From a bacterium (lineage in GTDB: Bacteria; Patescibacteriota; Gracilibacteria; Peribacterales; Peribacteraceae): DNA of 64,000 bases. The stretch covers positions 5,759 to 69,758 of the forward strand of contig JAKQEM010000014.1 of assembly GCA_029558515.1 (NCBI GenBank). Reading direction: 5' to 3'. Under the pieces are notes generated by a model. The model had not been told where the DNA came from. It searched no databases and saw only the letters and a list, made by a program, of their open reading frames with translations. Shown here in pieces: positions 1 through 64,000 of the stretch (position 1 is the stretch's first letter; the number at the start of each line of letters is the position of its first letter). A program made the translations under genes and the position numbers.

Positions 1-2506
<2,506 letters not shown>

Positions 2507-2689
2507 AACGGAGGAATGGGAAGGAAATGGGGAATACGACAGTCCGCCACCCACCGCACGATTCCCCCTTGAGAAAGAGGAAATTCGAAACAGTCAGGCA
2601 GCGCTCACAACACAATCGTAGCCGCTGAAGACGGGGAAAGTGTAGGGGAGATGAAGATGATGTCAATGTCAGCAAGCCTTTCTGCGTCC

Positions 2690-2870
2690 TATTCCCCCAC
2701 CCCAACCCTCCCCCGCCACGCACCACCGACTCGCAGGGGGAGGGCGCAACCCTTCTGCTTTCAAATAATTTCTCCAATCAGAAAAAATCTCGTCTCCCCT
2801 CCCCCGGTAGTCGGCCGCGGCCGACGTGGCAAGCGGGTGTGGAGGGGGAGGGGTCGGGGGAGAGGGTATC
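2690..2870. repeat. GC-rich MITE-like element, long form (copy 1)
   Basis: Alignable along its length with 15270-15445. Shared blocks are CACCCCAACCCTC..CC, GGGAGGGCGCA.CCCT, ATCA.AAAAAATCTCG, GTCGGCCGCGGCCGACGTGGCAAGCGGGTGTGGAGGGGGAGGGG. It lies between the sod stop and the rpoB start. Confidence 0.8.
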
Positions 2871-2896
2871 CCCCGCAGGGCAGAGAGGTACAGGCT

Positions 2897-3499
2897 TCAG
2901 ACAGGGCCACTCAACCTCCTCCCCACCTCATCCCAATCGACCACGCTCCACCACGCAGCAATGTACTCCGGGCGGCGATTTTGGTAGTACAGATAGTACG
3001 CATGCTCCCAGACATCGAGACCCAGGATGGGCGCCATGCCAAGACTCAACGGACTGTCTTGATTGGGGAGACCGAGCACCTTCAGCTTGCCATTGTCACG
3101 GACCAGCCACGCCCAGCCGGATCCGAACTGCAACGTTGCTTTCTCACTAAACTGCGTCTTGAAATCCTGCACCGAGCCAAAGGCTTCCGTGAGCGCTCCG
3201 GCCACCTCCGCACTCGGCTCCGTCTGCTCCGGCGTCATCATCTGCCAGAAAAGCGTGTGATTGTGAAATCCTCCGCCGTGATTGCGAACGGCCGTGCGTT
3301 TGTCCTCGGGCACATCATCAAGATTGCGAAGAATGTCTTCGATCGGCATTTCTTCCCATTTGGTTCCTACGATCGCGGCATTGAGCTTGTCACAGTACGC
3401 CTGATGGTGCTTGGCGTAATGGATCTCCATGGTGCGCGCATCGATGTGCGGCTCCAGGGCATCGAAGGAATACGGCAGGGGGGAGAGGGAGAAGGGCAT
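2897..3499 (-). CDS. Fe/Mn-family superoxide dismutase
   Basis: The 200-aa ORF carries LPYSFDALEPHID..TMEIHYAKHH, FNHTLFW and DVWEHAYYL.YQNRRPEY motifs typical of the SodA/SodB family. Confidence 0.95.
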   Translation of the reverse strand: MPFSLSPLPYSFDALEPHIDARTMEIHYAKHHQAYCDKLNAAIVGTKWEEMPIEDILRNLDDVPEDKRTAVRNHGGGFHNHTLFWQMMTPEQTEPSAEVAGALTEAFGSVQDFKTQFSEKATLQFGSGWAWLVRDNGKLKVLGLPNQDSPLSLGMAPILGLDVWEHAYYLYYQNRRPEYIAAWWSVVDWDEVGRRLSGPV

Positions 3500-3648
3500 G
3501 GGCGAGGGAAGTGAGGGAGGTGAGAAAAGTGAGAAAAGGCAGGAAGGGCAGGAAGGGCGAAGGAATGAGGACGAAGATCAAATGGCAAAGGTCGAAACTG
3601 TATTGTATGACGTTGGGGAGAAGAATCAATGTCCGGCGAACAAATGTA

Positions 3649-3725
3649 CGTTACTTCGTTACTTCGTAGTATGGGATATGCTCTTTTCTGTGATTCGAGA
3701 TAACGAGATAACGAATCAACGAAAT
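3649..3725. repeat. oligomer-array hairpin (CGTTACTT x2 ... CGAGATAA x2)
   Basis: Imperfect inverted arms, each made of tandem 8-mers, in the divergent sod/femX spacer. Confidence 0.75.
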
Positions 3726-3750
3726 CCTCAACGCGTTCTATACTTCATCT

Positions 3751-4965
3751 ATGACTATCCGCCTGCTCTCCTCCCCCGCCGACCTCACCGCCTACAACGC
3801 CTGGGTTGCCGCCCATCCGCACGGCAGCCTGTGGCAGTCGGTGACATGGAAGAAGTTCCAGGAAGCGATCGGGCGCGAGGTGCGCATCTTTGCTGCATTC
3901 GATGAGGGAACGATACGAGCATCCGCGTTGGTCGTGATCGATAAGACGAGTTTTGGACTGAGTACGTGGGACATACCGCGCGGCCCTCTGGGGCCGGCGG
4001 AAATGCTAAATGCTAAATGCAAAATGCAAAATGATCCGGTGAAAGTGCTCTTGCAGACAATCGTTGATGATGCACGGAAGATGCGCAGTCTCAGTGTGTA
4101 CTATTCTCCTCAGCAACCATTGCTCATTTCTCATTTTGCATTTCGCATTCGCGCCTCAGCGCGACATGAGCAACCCGAAGCCACGCGCATCCTCGACCTG
4201 ACGCAAGCGGAGGAAGCGATCCTCGCGCAGATGCATCCCAAAGGAAGATACAACATCAAAGTGGCGCGGAAGCATGGCGTGCGCGTGGAACAATCGGCCG
4301 CGACCGATGCGAACTCCTTCGCATATCTCGCGCAGGAGACCGCCAAACGCGACGGGTTTCGGGCGCTTTCCGCCGCGCATTACCGGGCGTTTCTGGAGAA
4401 TGTGGAGGGGAGTTTCCTATTGATTGCGAGCGCACCCTTCCTCTCCCCCCCGGCCCCCCTCTCCACGGGAGAGGGGGGAGACAAGCCTTGTCCCCCCTTC
4501 CTCCCATGGAGGAAGGGGCCGGGGGATGGAGGAAAAGAACCTATCGCCGCCCTCATCGGCACCGTCTGGAACAAAACCGGTTATTACTATTACGGCGCAT
4601 CCGACTACGCGCACCGCAGCCTGATGGCCCCGTACCTCTTACAGTGGGAGGCGATGCGGTACTGCAAAGAGCGAGGATGTGAGAAGTATGATTTGCTGGG
4701 AATCGCCCCTCTCCCCCCTTCCCCCTCTCCACGGGAGAGGGGGGGGACCAATTTCGGTACCAGTCTCCCCTTCCTCCCGCTTGCCCTGAGCGTAGTCGAA
4801 GGGTGGAGGAAGGGGCCGGGGGATGGAGGTCATCCCTGGCAAGGAGTTTCTTCCTTCAAGGAAAAATTCGGCGGCACCGTCGTCTCCTATCCCCCGGAGC
4901 AGGAGATTTTGCTCCGGCCGATGCTGAAGAGAATGCTGGGGTGGAAGAGGAGGATGGTGGGGTAA
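3751..4965 (+). CDS. FemAB-family peptidoglycan interpeptide-bridge aminoacyltransferase (FemX/MurM-like) carrying in-frame repeat insertions
   Basis: Family-typical motifs are present: HPKGRYNIKVARKHGV, GYYYYGASDYAHRSLMAPYLLQWEAMRYCKERGCEKYDLLGI and SSFKEKFGG. The ORF is about 75 aa longer than the conserved blocks require because of two GC-rich palindromic inserts. Confidence 0.8.
   Translation: MTIRLLSSPADLTAYNAWVAAHPHGSLWQSVTWKKFQEAIGREVRIFAAFDEGTIRASALVVIDKTSFGLSTWDIPRGPLGPAEMLNAKCKMQNDPVKVLLQTIVDDARKMRSLSVYYSPQQPLLISHFAFRIRASARHEQPEATRILDLTQAEEAILAQMHPKGRYNIKVARKHGVRVEQSAATDANSFAYLAQETAKRDGFRALSAAHYRAFLENVEGSFLLIASAPFLSPPAPLSTGEGGDKPCPPFLPWRKGPGDGGKEPIAALIGTVWNKTGYYYYGASDYAHRSLMAPYLLQWEAMRYCKERGCEKYDLLGIAPLPPSPSPRERGGTNFGTSLPFLPLALSVVEGWRKGPGDGGHPWQGVSSFKEKFGGTVVSYPPEQEILLRPMLKRMLGWKRRMVG
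4001..4035. repeat. heptamer array AAATGCT AAATGCT AAATGCA AAATGCA AAATGAT inside femX-like ORF
   Basis: Five tandem 7-mers, translated as (E)MLNAKCKMQND. An inverted partner lies at 4123-4152. Confidence 0.85.
4123..4152. repeat. heptamer array CTCATTT CTCATTT TGCATTT CGCATTC inside femX-like ORF
   Basis: Reverse complement of the AAATGCA-type units at 4001-4035. Translated as LISHFAFRIR. Confidence 0.8.
4435..4532. repeat. GC-rich nested-palindrome element, short form, in frame inside femX-like ORF
   Basis: CCCCCGGCCCC-CCTCTCC-ACG-GGAGAGG-GGGGAGACAAGCCTTGTCCCCCC-TTCCTCC-CAT-GGAGGAA-GGGGCCGGGGG. Translated as PFLSPPAPLSTGEGGDKPCPPFLPWRKGPGDGG. Confidence 0.9.
4706..4829. repeat. GC-rich nested-palindrome element, short form with expanded loops, in frame inside femX-like ORF
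   Basis: Same modules as 4435-4532, with extra sequence in two loops. Translated as PLPPSPSPRERGGTNFGTSLPFLPLALSVVEGWRKGPGDGG. Confidence 0.85.
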
Positions 4966-5097
4966 CCCCCCGGCCCCTCCTGCCCTCTGGGGATTCCTCT
5001 CCCCCCCGGCCCCCCTCTCCGGTGGAGAGGGGGGAGACAAGCCTTGTCTCCCCTTCCTCCCATGGAGGAAGGGGCTGGGGGATGGAGGAAAAGGAGG
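4966..5097. repeat. GC-rich nested-palindrome element, short form, immediately after femX-like stop
   Basis: Near-identical to 4435-4532 (CCTCTCC-GGT-GGAGAGG variant). Confidence 0.9.
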
Positions 5098-5131
5098 AAG
5101 CACAGGAAGGGAGCCGAGGGGATGTAGGAAT

Positions 5132-5166
5132 AAAAAAAAAACCCCCTCTCTCGAGGGGGTTTTTTC
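5132..5166. terminator. bidirectional intrinsic terminator
   Basis: A10-CCCCCTC-TCTC-GAGGGGG-T6, between the convergent femX-like and S-layer genes. Confidence 0.8.
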
Positions 5167-5213
5167 GTCCCGTACGGGACCTAAAACTTCAGTGGAATGC
5201 TATGCGATGACGA

Positions 5214-8200
5214 TCAGTCAGCCATCAACGTGGAGAAGATCGTCGTTTCTGCGTTCTCAACCCAGAAGAAGGTCTCGTAGCCATCGGTCCACTTGATGTT
5301 GCCATCCGTGTCGGCAAACGCGTTCTCCGCCTGGTCGCTGAAGTTCGTAAGAGAAACCTGCAGCGAGGAGTTCGATGTATCAGTGACGTGGTTGTCATCG
5401 ACATCGGCCTCCAAGGAGAATGAAACAGACTGACCGCTCTTCACCTCTGTATCGAGGGACGTGCTGTCATCGCTGCAACGAACTTTCAGAGCACCGGTGG
5501 ACGCAGTTGCACTGGCGGTGCATTCAATCTTCGTCGTGGGCTGGTCGGTCCTGTACCACTTGAACTGTCCGCTGTCGAAGTCGATGTTCGTCGCCGCAAC
5601 CGTGAAGGTCACGCCCGTGAGGGTGGCGGAGTTCGTACCGCCCGCCGTGTTCGTGTTCGTCGGAGCCGTGAACTCGAAGCGAGCGATTTCCTGGTCGATA
5701 CCGCTCGGCAGAGCGCGAGCAGGCATCTTGTTCGCGATCGCAGAGAACTTGGCAAGCACGATGTCGTTGGCACTGCCCGTGATGCTGGTGCTGGTGGCAC
5801 TCGTGCGGTTGCCGAAGACCACTTCACCATCGGCAGTGTCGTCATTGTTGTTCACGCTCAGCTCGTTGCTGGACTGGACGCCCGTGGCGACGACGCCGCC
5901 GGAACCGGTCCAGAAGGTGACACCCGTCGACGAATTGGCGCCTAAGACATCGTTATTGACGCGGGGGCGCACCGTCAGAACAACCGGCGTGTCCTTCTTT
6001 ACAATGAGCTGGCTGGTGCCAAGGTTCACGCAGAAGACCGTTCCTTCATCCGCCAAGTTCGACACTGTCACCGTGCAGGGAGAGAGCGTCGCCAACTTGG
6101 TCGTCTCTGCATCCTTGAAGATCTCCAGTTGGGAGATGGCTGCTGCGGCATCTGCCGTCGCACCCGTCGCCGCAATGCGGATGGTATCCACACGGACGTC
6201 TTCATTCTGCGATGTCAGTTCCAGGCGGAGGACGGAGTCACCCAGCGTACCTGCCAGAATCTGGCGGGAACGCGGCTTGGTGTCTTCCTCCACGAACAGA
6301 TCACCCTGGTTCACGATGGTGTAGTTCTTACCGGCTGTCGTGTCCGGCGTCACCGTGATGCTGGATCCGGCATCTGCTTCCTCCATTTCCATGGCGTTCA
6401 TTTTGATTTGCAGCGCGTTCATATTCGGCGGATTGGAAGCGACATCTGCATGCACTTCGAAGATGACCGTTGCTTCCGCCGCCACTTCAAATCCTTTGCC
6501 GCCATTCAAATCATCAAACGTTACGGTTCCGCCGGAAGCGGAAGCCGCCACGCCCTTCTCGAGGATCGTATCGACGATGGTGTCACCGTCACTGTCCACC
6601 CACAGCGCGTAGTTCTGCGCGTTGAGCAGGTTGCCGGCGGCATCCTCGAAGGTGGCACTCGTCACCAGAGCATCGGAGGCCGCACCGGGCGTCACGTCAA
6701 ACCGGAGCAGGTTGATGTTCTGAGCCTTGCGCACCGTCGTTTCCGTCGCTCCGATGCTGCGCACCGCGACCGTCACCGTGGGAGCGACGATGATGTGCGT
6801 GCTTCCCGTCACGATGGAACCAGGGCGAATATCCGTGAGCGTCTTGCCCGTGGTCACGCCTTCCGCATCAACGTTTTGCAAAGGTGTGAAAGGAGCGCCA
6901 CATGCACCATCCTTGGTACAAATGGCGGCCTGGAAGCGGCTGTTGGCTACGACGCCGGTGATGAAGTCCACCGTCAATTCGAAGTTCTCCTGCTTCTCGA
7001 TGAGGAAATCATCGAAGCGGTAGATGTAGTAGCCTGCTGTGGAGCTCGCGCCGACCGCAGTCGCGGAGATGGAGCGGGCGGTCTTGGTGTTACGCAGCGT
7101 GACATCCTCCACATAAAGCGGGATATCCGCCGCCGTCTGCGCCGTTCCGGCGCTATCGGTATGATAGATCGCAACGAACAAATCACGAACGTCGACGGCT
7201 TCCGCACCCGGGGTGAAGATCACCTCGGCGAGCACTGCGTCATCACTGTCATCCGTGTACTTCTGCTGTGCGGGCCCATCGACCTCCACGGTCAACTGAC
7301 CTGCCTGCAGCGTCACGGGTGTCGCTGCGGGATCACCGTCTCTGGCAACCGGCGAACCGAAGAGCTGACCGCTCTTCCCCTTGCCGTACAGCGAACCGAC
7401 GACAAAGAGATCGGACAGTTCTTCGAGTTCAAACTTCACGGTATCGGCAGCGCCACCGACGGTGTCGGCGAGCACTTCGATGAGCAGGGTGTCTCCTGAC
7501 AAAATGACGCGGGGAGGATCGAACGTGAAGGTCACGTAGTCACCCGTTGTCGTCGCAACAGTGTTGCTCAGGACCGTGCCGTCCGTGCGCGCGAGGCGCA
7601 GGTTGGTCAGGTCGCCATCGGACGCCGTACCCGTCTGCTCCAGCGTGATGCTGTAGACAGCTTGGTCTTCATTGCTATCAGCGGCGAGTTCGAACTTCCC
7701 GACTTTCACTTTGCTCTCGCCGACATCCACGGTGGCGGGCGTCACGCTCTTGTACTCGAGCGTCACGGTCCCGGACGTCACGGCGGCAAGCTTGAAGGTG
7801 TTCCCGGCCATCGGGAAGCTTCCCGTCACTTCCTTCGCGTTGCTCTGGAAGTCGGTCTTCATTTCCACACCCAGGACGTGCTCGGCACCGGCAATCTTAT
7901 CGGTGGCGATGTCCGCGACGATATCGATCGTCTCAGAACGGCATGCCTGAATGGTCAGAGGATTCGTCAAACGCAAATCGGCCGTCTGATCATTGGTATC
8001 CAGCGATCGTCGGCGGGAGATGCGACCGCCATCCTTCGTCACGTAGACACCAAGGAGATCGGTCGTCAGTCCGTACCCGTCGTGCAAGACGGTGATCTCT
8101 TCGATCGTCACATCGTCATCGCAGGATGCCTCCAGATCCAGGCTCAGCATCACGACGCCGACTGCGCCCTGGGGCACTGTGTCGCCATCGGGGCTATCGG

Positions 8201-9194
8201 AAGCCACGGAGACTTCCAGGATGCCGTCACCCAGAACGATCTCCGTGTAACCGGAGAAGTCCATGGAGTCGGAAAAGGTCTCGCCGTCCGCCGCTTCCAT
8301 ATCGGTCACGGTGACGGTGTAGTCGCCGTCGGCATCGGTGGCCTCCGCGAGCGTGAGCTCGACGGTGGTGTCATCGACGACTTCGACAGACTCGACGTCG
8401 ATATCCGCGTCGCCGCTGATGGCGTAGCTGGCTGCCTCGGCAGCTGCTTCCTCATCCACGGCAACCGTGAAAGCGACTTCGATGACGTCCTCGGAGAGAG
8501 GCGTGACATCCTTGATGCCGGCCTCGGCGTCGCCGCCGCGCGCACAGTCCACACCGTAGGTGAGGTTCTGGTCCACGCGGTTGAGCATGACGACCATCTC
8601 GGCGCGGTTCATGTTGTCGCCGGGACGAGCGCGGCCCGTGGACTCATCGCCCTGCAGGACGCAGCTGTCGGCCGCCGTCTGCACGACGTCCGTGTACCAC
8701 TGTCCCGCGGGAACGTCCACGAAGGCGGGAGCGTCACCCGTCGCTTCCAGCGCGAATGCGCGAACGATGAGTGCCGCGGCCTCCGCGCGGTTGATGTTGG
8801 CGCCGGGTCGTGCGTTGCACGGCTTGGTGCCGGTGACATAACAGTCGTTGTCACCTTTGAGCCAGCCCTCCTTGGCTGCCTCTTCCATGTACCCGTAGTA
8901 CCATGCACCCGTCGCCACGTCGGCGAAGCTGGGGACGGCCGGGGGGGTGGAGAGAATTCCACCGTTGAGCTCAACGATGAGCTTGGTGAACTCCGCGCGG
9001 TTGGCGAGATCGCCGCCGCGGAAGCGGGTCTGGGTTGCGTCCAGGTAGCCGGCGTCCGTAAACGCTTCGACTGCCTCTTCGTACCAGACTCCTGCGGGAA
9101 CGTCGCTGTAGGCCGCAAATACGCTTCCCGCTTGGGTGAGCGCAATCGCCACGGCAGACATCCCTGCGAACAGTTTCTTCATGGAACTGGTCAT
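5214..9194 (-). CDS. SLH-domain S-layer-like giant surface protein
   Basis: Signal peptide MKKLFAGMSAVAIALTQAGSVFA is followed by three SLH-like repeats (YSDVP.G.WY...V....G, NRAEF/NRAEAAALIVRA). A Thr/Val/Asp-rich beta-type region of about 1100 aa follows. The start is placed at an internal ATG (9194, or 9182) just before the signal peptide. Confidence 0.8.
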   Translation of the reverse strand: MTSSMKKLFAGMSAVAIALTQAGSVFAAYSDVPAGVWYEEAVEAFTDAGYLDATQTRFRGGDLANRAEFTKLIVELNGGILSTPPAVPSFADVATGAWYYGYMEEAAKEGWLKGDNDCYVTGTKPCNARPGANINRAEAAALIVRAFALEATGDAPAFVDVPAGQWYTDVVQTAADSCVLQGDESTGRARPGDNMNRAEMVVMLNRVDQNLTYGVDCARGGDAEAGIKDVTPLSEDVIEVAFTVAVDEEAAAEAASYAISGDADIDVESVEVVDDTTVELTLAEATDADGDYTVTVTDMEAADGETFSDSMDFSGYTEIVLGDGILEVSVASDSPDGDTVPQGAVGVVMLSLDLEASCDDDVTIEEITVLHDGYGLTTDLLGVYVTKDGGRISRRRSLDTNDQTADLRLTNPLTIQACRSETIDIVADIATDKIAGAEHVLGVEMKTDFQSNAKEVTGSFPMAGNTFKLAAVTSGTVTLEYKSVTPATVDVGESKVKVGKFELAADSNEDQAVYSITLEQTGTASDGDLTNLRLARTDGTVLSNTVATTTGDYVTFTFDPPRVILSGDTLLIEVLADTVGGAADTVKFELEELSDLFVVGSLYGKGKSGQLFGSPVARDGDPAATPVTLQAGQLTVEVDGPAQQKYTDDSDDAVLAEVIFTPGAEAVDVRDLFVAIYHTDSAGTAQTAADIPLYVEDVTLRNTKTARSISATAVGASSTAGYYIYRFDDFLIEKQENFELTVDFITGVVANSRFQAAICTKDGACGAPFTPLQNVDAEGVTTGKTLTDIRPGSIVTGSTHIIVAPTVTVAVRSIGATETTVRKAQNINLLRFDVTPGAASDALVTSATFEDAAGNLLNAQNYALWVDSDGDTIVDTILEKGVAASASGGTVTFDDLNGGKGFEVAAEATVIFEVHADVASNPPNMNALQIKMNAMEMEEADAGSSITVTPDTTAGKNYTIVNQGDLFVEEDTKPRSRQILAGTLGDSVLRLELTSQNEDVRVDTIRIAATGATADAAAAISQLEIFKDAETTKLATLSPCTVTVSNLADEGTVFCVNLGTSQLIVKKDTPVVLTVRPRVNNDVLGANSSTGVTFWTGSGGVVATGVQSSNELSVNNNDDTADGEVVFGNRTSATSTSITGSANDIVLAKFSAIANKMPARALPSGIDQEIARFEFTAPTNTNTAGGTNSATLTGVTFTVAATNIDFDSGQFKWYRTDQPTTKIECTASATASTGALKVRCSDDSTSLDTEVKSGQSVSFSLEADVDDNHVTDTSNSSLQVSLTNFSDQAENAFADTDGNIKWTDGYETFFWVENAETTIFSTLMAD

Positions 9195-9763
9195 AGGAGT
9201 GTAAAGGATGAGAGAAATAAAAAAGGAGTACGTTTGGGTGTGCGATGTGGGGTTCCGTCGGATCCTTTGTGTTGTGGGGGAGGAATCGATCACTCGCCTC
9301 CTTACAACTAAAGAGAGAACACCGGATGCGGCGGCGCGCTTTGGCGCGATGGTTGATACGGAAAATGCACGATCGCCTTCTGCCTACTATAAGAAGGAAG
9401 AAAGGATGTGGAAACTCGCGACGGTCCACAGTCACGGGAACGTACGAGGGGCCGGTATGTGAATGATCCGTGCACAGATCCCACTGTCTTTCCGTACTGG
9501 CAAAAGAGGAGTGGAACCCGAGGATGCTACCGATGTGCCCTTGGTCACGGCAAGACATCGAAATCTCCTCGCGCACTCCCACAAACGCCCTCGTACCGCA
9601 CTCCGTTACGAGGCAAGAAAGAGCGACGGGACATTCTCGCAAGATAAATGGTCCAAATCGACAATGCATCAGTGGATTTCGCATGGGAAAATGATCAATT
9701 TTCTTATTCTCTCACGCAGCAACTTGTGTTGATGAAATGGGGAGTTGTGTTCTAAAAGTTTTC

Positions 9764-9950
9764 CCTCCTCACCATCCTCTCCTCACCCTCCCACCTCCTC
9801 ACCCCTATCCCCTCTCCTTCCCGCCTTCACGCCTGCAGGAGAGAGGGATGTTTGTGTTTTGTGGTTGTTTGTATCTGTTCACAAATCTTCTCCTCCCCCT
9901 CTCCAGTTGGCGTCGAGAAGGAATGGAGAGGGGGTCGGGGGGTGAGGAGA
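9764..9950. repeat. GC-rich MITE-like element, long form (TTTGTGTTTTGTG-centre subfamily)
   Basis: Termini are CCTCCTCACC...CTCCTCACCCCTATCCCCTCTCC and GGAGAGGGGGTCGGGGGGTGAGGAG. Alignable with 13471-13642. Confidence 0.85.
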
Positions 9951-9958
9951 AAAAAGCG

Positions 9959-11389
9959 TCACCTCCTCCTGACCACCACCTTCTTTCCTGTGATCTGCAC
10001 TGCGTACCCTTCCGCAATCAACCGATCGCGAATGGCATCCGACGCGGCGAAATCTTTCCGCGCGCGCGCATCCTCCATCTGCTTCACACGGTCGAGCACA
10101 TCCGCGGGCACTGTCTCCTCTTCAGGGTCGAAGCAGCCAAACGTCTCACGCACCATCTCCACAAAAGATTGTACAGACGTTCCGGTGGAACGTCTCTTCA
10201 TACAATCAAAGATCACCGCCAGCGCCGCAGGCGTATTCAGATCGCCGTCCATCGCGGAACGAAATGAATCGATGAACAATCGTACGTCGTCGGTTCCCTC
10301 GGAATCCTCGGTTGCCTCGGTTGCTTCGCTACTCATCATCCACTCCACAATCTTCATCCTCGCCTTCCGCGCATCCTCCATCCCCTTCCAGGTAAATTTC
10401 AAATTGGTGCGGTAGTGCACCGACAGTAAATAGTACCGGAGATCGAGCGGAGAAAATCCCTTCGCGATGATCTGATCGAGCGTGAGCACATTGCCCAGAC
10501 TCTTGCTCATCTTCTCTCCGGCGAGATCGATCCGTCGCTTGTGCACCCAGTACTTCACGAACGGTGATTTGCCGGACACCGCCTCGCTCTGCGCGATCTC
10601 ACACTCATGGTGCGGGAAGATGTTGTCCTCGCCGCCGGTGTGCAGATCGATCTGCTGTCCGAGAAGCGCCGCACTCATTGCACTGCACTCGATGTGCCAG
10701 CCAGGGAATCCGTCGGGCAATTGTTCTCCCGATGGTCCGAGGGGCGAACTCCACCGCAGCGCATGGTGCTCGTTTTGTCCCACGCAAAATTTCCACAGCG
10801 CGAAATCCGCCGGGTGCCGCTTGCCTTCATGCACCGCGATGCGCGCACCGCTCTTCACCGCATCGACTTTGTTTCCGGAAAGTTGTCCGTACTGAGGAAA
10901 GCGAGAGACATCATAATAGATGCCGTCTTCGGTGACATAGGCAATCTCCTTCCGTAGCAAATCCGCAATCATCTCCTTCATCTGTTCGGTGTACTCCGAT
11001 GCCCGCGGGCGCTCATCGGGCGGAAGAATGTTCAATAATTTTTCATCCGCAATGAATTGCTCCTCGTACCCGCGCGCGATCTTCAAAACCGTCTCGTGCG
11101 TCACCCTGCCATATTCCTCGCGCGCCTTCTTTTCAATTTTATCTTCTCCGCTGTCTCCGTCGGCAACCAAATGCCCCACGTCCGTGATGTTCATGACGTG
11201 CTTCACCTCATACCCGCTGACCCGTAACCACCGCTTGAGGAGATCGGCCAGAAGATAACTGCTGAAGTTCCCGATGTGCGCGCGACCGTAGACCGTGGGG
11301 CCGCAGGTGTACATGGTCACCGCGGGCGGGCGGGCGGGAGCGAAAACTTCCTCCTTCTTCGTGAGGGTATTGAAGAGATGCAGGGGCAT
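9959..11389 (-). CDS. cysS: cysteine--tRNA ligase
   Basis: Contains MYTCGPTVYGRAHIGN (HIGH-type motif), KMSKSLGN and a class I synthetase layout. Start placed at MPLHLFNTL. Confidence 0.95.
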   Translation of the reverse strand: MPLHLFNTLTKKEEVFAPARPPAVTMYTCGPTVYGRAHIGNFSSYLLADLLKRWLRVSGYEVKHVMNITDVGHLVADGDSGEDKIEKKAREEYGRVTHETVLKIARGYEEQFIADEKLLNILPPDERPRASEYTEQMKEMIADLLRKEIAYVTEDGIYYDVSRFPQYGQLSGNKVDAVKSGARIAVHEGKRHPADFALWKFCVGQNEHHALRWSSPLGPSGEQLPDGFPGWHIECSAMSAALLGQQIDLHTGGEDNIFPHHECEIAQSEAVSGKSPFVKYWVHKRRIDLAGEKMSKSLGNVLTLDQIIAKGFSPLDLRYYLLSVHYRTNLKFTWKGMEDARKARMKIVEWMMSSEATEATEDSEGTDDVRLFIDSFRSAMDGDLNTPAALAVIFDCMKRRSTGTSVQSFVEMVRETFGCFDPEEETVPADVLDRVKQMEDARARKDFAASDAIRDRLIAEGYAVQITGKKVVVRRR

Positions 11390-11529
11390 GGGGGTAGAAT
11401 AATGGGAAATAGGGAATGGAGTAAGAGGGAGATACAAAAAAAACGGCCCACCTCTCTTGGAGTGATGAGCCGTTGCCTGGAGAGACTATAGATTGATGAA
11501 CTCTCCGGGCGAAAAATTCGCGCCTTCCG

Positions 11530-11682
11530 CTAGTTCCACAGAAGGCGTTCCTCTTCGGCCGTGATGATCTCTGCGATCACCTCGGCCAGGAGTTCCATGG
11601 AGCATTGCGCTCCGGAACCCCTTTTTTGCAGCATTCGGAGGACGTCCTCCTCCAACGCTGCAAGGTCGATCCGTTCTTCCAT
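11530..11682 (-). CDS. hypothetical 50-aa acidic protein (MEERIDLAALEEDVLRMLQKRG...)
   Basis: Canonical SD GGAGGAAAAATC lies directly before the ATG, which is rare in this window. A TTGACG-15nt-TGgTACAAT promoter sits about 85 nt upstream. No homology recognised. Confidence 0.45.
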   Translation of the reverse strand: MEERIDLAALEEDVLRMLQKRGSGAQCSMELLAEVIAEIITAEEERLLWN

Positions 11683-11773
11683 GATTTTTCCTCCATGAAA
11701 GATCGACGCCGCGTCGGTCCCACCCATCCGTTGCGTGGGGTCGCGGTAGTGCTATTGTACCACATTTGAAATT

Positions 11774-11800
11774 TCGTCAAACCAATCTTACTTGTTACCA
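11774..11800 (-). promoter_or_regulatory. sigma70-like promoter (TTGACG-15nt-TGgTACAAT)
   Basis: Read on the minus strand. About 85 nt upstream of the 50-aa ORF. Confidence 0.45.
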
Positions 11801-11828
11801 GAGAATTATTGTGACAGTATTTTGATAC

Positions 11829-11857
11829 TTGACAAGTCACCAAAAGTCGGCATACTG
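11829..11857 (+). promoter_or_regulatory. sigma70-like promoter (TTGACA-16/17nt-CATACT)
   Basis: Back to back with the minus-strand promoter. It points into the gene-poor repeat-rich stretch. Confidence 0.4.
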
Positions 11858-11917
11858 GTGCACTTTCTCCTGCTCCTTCTCTTTTCCGATGCGACGATGA
11901 CGGACGACGCGTGCACG

Positions 11918-12112
11918 TCACCCTGAGCATGCCGAACGGGTGACGAAGGCTTGATCTCCGATGGCGGTACATTTACCCTTCGTACCGATGAAGCAGTACT
12001 GCACCGTCGGCATGCACTTCTCCTGCTTCTCTTTTACGAAGCAGCGCGCGGCGTGATGTGGGAACAATCGGACCCCCTTCACCCCGCACGAGGAAAGCGG
12101 GGCGGTTTGCAT
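11918..12112 (-). CDS. possible small Cys-rich protein (MQTAPLSSCGVKGVRLFPHHAARCFVKEKQEKCMPTVQYCFIGTKGKCTAIGDQ...)
   Basis: Open frame with non-repetitive composition and a CTCTCCTC-ATG start context like other genes here. It lies antisense to a predicted plus-strand promoter, and no homology was recognised. Confidence 0.25.
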   Translation of the reverse strand: MQTAPLSSCGVKGVRLFPHHAARCFVKEKQEKCMPTVQYCFIGTKGKCTAIGDQAFVTRSACSG

Positions 12113-12250
12113 GAGGAGAGAGTGATCATTCACCCATTCGATTCCCTCAGGGTAAAAAGGCAAAGCTCCTTCACAGCAGCGGCTCAAGATATGCACTTTG
12201 TGGGGTGTGGTCTCATGGAAAGGGCCAAGGAGGCCCGAGGGCTCACACCT

Positions 12251-12290
12251 ATCTCCCCTCACCCCCCCGAACGGGGGGAAAGGAAAGATA
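12251..12290. repeat. short fragment of the GC-rich element (CTCCCCTCACCCCCCCGAACGGGGGGAAAGGAAAG)
   Basis: Shares the CTCACCCC terminus and a CCCCCC-GAAC-GGGGGG hairpin. Confidence 0.5.
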
Positions 12291-12430
12291 TGAATTATTC
12301 GAAGAGAGCTTCGGCGGCAACGCCGAAGCAGAAACATCTGTCTGCGCGCAAGCGCAGGCAGATACGACGCCGCTGCCGGCCTACCGGCGGCGGCAAGAAT
12401 CTAGCTGCCCTCTACGCAAAAAGGGCGTAG
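12290..12430 (+). CDS. possible 46-aa highly basic peptide (MNYSKRASAATPKQKHLSARKRRQIRRRCRPTGGGKNLAALYAKRA)
   Basis: An AAGGAAAGAT SD-like sequence lies before the ATG. The ORF sits inside a repeat-rich, gene-poor stretch. No homology recognised. Confidence 0.2.
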   Translation: MNYSKRASAATPKQKHLSARKRRQIRRRCRPTGGGKNLAALYAKRA

Positions 12431-12438
12431 AGAGCAGC

Positions 12439-12478
12439 AAAAAAATGCCCGGGGCCCCTCTTTGAGGAGGCCCCGGGC
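12439..12478 (-). terminator. intrinsic terminator (minus strand)
   Basis: GCCCGGGGCC / GGCCCCGGGC 10-bp stem. On the minus strand it is followed by ATTTTTTT. Confidence 0.6.
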
Positions 12479-12566
12479 AAAAAGCCACCTTCGACTCCAC
12501 CCCACATCGTGTATCCATCGCCCCATGGATCTGTCACCAAAGGGAAAGGAGGAAGGTGACAGAACC

Positions 12567-12605
12567 GGTGGAGAAGTCTCTACAGCAGCTTCTCCACCAT
12601 TTTTC
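12567..12605 (+). terminator. intrinsic terminator (plus strand)
   Basis: GGTGGAGAAG-loop-CTTCTCCACC followed by ATTTTTCTCTCT. It is preceded by a hairpin CTGTCACC-AAAGGGAAAGGAGGAA-GGTGACAG. Confidence 0.6.
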
Positions 12606-12748
12606 TCTCTGATGCCAGGTCCATGGGGCGCCCCGATTTTTCACACCACCGCACCATTGCCATCGATCTGCATTCGCAACTCCCGAAATGGAAGTAAGGC
12701 CCGGAATGGATCCGGCGCGGGAGGACGCGATGCAGAAAGGAGTCATCC

Positions 12749-12907
12749 ATGACCCAACGGAAAGACCTCCCGTGGCGGCTCGCCACGGAAGAGGTCTACA
12801 GGCGGGAGTTTCCGGTGCTCCGGACTCCCGCCAAAAAAATGAAGCCAAGGGCTCCGGTTCATCCGGCGCCTCTGGCGGGTCGTGCCCGCAAGCCAACGCC
12901 CAAGTAG
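12749..12907 (+). CDS. possible 52-aa basic peptide (MTQRKDLPWRLATEEVYRREFPVLRTPAKKMKPRAP...)
   Basis: AAGGAG lies 6 nt upstream of the ATG. The ORF is not in the track (<60 aa) and was translated by hand. No homology recognised. Confidence 0.2.
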   Translation: MTQRKDLPWRLATEEVYRREFPVLRTPAKKMKPRAPVHPAPLAGRARKPTPK

Positions 12908-13005
12908 GCTTGCGGGAATCAGGCGCCGGACACATCCTTGCGATGATGTCCGGCGCTACCAGTTCTTCGAATGCAGGTCGATCGCAATACGTTCCTCGTT
13001 CACAC

Positions 13006-13215
13006 TCTCCTCACCCCTATCCCCTCCCTGGCCGTCCGAAGCTGCGAGCATCGGCGAGGAGCGTAGGCGGCTCCATTCCTCCCCGACGCCAACGGAAGAG
13101 GGGATGTTTTCTTGTGTGGTTGTTCCCTCCATCCCCCTGCCCCTTCCTCCACGGGAGGAAGGGGGGGCAAGGCCTGTCTCCCCCTCTCCGGTGGAGAGGG
13201 GGTCGGGGGGAGAGG
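13006..13215. repeat. composite GC-rich element: long-form left half fused to a reverse-oriented short form
   Basis: CTCCTCACCCCTATCCCCTCCC...CCCCGACGCCAACGGAAGAGGGG is followed by CCTTCCTCC-ACG-GGAGGAAGG, GGGGGCAAGGCCTGTCTCCCC, CTCTCC-GGTG-GAGAGG and GGGTCGGGGGG. Confidence 0.85.
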
Positions 13216-13267
13216 TTTTACAACGAGGAGGGGAAGGGGGTGAAGGAAATCGAGGAGAGAGAGCTTG

Positions 13268-13299
13268 AAAAAAGGACACCCGCGCACGCGCGGATGTCC
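13268..13299 (-). terminator. intrinsic terminator (minus strand)
   Basis: On the minus strand, GGACATCCGCGCGTGCGCGGGTGTCC followed by TTTTTT. Confidence 0.6.
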
Positions 13300-13470
13300 C
13301 CGTCCTGTCCTTTTGGCTGTGGCGACTGCGCAGAGTGCGCACGGGGAGCAAAAGACACCCCCACGATCGGCCCCTGGCCGTGGTGGACAGGACTCCCCAC
13401 CTCGCAAGAGCGAAGGGGTCCGCAAGTATCCCCCTTTGAGGAGGAGATGCAAGAGGGAGCTTTTCTTTTC

Positions 13471-13642
13471 CTCCTCACCCCTACCCCCTCTCCCTCCTGC
13501 CCCGACGCCAACGGGAGAGGGGAATCTTTGTTTTGTGTTTTTTGTTTTCTCTCATGACAAATAGCGCCTCCCTCTCCAGGGGGCATGCGGGCGGAATGGA
13601 GAGGGAGGTTGGGAGGGTGAGGAGGGAATAAGGAGAGTGAGG
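13471..13642. repeat. GC-rich MITE-like element, long form
   Basis: CTCCTCACCCCTACCCCCTCTCC...CGACGCCAACGGGAGAGGGG...TTTGTTTTGTGTTTTTTG...GGAATGGAGAGGGAGGTTGGGAGGGTGAGGAGG. Confidence 0.85.
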
Positions 13643-13664
13643 AAAATAAGAAGAGTTCATCAAG

Positions 13665-13701
13665 AAAAAGCCCCTCGTCTCCAGCAAACGGGGGCTTTTT
13701 T
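13665..13701. terminator. bidirectional intrinsic terminator downstream of csrA
   Basis: AAAAA-GCCCC-15nt loop-GGGGC-TTTTTT. Confidence 0.65.
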
Positions 13702-13724
13702 GGGCTGAAGCGGCGTACGCCGCC

Positions 13725-13919
13725 TCAGGCCTTATTTTCGGCGGCCGTAGCCGCCGTTTCTGGATGCTTCCGCATCCAGACTTCCTTTCGATCCACATCG
13801 ACGTCCGCCGGCGCCTCAATCGACAGCCGCACTCGGCCGCCCTGGATCCTCTCGACCGTCACTCGAATGCGATCGTCGATCACGATCGTCTCGCCGCATT
13901 TCCTTGACAACACTAACAT
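13725..13919 (-). CDS. csrA: carbon storage regulator CsrA (RNA-binding translational regulator)
   Basis: MLVLSRKCGETIVIDDRIRVTVERIQGGRVRLSIEAPADVDVDRKEV matches the CsrA family almost position by position. It is preceded by GGAGGAGGGAGCC-ATG. Confidence 0.95.
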   Translation of the reverse strand: MLVLSRKCGETIVIDDRIRVTVERIQGGRVRLSIEAPADVDVDRKEVWMRKHPETAATAAENKA

Positions 13920-14055
13920 GGCTCCCTCCTCCCCCCTACGGGGGACAACAAAAAAAATGTGAAAAACCGGAAGCTCTGCCCTAAACTGGACAGGGCAGAA
14001 TAAACAAAGTCTAATGAACTTTGCATCATTTGCAAGACTTTTCGCGCTCCCCGCT

Positions 14056-14143
14056 CATGGCTATTGGCTATTCGCCCTTCGTCATTTTGCATTTCCCATT
14101 TCCCATTTTGCATTATCCATTCTCAATTATCCATTATCCATCC
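14056..14143. repeat. long 7-nt-periodic array (GGCTATT x2; CATTTTG CATTTCC CATTTCC CATTTTG CATTATC CATTCTC AATTATC CATTATC)
   Basis: Direct 7-nt periodicity over about 88 nt in the divergent csrA/fbaB spacer. Confidence 0.8.
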
Positions 14144-14183
14144 TTCTATGCTACCCTTTCCCCCGATCCTTCCCCCCTCCCCC

Positions 14184-15251
14184 ATGCGCTCCATCGCCGA
14201 TATTCGCTCTCTCCTGGGTGATTCCGCCTTCCTGCTCGATCACACGTGCCAAACCATTCCCAAAGAGAAACTTCATCTGCCCTCGGTGCAGACGGTCCAG
14301 AGCGTCTTTGAACAGAGCGATCGTCCGGGCAAAGTCATCAAGAATCTCCTGGATCTCTACAATCACGGACGACTTGCGGGAACAGGGTACCTCTCTATCC
14401 TCCCCGTCGATCAGGGCATCGAACACTCCGCGGGCGCCAGCTTTGCCAAGAATATTGAGTACTTCGACCCGGAGAACATCGTGAAGCTCGCCGTCGAAGG
14501 CGGCTGCTCCGCGGTGGCCTCGACGCTCGGGGTGCTGGGCATGGTCAGCAAGAAGTATGCGGCGCAGATCCCCTTCATCGTGAAGATCAATCACAACGAA
14601 CTCCTCACGTACCCGAACAAATTCGATCAAGTGATGTTTGGCTCCGTGCAGCAGGCCAAGGACATGGGAGCTCTGGGAGTGGGAGCGACCATCTACTTCG
14701 GGTCGCCGGAGAGTTCGCGACAGATCGTGGAAGTGAGCCAAGCCTTTGCAGAAGCGCACCGGCTGGGACTCTTCACGGTGCTGTGGTGCTACCTGCGCAG
14801 CAGCGGCTTCAAGAAGGACGGCAAAGATTTCCATGTCTCGGCCGATCTCACGGGACAGGCCAATCACTTGGGAGTAACCATCGAAGCAGACATCATCAAG
14901 CAGAAATTGCCGGAAAACAATGGCGGCTACCTCGCGCTGGGACAGGAAAGCTCCTACGGCAAAACCGACAAGCGCGTGTACGAGCAACTCACGACCGATA
15001 ACCCCATCGACCTCACCCGCTACCAAGTGGCCAACTGCTACATGGGACGCATCGGGCTCATCAACAGCGGCGGCGCGTCGGGCGAAAACGACCTGCAGCA
15101 AGCGGTGATGACCGCGGTGGTGAACAAGCGTGCCGGCGGCAGCGGCCTCATCTGCGGCCGGAAGGCGTTCCAGAAATCTCGGGAGGAAGGCGTTGCATTG
15201 TTGAATGCGATACAGGATGTGTATCTGTGTGAAGAGGTAACTGTGGCGTAA
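14184..15251 (+). CDS. fbaB: class I fructose-bisphosphate aldolase (DhnA/FbaB type)
   Basis: Near-collinear with E. coli FbaB: [78 protein letters not shown] and [16 protein letters not shown]. Start placed at MRSIADIR. Confidence 0.95.
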
Positions 15252-15269
15252 AGATTGCCCTTCCTTTGT

Positions 15270-15445
15270 GTCCTCACCCCAACCCTCTCCCTCCCTGCCA
15301 ACGCCAACGGGAGAGGGCGCACCCTCTCTGTTTTCGATACATTTCTTCATCAAAAAAAATCTCGACACCCCCTCTCCTGGAAGTCCGCCGCAGCGGACGT
15401 GGCAAGCGGTGTGTGGAAGGAGAGGGGGACGGGGGGTGAGGAGAG
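15270..15445. repeat. GC-rich MITE-like element, long form (copy 2 of the 2690 type)
   Basis: Termini are TCCTCACCCCAACCCTCTCC and GGAGAGGGGGACGGGGGGTGAGGAGAG. Internal hairpins are GAGAGGG-CGCA-CCCTCTC and GTCCGC-CGCA-GCGGAC. It fills the convergent fbaB/yidC spacer. Confidence 0.9.
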
Positions 15446-15459
15446 TTGAAAGATAAGAC

Positions 15460-16692
15460 TCACCCTTTCACGCTCAAATGCTCTCTATTCACGATCACCT
15501 GCTGCACGATCGCAAACAGCGTGGACACGCCCCAGTAGAGTGACACCGCCGAGGGCATTTTGAGTGCGAAGAATCCGATCATGAGCGGCAACAGGTAGAG
15601 CATCATCTTCTGCTGCAGCTCCTGCGGCGTATCTACTTCCGGCGTCGTCTTCTTCTGCAATTCCTTGCGCTTCTTCTTATCCGCGATATGGAACGTGAGC
15701 TTCATCTGCAAAAATTGCAGCACGACGAGGAGCGGCGGGAAGAGCCACCAGTATGCACGCATGAGATCGAGACCGAGGAACGATGTGTCGAACGTCCAAT
15801 CGAGGTGCTGATACACGGGGTAGATGAGATGGCGGGAGAGATCCAGATGTACGCCGTCACGCACCACGTAGAAGAGCCCGATGAGCACGGGGAACTGCAC
15901 CAGGAGCGGCAGACACGATTGAAACGGATTGATCTTGTGCTCCTTCCAGAGCTTCATCGTCTCCTGCTGGAGCTTCACGGGGTCGTCCTTGTACTGCTTG
16001 CGAATCGCTTCGATCTTGGGTTGCAACAACTGCATCTTCTTCTGTCCTTCCAACGCGTGCTGCGTGGGGAGATACAAGAGTAATTTCACGATGAGCGTGA
16101 GAACGATGATGGCAAGACCCAAATTGTATCCGGGCAGCACCGACCCCAGGAAGATGAGCGCATTGAGGAGCGGCTTGGAGATGAACGCGCGGAACAGCCC
16201 GGTGAAGAAGCCCGGTTCCGTGATCACAAAATCAGCGGAGAGTACCGCACCCGTTCCCGCGTCCATACCGGCGAGTGTCAATCGGTACGTGCCCGTTTCC
16301 GCGAAGAGCGCGCTCTTCCAGGGGGCGAGTGTGATCTCGGCCTTCTTCCCCGCTTCGATCGGTTCGATCTTTTGGCAGAGCTGCGCCGTCTCTTCCGCGG
16401 TGATATCGACGAATGCGCCGGTCGCCGATACGCGTGACACATCGACGGGCGGCAGCGGACAGCGATCGGGAATCGTGAGAGGGGACACCGCATGATTCTC
16501 AATGATGAAGATCGGCACGGCGCCCTGCCGCACGGTCGCGTCCTTCATGCGGATGACGACGGGGGGCAGGTCCGCCTGCGGCGGCGTTACGGGGAAGAGT
16601 ACTTGAAAAATCAATTGATACCCCAGCACGGCGACTGCGACCATGACGAGCAGGTCCCAGATACGCTTGCCTTTCGACGGAGAATCAGCCAT
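15460..16692 (-). CDS. yidC: membrane protein insertase YidC
   Basis: Contains LGLAIIVLTLIVKLLLYLPTQHALEGQKKMQLLQPKIEAIRKQYKDDPVKLQQETMKLWKEHKINPFQSCLPLLVQFPVLIGLFYV. Its start overlaps rnpA by 8 nt. Confidence 0.93.
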   Translation of the reverse strand: MADSPSKGKRIWDLLVMVAVAVLGYQLIFQVLFPVTPPQADLPPVVIRMKDATVRQGAVPIFIIENHAVSPLTIPDRCPLPPVDVSRVSATGAFVDITAEETAQLCQKIEPIEAGKKAEITLAPWKSALFAETGTYRLTLAGMDAGTGAVLSADFVITEPGFFTGLFRAFISKPLLNALIFLGSVLPGYNLGLAIIVLTLIVKLLLYLPTQHALEGQKKMQLLQPKIEAIRKQYKDDPVKLQQETMKLWKEHKINPFQSCLPLLVQFPVLIGLFYVVRDGVHLDLSRHLIYPVYQHLDWTFDTSFLGLDLMRAYWWLFPPLLVVLQFLQMKLTFHIADKKKRKELQKKTTPEVDTPQELQQKMMLYLLPLMIGFFALKMPSAVSLYWGVSTLFAIVQQVIVNREHLSVKG

Positions 16693-17050
16693 GAGTCAGG
16701 AGGGAGAGGAAAGCCCGGACGTCTTGTCGGATGTCTTCAAACGGGGCCTCCAGACTAGCGATGCGCGGGCTGATCAACAACTGTGCGGCGGGAAGCGTGT
16801 CGAGCTCTTTCACGTGGATGCGCCATGCCTCGCGGATGCGCCGCCGCATGCGATTCCTCTTCACGGCGGATTTGTGCAATTTCATCGATGCAAATGTCCC
16901 GAGGTACAGTTCGTGCGCACCCGGATCGATAGCCCGACGGCGCGGTGCCGATGGCAACCAGCGAATCATCATCGTCTTCCCCTTCCACACCCTCCCTTTC
17001 CGCAACAGAAAATCATTGGTCTTCCTGCCGCTGAGACGCCGGAGTTTCAT
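16685..17050 (-). CDS. rnpA: ribonuclease P protein component
   Basis: 121-aa basic protein with the KSAVKRNRMRRRIREA RNR motif, located immediately upstream of yidC. Confidence 0.9.
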   Translation of the reverse strand: MKLRRLSGRKTNDFLLRKGRVWKGKTMMIRWLPSAPRRRAIDPGAHELYLGTFASMKLHKSAVKRNRMRRRIREAWRIHVKELDTLPAAQLLISPRIASLEAPFEDIRQDVRAFLSLLTHG

Positions 17051-17096
17051 GCAAATAGCCTAGCCGAAAAGACACATGCAAACGAACCGAAATACA

Positions 17097-17555
17097 TCAG
17101 AATACTTTTCGAGCCTTTGATGGAGTTCTTCCCGTTCTTCCGGTACGATGACTCAAATATCTGCGTTGATGCCGACCATGCTGCGCTGGATCGGGAATAA
17201 CCTCGCACACAACGGAATGTTCCTGGCTCTGATCAATCGCATTCAGAACATGCCGGACGTTTTCACGCGCTCGACGTATCTCCGCATCCAACAACGAAGA
17301 CCACTCCTGCACAAGCAGAGAAGATTGCAGTTTTCCGTTCAAAAAATCCGCATTAATATTTTGGATTTTCTCATGTAGCAATCGATCATCCTGCACAGCT
17401 TCCATCCACTCAACCAGTGTGTCGGCCAATAGCCCTCTGACGTTTAAAGGCACCGCGGATAATTTTTGCGCAATGGATATGGATAATCCGTTTTTAACTC
17501 CTCTGTTCCTATCAGATCTACTTGGCAGATGAGCACTGTGATATTTGTATTTCAT
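17097..17555 (-). CDS. hypothetical protein, possible ribbon-helix-helix N-terminus
   Basis: AT-richer ORF. The GLSISIAQKLSAVPLNVRGLLADTLVEWMEA segment has a strand-helix-helix pattern. TGTTATAAT lies 6 nt upstream of the ATG. No clear homology. Confidence 0.4.
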   Translation of the reverse strand: MKYKYHSAHLPSRSDRNRGVKNGLSISIAQKLSAVPLNVRGLLADTLVEWMEAVQDDRLLHEKIQNINADFLNGKLQSSLLVQEWSSLLDAEIRRARENVRHVLNAIDQSQEHSVVCEVIPDPAQHGRHQRRYLSHRTGRTGRTPSKARKVF

Positions 17556-17646
17556 ACTTCTATTATAACATATTATATATATTTGTATATACCTCAGTAA
17601 CCGCATTCCATGAAGATTCTATCCACTTCCGCTATTATTTACACCT

Positions 17647-17946
17647 ATGGCCACCCTGACCGCCGCCGAAGTTCGACACATCGCAAAGCTCGCGCGCCTG
17701 CAACTGAGTGACGAGGAAGTGACGAAATTCGCAACGGAACTCACGAGCATCCTCTCCTACATCGATACGCTCCGGGAAGTCGATACCGCGGGCATTGAGC
17801 CGACGGCGCAAGTCACGGGTGCCGTGCATCGCCTGCGAGAAGACGCGCTGCGAGCGGGACCCTTGGCGGACCCGGATGCACTCCTTTCCACGAGTCCGCT
17901 CCCCATCGTCGATCATCAGATCCAGACGCCGTCCGCACACGGATGA
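17647..17946 (+). CDS. gatC: Asp/Glu-tRNA(Asn/Gln) amidotransferase subunit C
   Basis: VRHIAKLARLQLSDEEV..F...L..IL.YID.L.EVDT.G.EP is a typical GatC pattern. The gene is followed by gatA. Confidence 0.93.
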   Translation: MATLTAAEVRHIAKLARLQLSDEEVTKFATELTSILSYIDTLREVDTAGIEPTAQVTGAVHRLREDALRAGPLADPDALLSTSPLPIVDHQIQTPSAHG

Positions 17947-17951
17947 AGGGC

Positions 17952-17979
17952 GAATGTTGAATGGTGAATTTTGAATTTC
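17952..17979. repeat. heptamer array GAATGTT GAATGGT GAATTTT GAATTTC
   Basis: Four tandem 7-mers in the 49-nt gatC-gatA spacer. Confidence 0.75.
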
Positions 17980-17995
17980 GGTTACCTGACTCCTT

Positions 17996-19453
17996 ATGCT
18001 TCACACACTGACTCTCGCAGAGGCACTCCGGAAACTTCGCGCGAAAGAAGTGAGTGCGACGGAACTCACGCAAGCGTGCATCGATCGCATCGATTCCGTG
18101 GATGGCACCCTCAATGCAGTTGTATATAAAAACTTTGACTCAGCCTTGGAGGAAGCTAAAAAGTTTGATGACAATTTTGATACAAGCAAACCACTCGGTG
18201 GCATCCCCTACCTCGCCAAAGATGTCTTCTGCGAAGCGGGTGTCCCCACCACTGCATGCTCGAACATGCTGCGGAGCAAGGACTACCGGCCGCCGTTTGA
18301 TTCCACCACCACGAAACGTTTGAAGGAAGCCGGTGCCATCAGTCTGGGAAAGGCCAATACCGATGAGTTTACGATGGGTGGTTCGACGGAAACTTCCTGC
18401 TACGGCGTCACACGAAACCCGTGGGATTCTTCCCGCGTCGCCGGCGGTTCCTCCGGCGGTTCGGCTGCGGCGATAGCGGCCGATGAGTGCCTGTTTGCAT
18501 TGGGAACGGATACGGGGGGTTCCATACGGCAGCCGGCTGCCTACTGCGGGTGCACCGGCCTTAAGGTGACGTACGGGCGCACGAGCAGATTTGGCGTCAT
18601 GAGCATGGCAAGTTCGCTGGATACCATCGGGGTTCTCACCAAGACCGTGGAAGATGCGGCGGTCCTGCTGCGCCTCATGGCGGGAAAAGACCCGTTGGAT
18701 GGGACGACATCCGATGCTCCTGTTCCGAACTACCCCTCGCTTCTCACGGGATCGATGGAGGGAATGACGATCGGTCTGCCCCAAGAGTACTTCACCGAAG
18801 GAATGGACCCCGAAGTGCGACAGGCCGTGCGCGATGCGGCGAAGACGTTTGAGGAGATGGGCGCAACCGTGATCGACGTCAGCCTGCCGCACACGCGATA
18901 CGGCGTAGCCACCTACTACGTGCTCTGCCCGAGCGAAGTCAGTTCCAATATGGCGCGCTACGACGGCATCCGCTACGGACACACCGAGCAGGCATCCTCT
19001 CTCATTGCGTACTATGAAGCGATACGCAGCGCGGGATTCGGCCCCGAAGTGAAGCGCCGCATCATGATCGGCACCTATGCGCTTTCCGCCGGTTACTTCG
19101 ATGCGTACTACCGTCAGGCGCAGAAAATCCGCACACTCGTCAGACAAGACTTCGATGCGGCTCTGCGACAAGCGGATTTCCTACTGGCTCCCGTCACTCC
19201 CACTCCCGCGTTCGCCATCGGCGCCCATGCGAATGATCCGGTACACATGTATCTGGAAGATGCGCTGACGGTGCCCATTTCCCTCGCCGGCGTACCGGGG
19301 CTCGCCATCCCTTGTGGGCTCACCACCCGACAATTACCGATCGGCATGCAGCTCATCGGCAAGCATTTCGATGAAGCGACGATTCTCCGCGCCGGTCATG
19401 CGTACCAGCAGGCGACGCAGTGGCATACGAGGAAACCGGGATTGGGGGGTTAG
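17996..19453 (+). CDS. gatA: Asp/Glu-tRNA(Asn/Gln) amidotransferase subunit A
   Basis: Amidase signature GGSSGGSAAAIAA plus KDVFCEAGVPTTACSNML and GTDTGGSIRQPAAYCG. Confidence 0.95.
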   Translation: MLHTLTLAEALRKLRAKEVSATELTQACIDRIDSVDGTLNAVVYKNFDSALEEAKKFDDNFDTSKPLGGIPYLAKDVFCEAGVPTTACSNMLRSKDYRPPFDSTTTKRLKEAGAISLGKANTDEFTMGGSTETSCYGVTRNPWDSSRVAGGSSGGSAAAIAADECLFALGTDTGGSIRQPAAYCGCTGLKVTYGRTSRFGVMSMASSLDTIGVLTKTVEDAAVLLRLMAGKDPLDGTTSDAPVPNYPSLLTGSMEGMTIGLPQEYFTEGMDPEVRQAVRDAAKTFEEMGATVIDVSLPHTRYGVATYYVLCPSEVSSNMARYDGIRYGHTEQASSLIAYYEAIRSAGFGPEVKRRIMIGTYALSAGYFDAYYRQAQKIRTLVRQDFDAALRQADFLLAPVTPTPAFAIGAHANDPVHMYLEDALTVPISLAGVPGLAIPCGLTTRQLPIGMQLIGKHFDEATILRAGHAYQQATQWHTRKPGLGG

Positions 19454-19460
19454 GAATGAT

Positions 19461-19570
19461 GTTATTCGTTGATTCGTTATTTCGTTCGTTCGTTATCTCG
19501 TATCATCGGAGATACTCTTTCCCCTGACTCGAAATAACGAGATAACGAGATAACGCACATTCGTTCGTTT
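19461..19570. repeat. oligomer-array hairpin (GTTATTCGTTGATTCGTTATTTCGTTCGTTCGTTATCTCG ... CGAAATAACGAGATAACGAGATAACG)
   Basis: Long inverted arms (CGTTATCTCG/CGAGATAACG, GTTATTTCG/CGAAATAAC) directly after the gatA stop. Confidence 0.85.
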
Positions 19571-19694
19571 TGAACATGAACAATCTTTTTGCATTGCCCT
19601 GATCGGAAGTTTCCCTATCATGCCCCCGCCATGCAGGCTGCGTCCTGCGCGGGCGCATTCCATTTTTTGCTTTTTCCGTTCCCCACCGTACCGT

Positions 19695-20570
19695 ATGTCG
19701 TACACTCCCCTCCGACGAATCTACCTCTTCTCGGATACCTACGGACGCAGCAAAAATCCCTTCGTACAGGACGACGCAGACGCACTCATCTCCACCGACT
19801 TCCGATCTTTCCCGCTGGAGAGCTTCCACCGCGAGTTTGATATCTACGGACGCGAAGCGATCACGGAGCACATTCTTCGTCTCATCTTCGAATTGCACGA
19901 ATGCACGCTGCAATCACCCTATATTTCCGATGCGGTGAAGGAAGAGTATCGCAAAACGACAACGGGTGTGTTCATCAATGCGGCTCCGCGACTGAATAAG
20001 GAGAACGGCACGCCTTTCTACATCGCCACCGGCGACGGCGTACGGATCGTCACGACGAATCCGGCGGGACTCTCCACCATCAAGCACAAACTGACATCGC
20101 TGCACCATTTGGACAATCACAAGAACGTGATCTACGGGAACACCGAACAATTCCGCAGCAGCTACACGCCATTTCTCCTCCATCCCGATCACGACATCGA
20201 CCTCATCGAAGACGATCTCTCTCTGATCCCCGATGAAGTCGCCGACCGATGGGAGCTTGCGTACGTCGATCGCTACGGAAACATGATCACCTATGCGCAC
20301 GACACCGAGCGGCAGTGGGCGCAGATCGAAGCGGCCGCGGATGAGAACAACTCCGTGAAGCTCATCATCGGCAACGTGAGCCAGACGGCTTTTTTGGGTT
20401 CCAGTTTGAAGGACGCCGACCCGGGAGCGCTGGTCGTCTACAAGAACAAGAACATCGACATCCTGCGCAAGTGGATGGTTGATGAAGACAGCTACACCCG
20501 TCTGTACCGGTCGGCGTACCTGCAATTTTCCAAGCCGGATGTCGGCGCGAAGATCCGGATTGCGGATTGA
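19695..20570 (+). CDS. hypothetical protein, divergent DUF62 / SAM hydroxide adenosyltransferase-like fold
   Basis: YVDRYGNMIT resembles the IDxFGN motif. GVFINAAPRL..GTPFYIATGDGVRIVTTNPAGLSTI parallels the VIDPGVGT..LVVPDNGL block, but the DPGVG residues are not conserved. Start placed at MSYTPL. Confidence 0.5.
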   Translation: MSYTPLRRIYLFSDTYGRSKNPFVQDDADALISTDFRSFPLESFHREFDIYGREAITEHILRLIFELHECTLQSPYISDAVKEEYRKTTTGVFINAAPRLNKENGTPFYIATGDGVRIVTTNPAGLSTIKHKLTSLHHLDNHKNVIYGNTEQFRSSYTPFLLHPDHDIDLIEDDLSLIPDEVADRWELAYVDRYGNMITYAHDTERQWAQIEAAADENNSVKLIIGNVSQTAFLGSSLKDADPGALVVYKNKNIDILRKWMVDEDSYTRLYRSAYLQFSKPDVGAKIRIAD

Positions 20571-21788
20571 TCACCTGCCCGCCACCCCGCTTTCCCTGGC
20601 CGCCCGCATCACCGCCGGAGCGACGGTCGTGAGGAGACGCGGATCGAAGGGTTTGGGCAGCAGATACTCACGACCAAAGGTGAGGGAAGCAATGCCGTAC
20701 GCCTCCAGTACCGAGGACGGCACCGCCTCTCTGGCCAATCCCGCAAGCGCGTGCACCGTCGCCCGTTTCATCGCCTCATTGATGGTGCGCGCACGACTGT
20801 CCAGCGCCCCGCGAAAGAGGAACGGGAAGCAGAGGACGTTATTCACCTGATTGGGCTCATCGCTCCGACCGGTCGCAAGGAGGACATCGGGGCGCGTCCG
20901 CCGCGCAAGGGCGGGATCAATCTCGGGATCGGGGTTGGCGAGCGCGAACACAATCGGGTCACGCGCCATGGACGAGAGCATGGCAGCCGTCAGCATCCCC
21001 GCTTTGGAGACTCCGATGAACACATCCGCCCCCCGCACGGCTTCGGCAAGAGTACGGTGCTCGGTTGTTCGTGCAAACGGCACTTTGGACGCATGCAGAT
21101 CCGTACGGTCCGCAGAAATCACGCCGCGCGAATCACACACGAGCAACCGTTCCGGATTGACCCCGAGCGTCCGCAGCATTTTTGCGATGGCGATGCCCGC
21201 CGCACCCGCGCCGTTGAGCACGACGAAAACGTGCGCGAGCTCCTTCCCCGTGACCGTGAGCGCATTGAGCAGACCGGCGCAGACCACGACAGCCGTCCCA
21301 TGCTGATCGTCGTGAAACACGGGGATCGCCATCCGTTCGATCAACGCCTCTTCGATGGCGAAACATTCCGGCGCTTTGATGTCCTCCAGATTGATGCCGC
21401 CGAACGTCGGTTCCAGCAGCGCGACCGTGCGGATGATGTCTTCGGGATCTTCGCTGTTGATCTCCAGATCGAACGCATCGATATCGGCAAATTTCTTGAA
21501 GAGCGCCGCCTTCCCCTCCATCACGGGTTTGCTCGCGAGCGCTCCGCGGTTTCCAAGTCCCAAAATCGCCGTACCGTTGGTGACCACCGCGACGAGATTG
21601 CCTTTGCCCGTATAGCGGTACGCATCCTCCGGATGCTCCGCGATCCTGCGCACGGGCTCGGCTACGCCCGGACTGTAGGCAAGCGCCAGATCATCGGCCG
21701 TCGCCATGGGTTTGGTGGGAATGACGGAGAGTTTTCCAAACGGCAATGATTCGTGGTACGCGACGGATCGATCGGAGAGGGAGGGCAT
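20571..21788 (-). CDS. NAD(P)-dependent malic enzyme
   Basis: Contains [68 protein letters not shown] and [14 protein letters not shown]. Confidence 0.93.
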
Positions 21789-21867
21789 GGGGAAGAGCGG
21801 GAACAAAAGAATGACGACTCAAAATTTCTGCCGGATAAGGATGGCAGCATAGCAGTGCGACTCAAAA

Positions 21868-22164
21868 CTAAGAAGCGCGAGGAGTCCAATACTCATCCAT
21901 AGCCTCGGCGGCAAGCCGATCAAATACCTTTCTACGTCCAGACGTATTCATTGTTATTGCTTTCACGTTCTCCAATACTTCCCTGCTGCAGCCTTCTGTA
22001 GCAGTGCCATCACATCCATTACGACAGGTATATTTGATTGCTTCAGCAATTGCAACCTGAAAATACAATTGTTCCATCGGCGTCAATCCCAAAGCCACCT
22101 TCACAGCGCGCGTCACAACGGCCGCAGGGCATGGAGGGGGTTCATCCAATTCGGCTTCTTCCAT
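21868..22164 (-). CDS. hypothetical protein (possibly the tail of a decayed gene)
   Basis: 98-aa ORF in a lower-GC patch. Upstream fragments in other frames look like remnants of the same gene. Confidence 0.3.
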   Translation of the reverse strand: MEEAELDEPPPCPAAVVTRAVKVALGLTPMEQLYFQVAIAEAIKYTCRNGCDGTATEGCSREVLENVKAITMNTSGRRKVFDRLAAEAMDEYWTPRAS

Positions 22165-22535
22165 GAACTCAAAATAGAACGATGGATACTCATCCGCAAG
22201 ACACCATTTTTTATCGCCTCCCTTGACTGCACGTTACACACTTATGACACTTCTTGTCCTGAGGCCGAAACAAACTGCCGTGAAAGGGGTCAATTACTGC
22301 CTGCTGCCCAAGTCGGTCCTTTTGGTGCAAACACTCGCTGGCCGGAATGATATGCCCCTGACGCAATAAGCGCATGAACTCCTTGAACAGGGATTGGAAT
22401 CGGAAAAGGATCGCATCCTCAACGCGATTCAGAATATTCAGCTGGTCGTGCGGTATTGATCATCTGCAAACGGGACAAGGTGTATCAAGAGGCGCTGAAA
22501 AGATGAAGAGAGGTATAAATGTACGGCACGCCGCT

Positions 22536-24302
22536 TCACCCGCAGGAACCGGGAACCATCATGCCGGAGCCGGATGTCGTGATGTCTTCCATGGTCTCCG
22601 GCCACACGAATGGTTGGTCGAAAAGAAAAGCAGCCTCTTCATCGATGGTGCGGCGGGTCTCTTGTTCGTAGAGATCCGTGTGCGTCGCAAGCTGGAGATC
22701 GCGGATGCCGCGGCGGACGCACTGCGCACGATCGAGCGGATCGAATCCGATCTTATCGTCTAACACTGCAACCGCGTGCGCGCGACTCGCCGTCCATTCC
22801 TGCCACGACCGATCTTCAAGGAGGCGCATCAATTTCCCTTCCAGCTGAGCGACGGTGATCTTCGCATCCGCCAAGAGCGTCTTCTCCTCCTCCGAAAACT
22901 CCGTCTTCGTCCGAAGCGCTTCGTACCGCGCATCCGCTTCGGCGATGGCCGCCTCCCACCCCTCCACGGCATCGGGCGACAGCCTGCTGATGGTGACGAT
23001 ATCCGGCCGCATGTCGCGGGGAGGTTGAGCCAAAGCAATCATCACATCAATATTGATCGCATTGAGAAGAAGCACCACAAACGCACTCGCGATCGCCGCG
23101 CCGCCCAGGAGCGTTCGCTCCGTCATGGTGCGCAACGCATTGAGCGCGAAGAGCAGCATGATCATCGTCAGAAGCCACAGCAGAAAGATGGCGCCGATGA
23201 TGCGCACGCGCGTGAGTCCGTACATTTCGATGTACATCCAATCGCGCTTCGCCGCGGATGCCAGGAGCAACAACAGTTCCACAAGCAGCACGCCGTTCAC
23301 CCACCCAAGCGCGCGCACCCGCCCGCTGTCCGTCAGCGTGCGCTGTTTGAGAATGACGGCGTAGGTAAGAACGGACCCTGCAAAAGACGCCACGAGCAAT
23401 TCCAGGAATCCGCGCCGCACGTACTCGGCGTACGTAATATCGAGCGTGAAAAAACCCGCATGCGTTCCGAAGAGATAGCGTGCCTGCACGGAGAGGAATA
23501 CTCCGAAGAGCAGCGCCAAACTCACCGCCGGCACACAGACGTCCCAAAAACTCACCATCGTCAGTTGCGGTACCTTCTCTTGCCATTTGGTCGGCACCCT
23601 TACCGTTGCGAAGAGCAGCAATCCCGCGAGGAGGAGAGCGGAGAGCGCCATGCGTCCCAACGCCTGCTGCCGCACTTCACGCACGAGCTGATCGAACACG
23701 GGATCCGCTGCGGAGAGAATCCAGGAGAAGAAGAGGAGCACGATCAGCGTGATCCCCGCGATTTTGAGCGTTTGCAGCATCTTCGCGCCGTGCGACGTTT
23801 TCGCGGGACGCAGCATCGTTCCGAGGGAGAAGAGTCGGTGCACCGCACGCACGAGGAATCCGACCTGCATCTTCAGCAACCATACACCGTGCCAGCGAAT
23901 CTCCCCGATACTGCGAAGAAAAAGGAGCGTCGCCGCACAGGCGGCGGCCGTCACGACGTTCACGATCTGCACAAATTCGTTCGCTCGGAATCCGAAGAGC
24001 ACGCATGCGACCATCCCCGTGATCGTCAGAAACCAGATCTCCTTTCCCCTCCGCTCCGATGGAAAAAGCAGCACGATGGCAAGGAAGACGCAGAACCCGA
24101 ACAGTCCGTACCCGATGCCGAACTCCGCGTCGTACGCAAACACATTCAGCGCGACGACGGCCAGCGCCAGGCTCCACCCCAAGAGAGGCGGAAACCGCAC
24201 CGGTTCATCGGCGCCCAGCGGCGAGGTTTTTATCAACCGCAGCACCCGCAGCGCCAGGAGCCCAAGGAGGAAGAGAGCGAAGACGAAGAGGATGAATGGC
24301 AT
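22536..24302 (-). CDS. polytopic membrane protein with C-terminal soluble domain (DUF4153/DUF4173-like)
   Basis: About 12 hydrophobic segments are followed by a charged helical C-terminus. Start placed at MPFILFVFALFLLGLL. The family assignment is tentative. Confidence 0.6.
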   Translation of the reverse strand: MPFILFVFALFLLGLLALRVLRLIKTSPLGADEPVRFPPLLGWSLALAVVALNVFAYDAEFGIGYGLFGFCVFLAIVLLFPSERRGKEIWFLTITGMVACVLFGFRANEFVQIVNVVTAAACAATLLFLRSIGEIRWHGVWLLKMQVGFLVRAVHRLFSLGTMLRPAKTSHGAKMLQTLKIAGITLIVLLFFSWILSAADPVFDQLVREVRQQALGRMALSALLLAGLLLFATVRVPTKWQEKVPQLTMVSFWDVCVPAVSLALLFGVFLSVQARYLFGTHAGFFTLDITYAEYVRRGFLELLVASFAGSVLTYAVILKQRTLTDSGRVRALGWVNGVLLVELLLLLASAAKRDWMYIEMYGLTRVRIIGAIFLLWLLTMIMLLFALNALRTMTERTLLGGAAIASAFVVLLLNAINIDVMIALAQPPRDMRPDIVTISRLSPDAVEGWEAAIAEADARYEALRTKTEFSEEEKTLLADAKITVAQLEGKLMRLLEDRSWQEWTASRAHAVAVLDDKIGFDPLDRAQCVRRGIRDLQLATHTDLYEQETRRTIDEEAAFLFDQPFVWPETMEDITTSGSGMMVPGSCG

Positions 24303-24396
24303 GGGATGGCAGCATAGCACAGAGACCCGCAAATCTCATGGAAGCATCCACCATGGTTGAACATACCTTGCATCGAGCAACACAAACGGTTATCAT

Positions 24397-24684
24397 GTGT
24401 ACATGAAGAAAGGTTCCGCCAGTCTCCACATTCGCATTCCGGCCAAATTGAAAAAAGAGGCGGAAGCGGTGCTCTCCGCTCTCGGTCTCGATACCTCCTC
24501 GGCCATTCGATTGTTTTATGCACAGGTCGCACTCAACCAAACGCTCCCCTTCTCCCTCCCCGCTCTGCGCATTGCGTCCCCGCAAACCCAAAAAATTGTG
24601 ACCGATGCATTGGAGGACACAGGAGCCTTGGGTCCGTTTGACGACGCCGACAGCGCACTCAAAGCCCTGTATGCCGCAACTTAA
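24397..24684 (+). CDS. dinJ: type II antitoxin, RelB/DinJ family
   Basis: SLHIRIPAKLKKEAEAVLSALGLDTSSAIRLFYAQVALNQTLPF matches the DinJ RHH N-terminus. The gene overlaps the toxin gene by 14 nt. The probable true start is ATG 24403. Confidence 0.85.
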   Translation: MYMKKGSASLHIRIPAKLKKEAEAVLSALGLDTSSAIRLFYAQVALNQTLPFSLPALRIASPQTQKIVTDALEDTGALGPFDDADSALKALYAAT

Positions 24685-24940
24685 GTTCTCCAGGCAATTT
24701 CTGAAAGACGTTCAGAAATGGCGAAAATCAGGGCAAAGCATGGAGAAATTCGACGCTTTCGTGAGGACGATTGCGCATACATGGCCACCGCCTCCACAAT
24801 ACGATCCGCATCTCCTGCAAGGGCCATTCGCCGGAGTGTGGGATGTTCATTTGCGGCACAACTGGGTACTTCTCCTCAGCCTTCAAGAAGGCACCGTGCT
24901 TTTCCTCCGTATGGGAACGCATGCCGAACTCGGACTATAG
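24671..24940 (+). CDS. yafQ: type II toxin, YafQ/RelE-family mRNA interferase
   Basis: F.KDV.K..K.G......F...I.........YDPHLLQGPFAGVWDVHLRHNWVLLLSLQEGTVLFLRMGTHAELG parallels E. coli YafQ (DHPLQG...DAHVEPDWILIY...RTGTHAALF). Confidence 0.85.
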   Translation: MPQLKFSRQFLKDVQKWRKSGQSMEKFDAFVRTIAHTWPPPPQYDPHLLQGPFAGVWDVHLRHNWVLLLSLQEGTVLFLRMGTHAELGL

Positions 24941-25116
24941 CGTGCAGGATATTCGTGCACCGCAAAACACTCCAAAGGAGGATTGCACCCGTTCTCGAAG
25001 CCTGATACAGTTTCGCGGCTTTGGAGGGTCGGAGTGACGCGGTGACGCCATTTCTCCGATACCCGATAAGTTTGCTCCATCATTCACCATTTTCATACTC
25101 TCTGGGACCGTAGTTC

Positions 25117-25190
25117 CCGCCTTCGTCCGCCGCCGCGGACTACGTCGGGCAGGCAGCTGGCACACCAGCTTCACCCGATACTCTGTTCTT
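25117..25190. repeat. fragment related to the right half of the long GC-rich element
   Basis: CTTCGTCCGCCGCCGCGGACTACGTCGGGCAGGCAG compares with GAAGTCCGCCGCAGCGGACGTGGCAAGCGG at 15380-15410. It also shares CTACG.CGGGCAGGCAG with 50788-50803. Confidence 0.6.
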
Positions 25191-25202
25191 TTTTCACTTC
25201 GT

Positions 25203-25279
25203 GGGACCGTAGTTCAGCTGGCTAGAACGCCACACTGTCACTGTGGAGGTCGCGGGTTCGAGTCCCGTCGGTCCCGCCA
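25203..25279 (+). tRNA. tRNA-Asp (anticodon GUC), CCA encoded
   Basis: Hand-folded cloverleaf. Acceptor stem is GGGACCG/CGGTCCC, the anticodon arm is CCACA-CTGTCAC-TGTGG, the T arm is GCGGG-TTCGAGT-CCCGT, and the discriminator is G followed by CCA. Confidence 0.9.
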
Positions 25280-25306
25280 GCTATTGACAACAATATAGAT
25301 ATAGAA

Positions 25307-25546
25307 TTGAATGATGTTATGGGTGATGAGGTGAGTCAATGGAAGAATGAAGGCCCTGCATTAGACATTGTTGCTGCCGCTCGGCTCCAACTGAGCGCTC
25401 ATCTGCTGCGGCTTCAAACTGAAGGTTCTGAATTGAGAGCGCAGATCGCAGAAAATAGGAGGGATCTCACTTTCATGATCGGTTCAATACCGTCTGTGAT
25501 CGGCGCAGGCGGCTCCGAAATCAAGGATGACTGCTCGGCAATTTGA
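25307..25546 (+). CDS. hypothetical small protein
   Basis: ORF only, with a TTG start (internal ATG 12 nt downstream), in a lower-GC patch downstream of the tRNA. No homology. Confidence 0.25.
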   Translation: MNDVMGDEVSQWKNEGPALDIVAAARLQLSAHLLRLQTEGSELRAQIAENRRDLTFMIGSIPSVIGAGGSEIKDDCSAI

Positions 25547-25642
25547 ATCGAGTACAACATACGTTTGCATCACGTTCAGGAAGTCCCGCCATCCTCACAT
25601 CCAATCAGTGTCCCTTTTTTGGAGAAAGCGACGATGCCGTTT

Positions 25643-25664
25643 AAAAAGACGGCTTTCGGCCGTG
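25643..25664 (-). terminator. intrinsic terminator (minus strand)
   Basis: ACGGC-CGAAA-GCCGT followed by CTTTTTAAA on the minus strand, after the 49-aa membrane ORF. Confidence 0.5.
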
Positions 25665-25699
25665 CCGCACCGGGCAAAGGACGCACGCAAGACACAATC

Positions 25700-25849
25700 T
25701 CACAGCACCCCCATCGCCCACGCGTTGGCCGCCACCACGAAGACGGCTGCGACGATGACCCACAGGATCACGGCCACGGCGATGTGCTCTTCCGGGAGAC
25801 CGGGCTGAACGGGGACTTGGTTTGCCGGATCGGATGTCTGTGTTCGCAT
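25700..25849 (-). CDS. possible 49-aa single-pass membrane peptide (MRTQTSDPANQVPVQPGLPEEHIAVAVILWVIVAAVFVVAANAWAMGVL)
   Basis: Hand-translated. One clear TM helix, followed by the ACGGC-CGAAA-GCCGT-CTTTTT terminator. Confidence 0.35.
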   Translation of the reverse strand: MRTQTSDPANQVPVQPGLPEEHIAVAVILWVIVAAVFVVAANAWAMGVL

Positions 25850-25930
25850 TTATACCATTGTAACATTATTTGCATTTCAATGCAATATATTGTCTTTGTG
25901 CGATTAGGGAGATAGTTCTCCGCACTGTCT

Positions 25931-26986
25931 CTATTTCAGGTACAGGACGGGGTTTTTCTTCACGCCATGCACGCGGACCTCGTAGTGGATGTGGATGCCG
26001 GTTTTGCCGTACACGCGACCGGAATTCCCCATCCAAGAAATCTGCTGCCCTCGCGTCACCTGCTCCCCCACGGACACGTAGAGTTCCTTGTTGTGCGCGT
26101 AGAGAGTGACGAGACCGTTGCCATGATCGATCTCGATGACATTGCCGTACCCGCCGTTCCAACCGGTCTCTGCGCGAATGACCGTTCCGGCCTCCGCCGC
26201 AAAGATGGGACCGCCGCCGCGCGTCTGCAAATCCACCGCATAGTGTCCCGCGTGGTAGTACTGCGTGTAGATGCAATTTTCGCACGGCATCTGGAGAATG
26301 CCCGTCGTGGGAGCCGCCGACGTTTTCGTGGGCCGACCGGGTGACGGAGGCGCGGGGCGCGTCTGCGCGGGAGTACCGACGGGTGGCGTCGTGCCCGGCC
26401 GCTGTTGCGGCGGCGTGACGGCCACCTGCACGGGGGGAGGCGGCGCGGCGACGATCGGCGAAGCACCGGGAATAATGAGTTCCTGCCCGGCGATGATGAA
26501 ACCTCCCTGGACGCCGTTCTGGCGGGTGATCTCCTCCGCCGGCACGCTGTAGAGTTCCGCAATGCGCGAAAGCGTCTGTCCGCGGGATACGGTGTGCAGC
26601 ACGCCGTCCACGGGAAGCACGATGAGTTCATCACCCGGTTGCAGCAGAGCATTTCGCTCCAGTTTATTGGCCCAGCGCACGGTATCGGGTTTGATGCCGT
26701 AGCGTTCCGCGATCTGCTCGATACTCTCGCCTTCCCGAACGGTATGTATGAGCCCCTCGGCGTAGGCGCGGCGCGCGCCCTGCTGCGTGAGTGAACTCGA
26801 TTTCATGAGGAACCCGTCCTCCACGAGCACAAACTGCGAGGGCATCCCCACGCTATCCTCCCCGTCCGTCTGCGCCAGCGCTTCCCGCGGGATGTAGGGC
26901 GGTAGCAGCGATCCGACCAGGAAGATCGTGACGCACACGATGCGAATGCGGAGGGACAGCCAGTGTCGAAGGGGGCTCTGAAGCAA
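25931..26986 (-). CDS. LysM-domain M23 family metallopeptidase
   Basis: Two LysM repeats are present (HTVREGESIEQIAERYGI...; HTVSRGQTLSRIAELYSV...). The M23 core has HYAVDL, GYGNVIEIDHGNGLVTLYAHN and GIHIHYEV. The longest ORF reaches 27124 but overlaps the upstream gene by 125 nt. TTG at 26986, before the signal anchor, is preferred. Confidence 0.85.
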   Translation of the reverse strand: MLQSPLRHWLSLRIRIVCVTIFLVGSLLPPYIPREALAQTDGEDSVGMPSQFVLVEDGFLMKSSSLTQQGARRAYAEGLIHTVREGESIEQIAERYGIKPDTVRWANKLERNALLQPGDELIVLPVDGVLHTVSRGQTLSRIAELYSVPAEEITRQNGVQGGFIIAGQELIIPGASPIVAAPPPPVQVAVTPPQQRPGTTPPVGTPAQTRPAPPSPGRPTKTSAAPTTGILQMPCENCIYTQYYHAGHYAVDLQTRGGGPIFAAEAGTVIRAETGWNGGYGNVIEIDHGNGLVTLYAHNKELYVSVGEQVTRGQQISWMGNSGRVYGKTGIHIHYEVRVHGVKKNPVLYLK

Positions 26987-26999
26987 GTGATGGGGGAAA

Positions 27000-27944
27000 T
27001 CAGCGCGGCAAGCTCGCAAGAATCTGTCGCACGTCTTTGTAACGGTCTTGGGAATGCAGCAAAACGGTGACGTACCGTCGGTCTCCTGCCTCCACGATGG
27101 AGAGGAGGCACTGTCCCGCCTCATCGGTGGTGCCGGTTTTGCCCGCCAGGATGGCGGGGTTATCGACCAGTAGCGCGTGCGTGTGGGTGAGGGTCAGCAC
27201 GGAGCCACGCGATCCGGTGATCCGTGCGAAGGACAGAGACATGCGATCGGCAATCGGAGGTTTGGTGAGGACGAAGGTCGCCAGCCACGCCAGATCCCGC
27301 GGACTGCTCCGCTGGGAAGGTGCGTCCAATCCCGCCGGATTCTGATACGAGGTGTGCGTGAGTCCCAATTCCCGCGCGCGCCGGTTCATCTCCCGCACGA
27401 ACGCATCCGTCGATCCGCTGTGAAAGCGAGCGAGCGTGACGGCGGCGTCATTGGCGGACGTAATGAGGAGCGCCGACAGCAAATCTCCCACGCTGAAGCG
27501 TTCTCCCGGTGACAGGTACACGACATTCCCCTCCGTGTCGGCGATATCTGACGGGACCGTCACGAGCTCCTCCGGCGCATGGTTCTCCACGATGAGCAGC
27601 GCCGTCATCAATTTGGTGAGACTGGCCATGGGACGAGCTGTGTCTGCATCGCGGCCAAGGAGCATCTGTCCGCTCTCAAGATCCGTCACGATGACGCCCG
27701 ACGCCGAAAGACCGGCGAGGAAATCCGCAGAGAACATGCGATCGGTGATGGCGGGAGGAGATACCCGGATATCACCCGAGAGCGCGCGCACGTTCGCCTG
27801 CGTTCCCCATGCGGGAACCATACCCATCAGCAGGACGGAGAGGACTGATCCGAACATCGCGGAGGAGTCTAGCGGAGCGGAGCGTTCCGGAAAACGGACG
27901 ACCGAAAAAAAGAGCGCAGAGTTTTTCCGCCAAAGCAAGAGCAA
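27000..27944 (-). CDS. D-alanyl-D-alanine carboxypeptidase (peptidase S11, PBP5-like)
   Basis: SLTK (SxxK), SANDAA (SxN) and KTGTT (KTG) motifs occur in the right order. The alternative start MFGSVLSV is at 27857. Confidence 0.88.
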   Translation of the reverse strand: MLLLWRKNSALFFSVVRFPERSAPLDSSAMFGSVLSVLLMGMVPAWGTQANVRALSGDIRVSPPAITDRMFSADFLAGLSASGVIVTDLESGQMLLGRDADTARPMASLTKLMTALLIVENHAPEELVTVPSDIADTEGNVVYLSPGERFSVGDLLSALLITSANDAAVTLARFHSGSTDAFVREMNRRARELGLTHTSYQNPAGLDAPSQRSSPRDLAWLATFVLTKPPIADRMSLSFARITGSRGSVLTLTHTHALLVDNPAILAGKTGTTDEAGQCLLSIVEAGDRRYVTVLLHSQDRYKDVRQILASLPR

Positions 27945-27946
27945 TT

Positions 27947-28873
27947 CTACTGAAACACCACTTTATCAACCAGACGCAAGTCCACGTACTTCTTGGCCGC
28001 TCCTTCCCCCTCCGTCTGCAGGAACACTCGGTAGCGCGCCAATTGTTCCTCAATGGGCGTGCGAAGATCAAACCACAACGTGTGCGCCGGTGTTTCCAGA
28101 TGGTATTCCCGGCCCCGCAGATACACCGTTCGCAGCGTGACGGCGCGATCGAACTGCTCGCGGAGCATCGTCTCGGCGGTATTCATGGCGGTGAGAAGTT
28201 CCGGCTCCAGGAGCATCGTGCCCGGCGACGGGCGGACGCCCCAGTCCACCACATGCAATTGGAGGAGGTCTGAGCCCGACTGCACCTGCGCATCGGCATA
28301 CGTCACGTACGTACCGTCCACGGTGAGAAAATCGGAGAATGCGGGACCCGCGGCAAGCGCGGCTCCGCTCTCGGCGGAGGCATTGGGGTCTTCGATCGCC
28401 AGACGCGCGACAATGGGCTCGAGCGTGAGCCGCACTTCGAGCGTAGCGGGGTACTGCTTGGTGACGATGACATCCTGCAGATCGGGGACGACTTCCCGTG
28501 TCAGCGCGGTCGCCTCGTGCAACGGCAGGAAGAAGAGATGCCGTCCGAAGAGCGGGGCGAGTCCGTGTTGGATCTCCTCCACGTTGATGCGCGGATCACT
28601 GAGAGGAATGCGCACTTCCTTGATGTGCAGCACGGAAGAGAAGAGCAGGAAGCCGATGCCGGTGACGATGGTGGCGGGAACGGCGAACAGCAGAAACCCG
28701 ACGATGAACGCACGGATCGCTTCCATTCTGCGCTGCCAGAGCTGCACGGTGCGCTGCCAACGCTTGCCGCGATGTTCACTGTGACTGTGCAGGTGCCGTT
28801 CGACGAGACGACGCGTCTGAGGTGTCACCGGCCGATTGAACCGTTCGGGAAGAGGACGCGGTTTGCGGAGCAT
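27947..28873 (-). CDS. cell division protein FtsQ/DivIB-like (TM + POTRA)
   Basis: A basic N-terminus, a single TM segment (AFIVGFLLFAVPATIVTGIGFLLF) and then a POTRA-like IKEVRI...PDLQDVIVTKQYPATLEVRLTLEPIVA segment. It lies in a cell-wall gene neighbourhood. Confidence 0.6.
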   Translation of the reverse strand: MLRKPRPLPERFNRPVTPQTRRLVERHLHSHSEHRGKRWQRTVQLWQRRMEAIRAFIVGFLLFAVPATIVTGIGFLLFSSVLHIKEVRIPLSDPRINVEEIQHGLAPLFGRHLFFLPLHEATALTREVVPDLQDVIVTKQYPATLEVRLTLEPIVARLAIEDPNASAESGAALAAGPAFSDFLTVDGTYVTYADAQVQSGSDLLQLHVVDWGVRPSPGTMLLEPELLTAMNTAETMLREQFDRAVTLRTVYLRGREYHLETPAHTLWFDLRTPIEEQLARYRVFLQTEGEGAAKKYVDLRLVDKVVFQ

Positions 28874-28880
28874 CGGAGAG

Positions 28881-28888
28881 AGTATAGA
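28881..28888. promoter_or_regulatory. overlapping divergent -10 boxes (TATACT on minus, TATAGA on plus) 7-8 nt from both start codons
   Basis: The sequence AGTATAGA lies between the ftsQ-like ATG (28873, minus) and the GT4 ATG (28897, plus). This implies leaderless or near-leaderless mRNAs. Confidence 0.45.
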
Positions 28889-28896
28889 GTCCCCCC

Positions 28897-30030
28897 ATGC
28901 GTCTCGCCATCGTCGCAGACTGGCTGACTACCTTCGGCGGAGCCGAACATGTGCTTGCGCAGTTGCATGCCCTGTATCCGGATGCGCCCCTCTTCACCAC
29001 CGTGGCGCGGCGGGAGAAGCTGGGCCCGCTCGCCGATGCCGACATCCGCACCACCCGACTGCAGCACATCTATCGATGGACAAGTAATCACCAGATCCTG
29101 CTGCCGCTCATGCCGCGCGCGATCGAAGACATCGACCTGACGGGATATGACATCGTGATCAGCTCATCGCATGCCGTTGCCAAAGGCGTCGTCGTTCCCT
29201 CGACTACACTGCATCTGTGCTACTGCCACACACCCATGCGCTACGCGTGGGAAATGGAAGAAGAATATCTGCGTGATTTCGGCATACCGCGACTCCTGCG
29301 ACCGGCTGTCAAAAGGATGCTCTCACGCATGCGCCGCTGGGATCTGACCACCGCAAAACGCGTCGATGTGTTCCTTGCCAATTCCAAGACGACGCAGGAG
29401 CGCATCGCCCGCATCTACGCCAGCGAGAGCATCGTGATCCCTCCGCCGGTGGATGATCGCTTCTTCGGGCATCCCCTCACTACCCACTACCCAATACCCA
29501 ATACCCAATTCCTCGCGATCGGCCGCCTCGTTCCCTACAAGCGTTTCGATTTGCTGATTGCACTCGCCAACGAACTGCACCTTCCGCTCTTGATCGCCGG
29601 ACGCGGACAGGATGAAGCGAGACTGAAGAAACTTGCCGGGCCGACCGTCACGTTCCTCGGCTTCGTACCGGACGAAGATCTCCCCGCGCTCTATGCGCAA
29701 GCAAAAGCTCTCCTGTTTCCTCAGCACGAGGACGCGGGCATCGTCCCGCTGGAAGCGCAAGCCTGCGGCACGCCCGTCATCGCACTCAACAAAGGCGGCG
29801 CACTCGAAACGATTCTTGATGGCATAACCGGGCTCTTCTTCGCCGAGCAATCTACAAAGAGCATCCGCGACGCGCTGCAACGCTTTGACACAATGACGTG
29901 GGATCGACAGAAGATTCGCGATCATGCGCGACAGTTTTCACAAACGGAGTTTCGGAGGAAGATGGAAACAATGATTGCAAAAGAGTATGAAAATTTTCCT
30001 TCCTCTTCCATCTCTCATGGAAATAATTGA
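28897..30030 (+). CDS. glycosyltransferase family 4 (GT-B, RfaG-like)
   Basis: Contains FLAIGRLVPYKRFDLLI, FLGFV.DEDL..LY..AKALLFPQHEDAGIVPLEAQACGTPVIA...GGALETI.DG.TGLFF. An internal heptamer array is also present. Confidence 0.9.
   Translation: MRLAIVADWLTTFGGAEHVLAQLHALYPDAPLFTTVARREKLGPLADADIRTTRLQHIYRWTSNHQILLPLMPRAIEDIDLTGYDIVISSSHAVAKGVVVPSTTLHLCYCHTPMRYAWEMEEEYLRDFGIPRLLRPAVKRMLSRMRRWDLTTAKRVDVFLANSKTTQERIARIYASESIVIPPPVDDRFFGHPLTTHYPIPNTQFLAIGRLVPYKRFDLLIALANELHLPLLIAGRGQDEARLKKLAGPTVTFLGFVPDEDLPALYAQAKALLFPQHEDAGIVPLEAQACGTPVIALNKGGALETILDGITGLFFAEQSTKSIRDALQRFDTMTWDRQKIRDHARQFSQTEFRRKMETMIAKEYENFPSSSISHGNN
29479..29513. repeat. heptamer array ACTACCC ACTACCC AATACCC AATACCC AATTCCT inside GT4 ORF
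   Basis: Five tandem 7-mers translated as THYPIPNTQF, in the inter-domain region of the glycosyltransferase. Confidence 0.85.
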
Positions 30031-30220
30031 AACCCGGCTCGCGCACTTCACCTCCGCGTGGCAAACACATGACATCGATGCTGTCTTGGATCTGTTTGCG
30101 GATGACGTGGAGTACCGGGAAACACCGTTTCAAAAATGTTCCAAAGGTGTGTACCTGATCACGCTGGATGCTCACGATCGTTGTACCTACTTTTTCCACT
30201 GCGGAGAAATAGCTGACTAA
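30017..30220 (+). CDS. SnoaL/NTF2-like protein fragment (probably truncated)
   Basis: MEIIETRLAHFTSAWQTHDIDAVLDLFADDVEYRETPF resembles the N-terminal third of NTF2-like proteins. The ORF ends after 67 aa. Confidence 0.35.
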   Translation: MEIIETRLAHFTSAWQTHDIDAVLDLFADDVEYRETPFQKCSKGVYLITLDAHDRCTYFFHCGEIAD

Positions 30221-30251
30221 ACATTCGTACCCATTCTCCAACCCCCGTCCT

Positions 30252-30275
30252 GTTACTCCGTTACTCCGTTACTCC
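30252..30275. repeat. octamer array GTTACTCC x3
   Basis: Perfect triple repeat ending 4 nt before the nnrD ATG. The same 8-mer recurs at 52573-52604. Confidence 0.85.
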
Positions 30276-30279
30276 TCCC

Positions 30280-31053
30280 ATGTCCCGCTCCCCTGTTTCC
30301 CACAAAGGTGAAAACGGAAAGGTGGCGATCATCGGGGGATCGCGGTGGATCCACGGAGCGCCGCTCCTCTCGGCGCTGGCGGCGGAAAGCTCCGGCGCGG
30401 ATTTGCTCTACCTCTTTGTCCCGCCCTGTCATGAAGAAGTCGCCAAACACACGTCGCTCAATTTCCAGGTGCGCACTTTCGAAGAAGACGCGCTGACAGA
30501 AAGAGACATCGCTCCCATCCTGGAACTGCTCGCGAGCATGGACTGCGCCGTCATCGGACCGGGATTGGATCGGACACCGGAGACGTTGCGCGCCATCGCG
30601 CACCTCATCGGCGGAGCGCTGTGCCCGCTGGTGCTGGATGCCTCTGCGCTGCAACCTGAAACCCCGGACGCCGTGACGGAGAAAGCAGCTGTCCTCACTC
30701 CGCATCTTGGCGAACTGGAACGCATGGGCATTCCCGAAAACGGACTGATGCAAGCGGCGGTAAATCACGGCGTCACCATCCTCCTCAAAGGTCCCGTCGA
30801 TCGCATCGCCGCGCCGGATGGAACCCTCACGGACAGCAGGGGCGGCACTGCGGGGCTCACCGTCGGCGGCACGGGAGACGCGCTTTCCGGACTCATCGCT
30901 GGACTGATCGCGCAGGGAGAAGCACTCCCCCGGTCGGCCATCCGCGCATCGACGATCATCAAGAAAGCGGCGGAGCATCTGTCGGCGCAGGGGCAAAGCG
31001 TGTTCACGGCGCGGGAAGTGATTGAGATGATTCCGTTGCTGATGAGGGAGTAG
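30280..31053 (+). CDS. nnrD: ADP-dependent NAD(P)H-hydrate dehydratase (YjeF C-terminal / Nnr2 type)
   Basis: Contains HKGENGKVAIIGGS....GAP.LSALAA..SGADL, AVIGPGL, VLDA.AL, VLTPH.GE and GGTGDALSG.IAGL.AQG. Confidence 0.88.
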   Translation: MSRSPVSHKGENGKVAIIGGSRWIHGAPLLSALAAESSGADLLYLFVPPCHEEVAKHTSLNFQVRTFEEDALTERDIAPILELLASMDCAVIGPGLDRTPETLRAIAHLIGGALCPLVLDASALQPETPDAVTEKAAVLTPHLGELERMGIPENGLMQAAVNHGVTILLKGPVDRIAAPDGTLTDSRGGTAGLTVGGTGDALSGLIAGLIAQGEALPRSAIRASTIIKKAAEHLSAQGQSVFTAREVIEMIPLLMRE

Positions 31054-31236
31054 GGGGTAGGGGGTAGAAGATTTGAAGGATGACAAAGACTACAAAGAGG
31101 ACAAGGAAGACAAGGAAGACAAGGAACTGCTGGATGGGGTGTGCATGCTATCTGTATCGTGTCCTTGGATTCTTTGAAGCCCATGTAATCCTTGTAGTCC
31201 TCGCAGTCCTTGTCATCTTTTCATCTTCGTCTTCCC
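31051..31236. repeat. oligomer-array hairpin (TAGGGGG x2; GACAAGGAA-type units vs TCCTTGT-type units)
   Basis: The left arm GATGACAAAGACTACAAAGAGGACAAGGAAGACAAGGAAGACAAGGAAC is an imperfect inverted repeat of GTAATCCTTGTAGTCCTCGCAGTCCTTGTCATC. It lies between nnrD and pgeF. Confidence 0.75.
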
Positions 31237-31914
31237 ATGATCGACTCCCCTTTCCACATCTTCGCCCCCTTCGCCGACCGTCTCGCCGTGCGGCTCTGCA
31301 CGAGAGCCGATGCCGTCAACGGCGATGATGCACTGCGCACGCTCCTGCACACCGACCGCATCGCGTCGCTGCATCAAGTGCACGGCAACCATACGATCAT
31401 CGTACAGGAACCGACCTCGCGCACGGAACAAGCCGACGGATTCGTCACCGATACGCCCGACTTGTTCCTGACGATTCGCACCGCGGACTGCCAGAGCATC
31501 CTCGCGTTCGATCCCGCAACAAACGTGCTCGGTATGCTCCACTGCGGCTGGCGCGGGCTCGTGCATGGCGCGATTCCCGCGTTCATCGCAACGTTCCACG
31601 ATCACTTCCACTCGCATCCCGCCGATCTCCTCGTCGGCTGCGGTCCGTCGCTCTGCAAGCGTTGCGCACATTTTTCCGATCCGCGCACGGAACTTCCCGG
31701 CATCCCCGATTACTTCTTCGATGATCACCGCGTCGACCTGCAAGCCGTCGCACATTGGCAACTCACGGAAAGCGGCGTACGAACGAGCAACATCGAACGC
31801 AGCCCCGAGTGCACCAAGTGCAACAATGATCTCTACTGGTCCTATCGCGGCACTGATCGGGACAGAGTGAAAGAGGGATGGACGAACGTGCTGGCCGCAG
31901 CGTTACTTCGTTGA
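31237..31914 (+). CDS. pgeF: peptidoglycan editing factor PgeF / YfiH (DUF152 laccase-domain protein)
   Basis: Contains LHQVHGN, ADGFVTDTPDLFLTIRTADCQSILAFD...GMLHCGWRG, CGPSLCKRC and CT.C....Y.SYR. Confidence 0.88.
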   Translation: MIDSPFHIFAPFADRLAVRLCTRADAVNGDDALRTLLHTDRIASLHQVHGNHTIIVQEPTSRTEQADGFVTDTPDLFLTIRTADCQSILAFDPATNVLGMLHCGWRGLVHGAIPAFIATFHDHFHSHPADLLVGCGPSLCKRCAHFSDPRTELPGIPDYFFDDHRVDLQAVAHWQLTESGVRTSNIERSPECTKCNNDLYWSYRGTDRDRVKEGWTNVLAAALLR

Positions 31915-31950
31915 TTCGTTCTTTCGTTGATGCGTAATTTCGTTCATTCG
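31901..31950. repeat. 8-nt-periodic array CGTTACTT CGTTGATT CGTTCTTT CGTTGATG CGTAATTT CGTTCATT
   Basis: Six tandem 8-mers. The first units encode the last residues and the stop codon of pgeF. Confidence 0.8.
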
Positions 31951-32064
31951 TATGTGCCAGTCAGAGAGGATCGACGCTGCTTCCAATTAATTTACAGACG
32001 TCAGTAAACTGCAATGTAGACTCCTGTTTGCCATCCCCTCAGGGTTCGATACGCTGTACTCCCC

Positions 32065-32763
32065 ATGCATCATCAACTCCGCATCATCCGGGACGCGTAC
32101 GACAAAACGGTTGATCGGTATTTCGCGGGGGTCGAAGACGAAGATTTGCTGCCGGAGGAATTCAAACAGTCCGATCGATACAAACGATTCAAAGCACTGT
32201 TGCACATGCCGGACGGCGGCAGCGGCGATGCCAAAATCCGCGAGTATCTGCAGCCGCAAGCCGGCATGCGTTTTCTGGATGTGGGATGCTGCGCCAACCT
32301 CATGACCAGGAATCTCGCCGCGTGGCCATCGACCTACTACGGCATCGACATCAGCCCGAAACTCATCGAAGCATCGCAGAACTTTGTGAAGAATCACCAA
32401 GTGAACATCGGCGGTCTCGCCGTCGCAGACATGGCGCACATGCCGTTTGACGATCATTTCTTCGATATCTGTGCGGTCATCGGCATAGTGGAGTATTTCG
32501 ATATCGCTTACATTCGCACAGCATTGAAAGAACTGCACAGAGTGATGAAGCCTCAAGGAAGAATCGTTCTGGATTTCCCGAATACCGCACATCCGGATTG
32601 TACAACGATGGTTGAAATGGAAGGCTATCTCGGTCGAACCAGACAGAATGTGCCGACCACGCACGCATTTGAAAAGGAGCTGCGGCCACTCTTTTCTCTG
32701 GAGAAGAGCGATGCGAATGTCATGAAAACGTACTTTCTGGTTTCTCGATCTGATGCCGCATAA
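32065..32763 (+). CDS. class I SAM-dependent methyltransferase
   Basis: FLDVGCCANLM (motif I), YYGIDISPKLIE, the acidic loop MPFDDHFFD and LKELHRVMKPQGRIVLDF. Confidence 0.85.
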   Translation: MHHQLRIIRDAYDKTVDRYFAGVEDEDLLPEEFKQSDRYKRFKALLHMPDGGSGDAKIREYLQPQAGMRFLDVGCCANLMTRNLAAWPSTYYGIDISPKLIEASQNFVKNHQVNIGGLAVADMAHMPFDDHFFDICAVIGIVEYFDIAYIRTALKELHRVMKPQGRIVLDFPNTAHPDCTTMVEMEGYLGRTRQNVPTTHAFEKELRPLFSLEKSDANVMKTYFLVSRSDAA

Positions 32764-32775
32764 TGGGGACCAATA

Positions 32776-33627
32776 TCACCGCAACCCTTTCCGATCACCG
32801 CCTCCCAATTCCTTCGCATTTTTCGGGGATACAATCTTCTCTCCCGTCTCCGCTTCGATTTCCTTGCGCGCATTTCCGGCGATTTGGCCGCCTCGCTTCG
32901 CAACCTTCTTGTTCTGATCGAATGTCACGGGCTTCTTCTCTTTGGAAATTTCCGTGGTCGTCGCTTCCGCCAGCATGTTGAGCACCAGTTCCAGATTCGT
33001 CATGTGATCGCGCAACCCCTCCTTCTTGAGACCTTTGAACTGCTTATATTCACGCACGTTCTTGCCGGACCATGCCCGAGTAATCTCGTCCGTCAGGATC
33101 GCAAACTCCCGCCCTTCTTCCACTCCGCGTTCCCGCCATTCATCCGTCAGTTCTTTGCGGATTTCAATGCTCTTCAACCGTTGATTGATCCATTCCTTGG
33201 AATACCCTTTCTGCAGGTACGTGCGCATCGCCCGCTCGAAGGTCAATTCCGGATCCTCCATTTCTTCCATCCGTTCGTAGCCGACTTTCGCCAGCCAAAT
33301 TTTAAACGGTTCGGCTTTGGGTGACGGGATGGATTGGATGACACGCAAAAGATCTTCCGTCGAAAAACAATCTGTTACCCGCTCTTTTCCATCAGGCGCT
33401 GTCATTTTCAACTGTACGATTTTTTCGTACACTTCACTGCCCTCCTTGCTCAATTTCATCTTTAGATCACTCCAGTATCGCCGAGGATTCGTGGAATCAG
33501 TTAATATTTCAACGATATCAATGATGGAGAAGTACCACAGCTCCCGCTCGTCATCCCAATGTCGACGCACATATTTTTCTTGAAAGAGCACGATGCCTTT
33601 GCCAGTGGGAGAAGATGAAATTGTCAT
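32776..33627 (-). CDS. DinD / Bro-N family DNA-damage-inducible-type protein
   Basis: N-terminus is WYFSIIDIVEILTDSTNPRRYWSDLK (Bro-N/KilA-like). The C-terminus GLKKEGLRDHMTNLELVLNMLAEATTTEI parallels E. coli DinD (KGLKKNQKILDHMGSTELAANLFRATQTEE). Lower GC than the surroundings. Confidence 0.65.
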   Translation of the reverse strand: MTISSSPTGKGIVLFQEKYVRRHWDDERELWYFSIIDIVEILTDSTNPRRYWSDLKMKLSKEGSEVYEKIVQLKMTAPDGKERVTDCFSTEDLLRVIQSIPSPKAEPFKIWLAKVGYERMEEMEDPELTFERAMRTYLQKGYSKEWINQRLKSIEIRKELTDEWRERGVEEGREFAILTDEITRAWSGKNVREYKQFKGLKKEGLRDHMTNLELVLNMLAEATTTEISKEKKPVTFDQNKKVAKRGGQIAGNARKEIEAETGEKIVSPKNAKELGGGDRKGLR

Positions 33628-33682
33628 AGAAAGCAGTGTACGACTGTACACCGTACATGCAAGTGATTTTTCTCGACCCTCT

Positions 33683-33848
33683 CCCGCACCTTTCCTATAC
33701 TTCCCCCGTCTCGGGGATGCGTCAGGACAGAATATTGTTTCTTCCTATCAGCGCTTATGGGAGGCTCAATCCCCCGCACCTTTCGCACGGTACACGCGCT
33801 TGGATGGCATCTGCCATTCATTCCCGTCCCCACCCGGAAAGGTGCGGG
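33683..33848. repeat. MITE-like element of a different family (13-bp perfect terminal inverted repeat)
   Basis: CCCGCACCTTTCC (33683-33695) and GGAAAGGTGCGGG (33836-33848), plus an internal direct copy CCCGCACCTTTCG at about 33774. Confidence 0.7.
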
Positions 33849-33966
33849 GTGCGGTCACCCCCTTGGGAATCCAAGGATGAAGCGTTTCTGTCGCAACGGT
33901 TGCCTGGGACATGATTGATTGAGACGAATGGCACAAGAACGGTGTGGCGCGTAGAATGATTCTTCC

Positions 33967-35007
33967 ATGCTTCCCCTCGCCGATCGCATCGCGCAGGCAA
34001 ATGCCCTCCTCTCCCCGCTGGCGGTGCCCCATGAGGGGAGATTGGGACGCAGGGTGCAGGAACCCGAGGATACCGTGCGGTTTCCGTTTCAACGTGACCG
34101 CGACCGCATCATTCACTCCACGGCGTTCCGGCGCCTGCAGGGGAAGACGCAGGTATTTGTGACGGGCGAAGACGATCACGTCCGCACGCGGTTGACCCAT
34201 ACGATGGAAGTGGCGCAGATTGCGCGCGATCTGGCACGAGCGCTTCGTCTCAACGAAGATCTCGTCGAGTGCATCGCGCTGGCGCATGACCTGGGCCATC
34301 CGCCGTTCGGACACAGCGGCGAAGACGCGCTGGACGCGTGGATGAAGCAGCACGGTGGACACTTCGAACACAACGAACAATCCTTCCGCGTGCTGACGCT
34401 CCTGGAAAAGCACGCGACCTCTGTGCCGGGACTCAACCTCCATCGGGAAGTGGAAGAAGGAGTGCTGAAACACTCGGAGACGATTCGACATTCGCTGGAA
34501 GCGGACATCGCCAACCACGCGGATGCCATCGCGTACCTCTCGCACGATTGCGACGACGGACTGCACGCGGGACTGCTCTCCATGGAGGCACTGATGACGA
34601 TACCGCTCGCGCGTGAGGCCGGGGAACGCGCGCTATCCCGCGGTACCTTCCTGCGCGGGGCTCTCATCGACATGATGAGCAACGACTTACTGGCGCATTC
34701 CGGGGAACACATCGTGTTCTCCCTTTCCATGCAACGAAGCATGGCTGCATTGCGCACTTTCCTCTTTGACACCCTCTACCTGCACCCCGTCGTCCGCCGC
34801 AGAGCCGAAGAAGGCAAGCGCATCGTCACGGCGCTCTGCGAGGGATTTCTGCGACGCCCCGACGACAAAATTCGAGCGCTGCACGCACGAACGGGCGGCA
34901 CTCTGCCCGAAGCGGTGAAAGATTACGTCGCAGGCATGACCGATGCTTTTGCCGGGGAACAAGCAATGGAAACCGGCTTTCTTCCCGCAAAAAAGAGGGC
35001 ATACTGA
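33967..35007 (+). CDS. dgt: dGTPase-family deoxynucleoside triphosphate triphosphohydrolase (HD domain)
   Basis: Contains RFPFQRDRDRIIHSTAFRRLQGKTQVF, DHVRTRLTHTMEVAQIARDLA, ALAHDLGHPPFGHSGE and DDGL. Confidence 0.92.
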   Translation: MLPLADRIAQANALLSPLAVPHEGRLGRRVQEPEDTVRFPFQRDRDRIIHSTAFRRLQGKTQVFVTGEDDHVRTRLTHTMEVAQIARDLARALRLNEDLVECIALAHDLGHPPFGHSGEDALDAWMKQHGGHFEHNEQSFRVLTLLEKHATSVPGLNLHREVEEGVLKHSETIRHSLEADIANHADAIAYLSHDCDDGLHAGLLSMEALMTIPLAREAGERALSRGTFLRGALIDMMSNDLLAHSGEHIVFSLSMQRSMAALRTFLFDTLYLHPVVRRRAEEGKRIVTALCEGFLRRPDDKIRALHARTGGTLPEAVKDYVAGMTDAFAGEQAMETGFLPAKKRAY

Positions 35008-35012
35008 TCCCG

Positions 35013-35975
35013 ATGAATCTCTCCCCGCACGAGAAACGGCGACATATTCGCATCATCCTCTGGGATGTGCTGCACAATGGAAAAGGAAGAGCGGGACACG
35101 CGTTCAATTTCCTGTTGATCATTTTCATTTTGATTTCCGTGGCACTGGTGCCGCTCGAATACTTCCCGACATTCGGCAGTTTTACGACGGGCGCGCACAT
35201 CCTGGAAGCGGTGATCATCGGCATCTTCACCATGGAGTACCTCCTGCGCATCTACGCCGCACCCCGTCGATTGCAGTACATCTTTTCCTTCTTCGGCATC
35301 GTCGATCTGCTCTCCATCATCCCGTTTTACGCAGGGATCTTCGGCACCGAAGCCATTCGCGTGCTGCGTCTCCTGCGCCTCTTCAAGCTGGCGGAAATCG
35401 AAGCGGCCGCCGAGAATGACGAAGCGGACGCCATGCAGCGGGGCATGCAATTGGTGGAGGGGGAATCGGTGGCATACATCGTCACCAAGAGTCCGGTCGT
35501 TCTCTTCCTCGGCGTCATTCCGCCGCTCTTCGCTCTCACGTTCGGCATCGGTCTGCTCCTGATCACGCAGGGAAATATCATCGGACTCGCACTCTCCGTC
35601 GGACTGTTCCTCTTCGCATTCATCTTCCTGTGGAAGACGTGGCTCGATTTCAGCTACGACGTTCTGTACGTCACCAACTATCGTCTGATTTTCCAAAATC
35701 AACATCTGCTGGGCCGCAGCATCAACCAAGTGCAGTTTTCGGCCATCACCAACGTCAAACCGTTTTACCCCAGCAGCATGAGTTACATTCTGCGGTACGG
35801 ATCGCTGGTCATCGATACCGCTGCAGAACACCCGGGACAAATTCGGCTGGATATGGTGCGCAGACACGAACAGGCGGCGCAAGTCATCATGCAGCGATGC
35901 TTCGCGCCGAAGATCAACGATGTTCCCGCGGCGCCTCCAGCAACGGCAACGGATCCGTCTGCGCCCCGTCCTTGA
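35013..35975 (+). CDS. membrane protein: voltage-sensor-like S1-S4 domain fused to a bacterial PH (bPH/DUF304-like) domain
   Basis: Four N-terminal helices end in an S4-like AIRVLRLLRLFKLAEI segment (R/K every third residue). No P-loop or TxGYG follows. A TM hairpin comes next, then LYVTNYRLIFQN...SINQVQFSAITNVKP....YILRYGSLVIDTA, typical of membrane-flanked bPH domains. The gap after dgt is 5 nt. Confidence 0.7.
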   Translation: MNLSPHEKRRHIRIILWDVLHNGKGRAGHAFNFLLIIFILISVALVPLEYFPTFGSFTTGAHILEAVIIGIFTMEYLLRIYAAPRRLQYIFSFFGIVDLLSIIPFYAGIFGTEAIRVLRLLRLFKLAEIEAAAENDEADAMQRGMQLVEGESVAYIVTKSPVVLFLGVIPPLFALTFGIGLLLITQGNIIGLALSVGLFLFAFIFLWKTWLDFSYDVLYVTNYRLIFQNQHLLGRSINQVQFSAITNVKPFYPSSMSYILRYGSLVIDTAAEHPGQIRLDMVRRHEQAAQVIMQRCFAPKINDVPAAPPATATDPSAPRP

Positions 35976-36756
35976 TCACCTCGAAGTGCAGGTGCGCACC
36001 GGTCGTCAGATTCCCCGCGCCCGCCGTACCGGGCCGTCCTCCGCTGAGCGCGATGGGATCACCCACCCGCACCTCCTGCCCCTCTTCCGCCAGGAACGCG
36101 GAAACGTGTCCGTAGAGCGTGGCATAGCCGCTCGCGTGACGAATGACGATGGAATTGAAACCGAGTCCGTTATCGGACACTTTGGCGATGACGCCGTCGG
36201 CGGCGGCCGTGACCACCGACCCCTGCGCGACGGGAATGTCGATGGCCTTGTGCGGCATGCCGAAGCGCTCCTCGTAGCCGTCATCATCGAACGTGGCGGA
36301 AATCCCCAGCAGCGGTTCCACCGGCCAGACGAACGCCACGGGACCGATACCATCCGCCTCCCCGCGCATGCTCAGCGTGAACGCCTGCGCCTCCCAGATC
36401 TGCCGCAGCGACGCGAGGATTTCCCGCTCCGCCGCTCGTTTGTCCCCCAGCAATGCCACGAGACGGGCGCGAGTGTCCGTCAGTTCCACAATCAGCTCCT
36501 CATCGAACGTCCGGTCGATCTCACTCTGCAGCGCATCGAGTTCCTCGCGCAGGATGGACTCGCGCCGATGCAAGACTTCCTGTTCGATGCGCAGATCACG
36601 AATCTGCGTTTCCGCCGCGCGGATCACGACTTGCTCTTCCGAGACCCTGCCTCCCATCGCCCCCACCGCACCGGACGCCCACAGCACCCATCCCACCGTT
36701 GCCACGATGAGAAGGACGAGGGTCCCCGGACGCGGAATATCGATTTCTATGTGCAT
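35914..36756 (-). CDS. M23 family metallopeptidase with N-terminal coiled coil (EnvC-like)
   Basis: A TM anchor, a coiled-coil segment (IRDLRIEQEVLHRRESILREELDALQSEIDR) and an M23 core with HKAIDIP, GFNSIVIRHASGYATLYGHV and GAHLHFEV. Start placed at MHIEIDIP. Confidence 0.88.
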   Translation of the reverse strand: MHIEIDIPRPGTLVLLIVATVGWVLWASGAVGAMGGRVSEEQVVIRAAETQIRDLRIEQEVLHRRESILREELDALQSEIDRTFDEELIVELTDTRARLVALLGDKRAAEREILASLRQIWEAQAFTLSMRGEADGIGPVAFVWPVEPLLGISATFDDDGYEERFGMPHKAIDIPVAQGSVVTAAADGVIAKVSDNGLGFNSIVIRHASGYATLYGHVSAFLAEEGQEVRVGDPIALSGGRPGTAGAGNLTTGAHLHFEVIKDGAQTDPLPLLEAPREHR

Positions 36757-36762
36757 CGAGCC

Positions 36763-36768
36763 AGTATA
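36763..36768 (-). promoter_or_regulatory. -10 box TATACT 6 nt upstream of the M23 gene ATG
   Basis: Minus strand reads CTGCTATACTGGCTCG-ATG. Confidence 0.4.
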
Positions 36769-36797
36769 GCAGATTTTGCTTTCCCATTCCATGGCAG

Positions 36798-36823
36798 GCC
36801 ACGTCGTTCGCGAACGACGTGGC
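36798..36823. other. perfect 26-nt palindrome overlapping the 3' CCA of tRNA-Trp
   Basis: GCCACGTCGTTCG|CGAACGACGTGGC. The right arm contains the discriminator base and the CCA of the minus-strand tRNA. Confidence 0.85.
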
Positions 36824-36895
36824 AGGCGCTGTAGGGATCGAACCTACGACCTTCGGTTTTGGAGACCGACGCTCTACCAACTGAGCTAAGCGCCT
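36820..36895 (-). tRNA. tRNA-Trp (anticodon CCA), CCA end encoded
   Basis: Minus-strand sequence is AGGCGCTTAGCTCAGTTGGTAGAGCGTCGGTCTCCAAAACCGAAGGTCGTAGGTTCGATCCCTACAGCGCCTGCCA. The anticodon loop is CTCCAAA and the acceptor stem is AGGCGCT/AGCGCCT. Confidence 0.9.
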
Positions 36896-36946
36896 ATACC
36901 GCACTCATCATACCGCAATACGCATACATCCTGCTACAGTGCCGCC

Positions 36947-37279
36947 ATGCCCTTCTTCTACCTCGCTCGCTGCGCCGATGGGTCGCTCTACTGCGGCGCA
37001 TGCAACGAGCTGCAGGCTCGCGAGGCGGCGCACAACAGCGGAAAAGGCGCGAAGTACACCCGCTCGCGTCTTCCGGTGCGCATGGTGTATGCCGAGGAGT
37101 TCCCCACCCTCGGCGATGCGCTGCGGCGGGAAGCGGAGGTGAAGAAGTGGAAAAAGGCGAGGAAAGAGCGTCTTCTCTCCTCCACCCCTTCCACCCTGCA
37201 ATGCACCCATCCAATGACTCAAGCAATATTTTTGATGATTACACAAGAGTTGCCGGGAGACAAAGAATCTGTTTTATGA
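36947..37279 (+). CDS. GIY-YIG nuclease family protein (UPF0213/YhbQ-like)
   Basis: FFYLARCADGSLYCGACNELQAREAAHNSGKGAKYTRSRLPVRMVYAEEFPTLGDALRREAEVKKWKKARK matches the small stand-alone GIY-YIG family. Confidence 0.85.
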   Translation: MPFFYLARCADGSLYCGACNELQAREAAHNSGKGAKYTRSRLPVRMVYAEEFPTLGDALRREAEVKKWKKARKERLLSSTPSTLQCTHPMTQAIFLMITQELPGDKESVL

Positions 37280-37295
37280 TATAATAGAACGTTCA

Positions 37296-39161
37296 TTGCA
37301 TATGCAACAAAAAACACACATCCGTACCGGCTTCCGCATGCGCACATGGGTCGGCATCCTGCTGCTCACGCTCTTCCTGCAGAACATGCTCGCAGATCTG
37401 CCGGCAACATGTGCGGCCGCGGCCTCCGGCAATCCTCTCTTCTTGGTGAACACAGAGGCATTCCAAGTGATCGATGATTCCGATGACGCCGGGAATCCCA
37501 CACTGAAATTCGGCGAAGGGTTGAATAAAACGCTCCTGTTCAATCGGGAAACCGAACAATTCGAACTCAATGACGATCTGGAAGTGATGGGAACGCTCTC
37601 CGGCTCCTCACTCACCGTTTCCGATTTGAAAAACTGCAATACGATCGATACCGATGAAAACGGGGTGCTGATCTGTGGAACGGACGAAGGAGGAGCGGGT
37701 GGATTGAGTAGAGAAATCGCAGACACTCTGTACGTCAATCAAGCGGGAGACACGATGACGGGCGCACTCGTCATCGATGTGGAGGGAGGCGATGTGAACA
37801 CGTTCGGACTGCGCATCATGAACACGCTCTCCGGCGCCATCCTCCACGCGGAACAAGCACTCACCTCTTCCGGCGCGTTCACGACGGACGGCCGCGCGAC
37901 ATTCAATGACGTCGCTGTCTTCAATGAAGAGGGAACGGATGCCGGTCACGTCCGCATGGAGAGCGATACGCAGGAAAACTTTTTCTTCTTCCACGCGGGA
38001 CTGGGCCGCATCGGCATCGGCGGAACGGACACCCCGGAAACGACGCTCGAAGTGCAGGGTACTATTTCAGGTGCGCTCCTGACGCAAAACGGAGCGGGCA
38101 ACAACTACTTCATGGGCAACGTCGGCGTCGGTACGACGAGTCCGAATACCCGTTTGGAAGTGAGGGGATTCGCCAGCAATCCGCAGAATGGTCTCTTCGT
38201 CACCACCGACACCTTCTCCTTCCTATCGGCTGGCTCTCTGCTGAGATTCGGTCACGGGGCTGCGAGCGGAGATACGTACGGAGAAATCGATAATTTGACC
38301 GCCGGCGGAGGCGCCTGGGGCAATCTGGTGTTGCAATCGGGCGGCGGTAACGTCGGCATCGGGACGACCACTCCCGACAATCTCTTCCATCTCAATTCGG
38401 GGGCGACACCAAATATTTCACAACTGAAAATTACAGCAAATGATGCAGGGCCCGTATCGATATTGAGCTACGGCGTCGATAACCAGCAAATTGGATTTGA
38501 TACGGATTATGATTTCGGTTGGAAGGCCAGATATTCCAGCCCCGGCATATTCAGAAAAGTTGCGGGGCAATTTCGGTTCTCGGGAGATACCGGCATTACC
38601 CCGGATACCGTGTACACGCCAACCGATCGAATGACGATTGATTTCGCAACCGGCAACATCGGCATCGGCACCACTGCTCCCGAAACGAAACTGGAAGTCG
38701 ACGGCACCATCTCCGGAGCGACGCTCCATGCATATGATTTTCTTGGATCACAATCGGCAACCTCGGGATCCGTGCTCGTCTCGCGCACGTCCGGCGCGCC
38801 GGAATGGAGGAACCCCGTCGGTTCCATGGTGTGGTACATCGATGGCACCGCCGCCCTTGGAACAAGGCAGAGTGCCACCGTCACGATGCCCTTCGGCATG
38901 ACGGCAACATCCGTGAACCTCCGCGTCGCTGGAGCCCCGACAGGTGCGGCAATCATCGTGGACATCAACGAAGCCGGAACGACGCTCTTCTCCACGCGTC
39001 CGCAAATCGACGACGGCTCGGTGACTGGAGGAGGAGGCGCATCCTTCAGCGACACGGCCATCGCGGCGGGATCGGAGCTTTCTATCGATATTGATCAGAT
39101 CGGCTCGACGTTCGCCGGATCGGGACTGACGATCCAGCTGAACGGGATACGGAAATATTGA
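37296..39161 (+). CDS. secreted tail-fibre-like repeat protein (surface paralogue 1)
   Basis: A signal peptide is present. The N-module LFLVNTEAFQVIDDSDDAGNPTLKFGEGLNKTLLFNRETEQFELNDDLEVMGTLSGSSL is shared with the 41808 and 43183 genes. GNVGIGTTSPNTRLEV, NVGIGTTTPDNLFHL and NIGIGTTAPETKLEV motifs recur, as seen in tail-fibre domain proteins. Confidence 0.7.
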   Translation: MHMQQKTHIRTGFRMRTWVGILLLTLFLQNMLADLPATCAAAASGNPLFLVNTEAFQVIDDSDDAGNPTLKFGEGLNKTLLFNRETEQFELNDDLEVMGTLSGSSLTVSDLKNCNTIDTDENGVLICGTDEGGAGGLSREIADTLYVNQAGDTMTGALVIDVEGGDVNTFGLRIMNTLSGAILHAEQALTSSGAFTTDGRATFNDVAVFNEEGTDAGHVRMESDTQENFFFFHAGLGRIGIGGTDTPETTLEVQGTISGALLTQNGAGNNYFMGNVGVGTTSPNTRLEVRGFASNPQNGLFVTTDTFSFLSAGSLLRFGHGAASGDTYGEIDNLTAGGGAWGNLVLQSGGGNVGIGTTTPDNLFHLNSGATPNISQLKITANDAGPVSILSYGVDNQQIGFDTDYDFGWKARYSSPGIFRKVAGQFRFSGDTGITPDTVYTPTDRMTIDFATGNIGIGTTAPETKLEVDGTISGATLHAYDFLGSQSATSGSVLVSRTSGAPEWRNPVGSMVWYIDGTAALGTRQSATVTMPFGMTATSVNLRVAGAPTGAAIIVDINEAGTTLFSTRPQIDDGSVTGGGGASFSDTAIAAGSELSIDIDQIGSTFAGSGLTIQLNGIRKY

Positions 39162-39200
39162 TCCCGTTCTCTGCCCCACTGTCTGCTACAATCGACGTCG

Positions 39201-41672
39201 ATGCGTAGCCCAGACGCTCCGTTGATCGCTGCAGGAAAACAGGTACTGCTCATCGCAGCGCTGTGTACGGCAGCGTGCTTTGCAGAGAAAGCGCAGGCGC
39301 TGGCGGTGCCGCTCTACTTCGACTTCGGTAATGCCGGTACGTACATTATGGAGGGCTACACCGGAGTAGGGCCGCGCGATACGTACAACACCACGCGCCA
39401 CTACGGGTGGTCCGCACGCGTCGCAGCTGCCGATCGCCCCTCCTCGGGGTGGGATTATCTCCTGCGCGACGCGCATACCACGTCGGACGCTACCTTCCGG
39501 ACGGAACTCAATGCGGGGACCTATAACGTCCGCGTCTGGCTGTCCAACGGGCTCGGGACCGGCGGCTACGAGTACACGTACGACAACGTCGAGGTGACCA
39601 TCGAAGGCTGTGATGCGGTCTTCTATTCCTCCCTCCCGCCGGGGGAAATCACGTATACGGACTGCGAAACCGGCGATCCGGGGGCGGACGGCATCCTGGA
39701 TATCCGCATAAGGGACACGGGCGGCGGGCAGAACCTGACCTGCATGACGAACGGCGTGGAAATCACGGCGGGGGCGACGTCCCAGAGCATCACCGGCACG
39801 GTCTATACCGATGAGGGTTCCACGGTCCTCGCAAACGCGCTCGTCGGCGTGAGCGTGAACGGAGGCGCCGTCTCCGGACAGGACACGACCGACGCCGGAG
39901 GCCAGTACACGCTGGATGCAGGAACGCTGACCGGAGGCAGCATCGTGACGCTCTTCCTCAAAGGCGCGACTGTTCCGGCCATGACGGTGACGCGGGGAAG
40001 CGGGAGCTCCATGACCGGCGTGCATCTGTACCAAAACCGGCTGATTCTGCGCAGCAATACGGGGAGCGACGCCAACGCGCCTCCGCTCACTACGGCGCAC
40101 CTCGCTATCGCCGACAACGCAACGGAAACAGGGATCACCCTCCTCTACAACGTGCGCAGTAACGTCCTCACGATGAACGCGGGCGAACTCCTCATCTGGA
40201 CCGGCAGCACGTTCCGGCCGGGGAAGTACGTGGAGCTCTACGATCTGGACATCAACGGGACGCTCTCGCTCGAGGCGTACACGGGGTCGGTCATCCGGAA
40301 CTTCGACAGCGCCGAGGGGACGTTCTCCGGAACGGGCGCACTCTCCTTCACGAACATCGGCACGGGAGGAACGATCACGACCACCGGAGACAGCCTTCCG
40401 ACTGTGTCCTTCGGAGGCGTGCAGGACATCGACCGCAACGGCCTCATCGTCTGGCTGGACGCCGATGACAGCTCCACACTGCGCCTGAGCGGCACCGGGG
40501 TCGTCATGTGGTACGACAAGTCGGGCAAAGGCAACCATGCTCGGCCCCCGACAAACAGCCTCTACCAGCCGGATATCCGTGTGGGCGGAGGCAGCGGCCG
40601 CACCGTCATCAACTTCGACGCCAACGACGGCATGAACATCGACGAAACGATTTCCGCCGCCCCCTACACGATCTATATCGTGTACAATACGACCAGTCTC
40701 GGCGGCACTAGGAGAGCGATTCAGGGAAGCGCAAACTGGTTCATTGGTTTTGGCAGTCCTTACGACGGTTGGCACAGCCACTACGCGAATGGCTGGGTAG
40801 CCAGCCAAGGAGAAAACCCTGCTTCCAATGGAGAATTTGCCATCGCCGGGGCAACGAACAATGGCAGTGCTTCAGCATTCTACGTCAATGCCACCAACGA
40901 AACGGACAATTCCTCGTACGTTGGCACTCCCGAGAGCCTCTGCCTCGGCGGCTCTACCGGCAACGGCGTCTGCGGCGCATACAATGAGCCGCTCGTCGGT
41001 GACATCGCGGAAATCATCATCTACAACAGAGTCCTCACCGGAAACGAGCTCACGACGCTCGAGTGCTACCTGAGCAGCAAGTGGGATATCGACGTCAGCG
41101 CTTCCTGCGCGGGGGTTTCGCAGACCACGATGTCCGGCACGTACACCCTCGGTTCCGCACTCGACTTGAACGGGGATTTGATCATCGAGGACCAAAGCAT
41201 CCTCGACGTCTCCGCGAGCAACTATGGGATAACGCTGAGCGGATCGTGGATCAACAAATCTGGAACGGGAGGATTTGTGAAACGCAGCGGCACGGTGGAA
41301 TTGGACGGCGGTTCTCAGACACTCTCGGGGTTCACACTCTTCCACACGCTCTCCAAAACCACCTCGACGCCCAAGACGCTGACGTTCGATCCGAACGGAA
41401 TGGTGACGGTCAGCGGAGCGCTCATCCTCCGCGGAACGGTCGATAATCTCCTCAGCATCCGCAGCCAGGCGGATGGAAGCGCCGCCCGACTGGTCCTCGA
41501 TCCCGACGGCTCACAGACTATCGATTACGTGAACGTGAAGGACAGCGATGCATCCGGCGGGCAAGAGCTCGATGCATTGCCCGGGGGTATCAACGGAGGA
41601 AACACCACCCACTGGTTCTTCGGAGCTGTCTCCACCGTCAAACAACATTTCTTCCACCTCTTCGGATTCTAA
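39201..41672 (+). CDS. secreted LamG / concanavalin-A-like lectin domain giant protein
   Basis: A signal peptide is present. The LamG_3-type block is LIVWLDADDSS...WYDKSGKGNHA...GDIAEIIIYNRVLTGNELTTLECYLSSKW. Confidence 0.7.
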   Translation: MRSPDAPLIAAGKQVLLIAALCTAACFAEKAQALAVPLYFDFGNAGTYIMEGYTGVGPRDTYNTTRHYGWSARVAAADRPSSGWDYLLRDAHTTSDATFRTELNAGTYNVRVWLSNGLGTGGYEYTYDNVEVTIEGCDAVFYSSLPPGEITYTDCETGDPGADGILDIRIRDTGGGQNLTCMTNGVEITAGATSQSITGTVYTDEGSTVLANALVGVSVNGGAVSGQDTTDAGGQYTLDAGTLTGGSIVTLFLKGATVPAMTVTRGSGSSMTGVHLYQNRLILRSNTGSDANAPPLTTAHLAIADNATETGITLLYNVRSNVLTMNAGELLIWTGSTFRPGKYVELYDLDINGTLSLEAYTGSVIRNFDSAEGTFSGTGALSFTNIGTGGTITTTGDSLPTVSFGGVQDIDRNGLIVWLDADDSSTLRLSGTGVVMWYDKSGKGNHARPPTNSLYQPDIRVGGGSGRTVINFDANDGMNIDETISAAPYTIYIVYNTTSLGGTRRAIQGSANWFIGFGSPYDGWHSHYANGWVASQGENPASNGEFAIAGATNNGSASAFYVNATNETDNSSYVGTPESLCLGGSTGNGVCGAYNEPLVGDIAEIIIYNRVLTGNELTTLECYLSSKWDIDVSASCAGVSQTTMSGTYTLGSALDLNGDLIIEDQSILDVSASNYGITLSGSWINKSGTGGFVKRSGTVELDGGSQTLSGFTLFHTLSKTTSTPKTLTFDPNGMVTVSGALILRGTVDNLLSIRSQADGSAARLVLDPDGSQTIDYVNVKDSDASGGQELDALPGGINGGNTTHWFFGAVSTVKQHFFHLFGF

Positions 41673-41807
41673 TCTGCTCCCTGAGCATGTGAAAAAGTGC
41701 CATAAGCACGATGAAGCGATGAAAGGAAGAGTATCATGCTGAGGTGCGATCCTCGGCTCGCCGAAGACGAGCCGTGAAGCAGCGACACGAGCTTGTTCAA
41801 CACCCTC

Positions 41808-43073
41808 TTACGGCGTCGTCGTCTCGAAATTCAGATTCAGGAAACCGGCTTCGGCAAACTTCGTCGCGAGCGCCGCGAGTTTGATATACACGGTGATGTA
41901 CCCTTTCGGCGCCCATGTCCCGCCGGAGAGCGTGATATTCGCCGTCGTGAAGGACGCGTTTGCGAGCCCTTCGTTTCCGGTCAGAGCCACCGCTGCATTT
42001 TCTGTATCCTTCATTCGCAACGTTACATGGTTGTTGTCGGCTGTACCATCAGCGGTGCGATACCGCAGTTCGATCGGCTTCACCGGATCCCACGAACCGA
42101 AGTTATCCGGCAGCCGCACGCGCACGCTGATCCAGTAATCCTGCAATCCGGCCTTCGTGGTAGCCCAATGGTAATAATTCTCCATGTCCGCCGTGCCGCC
42201 GGACGCCGAGAGCTGTCCGATGAAGCTGGCGCCGCTCGAGAAGTACACGGCATTGGGATACTCCGGATGCAGGGAGAGAATACCGCCGCTGCCATTGCCG
42301 ACTGTGACGGCCTCCCATGTCAAATTTCCGGCGCCATCCGTCTTCAAGAAGGTCCCCGCGCTCTGCGTACCGGGCGCATTCAATACCTGACCGCCCCACG
42401 TGATCGCGCCGTCCACCGTCAGGGTGGAACCGGAGAGATTGCCGACTACGGACACGTCCTTGCTGAATTGAAACTGCTGCGTGGCATGCACGAATTTCAA
42501 CGTTTGATTGGCGGTTTGATTGCCGAATGTCAGCGTCGCGTCCGCGCCCGTCGTTCGGTCATCGTTGATCGTCAGATTGTCATCGGTGCGCATCGCGCCC
42601 GTCACGGAGAGAGCTCCGTCGATTTCCGCATCTCCGCTCACTCGCAGGGTCGCACCGGAGAGACGCCCTTGCGTCGTCATATCGCCGACCGCGTTCACCG
42701 TCGACCCGAAGTACGCCGCCCCTTCGATCGACATCGTGCCGCTTCCGGTTATATTGCCGGTCACGTTCGCATTGCCGTCAATCTGGAGCGCAGAACCGGA
42801 GAGCGTACCCAGGACGCTCAAATCATCGGTGAATTGAAACGATTCCTTCGTGCGATTCCATAGGAGTTTCTCATTGAGCGTGCCGCCGAAGCGCAGTTCG
42901 ATGTCCGTCGTTCCGTCTCCGTCATCGATGGACTGAAACGATTCCGTATTCACGAGGAGCGTCGGATTCCACGAGGAAACAGCCGCCCATGTGAGCTGTG
43001 GCGTCAGCATGCCGATCAGCGCGCACAGTGCGATAACCCGCTTGGGAACCGAAAGGTGTTGGTATGTGTGCAT
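41808..43073 (-). CDS. secreted surface protein (paralogue 2; shared N- and C-modules)
   Basis: A signal peptide is followed by LLVNTESFQSIDDGDGTTDIELRFGGTLNEKLLWNRTKESFQFTDDLSVLGTLSGSAL. The C-terminal module LSLHPEYPNAVY...LQDYWISVRVRLP... is shared with the 43183 gene. Confidence 0.7.
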   Translation of the reverse strand: MHTYQHLSVPKRVIALCALIGMLTPQLTWAAVSSWNPTLLVNTESFQSIDDGDGTTDIELRFGGTLNEKLLWNRTKESFQFTDDLSVLGTLSGSALQIDGNANVTGNITGSGTMSIEGAAYFGSTVNAVGDMTTQGRLSGATLRVSGDAEIDGALSVTGAMRTDDNLTINDDRTTGADATLTFGNQTANQTLKFVHATQQFQFSKDVSVVGNLSGSTLTVDGAITWGGQVLNAPGTQSAGTFLKTDGAGNLTWEAVTVGNGSGGILSLHPEYPNAVYFSSGASFIGQLSASGGTADMENYYHWATTKAGLQDYWISVRVRLPDNFGSWDPVKPIELRYRTADGTADNNHVTLRMKDTENAAVALTGNEGLANASFTTANITLSGGTWAPKGYITVYIKLAALATKFAEAGFLNLNFETTTP

Positions 43074-43098
43074 GTGTTGTAGGAAAACGTTTCCGCTT

Positions 43099-43128
43099 AC
43101 TATACCATAGTGCCGCAGGTTTTACCAA
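43099..43128 (-). promoter_or_regulatory. sigma70-like promoter (TTGGTA-18nt-TGgTATAGT)
   Basis: Read on the minus strand, upstream of surface paralogue 2. Confidence 0.45.
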
Positions 43129-43182
43129 CCACGTAAAATTGACGAAAAATATTATGATTTTCTTATAATACTCTTCACCACC

Positions 43183-45207
43183 TCACTCACCGAAGGTGAC
43201 ATACCGGAGCGTCACGCTCCCCAACTGCATCTGTGCGCTGTCGACCGCGGCAAGCGTGAAGACGAAGAGAACATCTCCATCCGGCGTCCACGTGGGTGTT
43301 CCCGCAAATCCGAGATCAGCCATCGCCCAAGAAGCGGACGCAAGATCGGACGCCGTCCCCGTGAGACTCACCGCTTGATCTGCCGTATCGAACACCGCCA
43401 CGGAGAGCGCATTCTCGCTGGCATTCGCCGTCGCAGACCGGTATTCGACGCGCAGCGGTTCTTCCTCCCAACGAAGAAACGCCGCGGGGAGACGCACTTT
43501 CAATTGAATCGCGTAGTCTTGGAGCGTGGTGCGCGTACTCGTCCACAGATAGGCATTCTTCTTCGCCACATCATCAAAATCAACGACCAGCTGCCCCACG
43601 TTATTCGTGCCGTCCGCCTGGTAGCTTGCATTGGGAAACTGCGGATGCAGTGAAAGTTGCACCGTCCGCTCCCGATCACCGCCCGGCAAGCTGGCGATGT
43701 CGACGCCGTTGATGAGTCCCGTCACCGTCAGATCTCCTTCGATGCGCAGATCATCATTGAAGGTGAATCGTCCGTTGAGGAGATCGTACGACAGTGTTTT
43801 CGCAAGATCGGTACCAAACTGCAGATCGATGCGTTCGGTCTCGGAATCGTTCGCGTCCATGACAAACGAGCCGGCGTTCGTTCCGCCCGGCACCATCTCC
43901 ACGGGCAATGTCCCGCCGCTCCCCAGGAGCGGAATGGAACCGCTCCCCGTTCCGATATCGCGAAAATCGAGAAGATCCGCGTTGCGTGTGAACGGGAGAG
44001 AGAGAATCGGAGAACGATCTTTCGCCGGATCTCCCACATTCACATCCAGCATTTGGTACGACGCATCGGGTGCGGCGACCGGTTTGACGTCCACCTGCAG
44101 GAAGAGATCGATGTCCGACGCCGTGGGAAGCGGTGACGACGCTCCGAGCACGACGGAGAAAAATCCGCGCGCATCGGGCGTGACTGCGTGTGTTTCCGAC
44201 CAAGAGGTATACTCCGCCGCCGCTTCATTGATGGAACCGTCCGGTAAACTATCCCCATCCAGTTTGTCCTCGCTGCGCCATTGGCTGAATCGAATGGAGA
44301 ACGTGCCGGTCGCGGGGACGCCGTCCTTGGTGAGGAGATGTCCGTTATAGACATACTGTTGCGGCACCGTCGTGGCGGCGTCCGCACGCGGAATCAGAAG
44401 CTCGGGCAAAAACGGGCTGAAGCTCGCCAACGTGCAGAGGATGCCCAGAAGCAGGACGAACCGACGCAGCCATTTCCTCCGACGCAGTTGCAGGGATCTC
44501 GCGATGCTCGCACAGGTAATGAGTACGCCTCCCATGAATGCCAAGATCAGATACACAATCGTGATGCATCGACACCTCTTCGACACGATGCGTTCCACGG
44601 GCCATGCTTCAGAGGCATCCGTCGATGACATCGACGATGCGTCAAAAGAAGATCGGCCGTCCATGATCGCCTGTGACATCGCAGGCACACTGCTCACGGA
44701 CATCGGCACTGCGATCTGACCGGTCGGCGGCCGTATGCCCCTGCGGGAGGAAGATGCCACGGGCGCCCCAAAGTGGAATCGTTCGGAGGAAGAAGAGGAA
44801 GAGGATGAAGAGGAGGAAGAGGAGGAAGAAGAAGTGGAAAACCGATGGAATCCGCCGCCCCCGCCATCATCCCGGGACGTATCGTCAGACGTATCCGACG
44901 AGGACGCGACGCTGCTGCTTGACTCACTGCTCTCGCTTGAACCGGCATGTGCACCCGCATCCAAGTAGATCGGCACGACGATAAAGTCTTCGCTCACCCC
45001 GCTGCGATTGAACGCATCCAAACGCGCAAACGAATCAAAATCATCCGAACCGGACAACCCCACCACCGCATCACCGAATGACTGTGTGGAAAGCAAATAG
45101 TCGTCGCTCTCCAGAGCTAAAGCTGCTCTCGGCATCAGGAGTGCGGCGCACACGTACACGTATGCCAGAGAAGGAAACAGCCTGTACTTGCTTGTTTGTG
45201 AAAACAT
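43183..45207 (-). CDS. bipartite surface protein: signal peptide + Ser-rich region + internal TM pair + paralogue 3 module
   Basis: An S17 homopolymer tract is encoded by GAA/GAG-type repeats at 44770-44830. Two internal TM helices are present. The protein then carries the shared modules (IDLQFGTDLAKTLSYDLLNGRFTFNDDLRIEGDLTVTG; LSLHPQFPNASY...LQDYAIQLKVRLP). Confidence 0.65.
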   Translation of the reverse strand: MFSQTSKYRLFPSLAYVYVCAALLMPRAALALESDDYLLSTQSFGDAVVGLSGSDDFDSFARLDAFNRSGVSEDFIVVPIYLDAGAHAGSSESSESSSSVASSSDTSDDTSRDDGGGGGFHRFSTSSSSSSSSSSSSSSSSERFHFGAPVASSSRRGIRPPTGQIAVPMSVSSVPAMSQAIMDGRSSFDASSMSSTDASEAWPVERIVSKRCRCITIVYLILAFMGGVLITCASIARSLQLRRRKWLRRFVLLLGILCTLASFSPFLPELLIPRADAATTVPQQYVYNGHLLTKDGVPATGTFSIRFSQWRSEDKLDGDSLPDGSINEAAAEYTSWSETHAVTPDARGFFSVVLGASSPLPTASDIDLFLQVDVKPVAAPDASYQMLDVNVGDPAKDRSPILSLPFTRNADLLDFRDIGTGSGSIPLLGSGGTLPVEMVPGGTNAGSFVMDANDSETERIDLQFGTDLAKTLSYDLLNGRFTFNDDLRIEGDLTVTGLINGVDIASLPGGDRERTVQLSLHPQFPNASYQADGTNNVGQLVVDFDDVAKKNAYLWTSTRTTLQDYAIQLKVRLPAAFLRWEEEPLRVEYRSATANASENALSVAVFDTADQAVSLTGTASDLASASWAMADLGFAGTPTWTPDGDVLFVFTLAAVDSAQMQLGSVTLRYVTFGE

Positions 45208-45223
45208 GTTTATTTGTGTAACT

Positions 45224-45252
45224 ATTATAACATTATTATGTTTATTTGTCTA
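45224..45252 (-). promoter_or_regulatory. sigma70-like promoter (TAGACA-17nt-TGtTATAAT)
   Basis: Read on the minus strand, 16 nt upstream of the ATG at 45207. Confidence 0.5.
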
Positions 45253-45353
45253 TATGTTGCATGACACAAGATACGCCTCCATACAATGTGCAAGGGCTTT
45301 ATTCGGCCAATATGCACTTTCGATGCTAGAATGGCGCCACTTTCCCATTCATC

Positions 45354-46370
45354 ATGTTCACCACACTCTCCTTCATCACTTGGACACTATTGGCAGGCAC
45401 TCCCCCTGCGCTCGCCCAGCAAACATCCTTTTCCGATCTGCCGGCCGGGCATCCCGCCCATCAAGCCGTGATGTACCTGAAAGAACAGGGATACGTGCAA
45501 GGGTTTCCCGACGGTACGTTCAAACCGAATCAACCGGTGAATCGCGCCGAAGCGGTCAAGATGATTGTGGCTCCACTCGTGGCTCCCGATCAGTTGCCGC
45601 TCGATACGTCGGTGTTTGCGGACGTTCCCCGAGACGCTTGGTTCGCACGGTACATCGAAGCGGCGCGCACGACGTTGGCCATGATTGACAGCCCGCCGCA
45701 AGCGTTCTCTTTCTATCCGACACGCACCGTCAACAAGGCGGAGTTTTTGAAACTCTCGCAGCTCGCAAACAAAGAACAACCGCTGACCTCCTACGGCGAG
45801 TTGCGTCTCCCGCTCGCTCCGGATGTACAGAATCCCGGTGAGTGGTTCTATCCCTACGTACGTCTCGGCATCGCGCTCTCCATGGTGCAGATCGGACAGG
45901 ACGGACTCATGGATCCGGGCCGTCCGCTCACGCGAGGTGATACCGCCAATTTGATCTATCGATTGTTGATGTATAAGCAGGGTCGACGGACGCAAGCACT
46001 CCTTTCGGAAGCGGAATCCGACATCATCAATGTCCTGCAGATGATCGAAGCCAGGAATGTGGAACAAGCAAGCTATGCTTCGGCGCGCGCGATGCTCGCT
46101 GCGCGCGGCGCACTGACGAGCAGACCGGATGAACCTTTGATCAAAGGAGCCGTCAAAATTTCGGAGGGATTCCAATCGATCGTCCTCGCGTACAAAGCGG
46201 GCATGACGGGCAATCTCGACGAGACGGTCCGTCGTACGAAGGAAGCGTGGGACCTTGCGGATCAAGCGAAAGCCTTTTCACCGTCTCTGGAAACCCTCGC
46301 ATCCCAACTGCAAACGATCGCGAAGAATATGGCGGACGAGGCTCGCACGCTCCAATCGCAAGCGCAATGA
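45354..46370 (+). CDS. SLH-domain protein with helical C-terminal region
   Basis: A signal peptide is followed by SLH-like repeats (FSDLPAGHPAHQAVMYLKEQGYVQGFPDGTFKPNQPVNRAEAVKMIV; FADVPRDAWFARYIE...VNKAEFLKL). Confidence 0.75.
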   Translation: MFTTLSFITWTLLAGTPPALAQQTSFSDLPAGHPAHQAVMYLKEQGYVQGFPDGTFKPNQPVNRAEAVKMIVAPLVAPDQLPLDTSVFADVPRDAWFARYIEAARTTLAMIDSPPQAFSFYPTRTVNKAEFLKLSQLANKEQPLTSYGELRLPLAPDVQNPGEWFYPYVRLGIALSMVQIGQDGLMDPGRPLTRGDTANLIYRLLMYKQGRRTQALLSEAESDIINVLQMIEARNVEQASYASARAMLAARGALTSRPDEPLIKGAVKISEGFQSIVLAYKAGMTGNLDETVRRTKEAWDLADQAKAFSPSLETLASQLQTIAKNMADEARTLQSQAQ

Positions 46371-46376
46371 CGCCGC

Positions 46377-48746
46377 TCACGCACTCTTTCTCCTCCCCTT
46401 CCATGCCCTCTTGGGAACCCCGCGGCGCTTCTCCAGCAGATCCGCGGCATCTGCGGGAGTGATCGTCTCCGGCGTGAACTTCCTGCCGAGCGACGCATTG
46501 GTCGTGCCGTCCGTGACGTAGGGTCCGAAGCGGCCGTCCTTCACGAAGATGTCACTCCCCGAAACCGGATCTTTTCCCAGGGACTTCAAGGGCTCAGCGG
46601 CTTTCTTCTTGCGCTCCAGCGCTTCCTCCATCATCGCCACGGCATTACGCAAGGTGAGGAGCGAGGGGTCTTTGTCTCCGACGGACACCGTCGTCTTGCC
46701 GTTCTTGATGTACGGACCGAAGCGTCCCAGCACCACGGAAACCTCCTCGCCGCCGTGCATGCCGAGCACTTTGGGGAACGCAAGGAGCGCGAGTGCCTGC
46801 TCCAGCGTGACGTGCTCCGGCGACGTGGTTTTGGGCAATGACGCCGTGCGCAACTGCTCTTTCTTCTTCACACCCTTCGCCCCTTTCCCCTTCTTGCGCT
46901 CCGTCGGCGCCGGTCGCCCCAATTGCACGTAGGGTCCGAAACGTCCCGTGCGCGCCACCACCGGCAAGCCCGAAGCGGGATCGATGCCCAATTCATACTC
47001 TTTGAGCACATCGGATTTCTTGATCTCCTTCGTCTTGCTTTCGACGAGATCCTTGAACGGTCCGAAGAATCCTCGCAAAAACGATCCGCCCTTCTCCTCT
47101 CCTTCCGCGATGTCATCGAGGGACTGCTCCATCTGCGCGGTGAACGTGAGATCGACGATGTCGGTGAAGTGTGTCTTGAGGAGATCGGTGACGGTGAATG
47201 CGATGTCCTCGGGCACCAGGGTACGCCCCTCCTTGCGCACATAGCCGCGCTGCTGAATGACACTGATGGTCGGCGCGTAGGTGCTCGGTCGCCCGATGCC
47301 CTCCTCCTCCAACTTTTTCACGAGGCTCGCTTCGGTATAGCGGGCGGGAGGCTTGGTGAAGTGCTGCTCGGGAATGATCTCCGTGCAACGCACGTCTTCC
47401 TGCGCAGAAAGCGGCGGAAGGATCTTCTCGCCGTCCTCGGACAACGCTTCGTCCTCGTCATCGCGGCCCTCCAGATACAAGCGCATGAAGCCGTCGAAGA
47501 TCATGGTCTGTCCCGTTGCGCGGAACACATACGTGGTCTTTCCGTCGGTTTCAATGTCCGCGGCGACCCGCTTGAATTCCGCCGGCGGCATCTGCGTCGC
47601 CATCGTGCGATTCCAGATGAGCGTGTAGAGCTTGAGCTGCTGATGATCCAATACGTCGGCAAGTGACTCGGGCGTGCGACTGATTTCCGTCGGGCGAATG
47701 GCTTCGTGCGCTTCCTGCGCTCCCTTTGTTTTCGTCTTGTACGTGCGCGGCTCACTGAGCACGTACTCGCGCCCGAACTGCCGTTCGATCGTCCGCTTGG
47801 CGTCATCGAGCGCCTTCACGCTCAGGTTCACGGAATCCGTACGCATGTAAGTGATGAGTCCGGCGGACCCCTCGCCCTTGCCCAGACTCACGCCTTCGTA
47901 CAGCTGCTGCGCCACCACCATCGTCTGCTTCACGGAAAATCCCAGCTTGCGCGACGCTTCCTGCTGCAAGGTGGATGTGGTGAAGGGCGGAGCGGGTGTG
48001 CGCTGCACGTCCTTCTCCTCCACGCTCGCCACGGTGAAGGTCGCATCCTTGATCTCCGCGAGGACGGCATCCGTTTCTTCCTTCGTATGCAGCTCCAGCT
48101 TCTTCCCGTCTTTCCGATCGAGCATCGCGGAAAAATTCTGCTTCGCAGCGGTCTCCAATCGTGCTTCCACCGACCAGTACTCTTTGGGCAAAAATGCTCG
48201 GATCTCGCGCTCGCGATCGACGATGATACGCACCGCCACCGACTGCACGCGTCCGGCGGAGAGCCCGCTGTACACCTTCTTCCAGAGGAACGGCGAGAGC
48301 GTGTACCCGACGAGCCGATCGAGGATGCGCCTGGCCTGTTGCGCATCGACAAGGCGCATGTCGAGCGTGCGCGGATGCCCGACGGCTTCCTTGATGGCGC
48401 TCTCCGTGATCTCGTGGAACACGATGCGCTTCACTTCCGTCTCCTCCTCCCCCAGCACCTGCGTCAGATGCCAGCCGATCGCTTCCCCCTCACGATCTTC
48501 ATCAGTCGCGATCCACAGATCATCGACCTGCTTGCGCGCGTCTTTCAACTTCTTCACAACGCTCTGCTTTCCCTCGGCCACTTCGTACGTCGGTTCAAAA
48601 CCGTGATCGATATCCACGCCCAGTCCCGACTGCGGAAGATCACGCACGTGACCCATGCTCGCCTCCACCAGAAAATCTTTTCCCAAAAAACGTTTGATGG
48701 TTTTTGCCTTGGCCGGAGATTCGACAATGACGAGGTGCTGAGGCAC
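46377..48746 (-). CDS. topA: DNA topoisomerase I
   Basis: LVIVESPAKAKTIKRFLGKDF.V.AS.GHVRDL (Toprim), the GLITYMRTDS active-site region, and C-terminal GRFGPYV repeats without Cys4 zinc ribbons. The longest ORF starts at TTG 48848. GTG 48746, just before VIVESPAKAK, is preferred. Confidence 0.93.
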   Translation of the reverse strand: MPQHLVIVESPAKAKTIKRFLGKDFLVEASMGHVRDLPQSGLGVDIDHGFEPTYEVAEGKQSVVKKLKDARKQVDDLWIATDEDREGEAIGWHLTQVLGEEETEVKRIVFHEITESAIKEAVGHPRTLDMRLVDAQQARRILDRLVGYTLSPFLWKKVYSGLSAGRVQSVAVRIIVDREREIRAFLPKEYWSVEARLETAAKQNFSAMLDRKDGKKLELHTKEETDAVLAEIKDATFTVASVEEKDVQRTPAPPFTTSTLQQEASRKLGFSVKQTMVVAQQLYEGVSLGKGEGSAGLITYMRTDSVNLSVKALDDAKRTIERQFGREYVLSEPRTYKTKTKGAQEAHEAIRPTEISRTPESLADVLDHQQLKLYTLIWNRTMATQMPPAEFKRVAADIETDGKTTYVFRATGQTMIFDGFMRLYLEGRDDEDEALSEDGEKILPPLSAQEDVRCTEIIPEQHFTKPPARYTEASLVKKLEEEGIGRPSTYAPTISVIQQRGYVRKEGRTLVPEDIAFTVTDLLKTHFTDIVDLTFTAQMEQSLDDIAEGEEKGGSFLRGFFGPFKDLVESKTKEIKKSDVLKEYELGIDPASGLPVVARTGRFGPYVQLGRPAPTERKKGKGAKGVKKKEQLRTASLPKTTSPEHVTLEQALALLAFPKVLGMHGGEEVSVVLGRFGPYIKNGKTTVSVGDKDPSLLTLRNAVAMMEEALERKKKAAEPLKSLGKDPVSGSDIFVKDGRFGPYVTDGTTNASLGRKFTPETITPADAADLLEKRRGVPKRAWKGRRKSA

Positions 48747-48993
48747 GAGTGCGTGGAAGGAGAATGCGAATGACGCGCAGCCTACGGAGAGACGGGGGGC
48801 GTTGTCAAAGAAGTCTCCGCATCTCCCGAGGACGATCCAACGGAACAAAATCGGTGCATCACCTCACCGAACGCCCGAAAAGCCAGTAAAACGCCGATTC
48901 TCTGAACAGCGTTTGTGCTCAGGTCTTTTGGCTTTCGAAAGCCCTCGCTGCCTCTTTTTGGCTAACAAAAGCCAATGAAGTTAGGGAAATGGC

Positions 48994-49021
48994 TTGCATG
49001 AGCGGATTTTCGATCTATAGA
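48994..49021 (+). promoter_or_regulatory. sigma70-like promoter (TTGCAT-16nt-TATAGA) for hup
   Basis: Located 44 nt upstream of the hup ATG. Confidence 0.5.
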
Positions 49022-49064
49022 CTGTCTCTTGTCTTCTCCTTTACCTTCTTTTCCCCCTTCCTCT

Positions 49065-49340
49065 ATGTCCAAGCAGGATCTTATCAATACCATCGCGAAC
49101 TCCGCGGGCATCACCAAGCGTGCGGCGGCGGCGGCGCTCGAGTCCCTGACGAACGTCATCACGAAGGAACTGAAGCGCGGCAACTCCGTGACCATCACGG
49201 GCTTCGGAACCTTCCGTGTCTCCAAGCGCGCGGCGCGCACGGGCGTGAACCCGCGCAATCCTTCGCAGAAGATCTCCATCCCCGCGATGAAGGTCCCCTC
49301 CTTCAAGGCAGGCAAGACGCTGAAGGATGCCGTTCGGTAA
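49065..49340 (+). CDS. hup: HU family DNA-binding protein
   Basis: MSKQDLINTIANSAGITKRAAAAALESLTNVITKELKRGNSVTITGFGTFRVSKRAARTGVNPRNPSQKISIPAMKVPSFKAGKTLKDAV. Confidence 0.95.
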   Translation: MSKQDLINTIANSAGITKRAAAAALESLTNVITKELKRGNSVTITGFGTFRVSKRAARTGVNPRNPSQKISIPAMKVPSFKAGKTLKDAVR

Positions 49341-49398
49341 ATGTGATACGTGTCATGAATACAACGGAGTCTTGTGGAAACACAGGGCTCCGTTTTGC

Positions 49399-49476
49399 GA
49401 ATGACCAATGACCAAGCACCAATGACCAACCCGCTCCGAAGAAACTTGGTCATTGGGATTTGGGATTTGGTCATTT
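49399..49476. repeat. oligomer-array hairpin (AATGACC units vs GGTCATT / TTGGGAT units)
   Basis: GAATGACCAATGACCAAGCACCAATGACCAAC ... CTTGGTCATTGGGATTTGGGATTTGGTCATTT, between hup and khpB. Confidence 0.8.
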
Positions 49477-49528
49477 CCGATATTCCATTCTCCCTCCCCC
49501 CTTCTCTCTGCTATAGTCCCCCCATCTC

Positions 49529-50074
49529 ATGGACAACACCCTCATCGCATCGGCACTCGCGGAACTCCTCCGGCATCTCGGTCTGCCGCAGAGCGACATC
49601 AAGGTCTACGCGGAGGATGACGTCACGCGCGTCGACATCACGTCGGATGACGCCAGCCGCATCATCGGGTGGCACGGCGAAACGTTGAACTCCGTTCAGC
49701 ATCTGCTCAAGTCCATCGTCCGCTCGGCGCTGAAGCTCGACCGCACGCCGCTGATCGTCGTGGACGTCGACGGGTATCGCCGCATGCAGGAAGACAAGGT
49801 GAAGCACATCGCCGACACCAAAGCCGATTTCGTCCGTCGCACGGGCAACCGCATCGCGCTCTCTCCCATGTCTCCCTACTTTCGCCGCATCGTGCATCTC
49901 TACGTCGCCAATAATCCTGCGCTGCAAGATCTGACGACCGAGAGTGTGGGCGAAGGCGACTACCGCCAGATCGTCCTGCGTCTCAAAGAGGAAAAGAAGG
50001 GAGGAGTGAAGAGCGGTGAGGAACTCTCTCCGGTCATTGCGGCGGATGACGGTCTGGAGAATTTGGATATTTGA
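49529..50074 (+). CDS. khpB: Jag/KhpB RNA-binding protein (KH + R3H domains)
   Basis: IIGWHGETLNSVQHLL (KH) and L.PMSPYFRRIVHLYV (R3H). Confidence 0.8.
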   Translation: MDNTLIASALAELLRHLGLPQSDIKVYAEDDVTRVDITSDDASRIIGWHGETLNSVQHLLKSIVRSALKLDRTPLIVVDVDGYRRMQEDKVKHIADTKADFVRRTGNRIALSPMSPYFRRIVHLYVANNPALQDLTTESVGEGDYRQIVLRLKEEKKGGVKSGEELSPVIAADDGLENLDI

Positions 50075-50078
50075 ATGA

Positions 50079-50110
50079 GGTGGTAGGGGGTAGGGAGTAG
50101 GGAGTAGGTG
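50079..50110. repeat. heptamer array GTAGGGG GTAGGGA GTAGGGA GTAGGTG
   Basis: Four tandem 7-mers just after the khpB stop. Related to TAGGGGGTAGGGGGTAG at 31051. Confidence 0.75.
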
Positions 50111-50200
50111 TCGCCAATATATGCATTTGCCTTGAAACATTTGTTGCATGTATATTTTAAAAGTGTACAATAGAAGCACATTCTACTGTACCCTTCTCCT

Positions 50201-50455
50201 ATGCCCAAAGACGTTCCCATCAAAGAATTCCGCGATAATCTGGCCGACTATGCCAATCGCATCGAAGCGGGGGAATCATTTCGCGTCATCCGTCGGTCCA
50301 AGCCGTCATTCATCGTCATGCATGTCAACGGGGACGGAGAGAACGATGAGCAGTGGGAAACAATCGTCGATTGTACGGAAAACGGAAAACATCCCGGGAT
50401 GCCCGCCGATGATCTCCTGAAACTTTTGCAGAAGATTCGTCGCTCCGATGGATAA
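50201..50455 (+). CDS. type II antitoxin, Phd/YefM family
   Basis: The VPIKEFRDNLADYANRIEAGESFRVIRRSKPSFIVM N-terminus is typical of Phd/YefM. The gene overlaps the toxin gene by 8 nt. Confidence 0.75.
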   Translation: MPKDVPIKEFRDNLADYANRIEAGESFRVIRRSKPSFIVMHVNGDGENDEQWETIVDCTENGKHPGMPADDLLKLLQKIRRSDG

Positions 50456-50690
50456 GATTGAAAAAGCATTGCGAGCGATTCCCTTGCGTGACCGTTCGCG
50501 TATCGAAGAAGCCATCATTCTCCTTCTTGCAAGAAAATTGGAGACTCTGCAGTGCGGTAAACTGCAAGGATACGACTGCATCTACCGCGTGCGCGTGGGA
50601 CGCTACCGCATCATCTACTATGATGACGGGGACAATATAGTGATCAAAGCCATCAAAAAACGAAACGAGTCGACGTATCGGGCGGTGTGA
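50448..50690 (+). CDS. type II toxin, RelE/ParE family
   Basis: KLQGYDCIYRVRVGRYRIIYYDDGDNIVIKAIKKRNESTY matches the RelE/StbE core (YR.RVGDYRIIY...V..I.HR...Y). Confidence 0.8.
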   Translation: MDKIEKALRAIPLRDRSRIEEAIILLLARKLETLQCGKLQGYDCIYRVRVGRYRIIYYDDGDNIVIKAIKKRNESTYRAV

Positions 50691-50718
50691 ATCAATACAC
50701 CTCTGCGAGATAACAGGT

Positions 50719-50816
50719 TCCACCCTTCGACTCCCCCTCGACAAGCTCGGAGCGCTCCCACCTCCGCTCCTTCATTACATTCGGAGCTACGGCGGGCAGG
50801 CAGGGTGAATCCTGCA
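50719..50816. repeat. GC-rich repeat related to 25117-25190 and 56144-56167
   Basis: CCTTCGACTCCCC...GGAGCGCTCC...CTACGGCGGGCAGGCAGGGTGAATCCTG. The CCTTCGACTCC start also occurs at 12488. Confidence 0.5.
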
Positions 50817-50824
50817 CAAAGCCA

Positions 50825-52513
50825 TCAATAGACAGCAGCCAGATAGCAGGATTCACAGTACACGATCTCCGGCCGCTCGGGCGAATAGCTTGTGGCTATT
50901 GGCTGTTGGCATTTGGCACATTGACGGTTCCACAATTTTCTGGGATTCCTCAGTGCCATCCTCCTCCTGTGCCGTTCATCGGGATGGAAACGCGGGACGG
51001 GAAGGCGCATCTGTCTGTAGAATTCCAGTTCCTGCTTGATGATCTTGAAGGGTCGTTTGGTTGCTTCACATTCGATGGCCCAATTGAGAATATCACCCGG
51101 GATATCGTCGATGGAATCGGGTAATTGTGCGGCGGGAATGATCTTCTCCACTTTGGGAAGTTCATCGGTTTGGTCTCTCCACTTCCAGCCTCTTTCCAGA
51201 ACTTCCTCTTTGGTTAAGGGGAAGTATTCCTGAGCGACGGTTTCGTTGTACGCAAAGGGAGACATGGTCACGGGGAAAAACTCTCCCCACTCCCCATCGG
51301 CTCGCATCTTTGCAATGATCTTGGGAACAAGATCGTTGTACTCTTCTTTCGTGTACTGCTTGTTGAGGATGCAGTGGTGCTTGTGGCGGAGGCCGATGCA
51401 GCCGAAGCAATCCGAACAGGAATAACAGTGCTCACAATAATACGCATCCATCGCACTCTTGCTGGCATGGCAGAACAACACATGACTACTCCCATAACCG
51501 GCATTCATCAGCTCGTAACAAAGCTCCAAACCGGTTATGCCGCACTTGGATAAATCATAGGAATTCTTCGCATCAAATACGCGAAAACAGAATTTAACGT
51601 CTTCACAACGCTTGAGATCATAAGACAGGCCACAATTCCGACATTCGATAAACTCATTTCCTGTGCAATTCTCCGACATCGTTTGACGCATGCAGACGTG
51701 TGGCAACTTTCGCTCCGTCTCCTGCAATTTGCCGCGCATATTGGCGATGGTTCCATGGGTAAGAGGAACTGCGAGCCGTGCGCGTATTGCTTGGAATTCC
51801 GCTTCATTGACCTGCTGATTGAATACGAAAAATCGCTGGTTTTTCAGCCCAAAGCATCCGATGCACTCACTGCAGTTGTTACAATCCTTCAAGAATAATG
51901 AATCGTGACAGTTGATGCAGTTCTGTGAGAAAAACAGGTTGTACCCATTTTTACAGTTGATGCATTCGTAGGAGATTTCCATGCTCTCACACAACAAGCA
52001 ATCGTTTGTGTTTTTACAGGAATATATGGAGTCTCCAAAATAACAGTCCTCGCTCTGGAAACATGGCGACGCAAGATAACAATTCTTGTTGTCGCCACCG
52101 ATAGCGACATACTCGCTGTTGATTGAATTAAAATTTCCAAGCGACAAACGCGGCACGGACAATTGTAACTCAAGCAATTGCTCAAAACATGGTCTTGAAA
52201 ATTCAAAATCAAAGCCATATTTCATCGGCTCCCATGCATCACTCCACCAATCATGCTGGTTATAAATTGTATGAGGTTTGTCGGGCGATGCAGTGGACAG
52301 AATCTTTTGTCCAGTCAGGTCACACGAACGCTTATAGAGAACGTGAGCATTGCGGAATGCAAGCCTCCGTTGCTGCCGACAGTCGGGGCAGAGGGTCGGT
52401 GGCGGGATCGGCTCCTTCTTGCCGTTAAACACCGGACTGACTTTGTCGTAGAACGCGAGGTCGGCGGGGGTGATTTCAAAGGATTGCTGACATTGGCGAC
52501 AGGTTTGCTGCAC
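50825..52513 (-). CDS. large Cys-rich protein with zinc-ribbon-like terminal modules (function unknown)
   Basis: About 60 Cys in roughly 560 aa. The N- and C-terminal modules are related (C..C...F.I...DL.FY......P..CP.CR..RR.A.RN...LY.R.C). The central part carries CxNCxxSxxLxxC-type repeats. Lower GC. The track ORF start at 52567 runs into a repeat arm, so GTG 52513 is preferred. Confidence 0.7.
   Translation of the reverse strand: MQQTCRQCQQSFEITPADLAFYDKVSPVFNGKKEPIPPPTLCPDCRQQRRLAFRNAHVLYKRSCDLTGQKILSTASPDKPHTIYNQHDWWSDAWEPMKYGFDFEFSRPCFEQLLELQLSVPRLSLGNFNSINSEYVAIGGDNKNCYLASPCFQSEDCYFGDSIYSCKNTNDCLLCESMEISYECINCKNGYNLFFSQNCINCHDSLFLKDCNNCSECIGCFGLKNQRFFVFNQQVNEAEFQAIRARLAVPLTHGTIANMRGKLQETERKLPHVCMRQTMSENCTGNEFIECRNCGLSYDLKRCEDVKFCFRVFDAKNSYDLSKCGITGLELCYELMNAGYGSSHVLFCHASKSAMDAYYCEHCYSCSDCFGCIGLRHKHHCILNKQYTKEEYNDLVPKIIAKMRADGEWGEFFPVTMSPFAYNETVAQEYFPLTKEEVLERGWKWRDQTDELPKVEKIIPAAQLPDSIDDIPGDILNWAIECEATKRPFKIIKQELEFYRQMRLPVPRFHPDERHRRRMALRNPRKLWNRQCAKCQQPIATSYSPERPEIVYCESCYLAAVY
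50893..50920. repeat. heptamer array TGGCTAT TGGCTGT TGGCATT TGGCACA inside Cys-rich ORF
   Basis: Four tandem 7-mers on the plus strand, encoding (minus strand) CAKCQQPIAT in the C-terminal zinc-ribbon-like module. Confidence 0.65.
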
Positions 52514-52519
52514 GAGGAA

Positions 52520-52604
52520 AGAATAACAGAATAACAGAATAACAGGACGAATAATCTCGATCAGCACCAGCTGTTACTCCGTTACTCCGATATTCCGTTA
52601 CTCC
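52520..52604. repeat. oligomer-array hairpin (GAATAACA x3 ... GTTACTCC-type x3)
   Basis: The arms pair with A-C mismatches on the plus strand. These become G-U wobbles on the minus-strand RNA, and both flanking genes are on the minus strand. Confidence 0.85.
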
Positions 52605-52607
52605 TCT

Positions 52608-53078
52608 TCATCCTTCACTGATCCGCACGATCTTCACCTTGTCCTCGCGGGGAATCAGAATTTTCAGAATGCATTCTTTGTTGAACGTCGCACGGACTTT
52701 CTTCGCGTCAATGGTGAAGGGCAACGTGACGGAGCGGGAAAACTCCCCCCAGTAGCACTCCTGCAAATAGTACTGATCGGCGGGAACGGCGTCGCCCTGA
52801 TGACGCGCGCCGCGGATGGTGATGACATTGTCGACGATTTCCAAATCGAGGTCACTCATGCGCACGCCTGCGATGGGCACCTTGATGATGACGTATCCGT
52901 CCTGCTCGAAGATGTCCACGGCCACCTGTCCCTGTTGCGAACGTCCCGCGCCGGAAGCGGCAGGCATCGAGGGCGCACGTTCTTCGACGGCACGCGTCTC
53001 CCGCAAGAGCGCGCTCTCCTGCAAGTCGTCCTGTCCGAGAGAAGAGAAAATGCCGTGGAAAGGAAACGGGGAGGACAT
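52608..53078 (-). CDS. Hsp20/alpha-crystallin small heat-shock protein
   Basis: Alpha-crystallin domain: VDIFEQDGYVIIKVPIAGVRMSDLDLEIVDNVITIRG......YYLQECYWGEFSRSVTLP..IDAKKVRATFNKECILKILIP. Confidence 0.88.
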   Translation of the reverse strand: MSSPFPFHGIFSSLGQDDLQESALLRETRAVEERAPSMPAASGAGRSQQGQVAVDIFEQDGYVIIKVPIAGVRMSDLDLEIVDNVITIRGARHQGDAVPADQYYLQECYWGEFSRSVTLPFTIDAKKVRATFNKECILKILIPREDKVKIVRISEG

Positions 53079-53164
53079 GGGTTCATCGTATGATACGCAA
53101 TGAGCGGCCACTTGCGCAAAAAGAATGAATGGAAGTGTGCGGCGGATGTGACATACTGCACGGC

Positions 53165-53968
53165 ATGACGATGCTGCAAGCGATGCTCATCGGCGCGATG
53201 CAGGGGCTGACGGAATTCCTGCCGATCTCCAGCGACGGACATCTGGTGCTGGCGGGTCTGCTGCTGCAGATTCCCTTGGAAGGACGCGATGCACTGGGAT
53301 TTGACGTACTCCTGCACGGGGGCAGTCTGCTCGCGCTGCTCCTCGTCTACCGGCGCATGTGGACCGGATTGATCATCGATGCCCTCAACGCAGCGCGCGA
53401 TGCACGCCGCATGATCGGATGGCTTGCGCTGGGCACGATCCCCGGGGTGCCGGCGGGACTGGCGCTGCAAGAGACGATCGGCGAGATGCGGTCGCTCTCC
53501 GCGGCCGGCATCGGATTTCTGATTACCGGCATCGTGCTCATTGCGGGGGAGGCAATCGGAAGGGTTCGAGCAACCACATCCGACGATCGCATGACGACGG
53601 CGCGCGCGCTCCTCATCGGCGGCGCACAGGCGGTTGCGATTCTGCCGGGCGTGTCGCGTTCGGGACTGACGATCTCCACGGGGCGCGCTCTGGGGATGCG
53701 ACGGAGCGCCGCGCTCGACTTCTCCTTCCTCCTCGCAGTGCCAATCATCGCGGGAGCACTGGGAAAAACACTGCTGGATGCAGGATCGGGAGAGGTCGTG
53801 TTCCCCTCATCGACGATCGCCCTCGCGGGATTTCTCACATCCTTCCTCGTCAGCACCGCCGCCATTCATCTGCTGCGCGTGCTGGTGACACAGCGAAGCC
53901 TCGCCGTGTTCGCGTGGTACCTCATTCCTCTGGGAACAACGCTGCTCGTTATTTCGTTGAATCGATGA
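53165..53968 (+). CDS. uppP: undecaprenyl-diphosphate phosphatase
   Basis: GLTEFLPISSDGHLVL, GVSRSGLTISTG and multiple TM helices. Confidence 0.92.
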   Translation: MTMLQAMLIGAMQGLTEFLPISSDGHLVLAGLLLQIPLEGRDALGFDVLLHGGSLLALLLVYRRMWTGLIIDALNAARDARRMIGWLALGTIPGVPAGLALQETIGEMRSLSAAGIGFLITGIVLIAGEAIGRVRATTSDDRMTTARALLIGGAQAVAILPGVSRSGLTISTGRALGMRRSAALDFSFLLAVPIIAGALGKTLLDAGSGEVVFPSSTIALAGFLTSFLVSTAAIHLLRVLVTQRSLAVFAWYLIPLGTTLLVISLNR

Positions 53969-54040
53969 CAAGTGGAATCCCAAATGACGAGAGAACGAAA
54001 TAACCAGATAACGAAATAACGAAGTAACGTATAACGAATC
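53947..54040. repeat. oligomer-array hairpin (CGTTATTTCGTTGAATCG ... CGAGAGAACGAAATAACCAGATAACGAAATAACGAAGTAACGTATAACGAATC)
   Basis: The left arm is the last 18 nt of uppP coding sequence. The right arm is an 8-nt-periodic array. Confidence 0.75.
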
Positions 54041-54126
54041 AGTACAATCGACCTTGCATCACTCACCGGACTTTGTAGAATGACGCTCCGCCTTCGCGAC
54101 AACGTATCTTCCTCCCCCTTCCTCGT

Positions 54127-54351
54127 ATGTCAGACGTACAACTGCGCAATAACATCCGCCGTTTGCGCTTCGATCGCAATATGACGCAGGAGGAGTTGGC
54201 GCTGCGCACGGGGGTGAGTCGACAGACGATCATGAGCATCGAGCGCGGACAGACAAACCCCTCCGTTCTCCTCGCCTACAAAATAGCCGCCGCATTCGAC
54301 GTGCCGATTACGGAGGTGTTTGATATGGAGGGCAAACTGGCGCCGGTCTGA
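54127..54351 (+). CDS. XRE-family helix-turn-helix transcriptional regulator
   Basis: NIRRLRFDRNMTQEELALRTGVSRQTIMSIERGQTNPSVLLAYKIAAAFDVPITEVF. Confidence 0.88.
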   Translation: MSDVQLRNNIRRLRFDRNMTQEELALRTGVSRQTIMSIERGQTNPSVLLAYKIAAAFDVPITEVFDMEGKLAPV

Positions 54352-54355
54352 GAAA

Positions 54356-54450
54356 AGTATTGGGTATGAAGTATTGAGTATCGTGGATATTTTGGAGTGT
54401 GCATCCGTCACTCTCAATACTCAATACTCAATACTCAATACTCAATACTG
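54356..54450. repeat. oligomer-array hairpin (AGTATTG units vs CTCAATA x5)
   Basis: AGTATTGGGTATGAAGTATTGAGTATCG ... CTCAATACTCAATACTCAATACTCAATACTCAATACTG in the convergent xre/recJ spacer. The last codons and stop of recJ lie in the array. Confidence 0.85.
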
Positions 54451-56057
54451 CTTCGTATATCCGTCACCATGAGCTGCACGCTCTCCCGCCCGTTCCACGT
54501 ATCGATGCCAAGCCGCACGGCGAGATCGACCGGAGCACGGAGATGATCGAGCAGCGGCCCCAGACCGAAGCCGATGATTTTGACATGTCCCACCGTTGCC
54601 TGCAGATGCGCGCCGGCTTTGCCGCACAGCCGCGGAGCGGTGAGCGTCACGTTTGGTATGAGGAAGAGCGGCTCGGGATTGCCCTGACCGAACGGCTCCA
54701 GTGTGCGCAACGACGCACAGAGATCGCGCGTGAGCACGGCGGGAGACAGTATGCCGTCCATGGTGAGTGCGGGCACCAGTTGATCCGGCGGAATGCGCTC
54801 CGATGCATCCGCCTCCAGCAAGGCAAAGAGTTCCGTCGCGTGCGCGAGCGGAAACGTGGCGCCCGCCGCCTGCGCATGTCCGCCGAAATTCGTGAGCAGA
54901 TGTGCGACGCGCGTGAGCGCTTCGGTGACGTGGTAGCCGGTAGGAGAGCGCAGCGACGCCGTGCACACGTCATCCGCAATGTGCGCGACCAGACTCGGAC
55001 GTCCGTACCGTTCGGACAATTTCCCCGCGATGAGTCCGACGGTTCCCGGCGTGTACGACGCGCTCGCAGCCGTGAGGAAGGGGGGCAGCGATCCCGTTTG
55101 ACGACCTCCCATCTCGCGCAGCGCGTGCGTCACCGCGCGCTCGGTTTCCTCCTGACGACGCGTATTGAGCATATGAAGATGCTCCAGCGCTTCCCCGCCG
55201 ATGAGGAGCGCATCGAGCGCAAGCAGGGGGTCTGCCATTCGTCCCGCTGCGTTGATGCGCGGTGCGATTCGAAAGGCGATATCGCTCGCGGAGAGAGCGG
55301 ACCCGTTGCCGATACTGTCCACGAAGGTACGCAGCGGCCCCGCGGGCAAGCGTCGCACCGCGGAGAGCCCTTCGATCACCAGACGTCGATTGGCACCCAG
55401 GAGCGGCACGACATCCGCGATCGTTCCCATCATCGCCAGCGCAAGATCCGTATCGCGATCCGGCCAGTCCTCCCCCTCCACCGCATGGACAAAAGAAAAG
55501 ACGACGCCTGCGGCCGAGGGATGCGGCTCGGGAAACGCCTGCGCAAACGCCGGATGCACGATCGCAAAGGCATCGGGACGCTCCTCGCAGTGATGATGAT
55601 CGAGGATGATGACATCGATCCCTTTTGCCCGCGCCGATTCCAACGCATCAAACGCGACGATGCCCGTATCGACGGTGACGATGAGCGTCACGCTCCGTGC
55701 GGCGAACTCGTCGATGTGCGAAGGTTTGAGACCGTACCCGTCGTGCACGCGGTGCGGCAGACGAACGACCGGTTCCACTCCGTGACGACGGAAGAGCCGG
55801 AGCATCTGCGCGGTCGAAGTGATGCCATCGCAGTCGTAATCGCCGAAGATGCCGACCGTCTCCCCTCGCGCGCAGGCGGCACGCACCCGCTCCGCCGCCT
55901 TTCGCGCATCGGGATAGCGCAACGGATCGTACCAAGATGTGCCGTCGTCCTCGGTGATGCCGCGCCTCCGACGCAGTTGCTCGACAACGGAGCCGGCGTC
56001 ATCCGCCGCCGCATCGAGCACCCAACGCTTGCCGGTGAAGGAGAGGAATGGTTCCAC
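54435..56057 (-). CDS. recJ: single-stranded-DNA-specific exonuclease RecJ
   Basis: DHH motifs are present: VGIFGDYDCDGITS, HRVHDGYGL, IVTVDTGI and IILDHHH, followed by DHHA1 (GGHAQAAG). GTG start. Confidence 0.92.
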   Translation of the reverse strand: MEPFLSFTGKRWVLDAAADDAGSVVEQLRRRRGITEDDGTSWYDPLRYPDARKAAERVRAACARGETVGIFGDYDCDGITSTAQMLRLFRRHGVEPVVRLPHRVHDGYGLKPSHIDEFAARSVTLIVTVDTGIVAFDALESARAKGIDVIILDHHHCEERPDAFAIVHPAFAQAFPEPHPSAAGVVFSFVHAVEGEDWPDRDTDLALAMMGTIADVVPLLGANRRLVIEGLSAVRRLPAGPLRTFVDSIGNGSALSASDIAFRIAPRINAAGRMADPLLALDALLIGGEALEHLHMLNTRRQEETERAVTHALREMGGRQTGSLPPFLTAASASYTPGTVGLIAGKLSERYGRPSLVAHIADDVCTASLRSPTGYHVTEALTRVAHLLTNFGGHAQAAGATFPLAHATELFALLEADASERIPPDQLVPALTMDGILSPAVLTRDLCASLRTLEPFGQGNPEPLFLIPNVTLTAPRLCGKAGAHLQATVGHVKIIGFGLGPLLDHLRAPVDLAVRLGIDTWNGRESVQLMVTDIRSSIEY

Positions 56058-56184
56058 GATGCCAGTATGCGGTCAGAAGCCACATACCTCAATATTGCTC
56101 TACGCAAAGAAAAACGAACAACGAAATAACCCGTCTCCGCCTAGGGCTCCGCCGAGGCAGGCGAATCAACTAAATTACGTCGTT

Positions 56185-56775
56185 TCACCGTTTCTCCATC
56201 TTCCGTGCCCTTCGCAAGATCCATCCGACCGTTCCAATCAATAAAAGAACGGCACCCGCCGTCGCCGGTCCGGTATCGCTCATGAGGGGTGCGCCGCCGT
56301 GGAGCGATTGCGTCTGGGAGATCCACTGGAGCTGCGCCTGCAGACGATCCTGCTCCTGCTGTGCTTTGATACGTTCCAGGATACGTGCATCGCGCAGGTC
56401 GGTCGTACCATCCTCTTCCTCCATCGCTTTGATGGCGGAAAGCAGTTTCTCCAGATCCGTCTGCTCCTCGGCGGCGGCGTGCGTCTGCTCGTCCTCTTCG
56501 TCCTCCTGCGCAACCGTCGTCTCCGGCAGTCCGTTCCCGATGATCTTCTGCCTTTCCGCCTCCCGCGCAGCCGCGATCTCGGCGGCTTGCTCCGCAGCCA
56601 CGCGTTCATAGTCGCGCGGGGACGTGGGTGGCGGATCCAAGAAACGCGTCGAGAAATCTCCGTCATCCAGCATCTCCTCCGGCGAGACGTACGCAGCGGC
56701 GGCCATCGGAGTCAGCAGACCCGAGAGGAGAAGGCTCAGAGAGAGAAGGAGTCGGTACATCATAGTATTATACAT
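56185..56775 (-). CDS. secreted acidic coiled-coil protein with C-terminal hydrophobic anchor and basic tail
   Basis: Signal peptide MMYRLLLSLSLLLSGLLTPMAAAA. The C-terminus is ...PLMSDTGPATAGAVLLLIGTVGWILRRARKMEKR. The probable true start is 56763/56760, just downstream of a TATAAT box. Confidence 0.55.
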   Translation of the reverse strand: MYNTMMYRLLLSLSLLLSGLLTPMAAAAYVSPEEMLDDGDFSTRFLDPPPTSPRDYERVAAEQAAEIAAAREAERQKIIGNGLPETTVAQEDEEDEQTHAAAEEQTDLEKLLSAIKAMEEEDGTTDLRDARILERIKAQQEQDRLQAQLQWISQTQSLHGGAPLMSDTGPATAGAVLLLIGTVGWILRRARKMEKR

Positions 56776-56797
56776 ATTTGTACATGAAAGTGCAAGA

Positions 56798-57805
56798 TCA
56801 GGGACACTGCTGGGAATTCTTCCCCGTCGCCAGGCACTGGAGCACCTTCAGCTTGTCACCAACGCCATCGGTGCCGCTCGCCCAGAGCAGAGGGTCGGTT
56901 TCGCCGCTGTCGACGATGCCATTGAGATTCTTGTCTTCGCCCATAAAGATCCACTGATTCTGGACCTGCACGCGGCAGAACCCGTCACAGAGTTCATCAC
57001 GATCGGAATCTATCTTGCGCGGGTCGGTCTCGTCCTTGTCCACCCGCCCGTTCCAGTTGCTATCCTCGATGCCGTCCAGGACATTGTCACTGTCAGAGTC
57101 CCTGAGCAGCGGATCGGTGCCCGTGAAATACTCCACGCCGTCACTGATGCCGTCTTGGTCGGTATCGGCCATTGTCGCATCGGTGCCGATTTCCCGTTCA
57201 AGTTTTGCATTGAGGCGGTCGGCATCATGATCCATACCGATGGCGAGCGACTCCTCCGCCATCACGTAACAGAGCGTACGGGGGCGGAAGATCTCCAATT
57301 GATGACGAATGACGGGTCGTTGCGGATTATTTTTATTCTCGATGGCGCTGTCCGTCGGCGGCGTGAAGGGGTTGAAAACCGGCGCGCGCTTCTTCGCCTC
57401 CGCGTCACGAACCGCGCGTTCCTTCTCCGACAGGAACAGCAATCCTTGGAATCCCACCCGACGATCTACGCTCTGCGGATCATAGTTCTGCGGGAAACAG
57501 TACCCCCAGTATCGTGTGCTCGCGCCCTTGTGACCCAGGAGCGTTTCACGCGGGATCGACTCAAACGTATCGGGGAGATGGAAAACGACGTGCGTACTCG
57601 CCGGGATGATTGCGCCGCTCTCCACCTCCGCGGGGGAGAGAGACTTCCAGGGCAGTTCCTCCTGCTGAGGCTTTAACAGCCGCGCCTGGACCGAGGACCC
57701 CTGCTGCACAAAAGGAAGGACAGTCGCACCCGCGAGCGCCAGACCGACCGTCAGGGTGGACCAGGCGAAGACGCGCCGCAGACGATGAAGGGGTGTCGAT
57801 GCCAT
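56798..57805 (-). CDS. secreted protein with thrombospondin type-3-like Ca-binding repeats
   Basis: A signal anchor is followed by DTDQDGISDGVEY.TGTDPLLRDSDSDNVLDGIEDSNWNGRVDKDETDPRKIDSDRDELCDG...DKNLNGIVDSGETDP, which are D-x-D-x-D-G-type repeats. Confidence 0.65.
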   Translation of the reverse strand: MASTPLHRLRRVFAWSTLTVGLALAGATVLPFVQQGSSVQARLLKPQQEELPWKSLSPAEVESGAIIPASTHVVFHLPDTFESIPRETLLGHKGASTRYWGYCFPQNYDPQSVDRRVGFQGLLFLSEKERAVRDAEAKKRAPVFNPFTPPTDSAIENKNNPQRPVIRHQLEIFRPRTLCYVMAEESLAIGMDHDADRLNAKLEREIGTDATMADTDQDGISDGVEYFTGTDPLLRDSDSDNVLDGIEDSNWNGRVDKDETDPRKIDSDRDELCDGFCRVQVQNQWIFMGEDKNLNGIVDSGETDPLLWASGTDGVGDKLKVLQCLATGKNSQQCP

Positions 57806-57839
57806 CGGGATATGATAGCATAGAATGGCACCAGATACC

Positions 57840-58913
57840 ATGGCGAAGGACCCCTATGCCACTCTCGGCATTGCCCGTGATGCCTCCCCGGAGGACATCA
57901 AACGCGCGTATCGGAAACTCAGCAAAGAATGGCATCCAGACAAGCATAAGGGCGACAAAGCGGCGGAGGACCGGTTTAAGGAGATCAACGAAGCCTATGA
58001 AGTGGTGGGAAACGCCGAAAGACGCGCCCAGTACGATCGCTTCGGGACGACGGGAAACGGCAACGGCGCGCAGGGGGGATTTGGCGGATTTGATTTCGGG
58101 GGGTTTGATTTCGGGCAGGCCTCCGACCTCGGGGATCTGTTCGAGGGATTCTTCGGCGGCGGGCGCAGGAGGTCGGCTTCCGAAGAGGGCGCGAGCCGGC
58201 AGGTCCGTCTGGAGATCGATCTCCAAGACGCACTGCACGGCGCACGCAAGACCATCCGCCTCCGGCGCATGGTCGGCTGCTTAGTCTGCGGAGGCAGCGG
58301 CGCGGAACCGGGTGCATCGCTCATATCCTGCGCGACCTGCGGCGGCACGGGCCAGGTGACGCATCAGGTGCAATCCTTCTTCGGACGCATCGAGCAACGC
58401 ACGGTTTGCCCGACCTGCGAGGGACGCGGCCGGGTGCCGGAGAAGCCCTGCAAAGAGTGCCGGGGCGAAGGACGCAGGCAGGAATCCTCGGACATTTCCT
58501 TCGATATTCCAACGGGCATCGAAGACGGCCAGACCATGCGCCTTTCCGGCCAAGGAGATGCGGGCCAGCGGGGGTCTGCGTCCGGCGATGTACTCGTCAC
58601 CATCCGCGTCCGCGGCGATCCACGCTTCCGACGTGAAGGCGCGGACATCCACGGCGCCGCCACCGCTTCCGTCCTGGATGCGCTCCTGGGGGGAACTCTC
58701 ACGATTGAAACCGTGCAGGGCCCCGCGACGTTGCAGATTCCCGAAGGCATGCAACCGGGACAAATCTTCCGCCTGCGCGGCAAGGGCATGCCCGTGCTGA
58801 ACACGTCTCGCTTCGGCGATCACTTCGTGACGGTCACCGTGGAGATCCCCAAGAAACTCAGCAGAGCGGAGAAGAAGGTGCTGGAGGAGTGGAGGGCGTT
58901 AAAGAATGAGTAA
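57840..58913 (+). CDS. dnaJ: molecular chaperone DnaJ
   Basis: J domain (DPYATLGIARDASPEDIKRAYRKLSKEWHPDK), a G/F region and four CxxCxGxG zinc-finger repeats. Confidence 0.95.
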   Translation: MAKDPYATLGIARDASPEDIKRAYRKLSKEWHPDKHKGDKAAEDRFKEINEAYEVVGNAERRAQYDRFGTTGNGNGAQGGFGGFDFGGFDFGQASDLGDLFEGFFGGGRRRSASEEGASRQVRLEIDLQDALHGARKTIRLRRMVGCLVCGGSGAEPGASLISCATCGGTGQVTHQVQSFFGRIEQRTVCPTCEGRGRVPEKPCKECRGEGRRQESSDISFDIPTGIEDGQTMRLSGQGDAGQRGSASGDVLVTIRVRGDPRFRREGADIHGAATASVLDALLGGTLTIETVQGPATLQIPEGMQPGQIFRLRGKGMPVLNTSRFGDHFVTVTVEIPKKLSRAEKKVLEEWRALKNE

Positions 58914-58989
58914 TGATTGCACAAAAATAACATCACTGTTGAGTTCAGGAGGAGTGTGAGTACTTTGATTCCTCAATCATTTTGAAAAC

Positions 58990-59447
58990 CTATTCTCTCA
59001 GCGTAGCAATCAATCTCTGTTCATCGATAAACAAGTCCAATGCATCATTCACATTCGGTACGATTATGTCTGCGGCAAGAAAGGTTTTTGCGTGCACCCC
59101 TTCACCCTGCAAGACTACGATGCCGATCTTCACGCGCTGAATGAGCTGTAAATCGATCAGTCCATTTCCTATGACAGCACAGGTATCCGCTTGAAGTTTT
59201 TCCGCTTCTCTCGCTTTGTCCTGCCCCGTCGCAGTGTGCACAAAAGCGATTCCCAATGTATTGGCGATTTGCGCAGCATCGCCTCGCGTGTCTCCCGAGA
59301 AAAGCACTATGCGAAATTTTTGCTCAGTTTCTGAATGCGTGATGCCACTCCGGATACAGGCTTGCCACCAACGCACAAAGTCCCGTTCAGATCGAGGATG
59401 ATCGTCTCAATCGTCAAAAGGCCGTTGCCGGGGATATCAATTTTCAT
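58990..59447 (-). pseudogene. COG4087-type soluble P-type-ATPase-like HAD protein, split by a 1-nt frameshift
   Basis: Hand translation from ATG 59447 gives MKIDIPGNGLLTIETIILDLNGTLCVGGKPVSGVASRIQKLSKNFA*, with the stop at 59307. The rest (..FRIVLFSGDTRGDAA....AVIGNGLIDLQLIQRVKIGIVVLQGEGVHAKTFLAADIIVPNVNDALDLFIDEQRLIATLRE) continues in another frame (58990..59376). The shift lies in 59307-59376, which includes an A5/T5 run. Confidence 0.6.
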
Positions 59448-59496
59448 AGGAACGGGAAAAAGACACTATAAACCTCTTCTTCTGTCTTGCGATAGG

Positions 59497-60507
59497 TCAG
59501 AACTTATCCGGCACATGCCAATTCACAGGATGAGCAGTTTTTTCGATTTGATCCGCCACATCCAGCACTAAAGCAAAGATCGCCATCCTTACAGGGATAC
59601 CGTTATCGGTCTGGTTAAACATCGCCAGACGCGGATCGCCATCCAAATCATGGTCCAGCTCGTTTGATGCCTCTCTGCTATCCCTCGGCATCGGATGAAG
59701 GAGCATTACATCGGGCTTGGCAATGGAATCCAATGTTTTCCTGTCGATTCTCAATTTTCCACGATATCTCTGAAACTCGGCGGGATCATCAAATCGTTCC
59801 TCCTGCATGCGGGTGAGGTAGATGACGTCCGCATCGGAGATGGCATCAATGGAATTGTGGAAGGTCATCGTGTGTTTTCTGCCTGTCGATCCAACGCTTT
59901 CTTGCACGTTCGCAGGCATCTGAAGACCGTTCGGCGCGATGAATTTGAAATTGATCCCCTCATACATTTTTGAAAGTAGACGCACGAATGAATGGATGAC
60001 TCTCGCAAATTTTAGATCACCCGCAATCGCTATGGTTTTCCCATTCGGCTCGCCGATTCTTGCCTCGATAGTATAGACATCAAGCAACGCCTGCGTCGGG
60101 TGTTCTCCGATACCGTCACCACCGTTGATGACCGGAACACCCACGGCATCAGCCACTTCCTTCGCCGCTCCGGTTTGAGGATGTCGTACTGTGATGACAT
60201 CTGCATAGCCACCAACGACTCGCGCAGTGTCACGCAAACTCTCACCTTTGACCAATGACGTCGTTTCAACTCCACTGGTATCCCGAACAGATCCTCCCAA
60301 GCGATTGAAAGCTGTTCCAAAACTGATACGTGTTCTTGTGCTCGGCTCAAAAAACAAATTGGCCAACACTGCTCCTTCTAAAACGCGGGTGACCCTTTGT
60401 CGGAATGCAAAAGGCTCGATCACCTTTGACAAATCAAATATGGCCCTTGCATCGGAAGCAGCCAAAGTCTCAATACTGATGATGTCCTTTCCTTCCAGAG
60501 GATTCAT
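59497..60507 (-). CDS. pyrB: aspartate carbamoyltransferase catalytic subunit-like
   Basis: FFEPSTRTRISF, VRHP, INGGDGIGEHPTQALLD and LHPMPR (ATCase-type HPxPR). No pyrI or other pyr genes nearby. Lower GC. Confidence 0.85.
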   Translation of the reverse strand: MNPLEGKDIISIETLAASDARAIFDLSKVIEPFAFRQRVTRVLEGAVLANLFFEPSTRTRISFGTAFNRLGGSVRDTSGVETTSLVKGESLRDTARVVGGYADVITVRHPQTGAAKEVADAVGVPVINGGDGIGEHPTQALLDVYTIEARIGEPNGKTIAIAGDLKFARVIHSFVRLLSKMYEGINFKFIAPNGLQMPANVQESVGSTGRKHTMTFHNSIDAISDADVIYLTRMQEERFDDPAEFQRYRGKLRIDRKTLDSIAKPDVMLLHPMPRDSREASNELDHDLDGDPRLAMFNQTDNGIPVRMAIFALVLDVADQIEKTAHPVNWHVPDKF

Positions 60508-60638
60508 AGAGAACTATTGAAAAAGAGATTGTTAGTATATATGAATACATGATTAAGTCCAGTATGGATTCAACATGAAATTCGGGGCGATGCACTGCCT
60601 CTTTCTGATAGCACCCCTCTCTGATACCCTGCGGAGTG

Positions 60639-61262
60639 ATGATAAAAACAGTCTTTTTTGATTTTGACGGGGTTCTCACCACGGATGGCTCGGGCTCGTT
60701 TACGACCTGCACGAATATCCAAAAACTCATCCCCGATGTTACATTTGATCATATTCTCAGGTGTTACAAGGTATATCACCCAAAAATGCTCTTAGGGCAG
60801 ATGACCCACGCAGCCATCTGGAAAGAATTTTGCAACTGCATCGGTAAAGACAACTATCTTGATAGTACGGTTCTTCATGAGGCTTTTAGAAATACTCCGA
60901 TGAATACAAAGATGATGGATCTGGCAAAAAAACTAAAGAAGCACTACAAGCTGGGGATCATTACGGACAACAGTAAAGAGCGATTTGATGTATTACAATC
61001 GAAAATGAAGCTGTCTGATGTATTTGAAATTATTGTTGTCTCCGGTGAAACTGGAATACGAAAAGACAGTGATGAAACTTTTGAGAGAGCGCTTTCACTT
61101 GCAGATTGCAAACCCGAGGAATGCGTTTTTATCGATAACAACGAGGATAATCTTATCGCTCCTCGAAAATTGGGATGGAACACGATTCTTCATGATCATA
61201 GGAAAAATGATGTCGATCTTGTGATTGGTGCATTAAAGAAATTGGGAGTCTTAATTACATGA
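60639..61262 (+). CDS. HAD-superfamily hydrolase, subfamily IA
   Basis: VFFDFDGVL (motif I), GIITDNS (motif II) and FIDNNEDN (motif IV). Confidence 0.8.
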   Translation: MIKTVFFDFDGVLTTDGSGSFTTCTNIQKLIPDVTFDHILRCYKVYHPKMLLGQMTHAAIWKEFCNCIGKDNYLDSTVLHEAFRNTPMNTKMMDLAKKLKKHYKLGIITDNSKERFDVLQSKMKLSDVFEIIVVSGETGIRKDSDETFERALSLADCKPEECVFIDNNEDNLIAPRKLGWNTILHDHRKNDVDLVIGALKKLGVLIT

Positions 61263-61273
61263 GTATTGCTGCA

Positions 61274-63034
61274 TTACGTTTGTCTCCAATGAGACGATGA
61301 CTGGCGCATCCATAATTCCAACGTAACCAGAGCCCAGATCACCCTTCCGTGGCTTTGCTGCTTGCTGTCATTTTCCTGAATGAAATGGGCAAGGACATCG
61401 GGCTTGATCCATTTGCGAGTGAGTGCATTATCATCGAGCAACATATCAGAAGCCCAGACTGCACCTTCACCGGAAGTCCATTGGTCCACGAGACTGGGGA
61501 AGTGCACTTTCTCGCGATAGAGTATTTCATCTGGCAAAAATGGCTTTGCGACGGCCTGTAAAAATTGCTTTCCTGAAGAGCCGACGATTCCGGCATGAGG
61601 AATTTGCAGGGCGATCTCCACGATGCGTCGATCGAGGAAGGGCACTCTCGCTTCGACGCCATGCGCCATCGTCATGCGGTCGAGTCTGTTGCAATGATAC
61701 TCGGTCAGTCGGTCGAAGCGCTCGAACTGGAGAGCCTGATCTACACTTGTAAACGGTTCCACCGGTTCACCAACGTAGTCGATCATGGGTCGGAGTTTGG
61801 ATTTTGCTTCGTCGGTATAGAGTTCATCCGCTTCTTGAGGAGACAGCGTCCACAGACGCGGTGGGTATTCCATAGTCGGATTTGCACCTTTTTCAAACCA
61901 AGGCTTATGCCTGCTGTAGCCGATGAAAAATTCGTCAGAACCGTCTCCGGTAAGCACTGATTTAATTCCAAGTTCTTGTGCCCGCTTCGCCAGAAGATAC
62001 GTTCCAATGTGAATGGGATTCTCCAGGGGGTCATCCATGAAGACCACGGCTTCTTCCAAGGTTTTTCTTGCGTTTTCGTCCGACACGTCCACCCATTCAA
62101 AAGAAGTACCGAGGTGTTTCTCAAGCAATGCAGCGTATGGTTCATCTTCAACCGAATTCGGTAAGAATCTGAGTGATATCGGTTGCTGGTACGTCGACTC
62201 ATTCTGCAACCCGATGGCCGTTATCAAAGATGAATCTAAGCCGCCTGATACGAAGTATCCTCCCTTCACATCGGCTTTTGTGTTCTCCTGTACGACGCGC
62301 AGCAGCAGTCCCCGGAATTCTTCGACTCTTTTCTCTTCGTTAACTTCGGAAGTTTTGGCATTGGGCCGGAGCTTCCAGTATTGCCGATGTGATTCCTGAT
62401 GCCCCTGAAACACAACCCTCTCGCCTGGAAGTACGCGATGGATATTTGGAAACACAGTCGATCTTCCGGGATGGAATCGATACTTTAAGCAATCATCGAT
62501 CGCAGAAAAATCAGCCTCTTGAATAGGATCCACAACGGCATGTACTGCTTTTGCTTCGGATGAGAAAACAACACGCCCATCCGAATGGGAGTAGTAAAGT
62601 GGTTTGATCCCGAGAGGATCGCGCCACAGTTGCAGCGTGTTATTCAAACGATCATAAATTGCAATTGCAAACATTCCCGCCAGCTTCTCAACAAAATTTT
62701 CTCCGTATTGTTCAAAAAGGGGCAAGATCACGGCGCTGTCACCCAGATCGATGCCGGGCGCATTGTTCAAACCCTTCCTCAGATCAATATGGTTTACGAT
62801 TTCTCCGTTGAAGACTGCGAAACGTGTACGATCCCTCGTCGACTGCACCGTAGAGCGAATTTCAGGAGCAACTATCGCCAATCTATTCATACCGAATGCC
62901 GCTTTCTCGAAGACCACAGCCTCCGAGTCGTCGGGTCCACGATGCTTGATGATTTGCTGCATCAGACTGATCTTCAGGGGAAGATCTTCGCTGTTCCTGC
63001 CATTGAAGTCGACGATTCCGTTCATGCCGCACAT
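61274..63034 (-). CDS. asnB: asparagine synthase (glutamine-hydrolysing) family amidotransferase
   Basis: N-terminal MCG nucleophile, an Ntn-amidotransferase domain, and the SGGLDSS PP-loop. Confidence 0.9.
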   Translation of the reverse strand: MCGMNGIVDFNGRNSEDLPLKISLMQQIIKHRGPDDSEAVVFEKAAFGMNRLAIVAPEIRSTVQSTRDRTRFAVFNGEIVNHIDLRKGLNNAPGIDLGDSAVILPLFEQYGENFVEKLAGMFAIAIYDRLNNTLQLWRDPLGIKPLYYSHSDGRVVFSSEAKAVHAVVDPIQEADFSAIDDCLKYRFHPGRSTVFPNIHRVLPGERVVFQGHQESHRQYWKLRPNAKTSEVNEEKRVEEFRGLLLRVVQENTKADVKGGYFVSGGLDSSLITAIGLQNESTYQQPISLRFLPNSVEDEPYAALLEKHLGTSFEWVDVSDENARKTLEEAVVFMDDPLENPIHIGTYLLAKRAQELGIKSVLTGDGSDEFFIGYSRHKPWFEKGANPTMEYPPRLWTLSPQEADELYTDEAKSKLRPMIDYVGEPVEPFTSVDQALQFERFDRLTEYHCNRLDRMTMAHGVEARVPFLDRRIVEIALQIPHAGIVGSSGKQFLQAVAKPFLPDEILYREKVHFPSLVDQWTSGEGAVWASDMLLDDNALTRKWIKPDVLAHFIQENDSKQQSHGRVIWALVTLELWMRQSSSHWRQT

Positions 63035-63052
63035 ACAGCAAAGAGAAGAAAA

Positions 63053-64000
63053 TCAATGCAGCCTACGCACGATTTGATTGATAGGATCGAAAAACACTCG
63101 CATGCCGGTCTTCAATTGTCTCGATTTGATTCCACCGATTGCACCTTTACCGAGTTCGCGCGCGCGTTGAGCGCCGTGCGCAACGATACCTGCATTTTCG
63201 ATCACTAATCCCGCAGCTTGTGCTATGAATGGGTCATGGCTCAAATTCATTTGAGTCGCAACCAACACGATAGGAACGCCCGCTTCCTGGTTTTTTCTTA
63301 TGAGATCTGCAATATCTTCCGTGGCTTTATGTTCGTCGATATTCACAACAACACCCTCCACAATCGACCCCTCCGCGAGAAATTTCCCAGTTGCCTTATC
63401 AAATTCGTACTCCTTCTCGGAGCGCAGTGATATATGATCCACATTTGATTCAGTAATCACACTTGGCATTTCTATCGCCTCGTAATTCTTGAAAGATTGT
63501 TTTCGAGATCGTATGAGATGGAGCATCGATTCCGGATCAGCGATCAACACTTCAAGTTCCCGGGGATACAGGAAGTAAATGTCGCCGCTTTCCATATTCA
63601 ATCTCTTTTCCAATACTTCAAGTGTGTCTCTCAAAAGCAGGTATTGTTTTGTGAAAAGATACTTTGCCGTTTCTCGGAGTGCCATATACGTCTGAGAAGC
63701 AGCGATGACTTCCGAAAGTTCCGATCTGTCATCAGCGGACACTCTGGCAAGAATGGATTCTGCTGCCTGAATTCTTTCAGATCTTTGCGCCTCGAATCGA
63801 GCGCGGTAATTCCCTGCCTGTCGAATTCCCCTCACGTAGGTGTGCAATGCCTGAGGATCATCGCGCATCGGCTTATGACGAATTTCCAACATTTCGCCCG
63901 TGCTGTAGTGACCAATCAATTTCTTCGCGAGGACGATTGCCCCCTCTTCAGTGGCGGCATCTGCGATAGCGATGTTTGCCTCGGTAATAGCGCTCCTGTC
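63053..64000 (-). CDS. PEP-utilising-enzyme (PpsA / phosphotransferase-like) protein, C-terminal part with mobile phospho-His domain (partial; continues beyond window end)
   Basis: GSIVEGVVVNI.........PIVLVATQMNLSHDPFIAQAAGLVIENAGIVAHGAQRARELGKGAIGG matches the swivel domain. The frame stays open upstream of the track start (TTG 63919) to position 64000. Confidence 0.75.
   Translation of the reverse strand, partial: DRSAITEANIAIADAATEEGAIVLAKKLIGHYSTGEMLEIRHKPMRDDPQALHTYVRGIRQAGNYRARFEAQRSERIQAAESILARVSADDRSELSEVIAASQTYMALRETAKYLFTKQYLLLRDTLEVLEKRLNMESGDIYFLYPRELEVLIADPESMLHLIRSRKQSFKNYEAIEMPSVITESNVDHISLRSEKEYEFDKATGKFLAEGSIVEGVVVNIDEHKATEDIADLIRKNQEAGVPIVLVATQMNLSHDPFIAQAAGLVIENAGIVAHGAQRARELGKGAIGGIKSRQLKTGMRVFFDPINQIVRRLH

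Follow-up and report, generated by a model that had tools for sequence, protein, structure and literature searches.

In a member of the class Peribacteria (Candidatus Peregrinibacteriota, CPR), the spacer between hsp20 and a gene for a Cys-rich protein is filled by a hairpin that we interpret, with moderate confidence, as one of a lineage-wide set of dispersed palindromic repeats that resemble STRR and REP sequences and are homogenised mainly at the DNA level. The arms of these elements consist of 2–7 copies of units of 7, 8, or 9 nt. The window, i.e., the whole stretch of DNA that was analysed (64,000 nt), adds a bacterium of this group to those with such repeats. Also new are several further observations: relatives have hairpins at corresponding gene boundaries, whose unit is often another one; irregular arrays of identical sequence recur at non-orthologous loci and in more than one genome; the FemAB coding sequence of six genomes contains a hairpin with co-varying arms; and a 10-codon array is present in frame in sodA. 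CPR genomes are tiny, and their non-coding DNA is poorly understood. In the window, a single kind of repeat fills more than one-third of the usable spacers and even invades coding sequences, which makes it a tractable case for the origin, the spread, and the continued pairing of palindromic microsatellite-like repeats.

TRF detected arrays at all 12 loci that had been listed in an initial annotation of the window, with units matching those named there, and also at positions missing from that list (4001–4033/4125–4149, 29481–29509, 3504–3558, 9816–9834, 13603–13643, and the octamer remnant at 56116–56130). The window contains 19, 14, and 12 arrays with periods of 7, 8, and 9 nt, compared to means of 1.5, 1.6, and 1.7 in dinucleotide shuffles; for the intergenic part alone (9.8 kb), the respective numbers are 9, 13, and 6, compared to 0.33, 0.10, and 0.20. 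Although intergenic DNA makes up only 15% of the window (coding share, 85%), it harbours 24 of 39 arrays. Of the 39 intergenic regions that are 40 nt or longer, 15 (38%) contain arrays. Such an excess of head-to-tail units in the range of 5–11 nt, combined with intergenic over-representation, is characteristic of STRR-type repeats. The window also shows the features of paired sites, namely arrays on opposite strands at short but variable distance, several classes, and intragenic copies (4001–4149 and 29481–29509). There are eight inverted pairs, whose arms are separated by approximately 15–90 nt, and six loci with single arms. As an indication of lineage specificity, a strict test for inverted pairs found five in the 64 kb of the window, compared to about four in approximately 600 kb of control loci from unrelated bacteria among the listed metagenome matches to a BacA alignment (35–42% identity).

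At least 10 unit families are present within the 64 kb. The octamer family GTTAYTYN occurs at seven loci, and the octamer dimer GTTAYTYNGTTAYTY is found 13 times in the window (0.01 expected). The early impression that the unit differs between loci is therefore correct for the large number of families but not for GTTAYTYN and other families that are common to several loci and genomes. Nine arrays overlap a stop codon or begin at most 10 nt from one, and five or six end at most 10 nt from a start (DeoC, the genes at 30280 and 31237, the Cys-rich gene, and sodA). The occupied spacers comprise divergent, convergent, tandem, and intra-operon regions and show a strand asymmetry of 8/9 vs 2/11. Together, the TRF results and the gene positions bear out the description of a distinct, AT-richer class of 7–8(–9)-mer repeats that often form inverted pairs and adjoin stop and start codons. 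The initial annotation had also regarded the arrays as hairpins; eight loci are indeed inverted pairs with long hairpins, but the pairs at 3649–3714 and 53947–54038 fold barely or no better than shuffled sequences (z −0.65 to −2.0).

Table 1. Tandem-array elements of the window, with their units, strand, and genomic context.
Position	Element and units	Strand	Context	Folding and other properties
3649–3714	Inverted octamer pair, CGTTACTT ×2.4 / CGAGATAA ×2.4		Divergent sodA<>FemAB spacer	z −1.3 / −0.65
4001–4149	In-frame heptamer hairpin, (AAATGCT/AAATGCA)×4.7 ... (xxxCATT)×3.6	plus	Within FemAB CDS	
14058–14141	Composite direct arrays, TGGCTAT ×2, CATTTCC ×2.7, CCATTAT ×5.6		csrA<>DeoC spacer	Arrays stop 7 nt short of DeoC ATG
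17944–17976	Single array, GAATGTT ×3.6		Intra-operon, gatC stop to gatA start	
19461–19555	Inverted octamer pair, GTTATTCG-type ×5 / CGAGATAA ×3.2		8 nt past gatA stop	z −3.65 (plus), −4.09 (minus)
29481–29509	Single in-frame array, TACCCAA ×4.1	plus	GT4 glycosyltransferase gene, interdomain linker	
30252–30275	Single array, GTTACTCC ×3.0		5 nt ahead of NAD(P)H-hydrate dehydratase ATG	100% identity
31045–31067	Array, AGGGGGT ×3.3		Overlaps stop of gene 30280–31053	
31082–31227	Inverted 9-mer pair, GACAAAGAA ×5 / GTCCTTGTA ×5.9		Ends 10 nt ahead of ATG 31237	MFE −68.0 (plus), −63.8 (minus)
31907–31951	Single octamer array, CGTTACTT family, ×5.6		Overlaps stop codon at 31914	
49400–49476	Inverted heptamer pair, AATGACC ×4.3 / TTGGGAT-TTGGTCA		HU–Jag spacer	Between canonical HU terminator and Jag −10 box
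50083–50108	Single array, GTAGGGA ×3.7		9 nt past Jag stop	
52514–52607	Hairpin of the hsp20/Cys-rich gene spacer	minus	Fills whole 94-nt gap from hsp20 stop (52608) to probable GTG (52513)	
52520–52545	Left arm of 52514–52607, (AGAATAAC)×3.2			100% identity
52573–52604	Right arm of 52514–52607, (GTTACTCC)×4.0			Separated from left arm by 27-nt spacer
53947–54038	Inverted octamer pair, CGTTATTT-type (overlaps bacA stop) / AAATAACG ×7.2		Upstream of HTH-regulator promoter	Weak hairpin, z about −2; same unit family at orthologous site of L013
54356–54449	Inverted heptamer pair, AGTATTG ×3.7 / CTCAATA ×5.3		Fills convergent HTH regulator–recJ spacer, overlaps recJ stop	z −7.75 / −7.0; copy number polymorphic
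56116–56130	Octamer-family remnant, GTTATTTCGTTGTTC	minus	Between recJ and next gene	

Both arms of the element in the hsp20/Cys-rich gene spacer belong to the family GTTAYTYN. Each is homogeneous within itself, yet the two differ from each other at fixed positions of the unit, and the right arm is identical to the array at 30252–30275 (100% over 19 nt). According to the initial annotation, these differences give A-C mismatches on the plus strand and G-U wobbles on the minus strand, which is borne out by the minimum free energies of the RNA (−39.4 kcal/mol, z −4.96, for the minus strand; −22.4 kcal/mol, z −2.10, for the plus strand). Also the folding of single-stranded DNA is significant only for the minus strand (z −4.25 vs −0.87). 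The gene calls confirm that hsp20 (52608–53078) and the Cys-rich gene are both located on the minus strand; the latter most likely starts with the GTG at 52513. It has been called with a length of either 385 or 580 aa. The last octamer of the element (52514–52522) supplies a TGTTATTCT box that lies 7 nt upstream of this GTG and, judged from its sequence, looks like an extended −10 element for the Cys-rich gene. At the other end of the window, positions 1–2572 were called as rpoB (minus strand) by the pipeline. The window also encodes a stand-alone GIY-YIG protein (36947–37279).

The JGI, ENA, and Logan assemblies, whose samples may be related or even the same, show 100% identity across the window apart from a single CTCAATA unit, which is present in five vs four copies at 54413–54449 and represents the sole difference over 19 kb. 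This one event of whole-unit copy-number change alters neither a reading frame nor the spacing of a promoter. An absence of the arrays from other assemblies, which the initial annotation would have taken as evidence against its interpretation, is not observed.

Comparison with relatives reveals that the position of the elements is conserved while their unit is replaced. Among the listed metagenome matches to the BacA alignment, only L014–L017 are relatives, the others being mostly unrelated bacteria; a BacA search of genome contigs yielded one distant locus (L001, 61% identity). The turnover of units among relatives, which the initial annotation had proposed to look for, is evident in L013, L014, and the sodA<>FemAB spacers of L096 and L098, which carry pairs with units other than those at 3649–3714. 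In L013, all five orthologous spacers contain hairpins with tandem arms, two of which keep the unit and three of which have another one; three genomes (the window, L013, and L014) each have a unit of their own in the convergent HTH regulator–recJ spacer. Conversely, identical irregular runs of unit variants are found at non-orthologous loci and across genomes. The FemAB arm of the window (4125–4149) matches the HU–Jag spacer of L013 (100% over 27 nt), the array at 49400–49429 matches the hsp20–Cys spacer of L013, including the start of the loop (97% over 32 nt), and L098 has two intergenic hairpins that match its own FemAB arm (97% over 32 nt). The arrays at 14058–14141 are related to the FemAB arm of L094 (96% over 26 nt). 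The unit repertoires are conserved among genomes with only about 50–70% protein identity. One scan of viral contigs yielded no such arrays; a second scan detected octamer arrays of the window in two unrelated contigs, which is probably a coincidence. Neither a transposase (Y1_Tnp or other) among the called genes nor an IS element was seen in the approximately 200 kb of Peribacteria DNA sampled.

The co-variation of arms is evident in FemAB, whose coding sequence has a hairpin at identical codon positions in six Peribacteria genomes. The arm units of the six orthologues include GGAAAAT, GGAGAAT, GGACAAT, GCAAAAT, and TCAGAAT, with corresponding changes in the partner arm; the pairing score of each gene's own arms is the maximum over 720 permutations and is reached by 4 of the 720. 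The arms of L095 are homogeneous internally but mismatched to each other at fixed unit positions; this sole systematic mismatch avoids a TGA, which the perfect complement would place in every frame. The hairpin is not a length insertion relative to the FemAB of other Peribacteria or FemX of S. aureus. By contrast, the array in sodA of L094 is a 10-codon in-frame insertion that is absent from five orthologues and identical to the L094 FemAB arm (100% over 25 nt). As a consequence of such arrays, the enzymes contain peptide segments with a periodicity of seven residues.

We infer that the arms gain and lose whole units by replication slippage, which homogenises each arm, because the assemblies differ by one 7-nt unit and because the arms are homogeneous internally yet unlike their partners. 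Copying of sequence from arm to arm and from locus to locus, be it by intrastrand template switching, ectopic gene conversion, or a transposition-like process, would keep the arms complementary and spread defined arrays, as suggested by the identical irregular runs at non-orthologous sites and by the insertion in sodA of L094. The copies would survive where they are tolerated, i.e., in spacers at gene boundaries and in permissive loops of proteins, where only units without a stop codon in the sense frames would persist. Their upkeep would be mostly neutral or selfish and their effects on gene expression, at least in part, a by-product. The element at 52514–52607 would be co-transcribed with hsp20 and form, 4 nt past the stop, a hairpin of some 38 bp (−39 kcal/mol), which could act as an obstacle to 3′ exonucleases or as a pause site for RNA polymerase. 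The last octamer of the element may also supply the TGTTATTCT box for the downstream gene.

The strand asymmetry of this element had been taken as an argument for selection at the RNA level, which does not hold for the class as a whole. Over about 13 directional hairpins, the ratio of G-U to A-C on the sense strand is 16:20, i.e., without the bias toward G-U that the initial annotation had expected, an outcome that it had itself named as refuting; it is 11:9 among the intergenic hairpins (6:9 when the hsp20 locus is left out) and 5:11 among six hairpins within coding sequences. The sign of the difference in MFE between plus and minus strand is split 3:3. The wobbles follow the G-rich strand (43:25), which in the window is the minus strand (17:4), regardless of the direction of transcription; the RNA-specific G-U signature is confined to the hsp20 locus. 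An intrinsic terminator requires a GC-rich stem followed by a U-tract, whereas the stems of the elements are AT-rich and imperfect and lack a U-tract at their 3′ side, so that the initial view that they are not classical intrinsic terminators is well founded. HU even has its own canonical and conserved terminator (49363–49396), which lies upstream of its tandem-arm hairpin. A scan of the region from 44 to 64 kb for consensus promoters and terminators found no excess over shuffled sequences and no site at the arrays, and Rfam (gathering score, whole window) recovered only two tRNAs. Other candidates were rejected as well: CRISPR arrays consist of repeats of 24–48 nt and unique spacers, whereas the units of 7–9 nt are arranged head-to-tail without spacers; Rho rut sites, telomerase-like synthesis, and iterons have no supporting feature; and a general role of the units as −10 boxes is incompatible with the finding that only TGTTATTCT and the CATTAT before DeoC resemble one.

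It is nevertheless conceivable, if unlikely, that the elements are RNA hairpins that serve as barriers at mRNA 3′ ends, as U-tract-independent terminators, or as RNase sites at gene boundaries, in keeping with the stabilising role of REPs and with the RNA-level selection favoured by the initial annotation. The proximity of nine arrays to stop codons, the high stability of several hairpins as RNA (z −4 to −7.8), the 17 kcal/mol by which the hsp20 element folds better on the transcribed strand, and the retention of a hairpin in orthologous spacers despite the change of unit are all consistent with such a function, and the bacA–HTH, hsp20–Cys, and HTH><recJ spacers contain no terminator candidate besides the element. 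However, apart from the tallies of G-U pairs and MFE signs, the HU–Jag element is probably poorly transcribed because it is flanked by a conserved terminator on its upstream side and by the next promoter on its downstream side. Moreover, elements occur also in divergent promoter spacers, within the gatC–gatA operon, and in coding sequences, six loci have only single arms, and two of the pairs fold hardly better, or no better, than shuffled sequences, which together with the wobbles on the G-rich strand argues against selection at the RNA level.

Several observations count against a purely neutral upkeep at the DNA level. The evidence from the population level consists of one polymorphism, and no mobilising enzyme was seen in the approximately 200 kb of DNA sampled. 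The conservation of unit repertoires between genomes so distant in their proteins is unexpected under neutrality. Selection for a function would give the same occupancy of spacers (38% in the window and, far above random, five of five in the orthologous set) in genomes as small as those of Peribacteria (approximately 1.25 Mb; PMC4736985), and the co-variation of arms inside coding sequences could equally mean selection for pairing. A maintained system, in which hairpins are kept at gene boundaries and in FemAB over class-level divergence and the unit is free as long as the arms match, appears doubtful. It would imply a structure-specific partner acting in trans, be it a binding protein, a nuclease, or a copier akin to a transposase, or else a structural role of the DNA or RNA, such as an insulator or a replication–transcription buffer for small, largely leaderless genomes free of Shine-Dalgarno sequences. 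In that case, the asymmetry of the occupied spacers and the wobbles on the G-rich strand would point to a mechanism linked to replication.

A function as protein-binding sites on the DNA, i.e., cooperative or looping sites for nucleoid-associated proteins or global regulators as proposed (IHF/HU) for Geobacter metallireducens, is distinctly improbable. The architecture matches that of classes 1–3 of this species, including the likeness of GTTGCTYN and GTTAYTYN (PMC2700814), unit sequences are conserved across genomes, the periodicity is retained where the stability of the hairpin is poor, and the wobbles show no strand bias relative to transcription. However, at least 10 families in 64 kb of a regulator-poor genome of approximately 1.25 Mb make one protein per family implausible, and the orthologous sites freely swap units, which a sequence-specific site should not tolerate. 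Also the co-variation of arms suggests pairing or copying rather than the recognition of a fixed motif.

Even more remote is a role of the start-adjacent arrays as promoter or leader elements of mostly leaderless genes free of Shine-Dalgarno sequences (compare the TAACTGA arrays of Beggiatoaceae), with unit-step slippage acting as a rheostat or switch in the manner of contingency loci. The arrays that end shortly before start codons have a pyrimidine-rich sense strand, like gene leaders in general (a CU-rich motif is found in 31 of 52 genes, an SD-like one in only 5 of 52), and the TGTTATTCT box resembles the TGnTAnnnT boxes 6–15 nt ahead of many ATGs. Also the unit-step polymorphism and the presence of arrays in cell-envelope genes (FemAB and GT4) would agree with such a role. 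However, most arrays are located after stop codons or in convergent spacers, most units are unlike −10 or −35 boxes, the partner arm of the hairpin would have no role, and the polymorphism observed leaves reading frames and promoter spacing unchanged. An origin of the arrays as assembly or sequencing artefacts has virtually nothing in its favour except that short-read assemblers break at arrays (ENA contigs within the 9-mer array at 44785–44829, a Logan contig within the CTCAATA array) and is already refuted by independent genomes, since three assemblies have identical sequences, eight further genomes, obtained from different samples, have the elements at orthologous sites, and the in-frame arrays translate into protein regions of conserved length. 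In practice, the breaks in short-read assemblies are accompanied by shifted gene-start calls, as in the case of the Cys-rich gene.

The preferred reading, i.e., dispersed palindromic repeats homogenised at the DNA level, has parallels among several known systems. Like the REP and BIME sequences of enterobacteria and pseudomonads, the elements are small imperfect palindromes after stop codons that form composite clusters and are homogeneous by family within a genome. REPs stabilise upstream mRNA. They measure 20–40 nt, are not internally tandem, and have a GTAG head and a cognate RAYT transposase, whereas the elements of the window have tandem arms with varied units and no common head motif. 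Like the palindromic elements of Rickettsia, they occur also in frame within protein genes, at permissive surface positions. The Rickettsia elements are 100–150 bp long and non-tandem, and a co-variation of arms at one site across a class is not known for them; the insertion in sodA of L094 shares their behaviour only and does not imply homology.

Most cyanobacterial STRRs comprise one direct array of three units, whereas the arrays of the window are as a rule paired in inverted orientation, with heptamers and octamers equally common. STRR sequences and long simple sequence repeats of 5–11 nt were reportedly treated by Mazel in 1990 and by Mrazek in 2007. TGACCAA, one of the units in the window, equals STRR2 (TTGGTCA) read on the opposite strand, although, by a rough estimate, one such match would arise by chance with a probability of a few percent. 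STRRs have been summarised as dispersed tandem heptamers that are enriched outside genes and ascribed to polymerase slippage (PMC4679880, PMC4692102). The GGGAATC arrays of Xanthomonas and the GGGGA(C/T)T arrays of Nostoc are intergenic heptamers of 2–26 units near stop and start codons, and Xanthomonas has about 70–75 convergent inverted GGGAATC pairs capable of forming stem-loops (PMC4692102). In these genera, the type of repeat is kept while its length varies among species, and the window units GTAGGGG and GGGATTT resemble their G-rich units; however, they possess one G-rich unit, which has been read as G-quadruplex-forming (PMC4692102), whereas the window has many units that are mostly AT-rich and without G4 potential.

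Marine Beggiatoaceae carry arrays of the heptamer TAACTGA upstream of start codons (PMC4679880). As in the window, these arrays end a few nt before the starts of genes free of Shine-Dalgarno sequences, occur occasionally within ORFs, and in forward orientation contain stop codons in all frames, but they comprise one unit with a fixed orientation toward the downstream gene and are inverted in only 1 of 170 sets (PMC4679880).

The element class had initially been considered undescribed, yet there are precedents not only in Xanthomonas and Beggiatoaceae (PMC4692102, PMC4679880) but also in Geobacter metallireducens (PMC2700814). The latter has inverted pairs of 3–5 tandem 7–9-mers (classes 1–3; the octamer GTTGCTYN and heptamers) that were named "putative global regulator binding sites", with binding of IHF/HU as a hypothesis (PMC2700814). 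As in the window, there are several classes per genome, which are mostly opposite-strand pairs at variable distance, intergenic but sometimes intragenic, and GTTGCTYN of class 1 resembles GTTAYTYN (PMC2700814). The Geobacter sites belong to another phylum, have other units, and appear in supplementary alignments only; their report is without positional conservation, unit turnover, arm co-variation, or persistence inside coding sequences, and IS elements insert at fixed distances from them (PMC2700814), whereas none were seen in the Peribacteria sample. The elements of Peribacteria bear on the question of a function for repeats of this type, which have been on record for a long time from Geobacter, Xanthomonas, cyanobacteria, and Beggiatoaceae but have lacked an explanation.

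Arrays of tandem 7-, 8-, and 9-mers are a genuine class of loci in the window. Tandem Repeats Finder (TRF) detected arrays at all 12 loci listed in the initial annotation and at several others. The window holds 19, 14, and 12 arrays of period 7, 8, and 9, respectively, versus 1.5-1.7 in dinucleotide shuffles, and other periods are at background level; the intergenic portion (9.8 kb) has 9, 13, and 6 versus 0.1-0.3 expected. Of the 39 spacers that are 40 nt or longer, 15 contain an array, and 13 occurrences of the octamer dimer GTTAYTYNGTTAYTY were counted (0.01 expected). Six loci are single arms and eight are inverted pairs; folding is clearly better than in shuffles for six of the pairs but not for the other two (Table). 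Among the assemblies compared (JGI contig Ga0209096_1000202, which contains the window, ENA, and Logan), those of ENA and Logan are identical to the window wherever they overlap it, the sole difference being a single CTCAATA unit (5 versus 4).

Short-read assemblies tend to break within arrays: two ENA contigs overlap solely within an array of the 9-mer GGAGGAAGA, translated as a Glu-rich repeat in a 674-aa protein, and one Logan contig terminates inside the CTCAATA array. Where two neighboring genes run in the same direction and lie 40 nt or more apart, arrays occur in 8 of 9 plus-plus versus 2 of 11 minus-minus spacers (Fisher test, ~0.005, post hoc). The plus strand has a negative GC skew throughout the window, so that plus-strand genes would be head-on to replication. 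There are also low-GC patches (0.47-0.52 versus 0.58 overall), one of which carries a small antitoxin-like ORF and ParE toxin pair between Jag and the Cys-rich gene that is absent from the syntenic Peribacteria locus L013.

Positions and repeat units of features in the window and in other loci (L013 and L094-L098, other Peribacteria genomes; L027 and L029, unrelated bacteria; L099-L101, IMG/VR search)
Locus	Position	Strand	Feature	Arm 1 (left)	Arm 2 (right)
Window	52520-52604		hsp20/Cys-rich element, 27-nt spacer between arms	(AGAATAAC)x3.2	(GTTACTCC)x4.0
Window	52608-53078	minus	hsp20 (Pfam HSP20)
Window	52513	minus	probable GTG start of Cys-rich gene
Window	30252-30275		same array as right arm of hsp20/Cys-rich element
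Window	3649-3714; 53947-54038		inverted pairs not folding clearly better than shuffles
Window	49363-49396		HU terminator
L013	6712-6748		HU terminator
Window	49400-49476		hairpin downstream of HU terminator
Window	49400-49429		part matching L013 hsp20-Cys hairpin
Window	4001-4149		FemAB arrays	GCAAAAT	xTGCATT
Window	4125-4149		FemAB arm matching L013 HU-Jag spacer
L094, L097			FemAB arms	GGAAAAT	ATTTTCC/A
L095			FemAB arms	TCAGAAT	ATTCTCA
L096			FemAB arms	GGAGAAT	ATTCTCA
L098	10230-10364		FemAB hairpin	GGACAAT	ATTGTCC
L094	9414-9444		sodA array
L098	140-300; 970-1130		duplicated hairpin element
Window	29481-29509		(TACCCAA)x4.1 in GT4 gene
Window	44785-44829		GGAGGAAGA array, assembly break
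Window	54413-54449		CTCAATA array (assembly break at 54442)
Window	4706-4745; 2841-2866; 13603-13643		GC-rich repeats (FemAB palindrome at 4706-4745)
Window	50201-50690; 32000-34000; 60000-64000		low-GC patches
Window	13725-13919		csrA
L097	18242-18595; 18853-19071		tandem csrA-like genes
L027	671-794; 7869-7960		inverted 7-8-mer pairs
L029	8981-9053		inverted 7-8-mer pair
L099	9530-9584		octamer array
L100	4547-4621		octamer array
L101	1945-1994; 3006-3038		octamer arrays

The initial annotation described the element next to hsp20 correctly. The Cys-rich ORF lies to the left of hsp20, likewise on the minus strand, with a length of 385 or 580 aa in two pipelines. Because alignment with the L013 orthologue (MQPVCKQC... 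versus ...VQQTCRQC...) places its start at a GTG, the element occupies the entire 94-nt spacer. The minus-strand RNA forms a single long imperfect hairpin (-39.4 kcal/mol; z -4.96), whereas the plus-strand RNA reaches only -22.4 kcal/mol (z -2.10); with DNA parameters, folding is significant only on the minus strand (z -4.25 versus -0.87).

The initial annotation had extended the G-U pairing of this hairpin on the transcribed strand to the entire class and ascribed it to selection at the RNA level. Mismatches were classed by aligning the left arm of each hairpin to the reverse complement of its right arm, and sense-strand G-U and A-C were tallied for hairpins with a defined transcription direction. 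The ratio is 5:0 at the hsp20/Cys-rich locus, 6:9 at other intergenic hairpins (window and L013), 5:11 in six FemAB coding-sequence hairpins, and 16:20 in total, and the sign of the between-strand MFE difference splits 3:3; by the annotation's own measure, strand specificity is refuted as a general property. The five wobbles at the original locus are two unit-level differences multiplied by tandem copies and represent at most 2-3 events. Since wobbles follow the strand and not gene direction (minus strand 17:4 in the window, irrespective of gene direction; G-rich strand 43:25 over nine Peribacteria loci), a strand-compositional, replication-linked mutation bias explains the asymmetry as well as, or better than, RNA-level selection.

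No U-tract follows the tandem-arm hairpins and a consensus scan returned nothing at them, which upholds the earlier statement that they are not classical intrinsic terminators. The organism does use canonical intrinsic terminators: that of HU has a 14-bp GC-rich stem with a GAAA tetraloop, followed by UUUUG (z -4.9), and is kept in L013 with compensatory stem changes. The adjacent tandem-arm hairpin lies downstream of this terminator and upstream of the next gene's -10 box (TGCTATAGT), probably outside any abundant transcript.

Among the 52 complete called genes of the window, just 5 have a Shine-Dalgarno sequence in the 25 nt before the start, 31 have an upstream motif rich in C and U (e.g., CTCC or TCCC), and pyrimidines make up 65% of the final 20 nt. 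Many window genes carry a TGnTAnnnT extended -10-like box just 6-15 nt from the ATG, suggesting that mRNAs in this Peribacteria genome may be mostly leaderless or have very short leaders.

The positions of the elements persist among relatives, where their units are often replaced. The FemAB-like protein and BacA have named homologues solely in Candidatus Peribacteria or Peregrinibacteria, and the GC content of ~58% matches that of Ca. Peribacter riflensis (58.5% GC, 1.25 Mb; PMC4736985). The paper on the latter says nothing of such arrays, and full-text searching of the literature for Peregrinibacteria together with tandem repeats gave no result. L013 (NCBI GCA_964478005.1; proteins ~70% identical) is syntenic over topA-HU-Jag-Cys-rich-hsp20-bacA-HTH-recJ (HTH, helix-turn-helix regulator gene), and all five element-bearing spacers of the window have a tandem-arm hairpin there. 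The units agree in the HU-Jag (AATGACC) and bacA-HTH (CGTTATTT octamers) spacers. They differ after Jag (GTAGGGA versus AAATGCA in L013), between hsp20 and the Cys-rich gene (octamers versus an AATGACC hairpin), and between HTH and recJ (AGTATTG, GGCTGTT in L013, and TTCGTTTA in a further relative, L014). In the sodA<>FemAB spacer, the window, L096, and L098 each carry a pair built from a different unit, and L094 and L097 have no array pair. Across nine Peribacteria loci, the density of arrays of period 7-8 ranges from 2.8 to 8.3 per 10 kb. By a strict test, there are 5 inverted tandem pairs in the 64-kb window versus ~4 in ~600 kb of unrelated bacterial loci, three of them in L027 and L029.

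The pairs in L027 and L029, e.g., (GGAGTGAT)x3 ... (ACTCCAAC)x3, follow stop codons; these bacteria are unrelated (BacA only ~40% identical, GC 61-64%). The octamers CGTTACTC and CGTTACTT also occur in 4-9 copies in two IMG/VR contigs (47% and 30% GC), one of them rich in other 8-9-mer arrays, which could be due to chance or to a wider distribution of the family.

When all arrays were compared with one another, the same irregular successions of unit variants turned up at non-orthologous sites. A FemAB arm of the window matches the L013 HU-Jag spacer (100% over 27 nt; CATTTCTCATTTTGCATTTCGCATTC), an intergenic array of the window matches the L013 hsp20-Cys hairpin (97% over 32 nt, extending into the loop), and the FemAB arm of L098 matches two intergenic hairpins elsewhere in L098 (97% over 32 nt). 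In L094, a heptamer array in sodA is identical to a FemAB arm over 25 nt (100%); it adds 10 codons in frame (ANGKLKMENE) at a superoxide dismutase turn, and five orthologues lack this insertion. Judged by these matches, the arrays are apparently families of copies, not independent slippage products. A near-identical hairpin element with its flanks (100% over 45 nt and beyond) is also duplicated ~830 nt apart in a region of L098 without called genes.

In the FemAB-like gene, the arrays are in frame and encode EMLNAKCKMQND ... LLISHFAFRIRA. A length insertion is ruled out, as orthologues of 50-60% identity have 7-residue-periodic peptides at both same places. At the DNA level, a heptamer hairpin is present in six of six genomes (the window and five others). 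Each arm 1 pairs best with arm 2 from its own genome or a close relative, and the own-arm pairing total is the maximum of all 720 permutations (reached by 4), which shows that the arms are coupled. The sole systematic mismatch, C for G in L095, avoids the TGA that a perfect complement would put in every frame. The coupling could stem from selection for pairing or from copying, either arm to arm or by wholesale replacement from other genomic copies, as suggested by the identities of the L098 hairpin with intergenic ones. The lack of a G-U preference in the FemAB hairpins favors a DNA-level process.

In the L098 hairpin, the reverse complement of arm 2 has the unit variants of arm 1 in mirrored order (U1U2U3U4 versus U4U3U1U1), which is not expected from a simple palindrome. 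Another in-frame array lies in the inter-domain linker of a GT4 glycosyltransferase (encoding ...LTTHYPIPNTQF...). A second, GC-rich repeat class is also present, and a GC-rich palindrome, CCCCCCTTCCCCCTCTCC-ACG-GGAGAGGGGGGGG, is in frame inside FemAB (encoding PLPPSPSPRERGG); it is precisely at such sites that FemAB orthologues (322-405 aa) differ in length, with PSPLKGRG-like peptides.

The explanation favored here, with about even confidence, combines slippage within arms, copying between arms and loci, and persistence where tolerated. Slippage would account for unit-step polymorphism and for internally perfect arms that differ from their partners; copying from arm to arm and locus to locus would account for the irregular runs common to different arrays and for the insertion in sodA. 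Copies would be retained in spacers and in protein loops where the unit yields no sense-frame stop codon. Effects on expression would then be secondary, such as the strong hairpin on the hsp20 transcript, 4 nt past the stop, and the TGTTATTCT box 7 nt upstream of the Cys-rich GTG (TATACT at the equal position in L013). Against slippage and copying stand the absence of a mobilizing enzyme from ~200 kb of sampled DNA, the occupancy of orthologous spacers above random (5/5 versus 38% background), and the conservation of unit families over deep divergence, which keep a genuine function a live possibility. A role at RNA 3' ends, with which the minus-strand folding next to hsp20 would be consistent, seems unlikely; protein binding, as proposed for Geobacter, would fit the conserved families better than the replaced units and appears less likely still; and tuning of promoters or leaders, at which the box before the GTG might hint, is the least likely.

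Similar repeats occur in other bacteria. Cyanobacterial STRRs are heptamers, and we take the window unit TGACCAA to be the reverse complement of STRR2. REP/BIME elements and the palindromic elements of Rickettsia behave alike (spacer-filling palindromes, in-frame copies), but their defining features were not found in the Peribacteria elements. Heptamers are the commonest long simple repeats of bacteria, which has been explained by slippage (summarized in PMC4679880). In Beggiatoaceae, TAACTGA arrays lie directly upstream of start codons without Shine-Dalgarno sequences, and CsrA-like proteins are among the proposed binders (PMC4679880); the csrA gene of the window adjoins array-rich spacers, and L097 has two tandem csrA-like genes. 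Geobacter metallireducens has arrays paired on opposite strands at variable distances, made of tandem octamers (GTTGCTYN; four units, 24 pairs), 8-9-mers (three units, 21 pairs), and heptamers (MTYCTGA; five units, 8 pairs), with IHF or HU binding suggested (PMC2700814), and Xanthomonas has 70-75 convergent GGGAATC array pairs near stop and start codons (PMC4692102). Paired tandem arrays were therefore already known, and of the initial interpretation, the real architecture and the distinction from classical terminators stand, whereas the class-wide G-U specificity and the status as an undescribed class do not. The Peribacteria elements belong to a kind of repeat that has been described but not explained; they extend it to a new phylum and have more unit families, and the present analysis adds positional persistence with unit turnover, copies across loci and genomes, and the co-variation of arms inside coding sequence.
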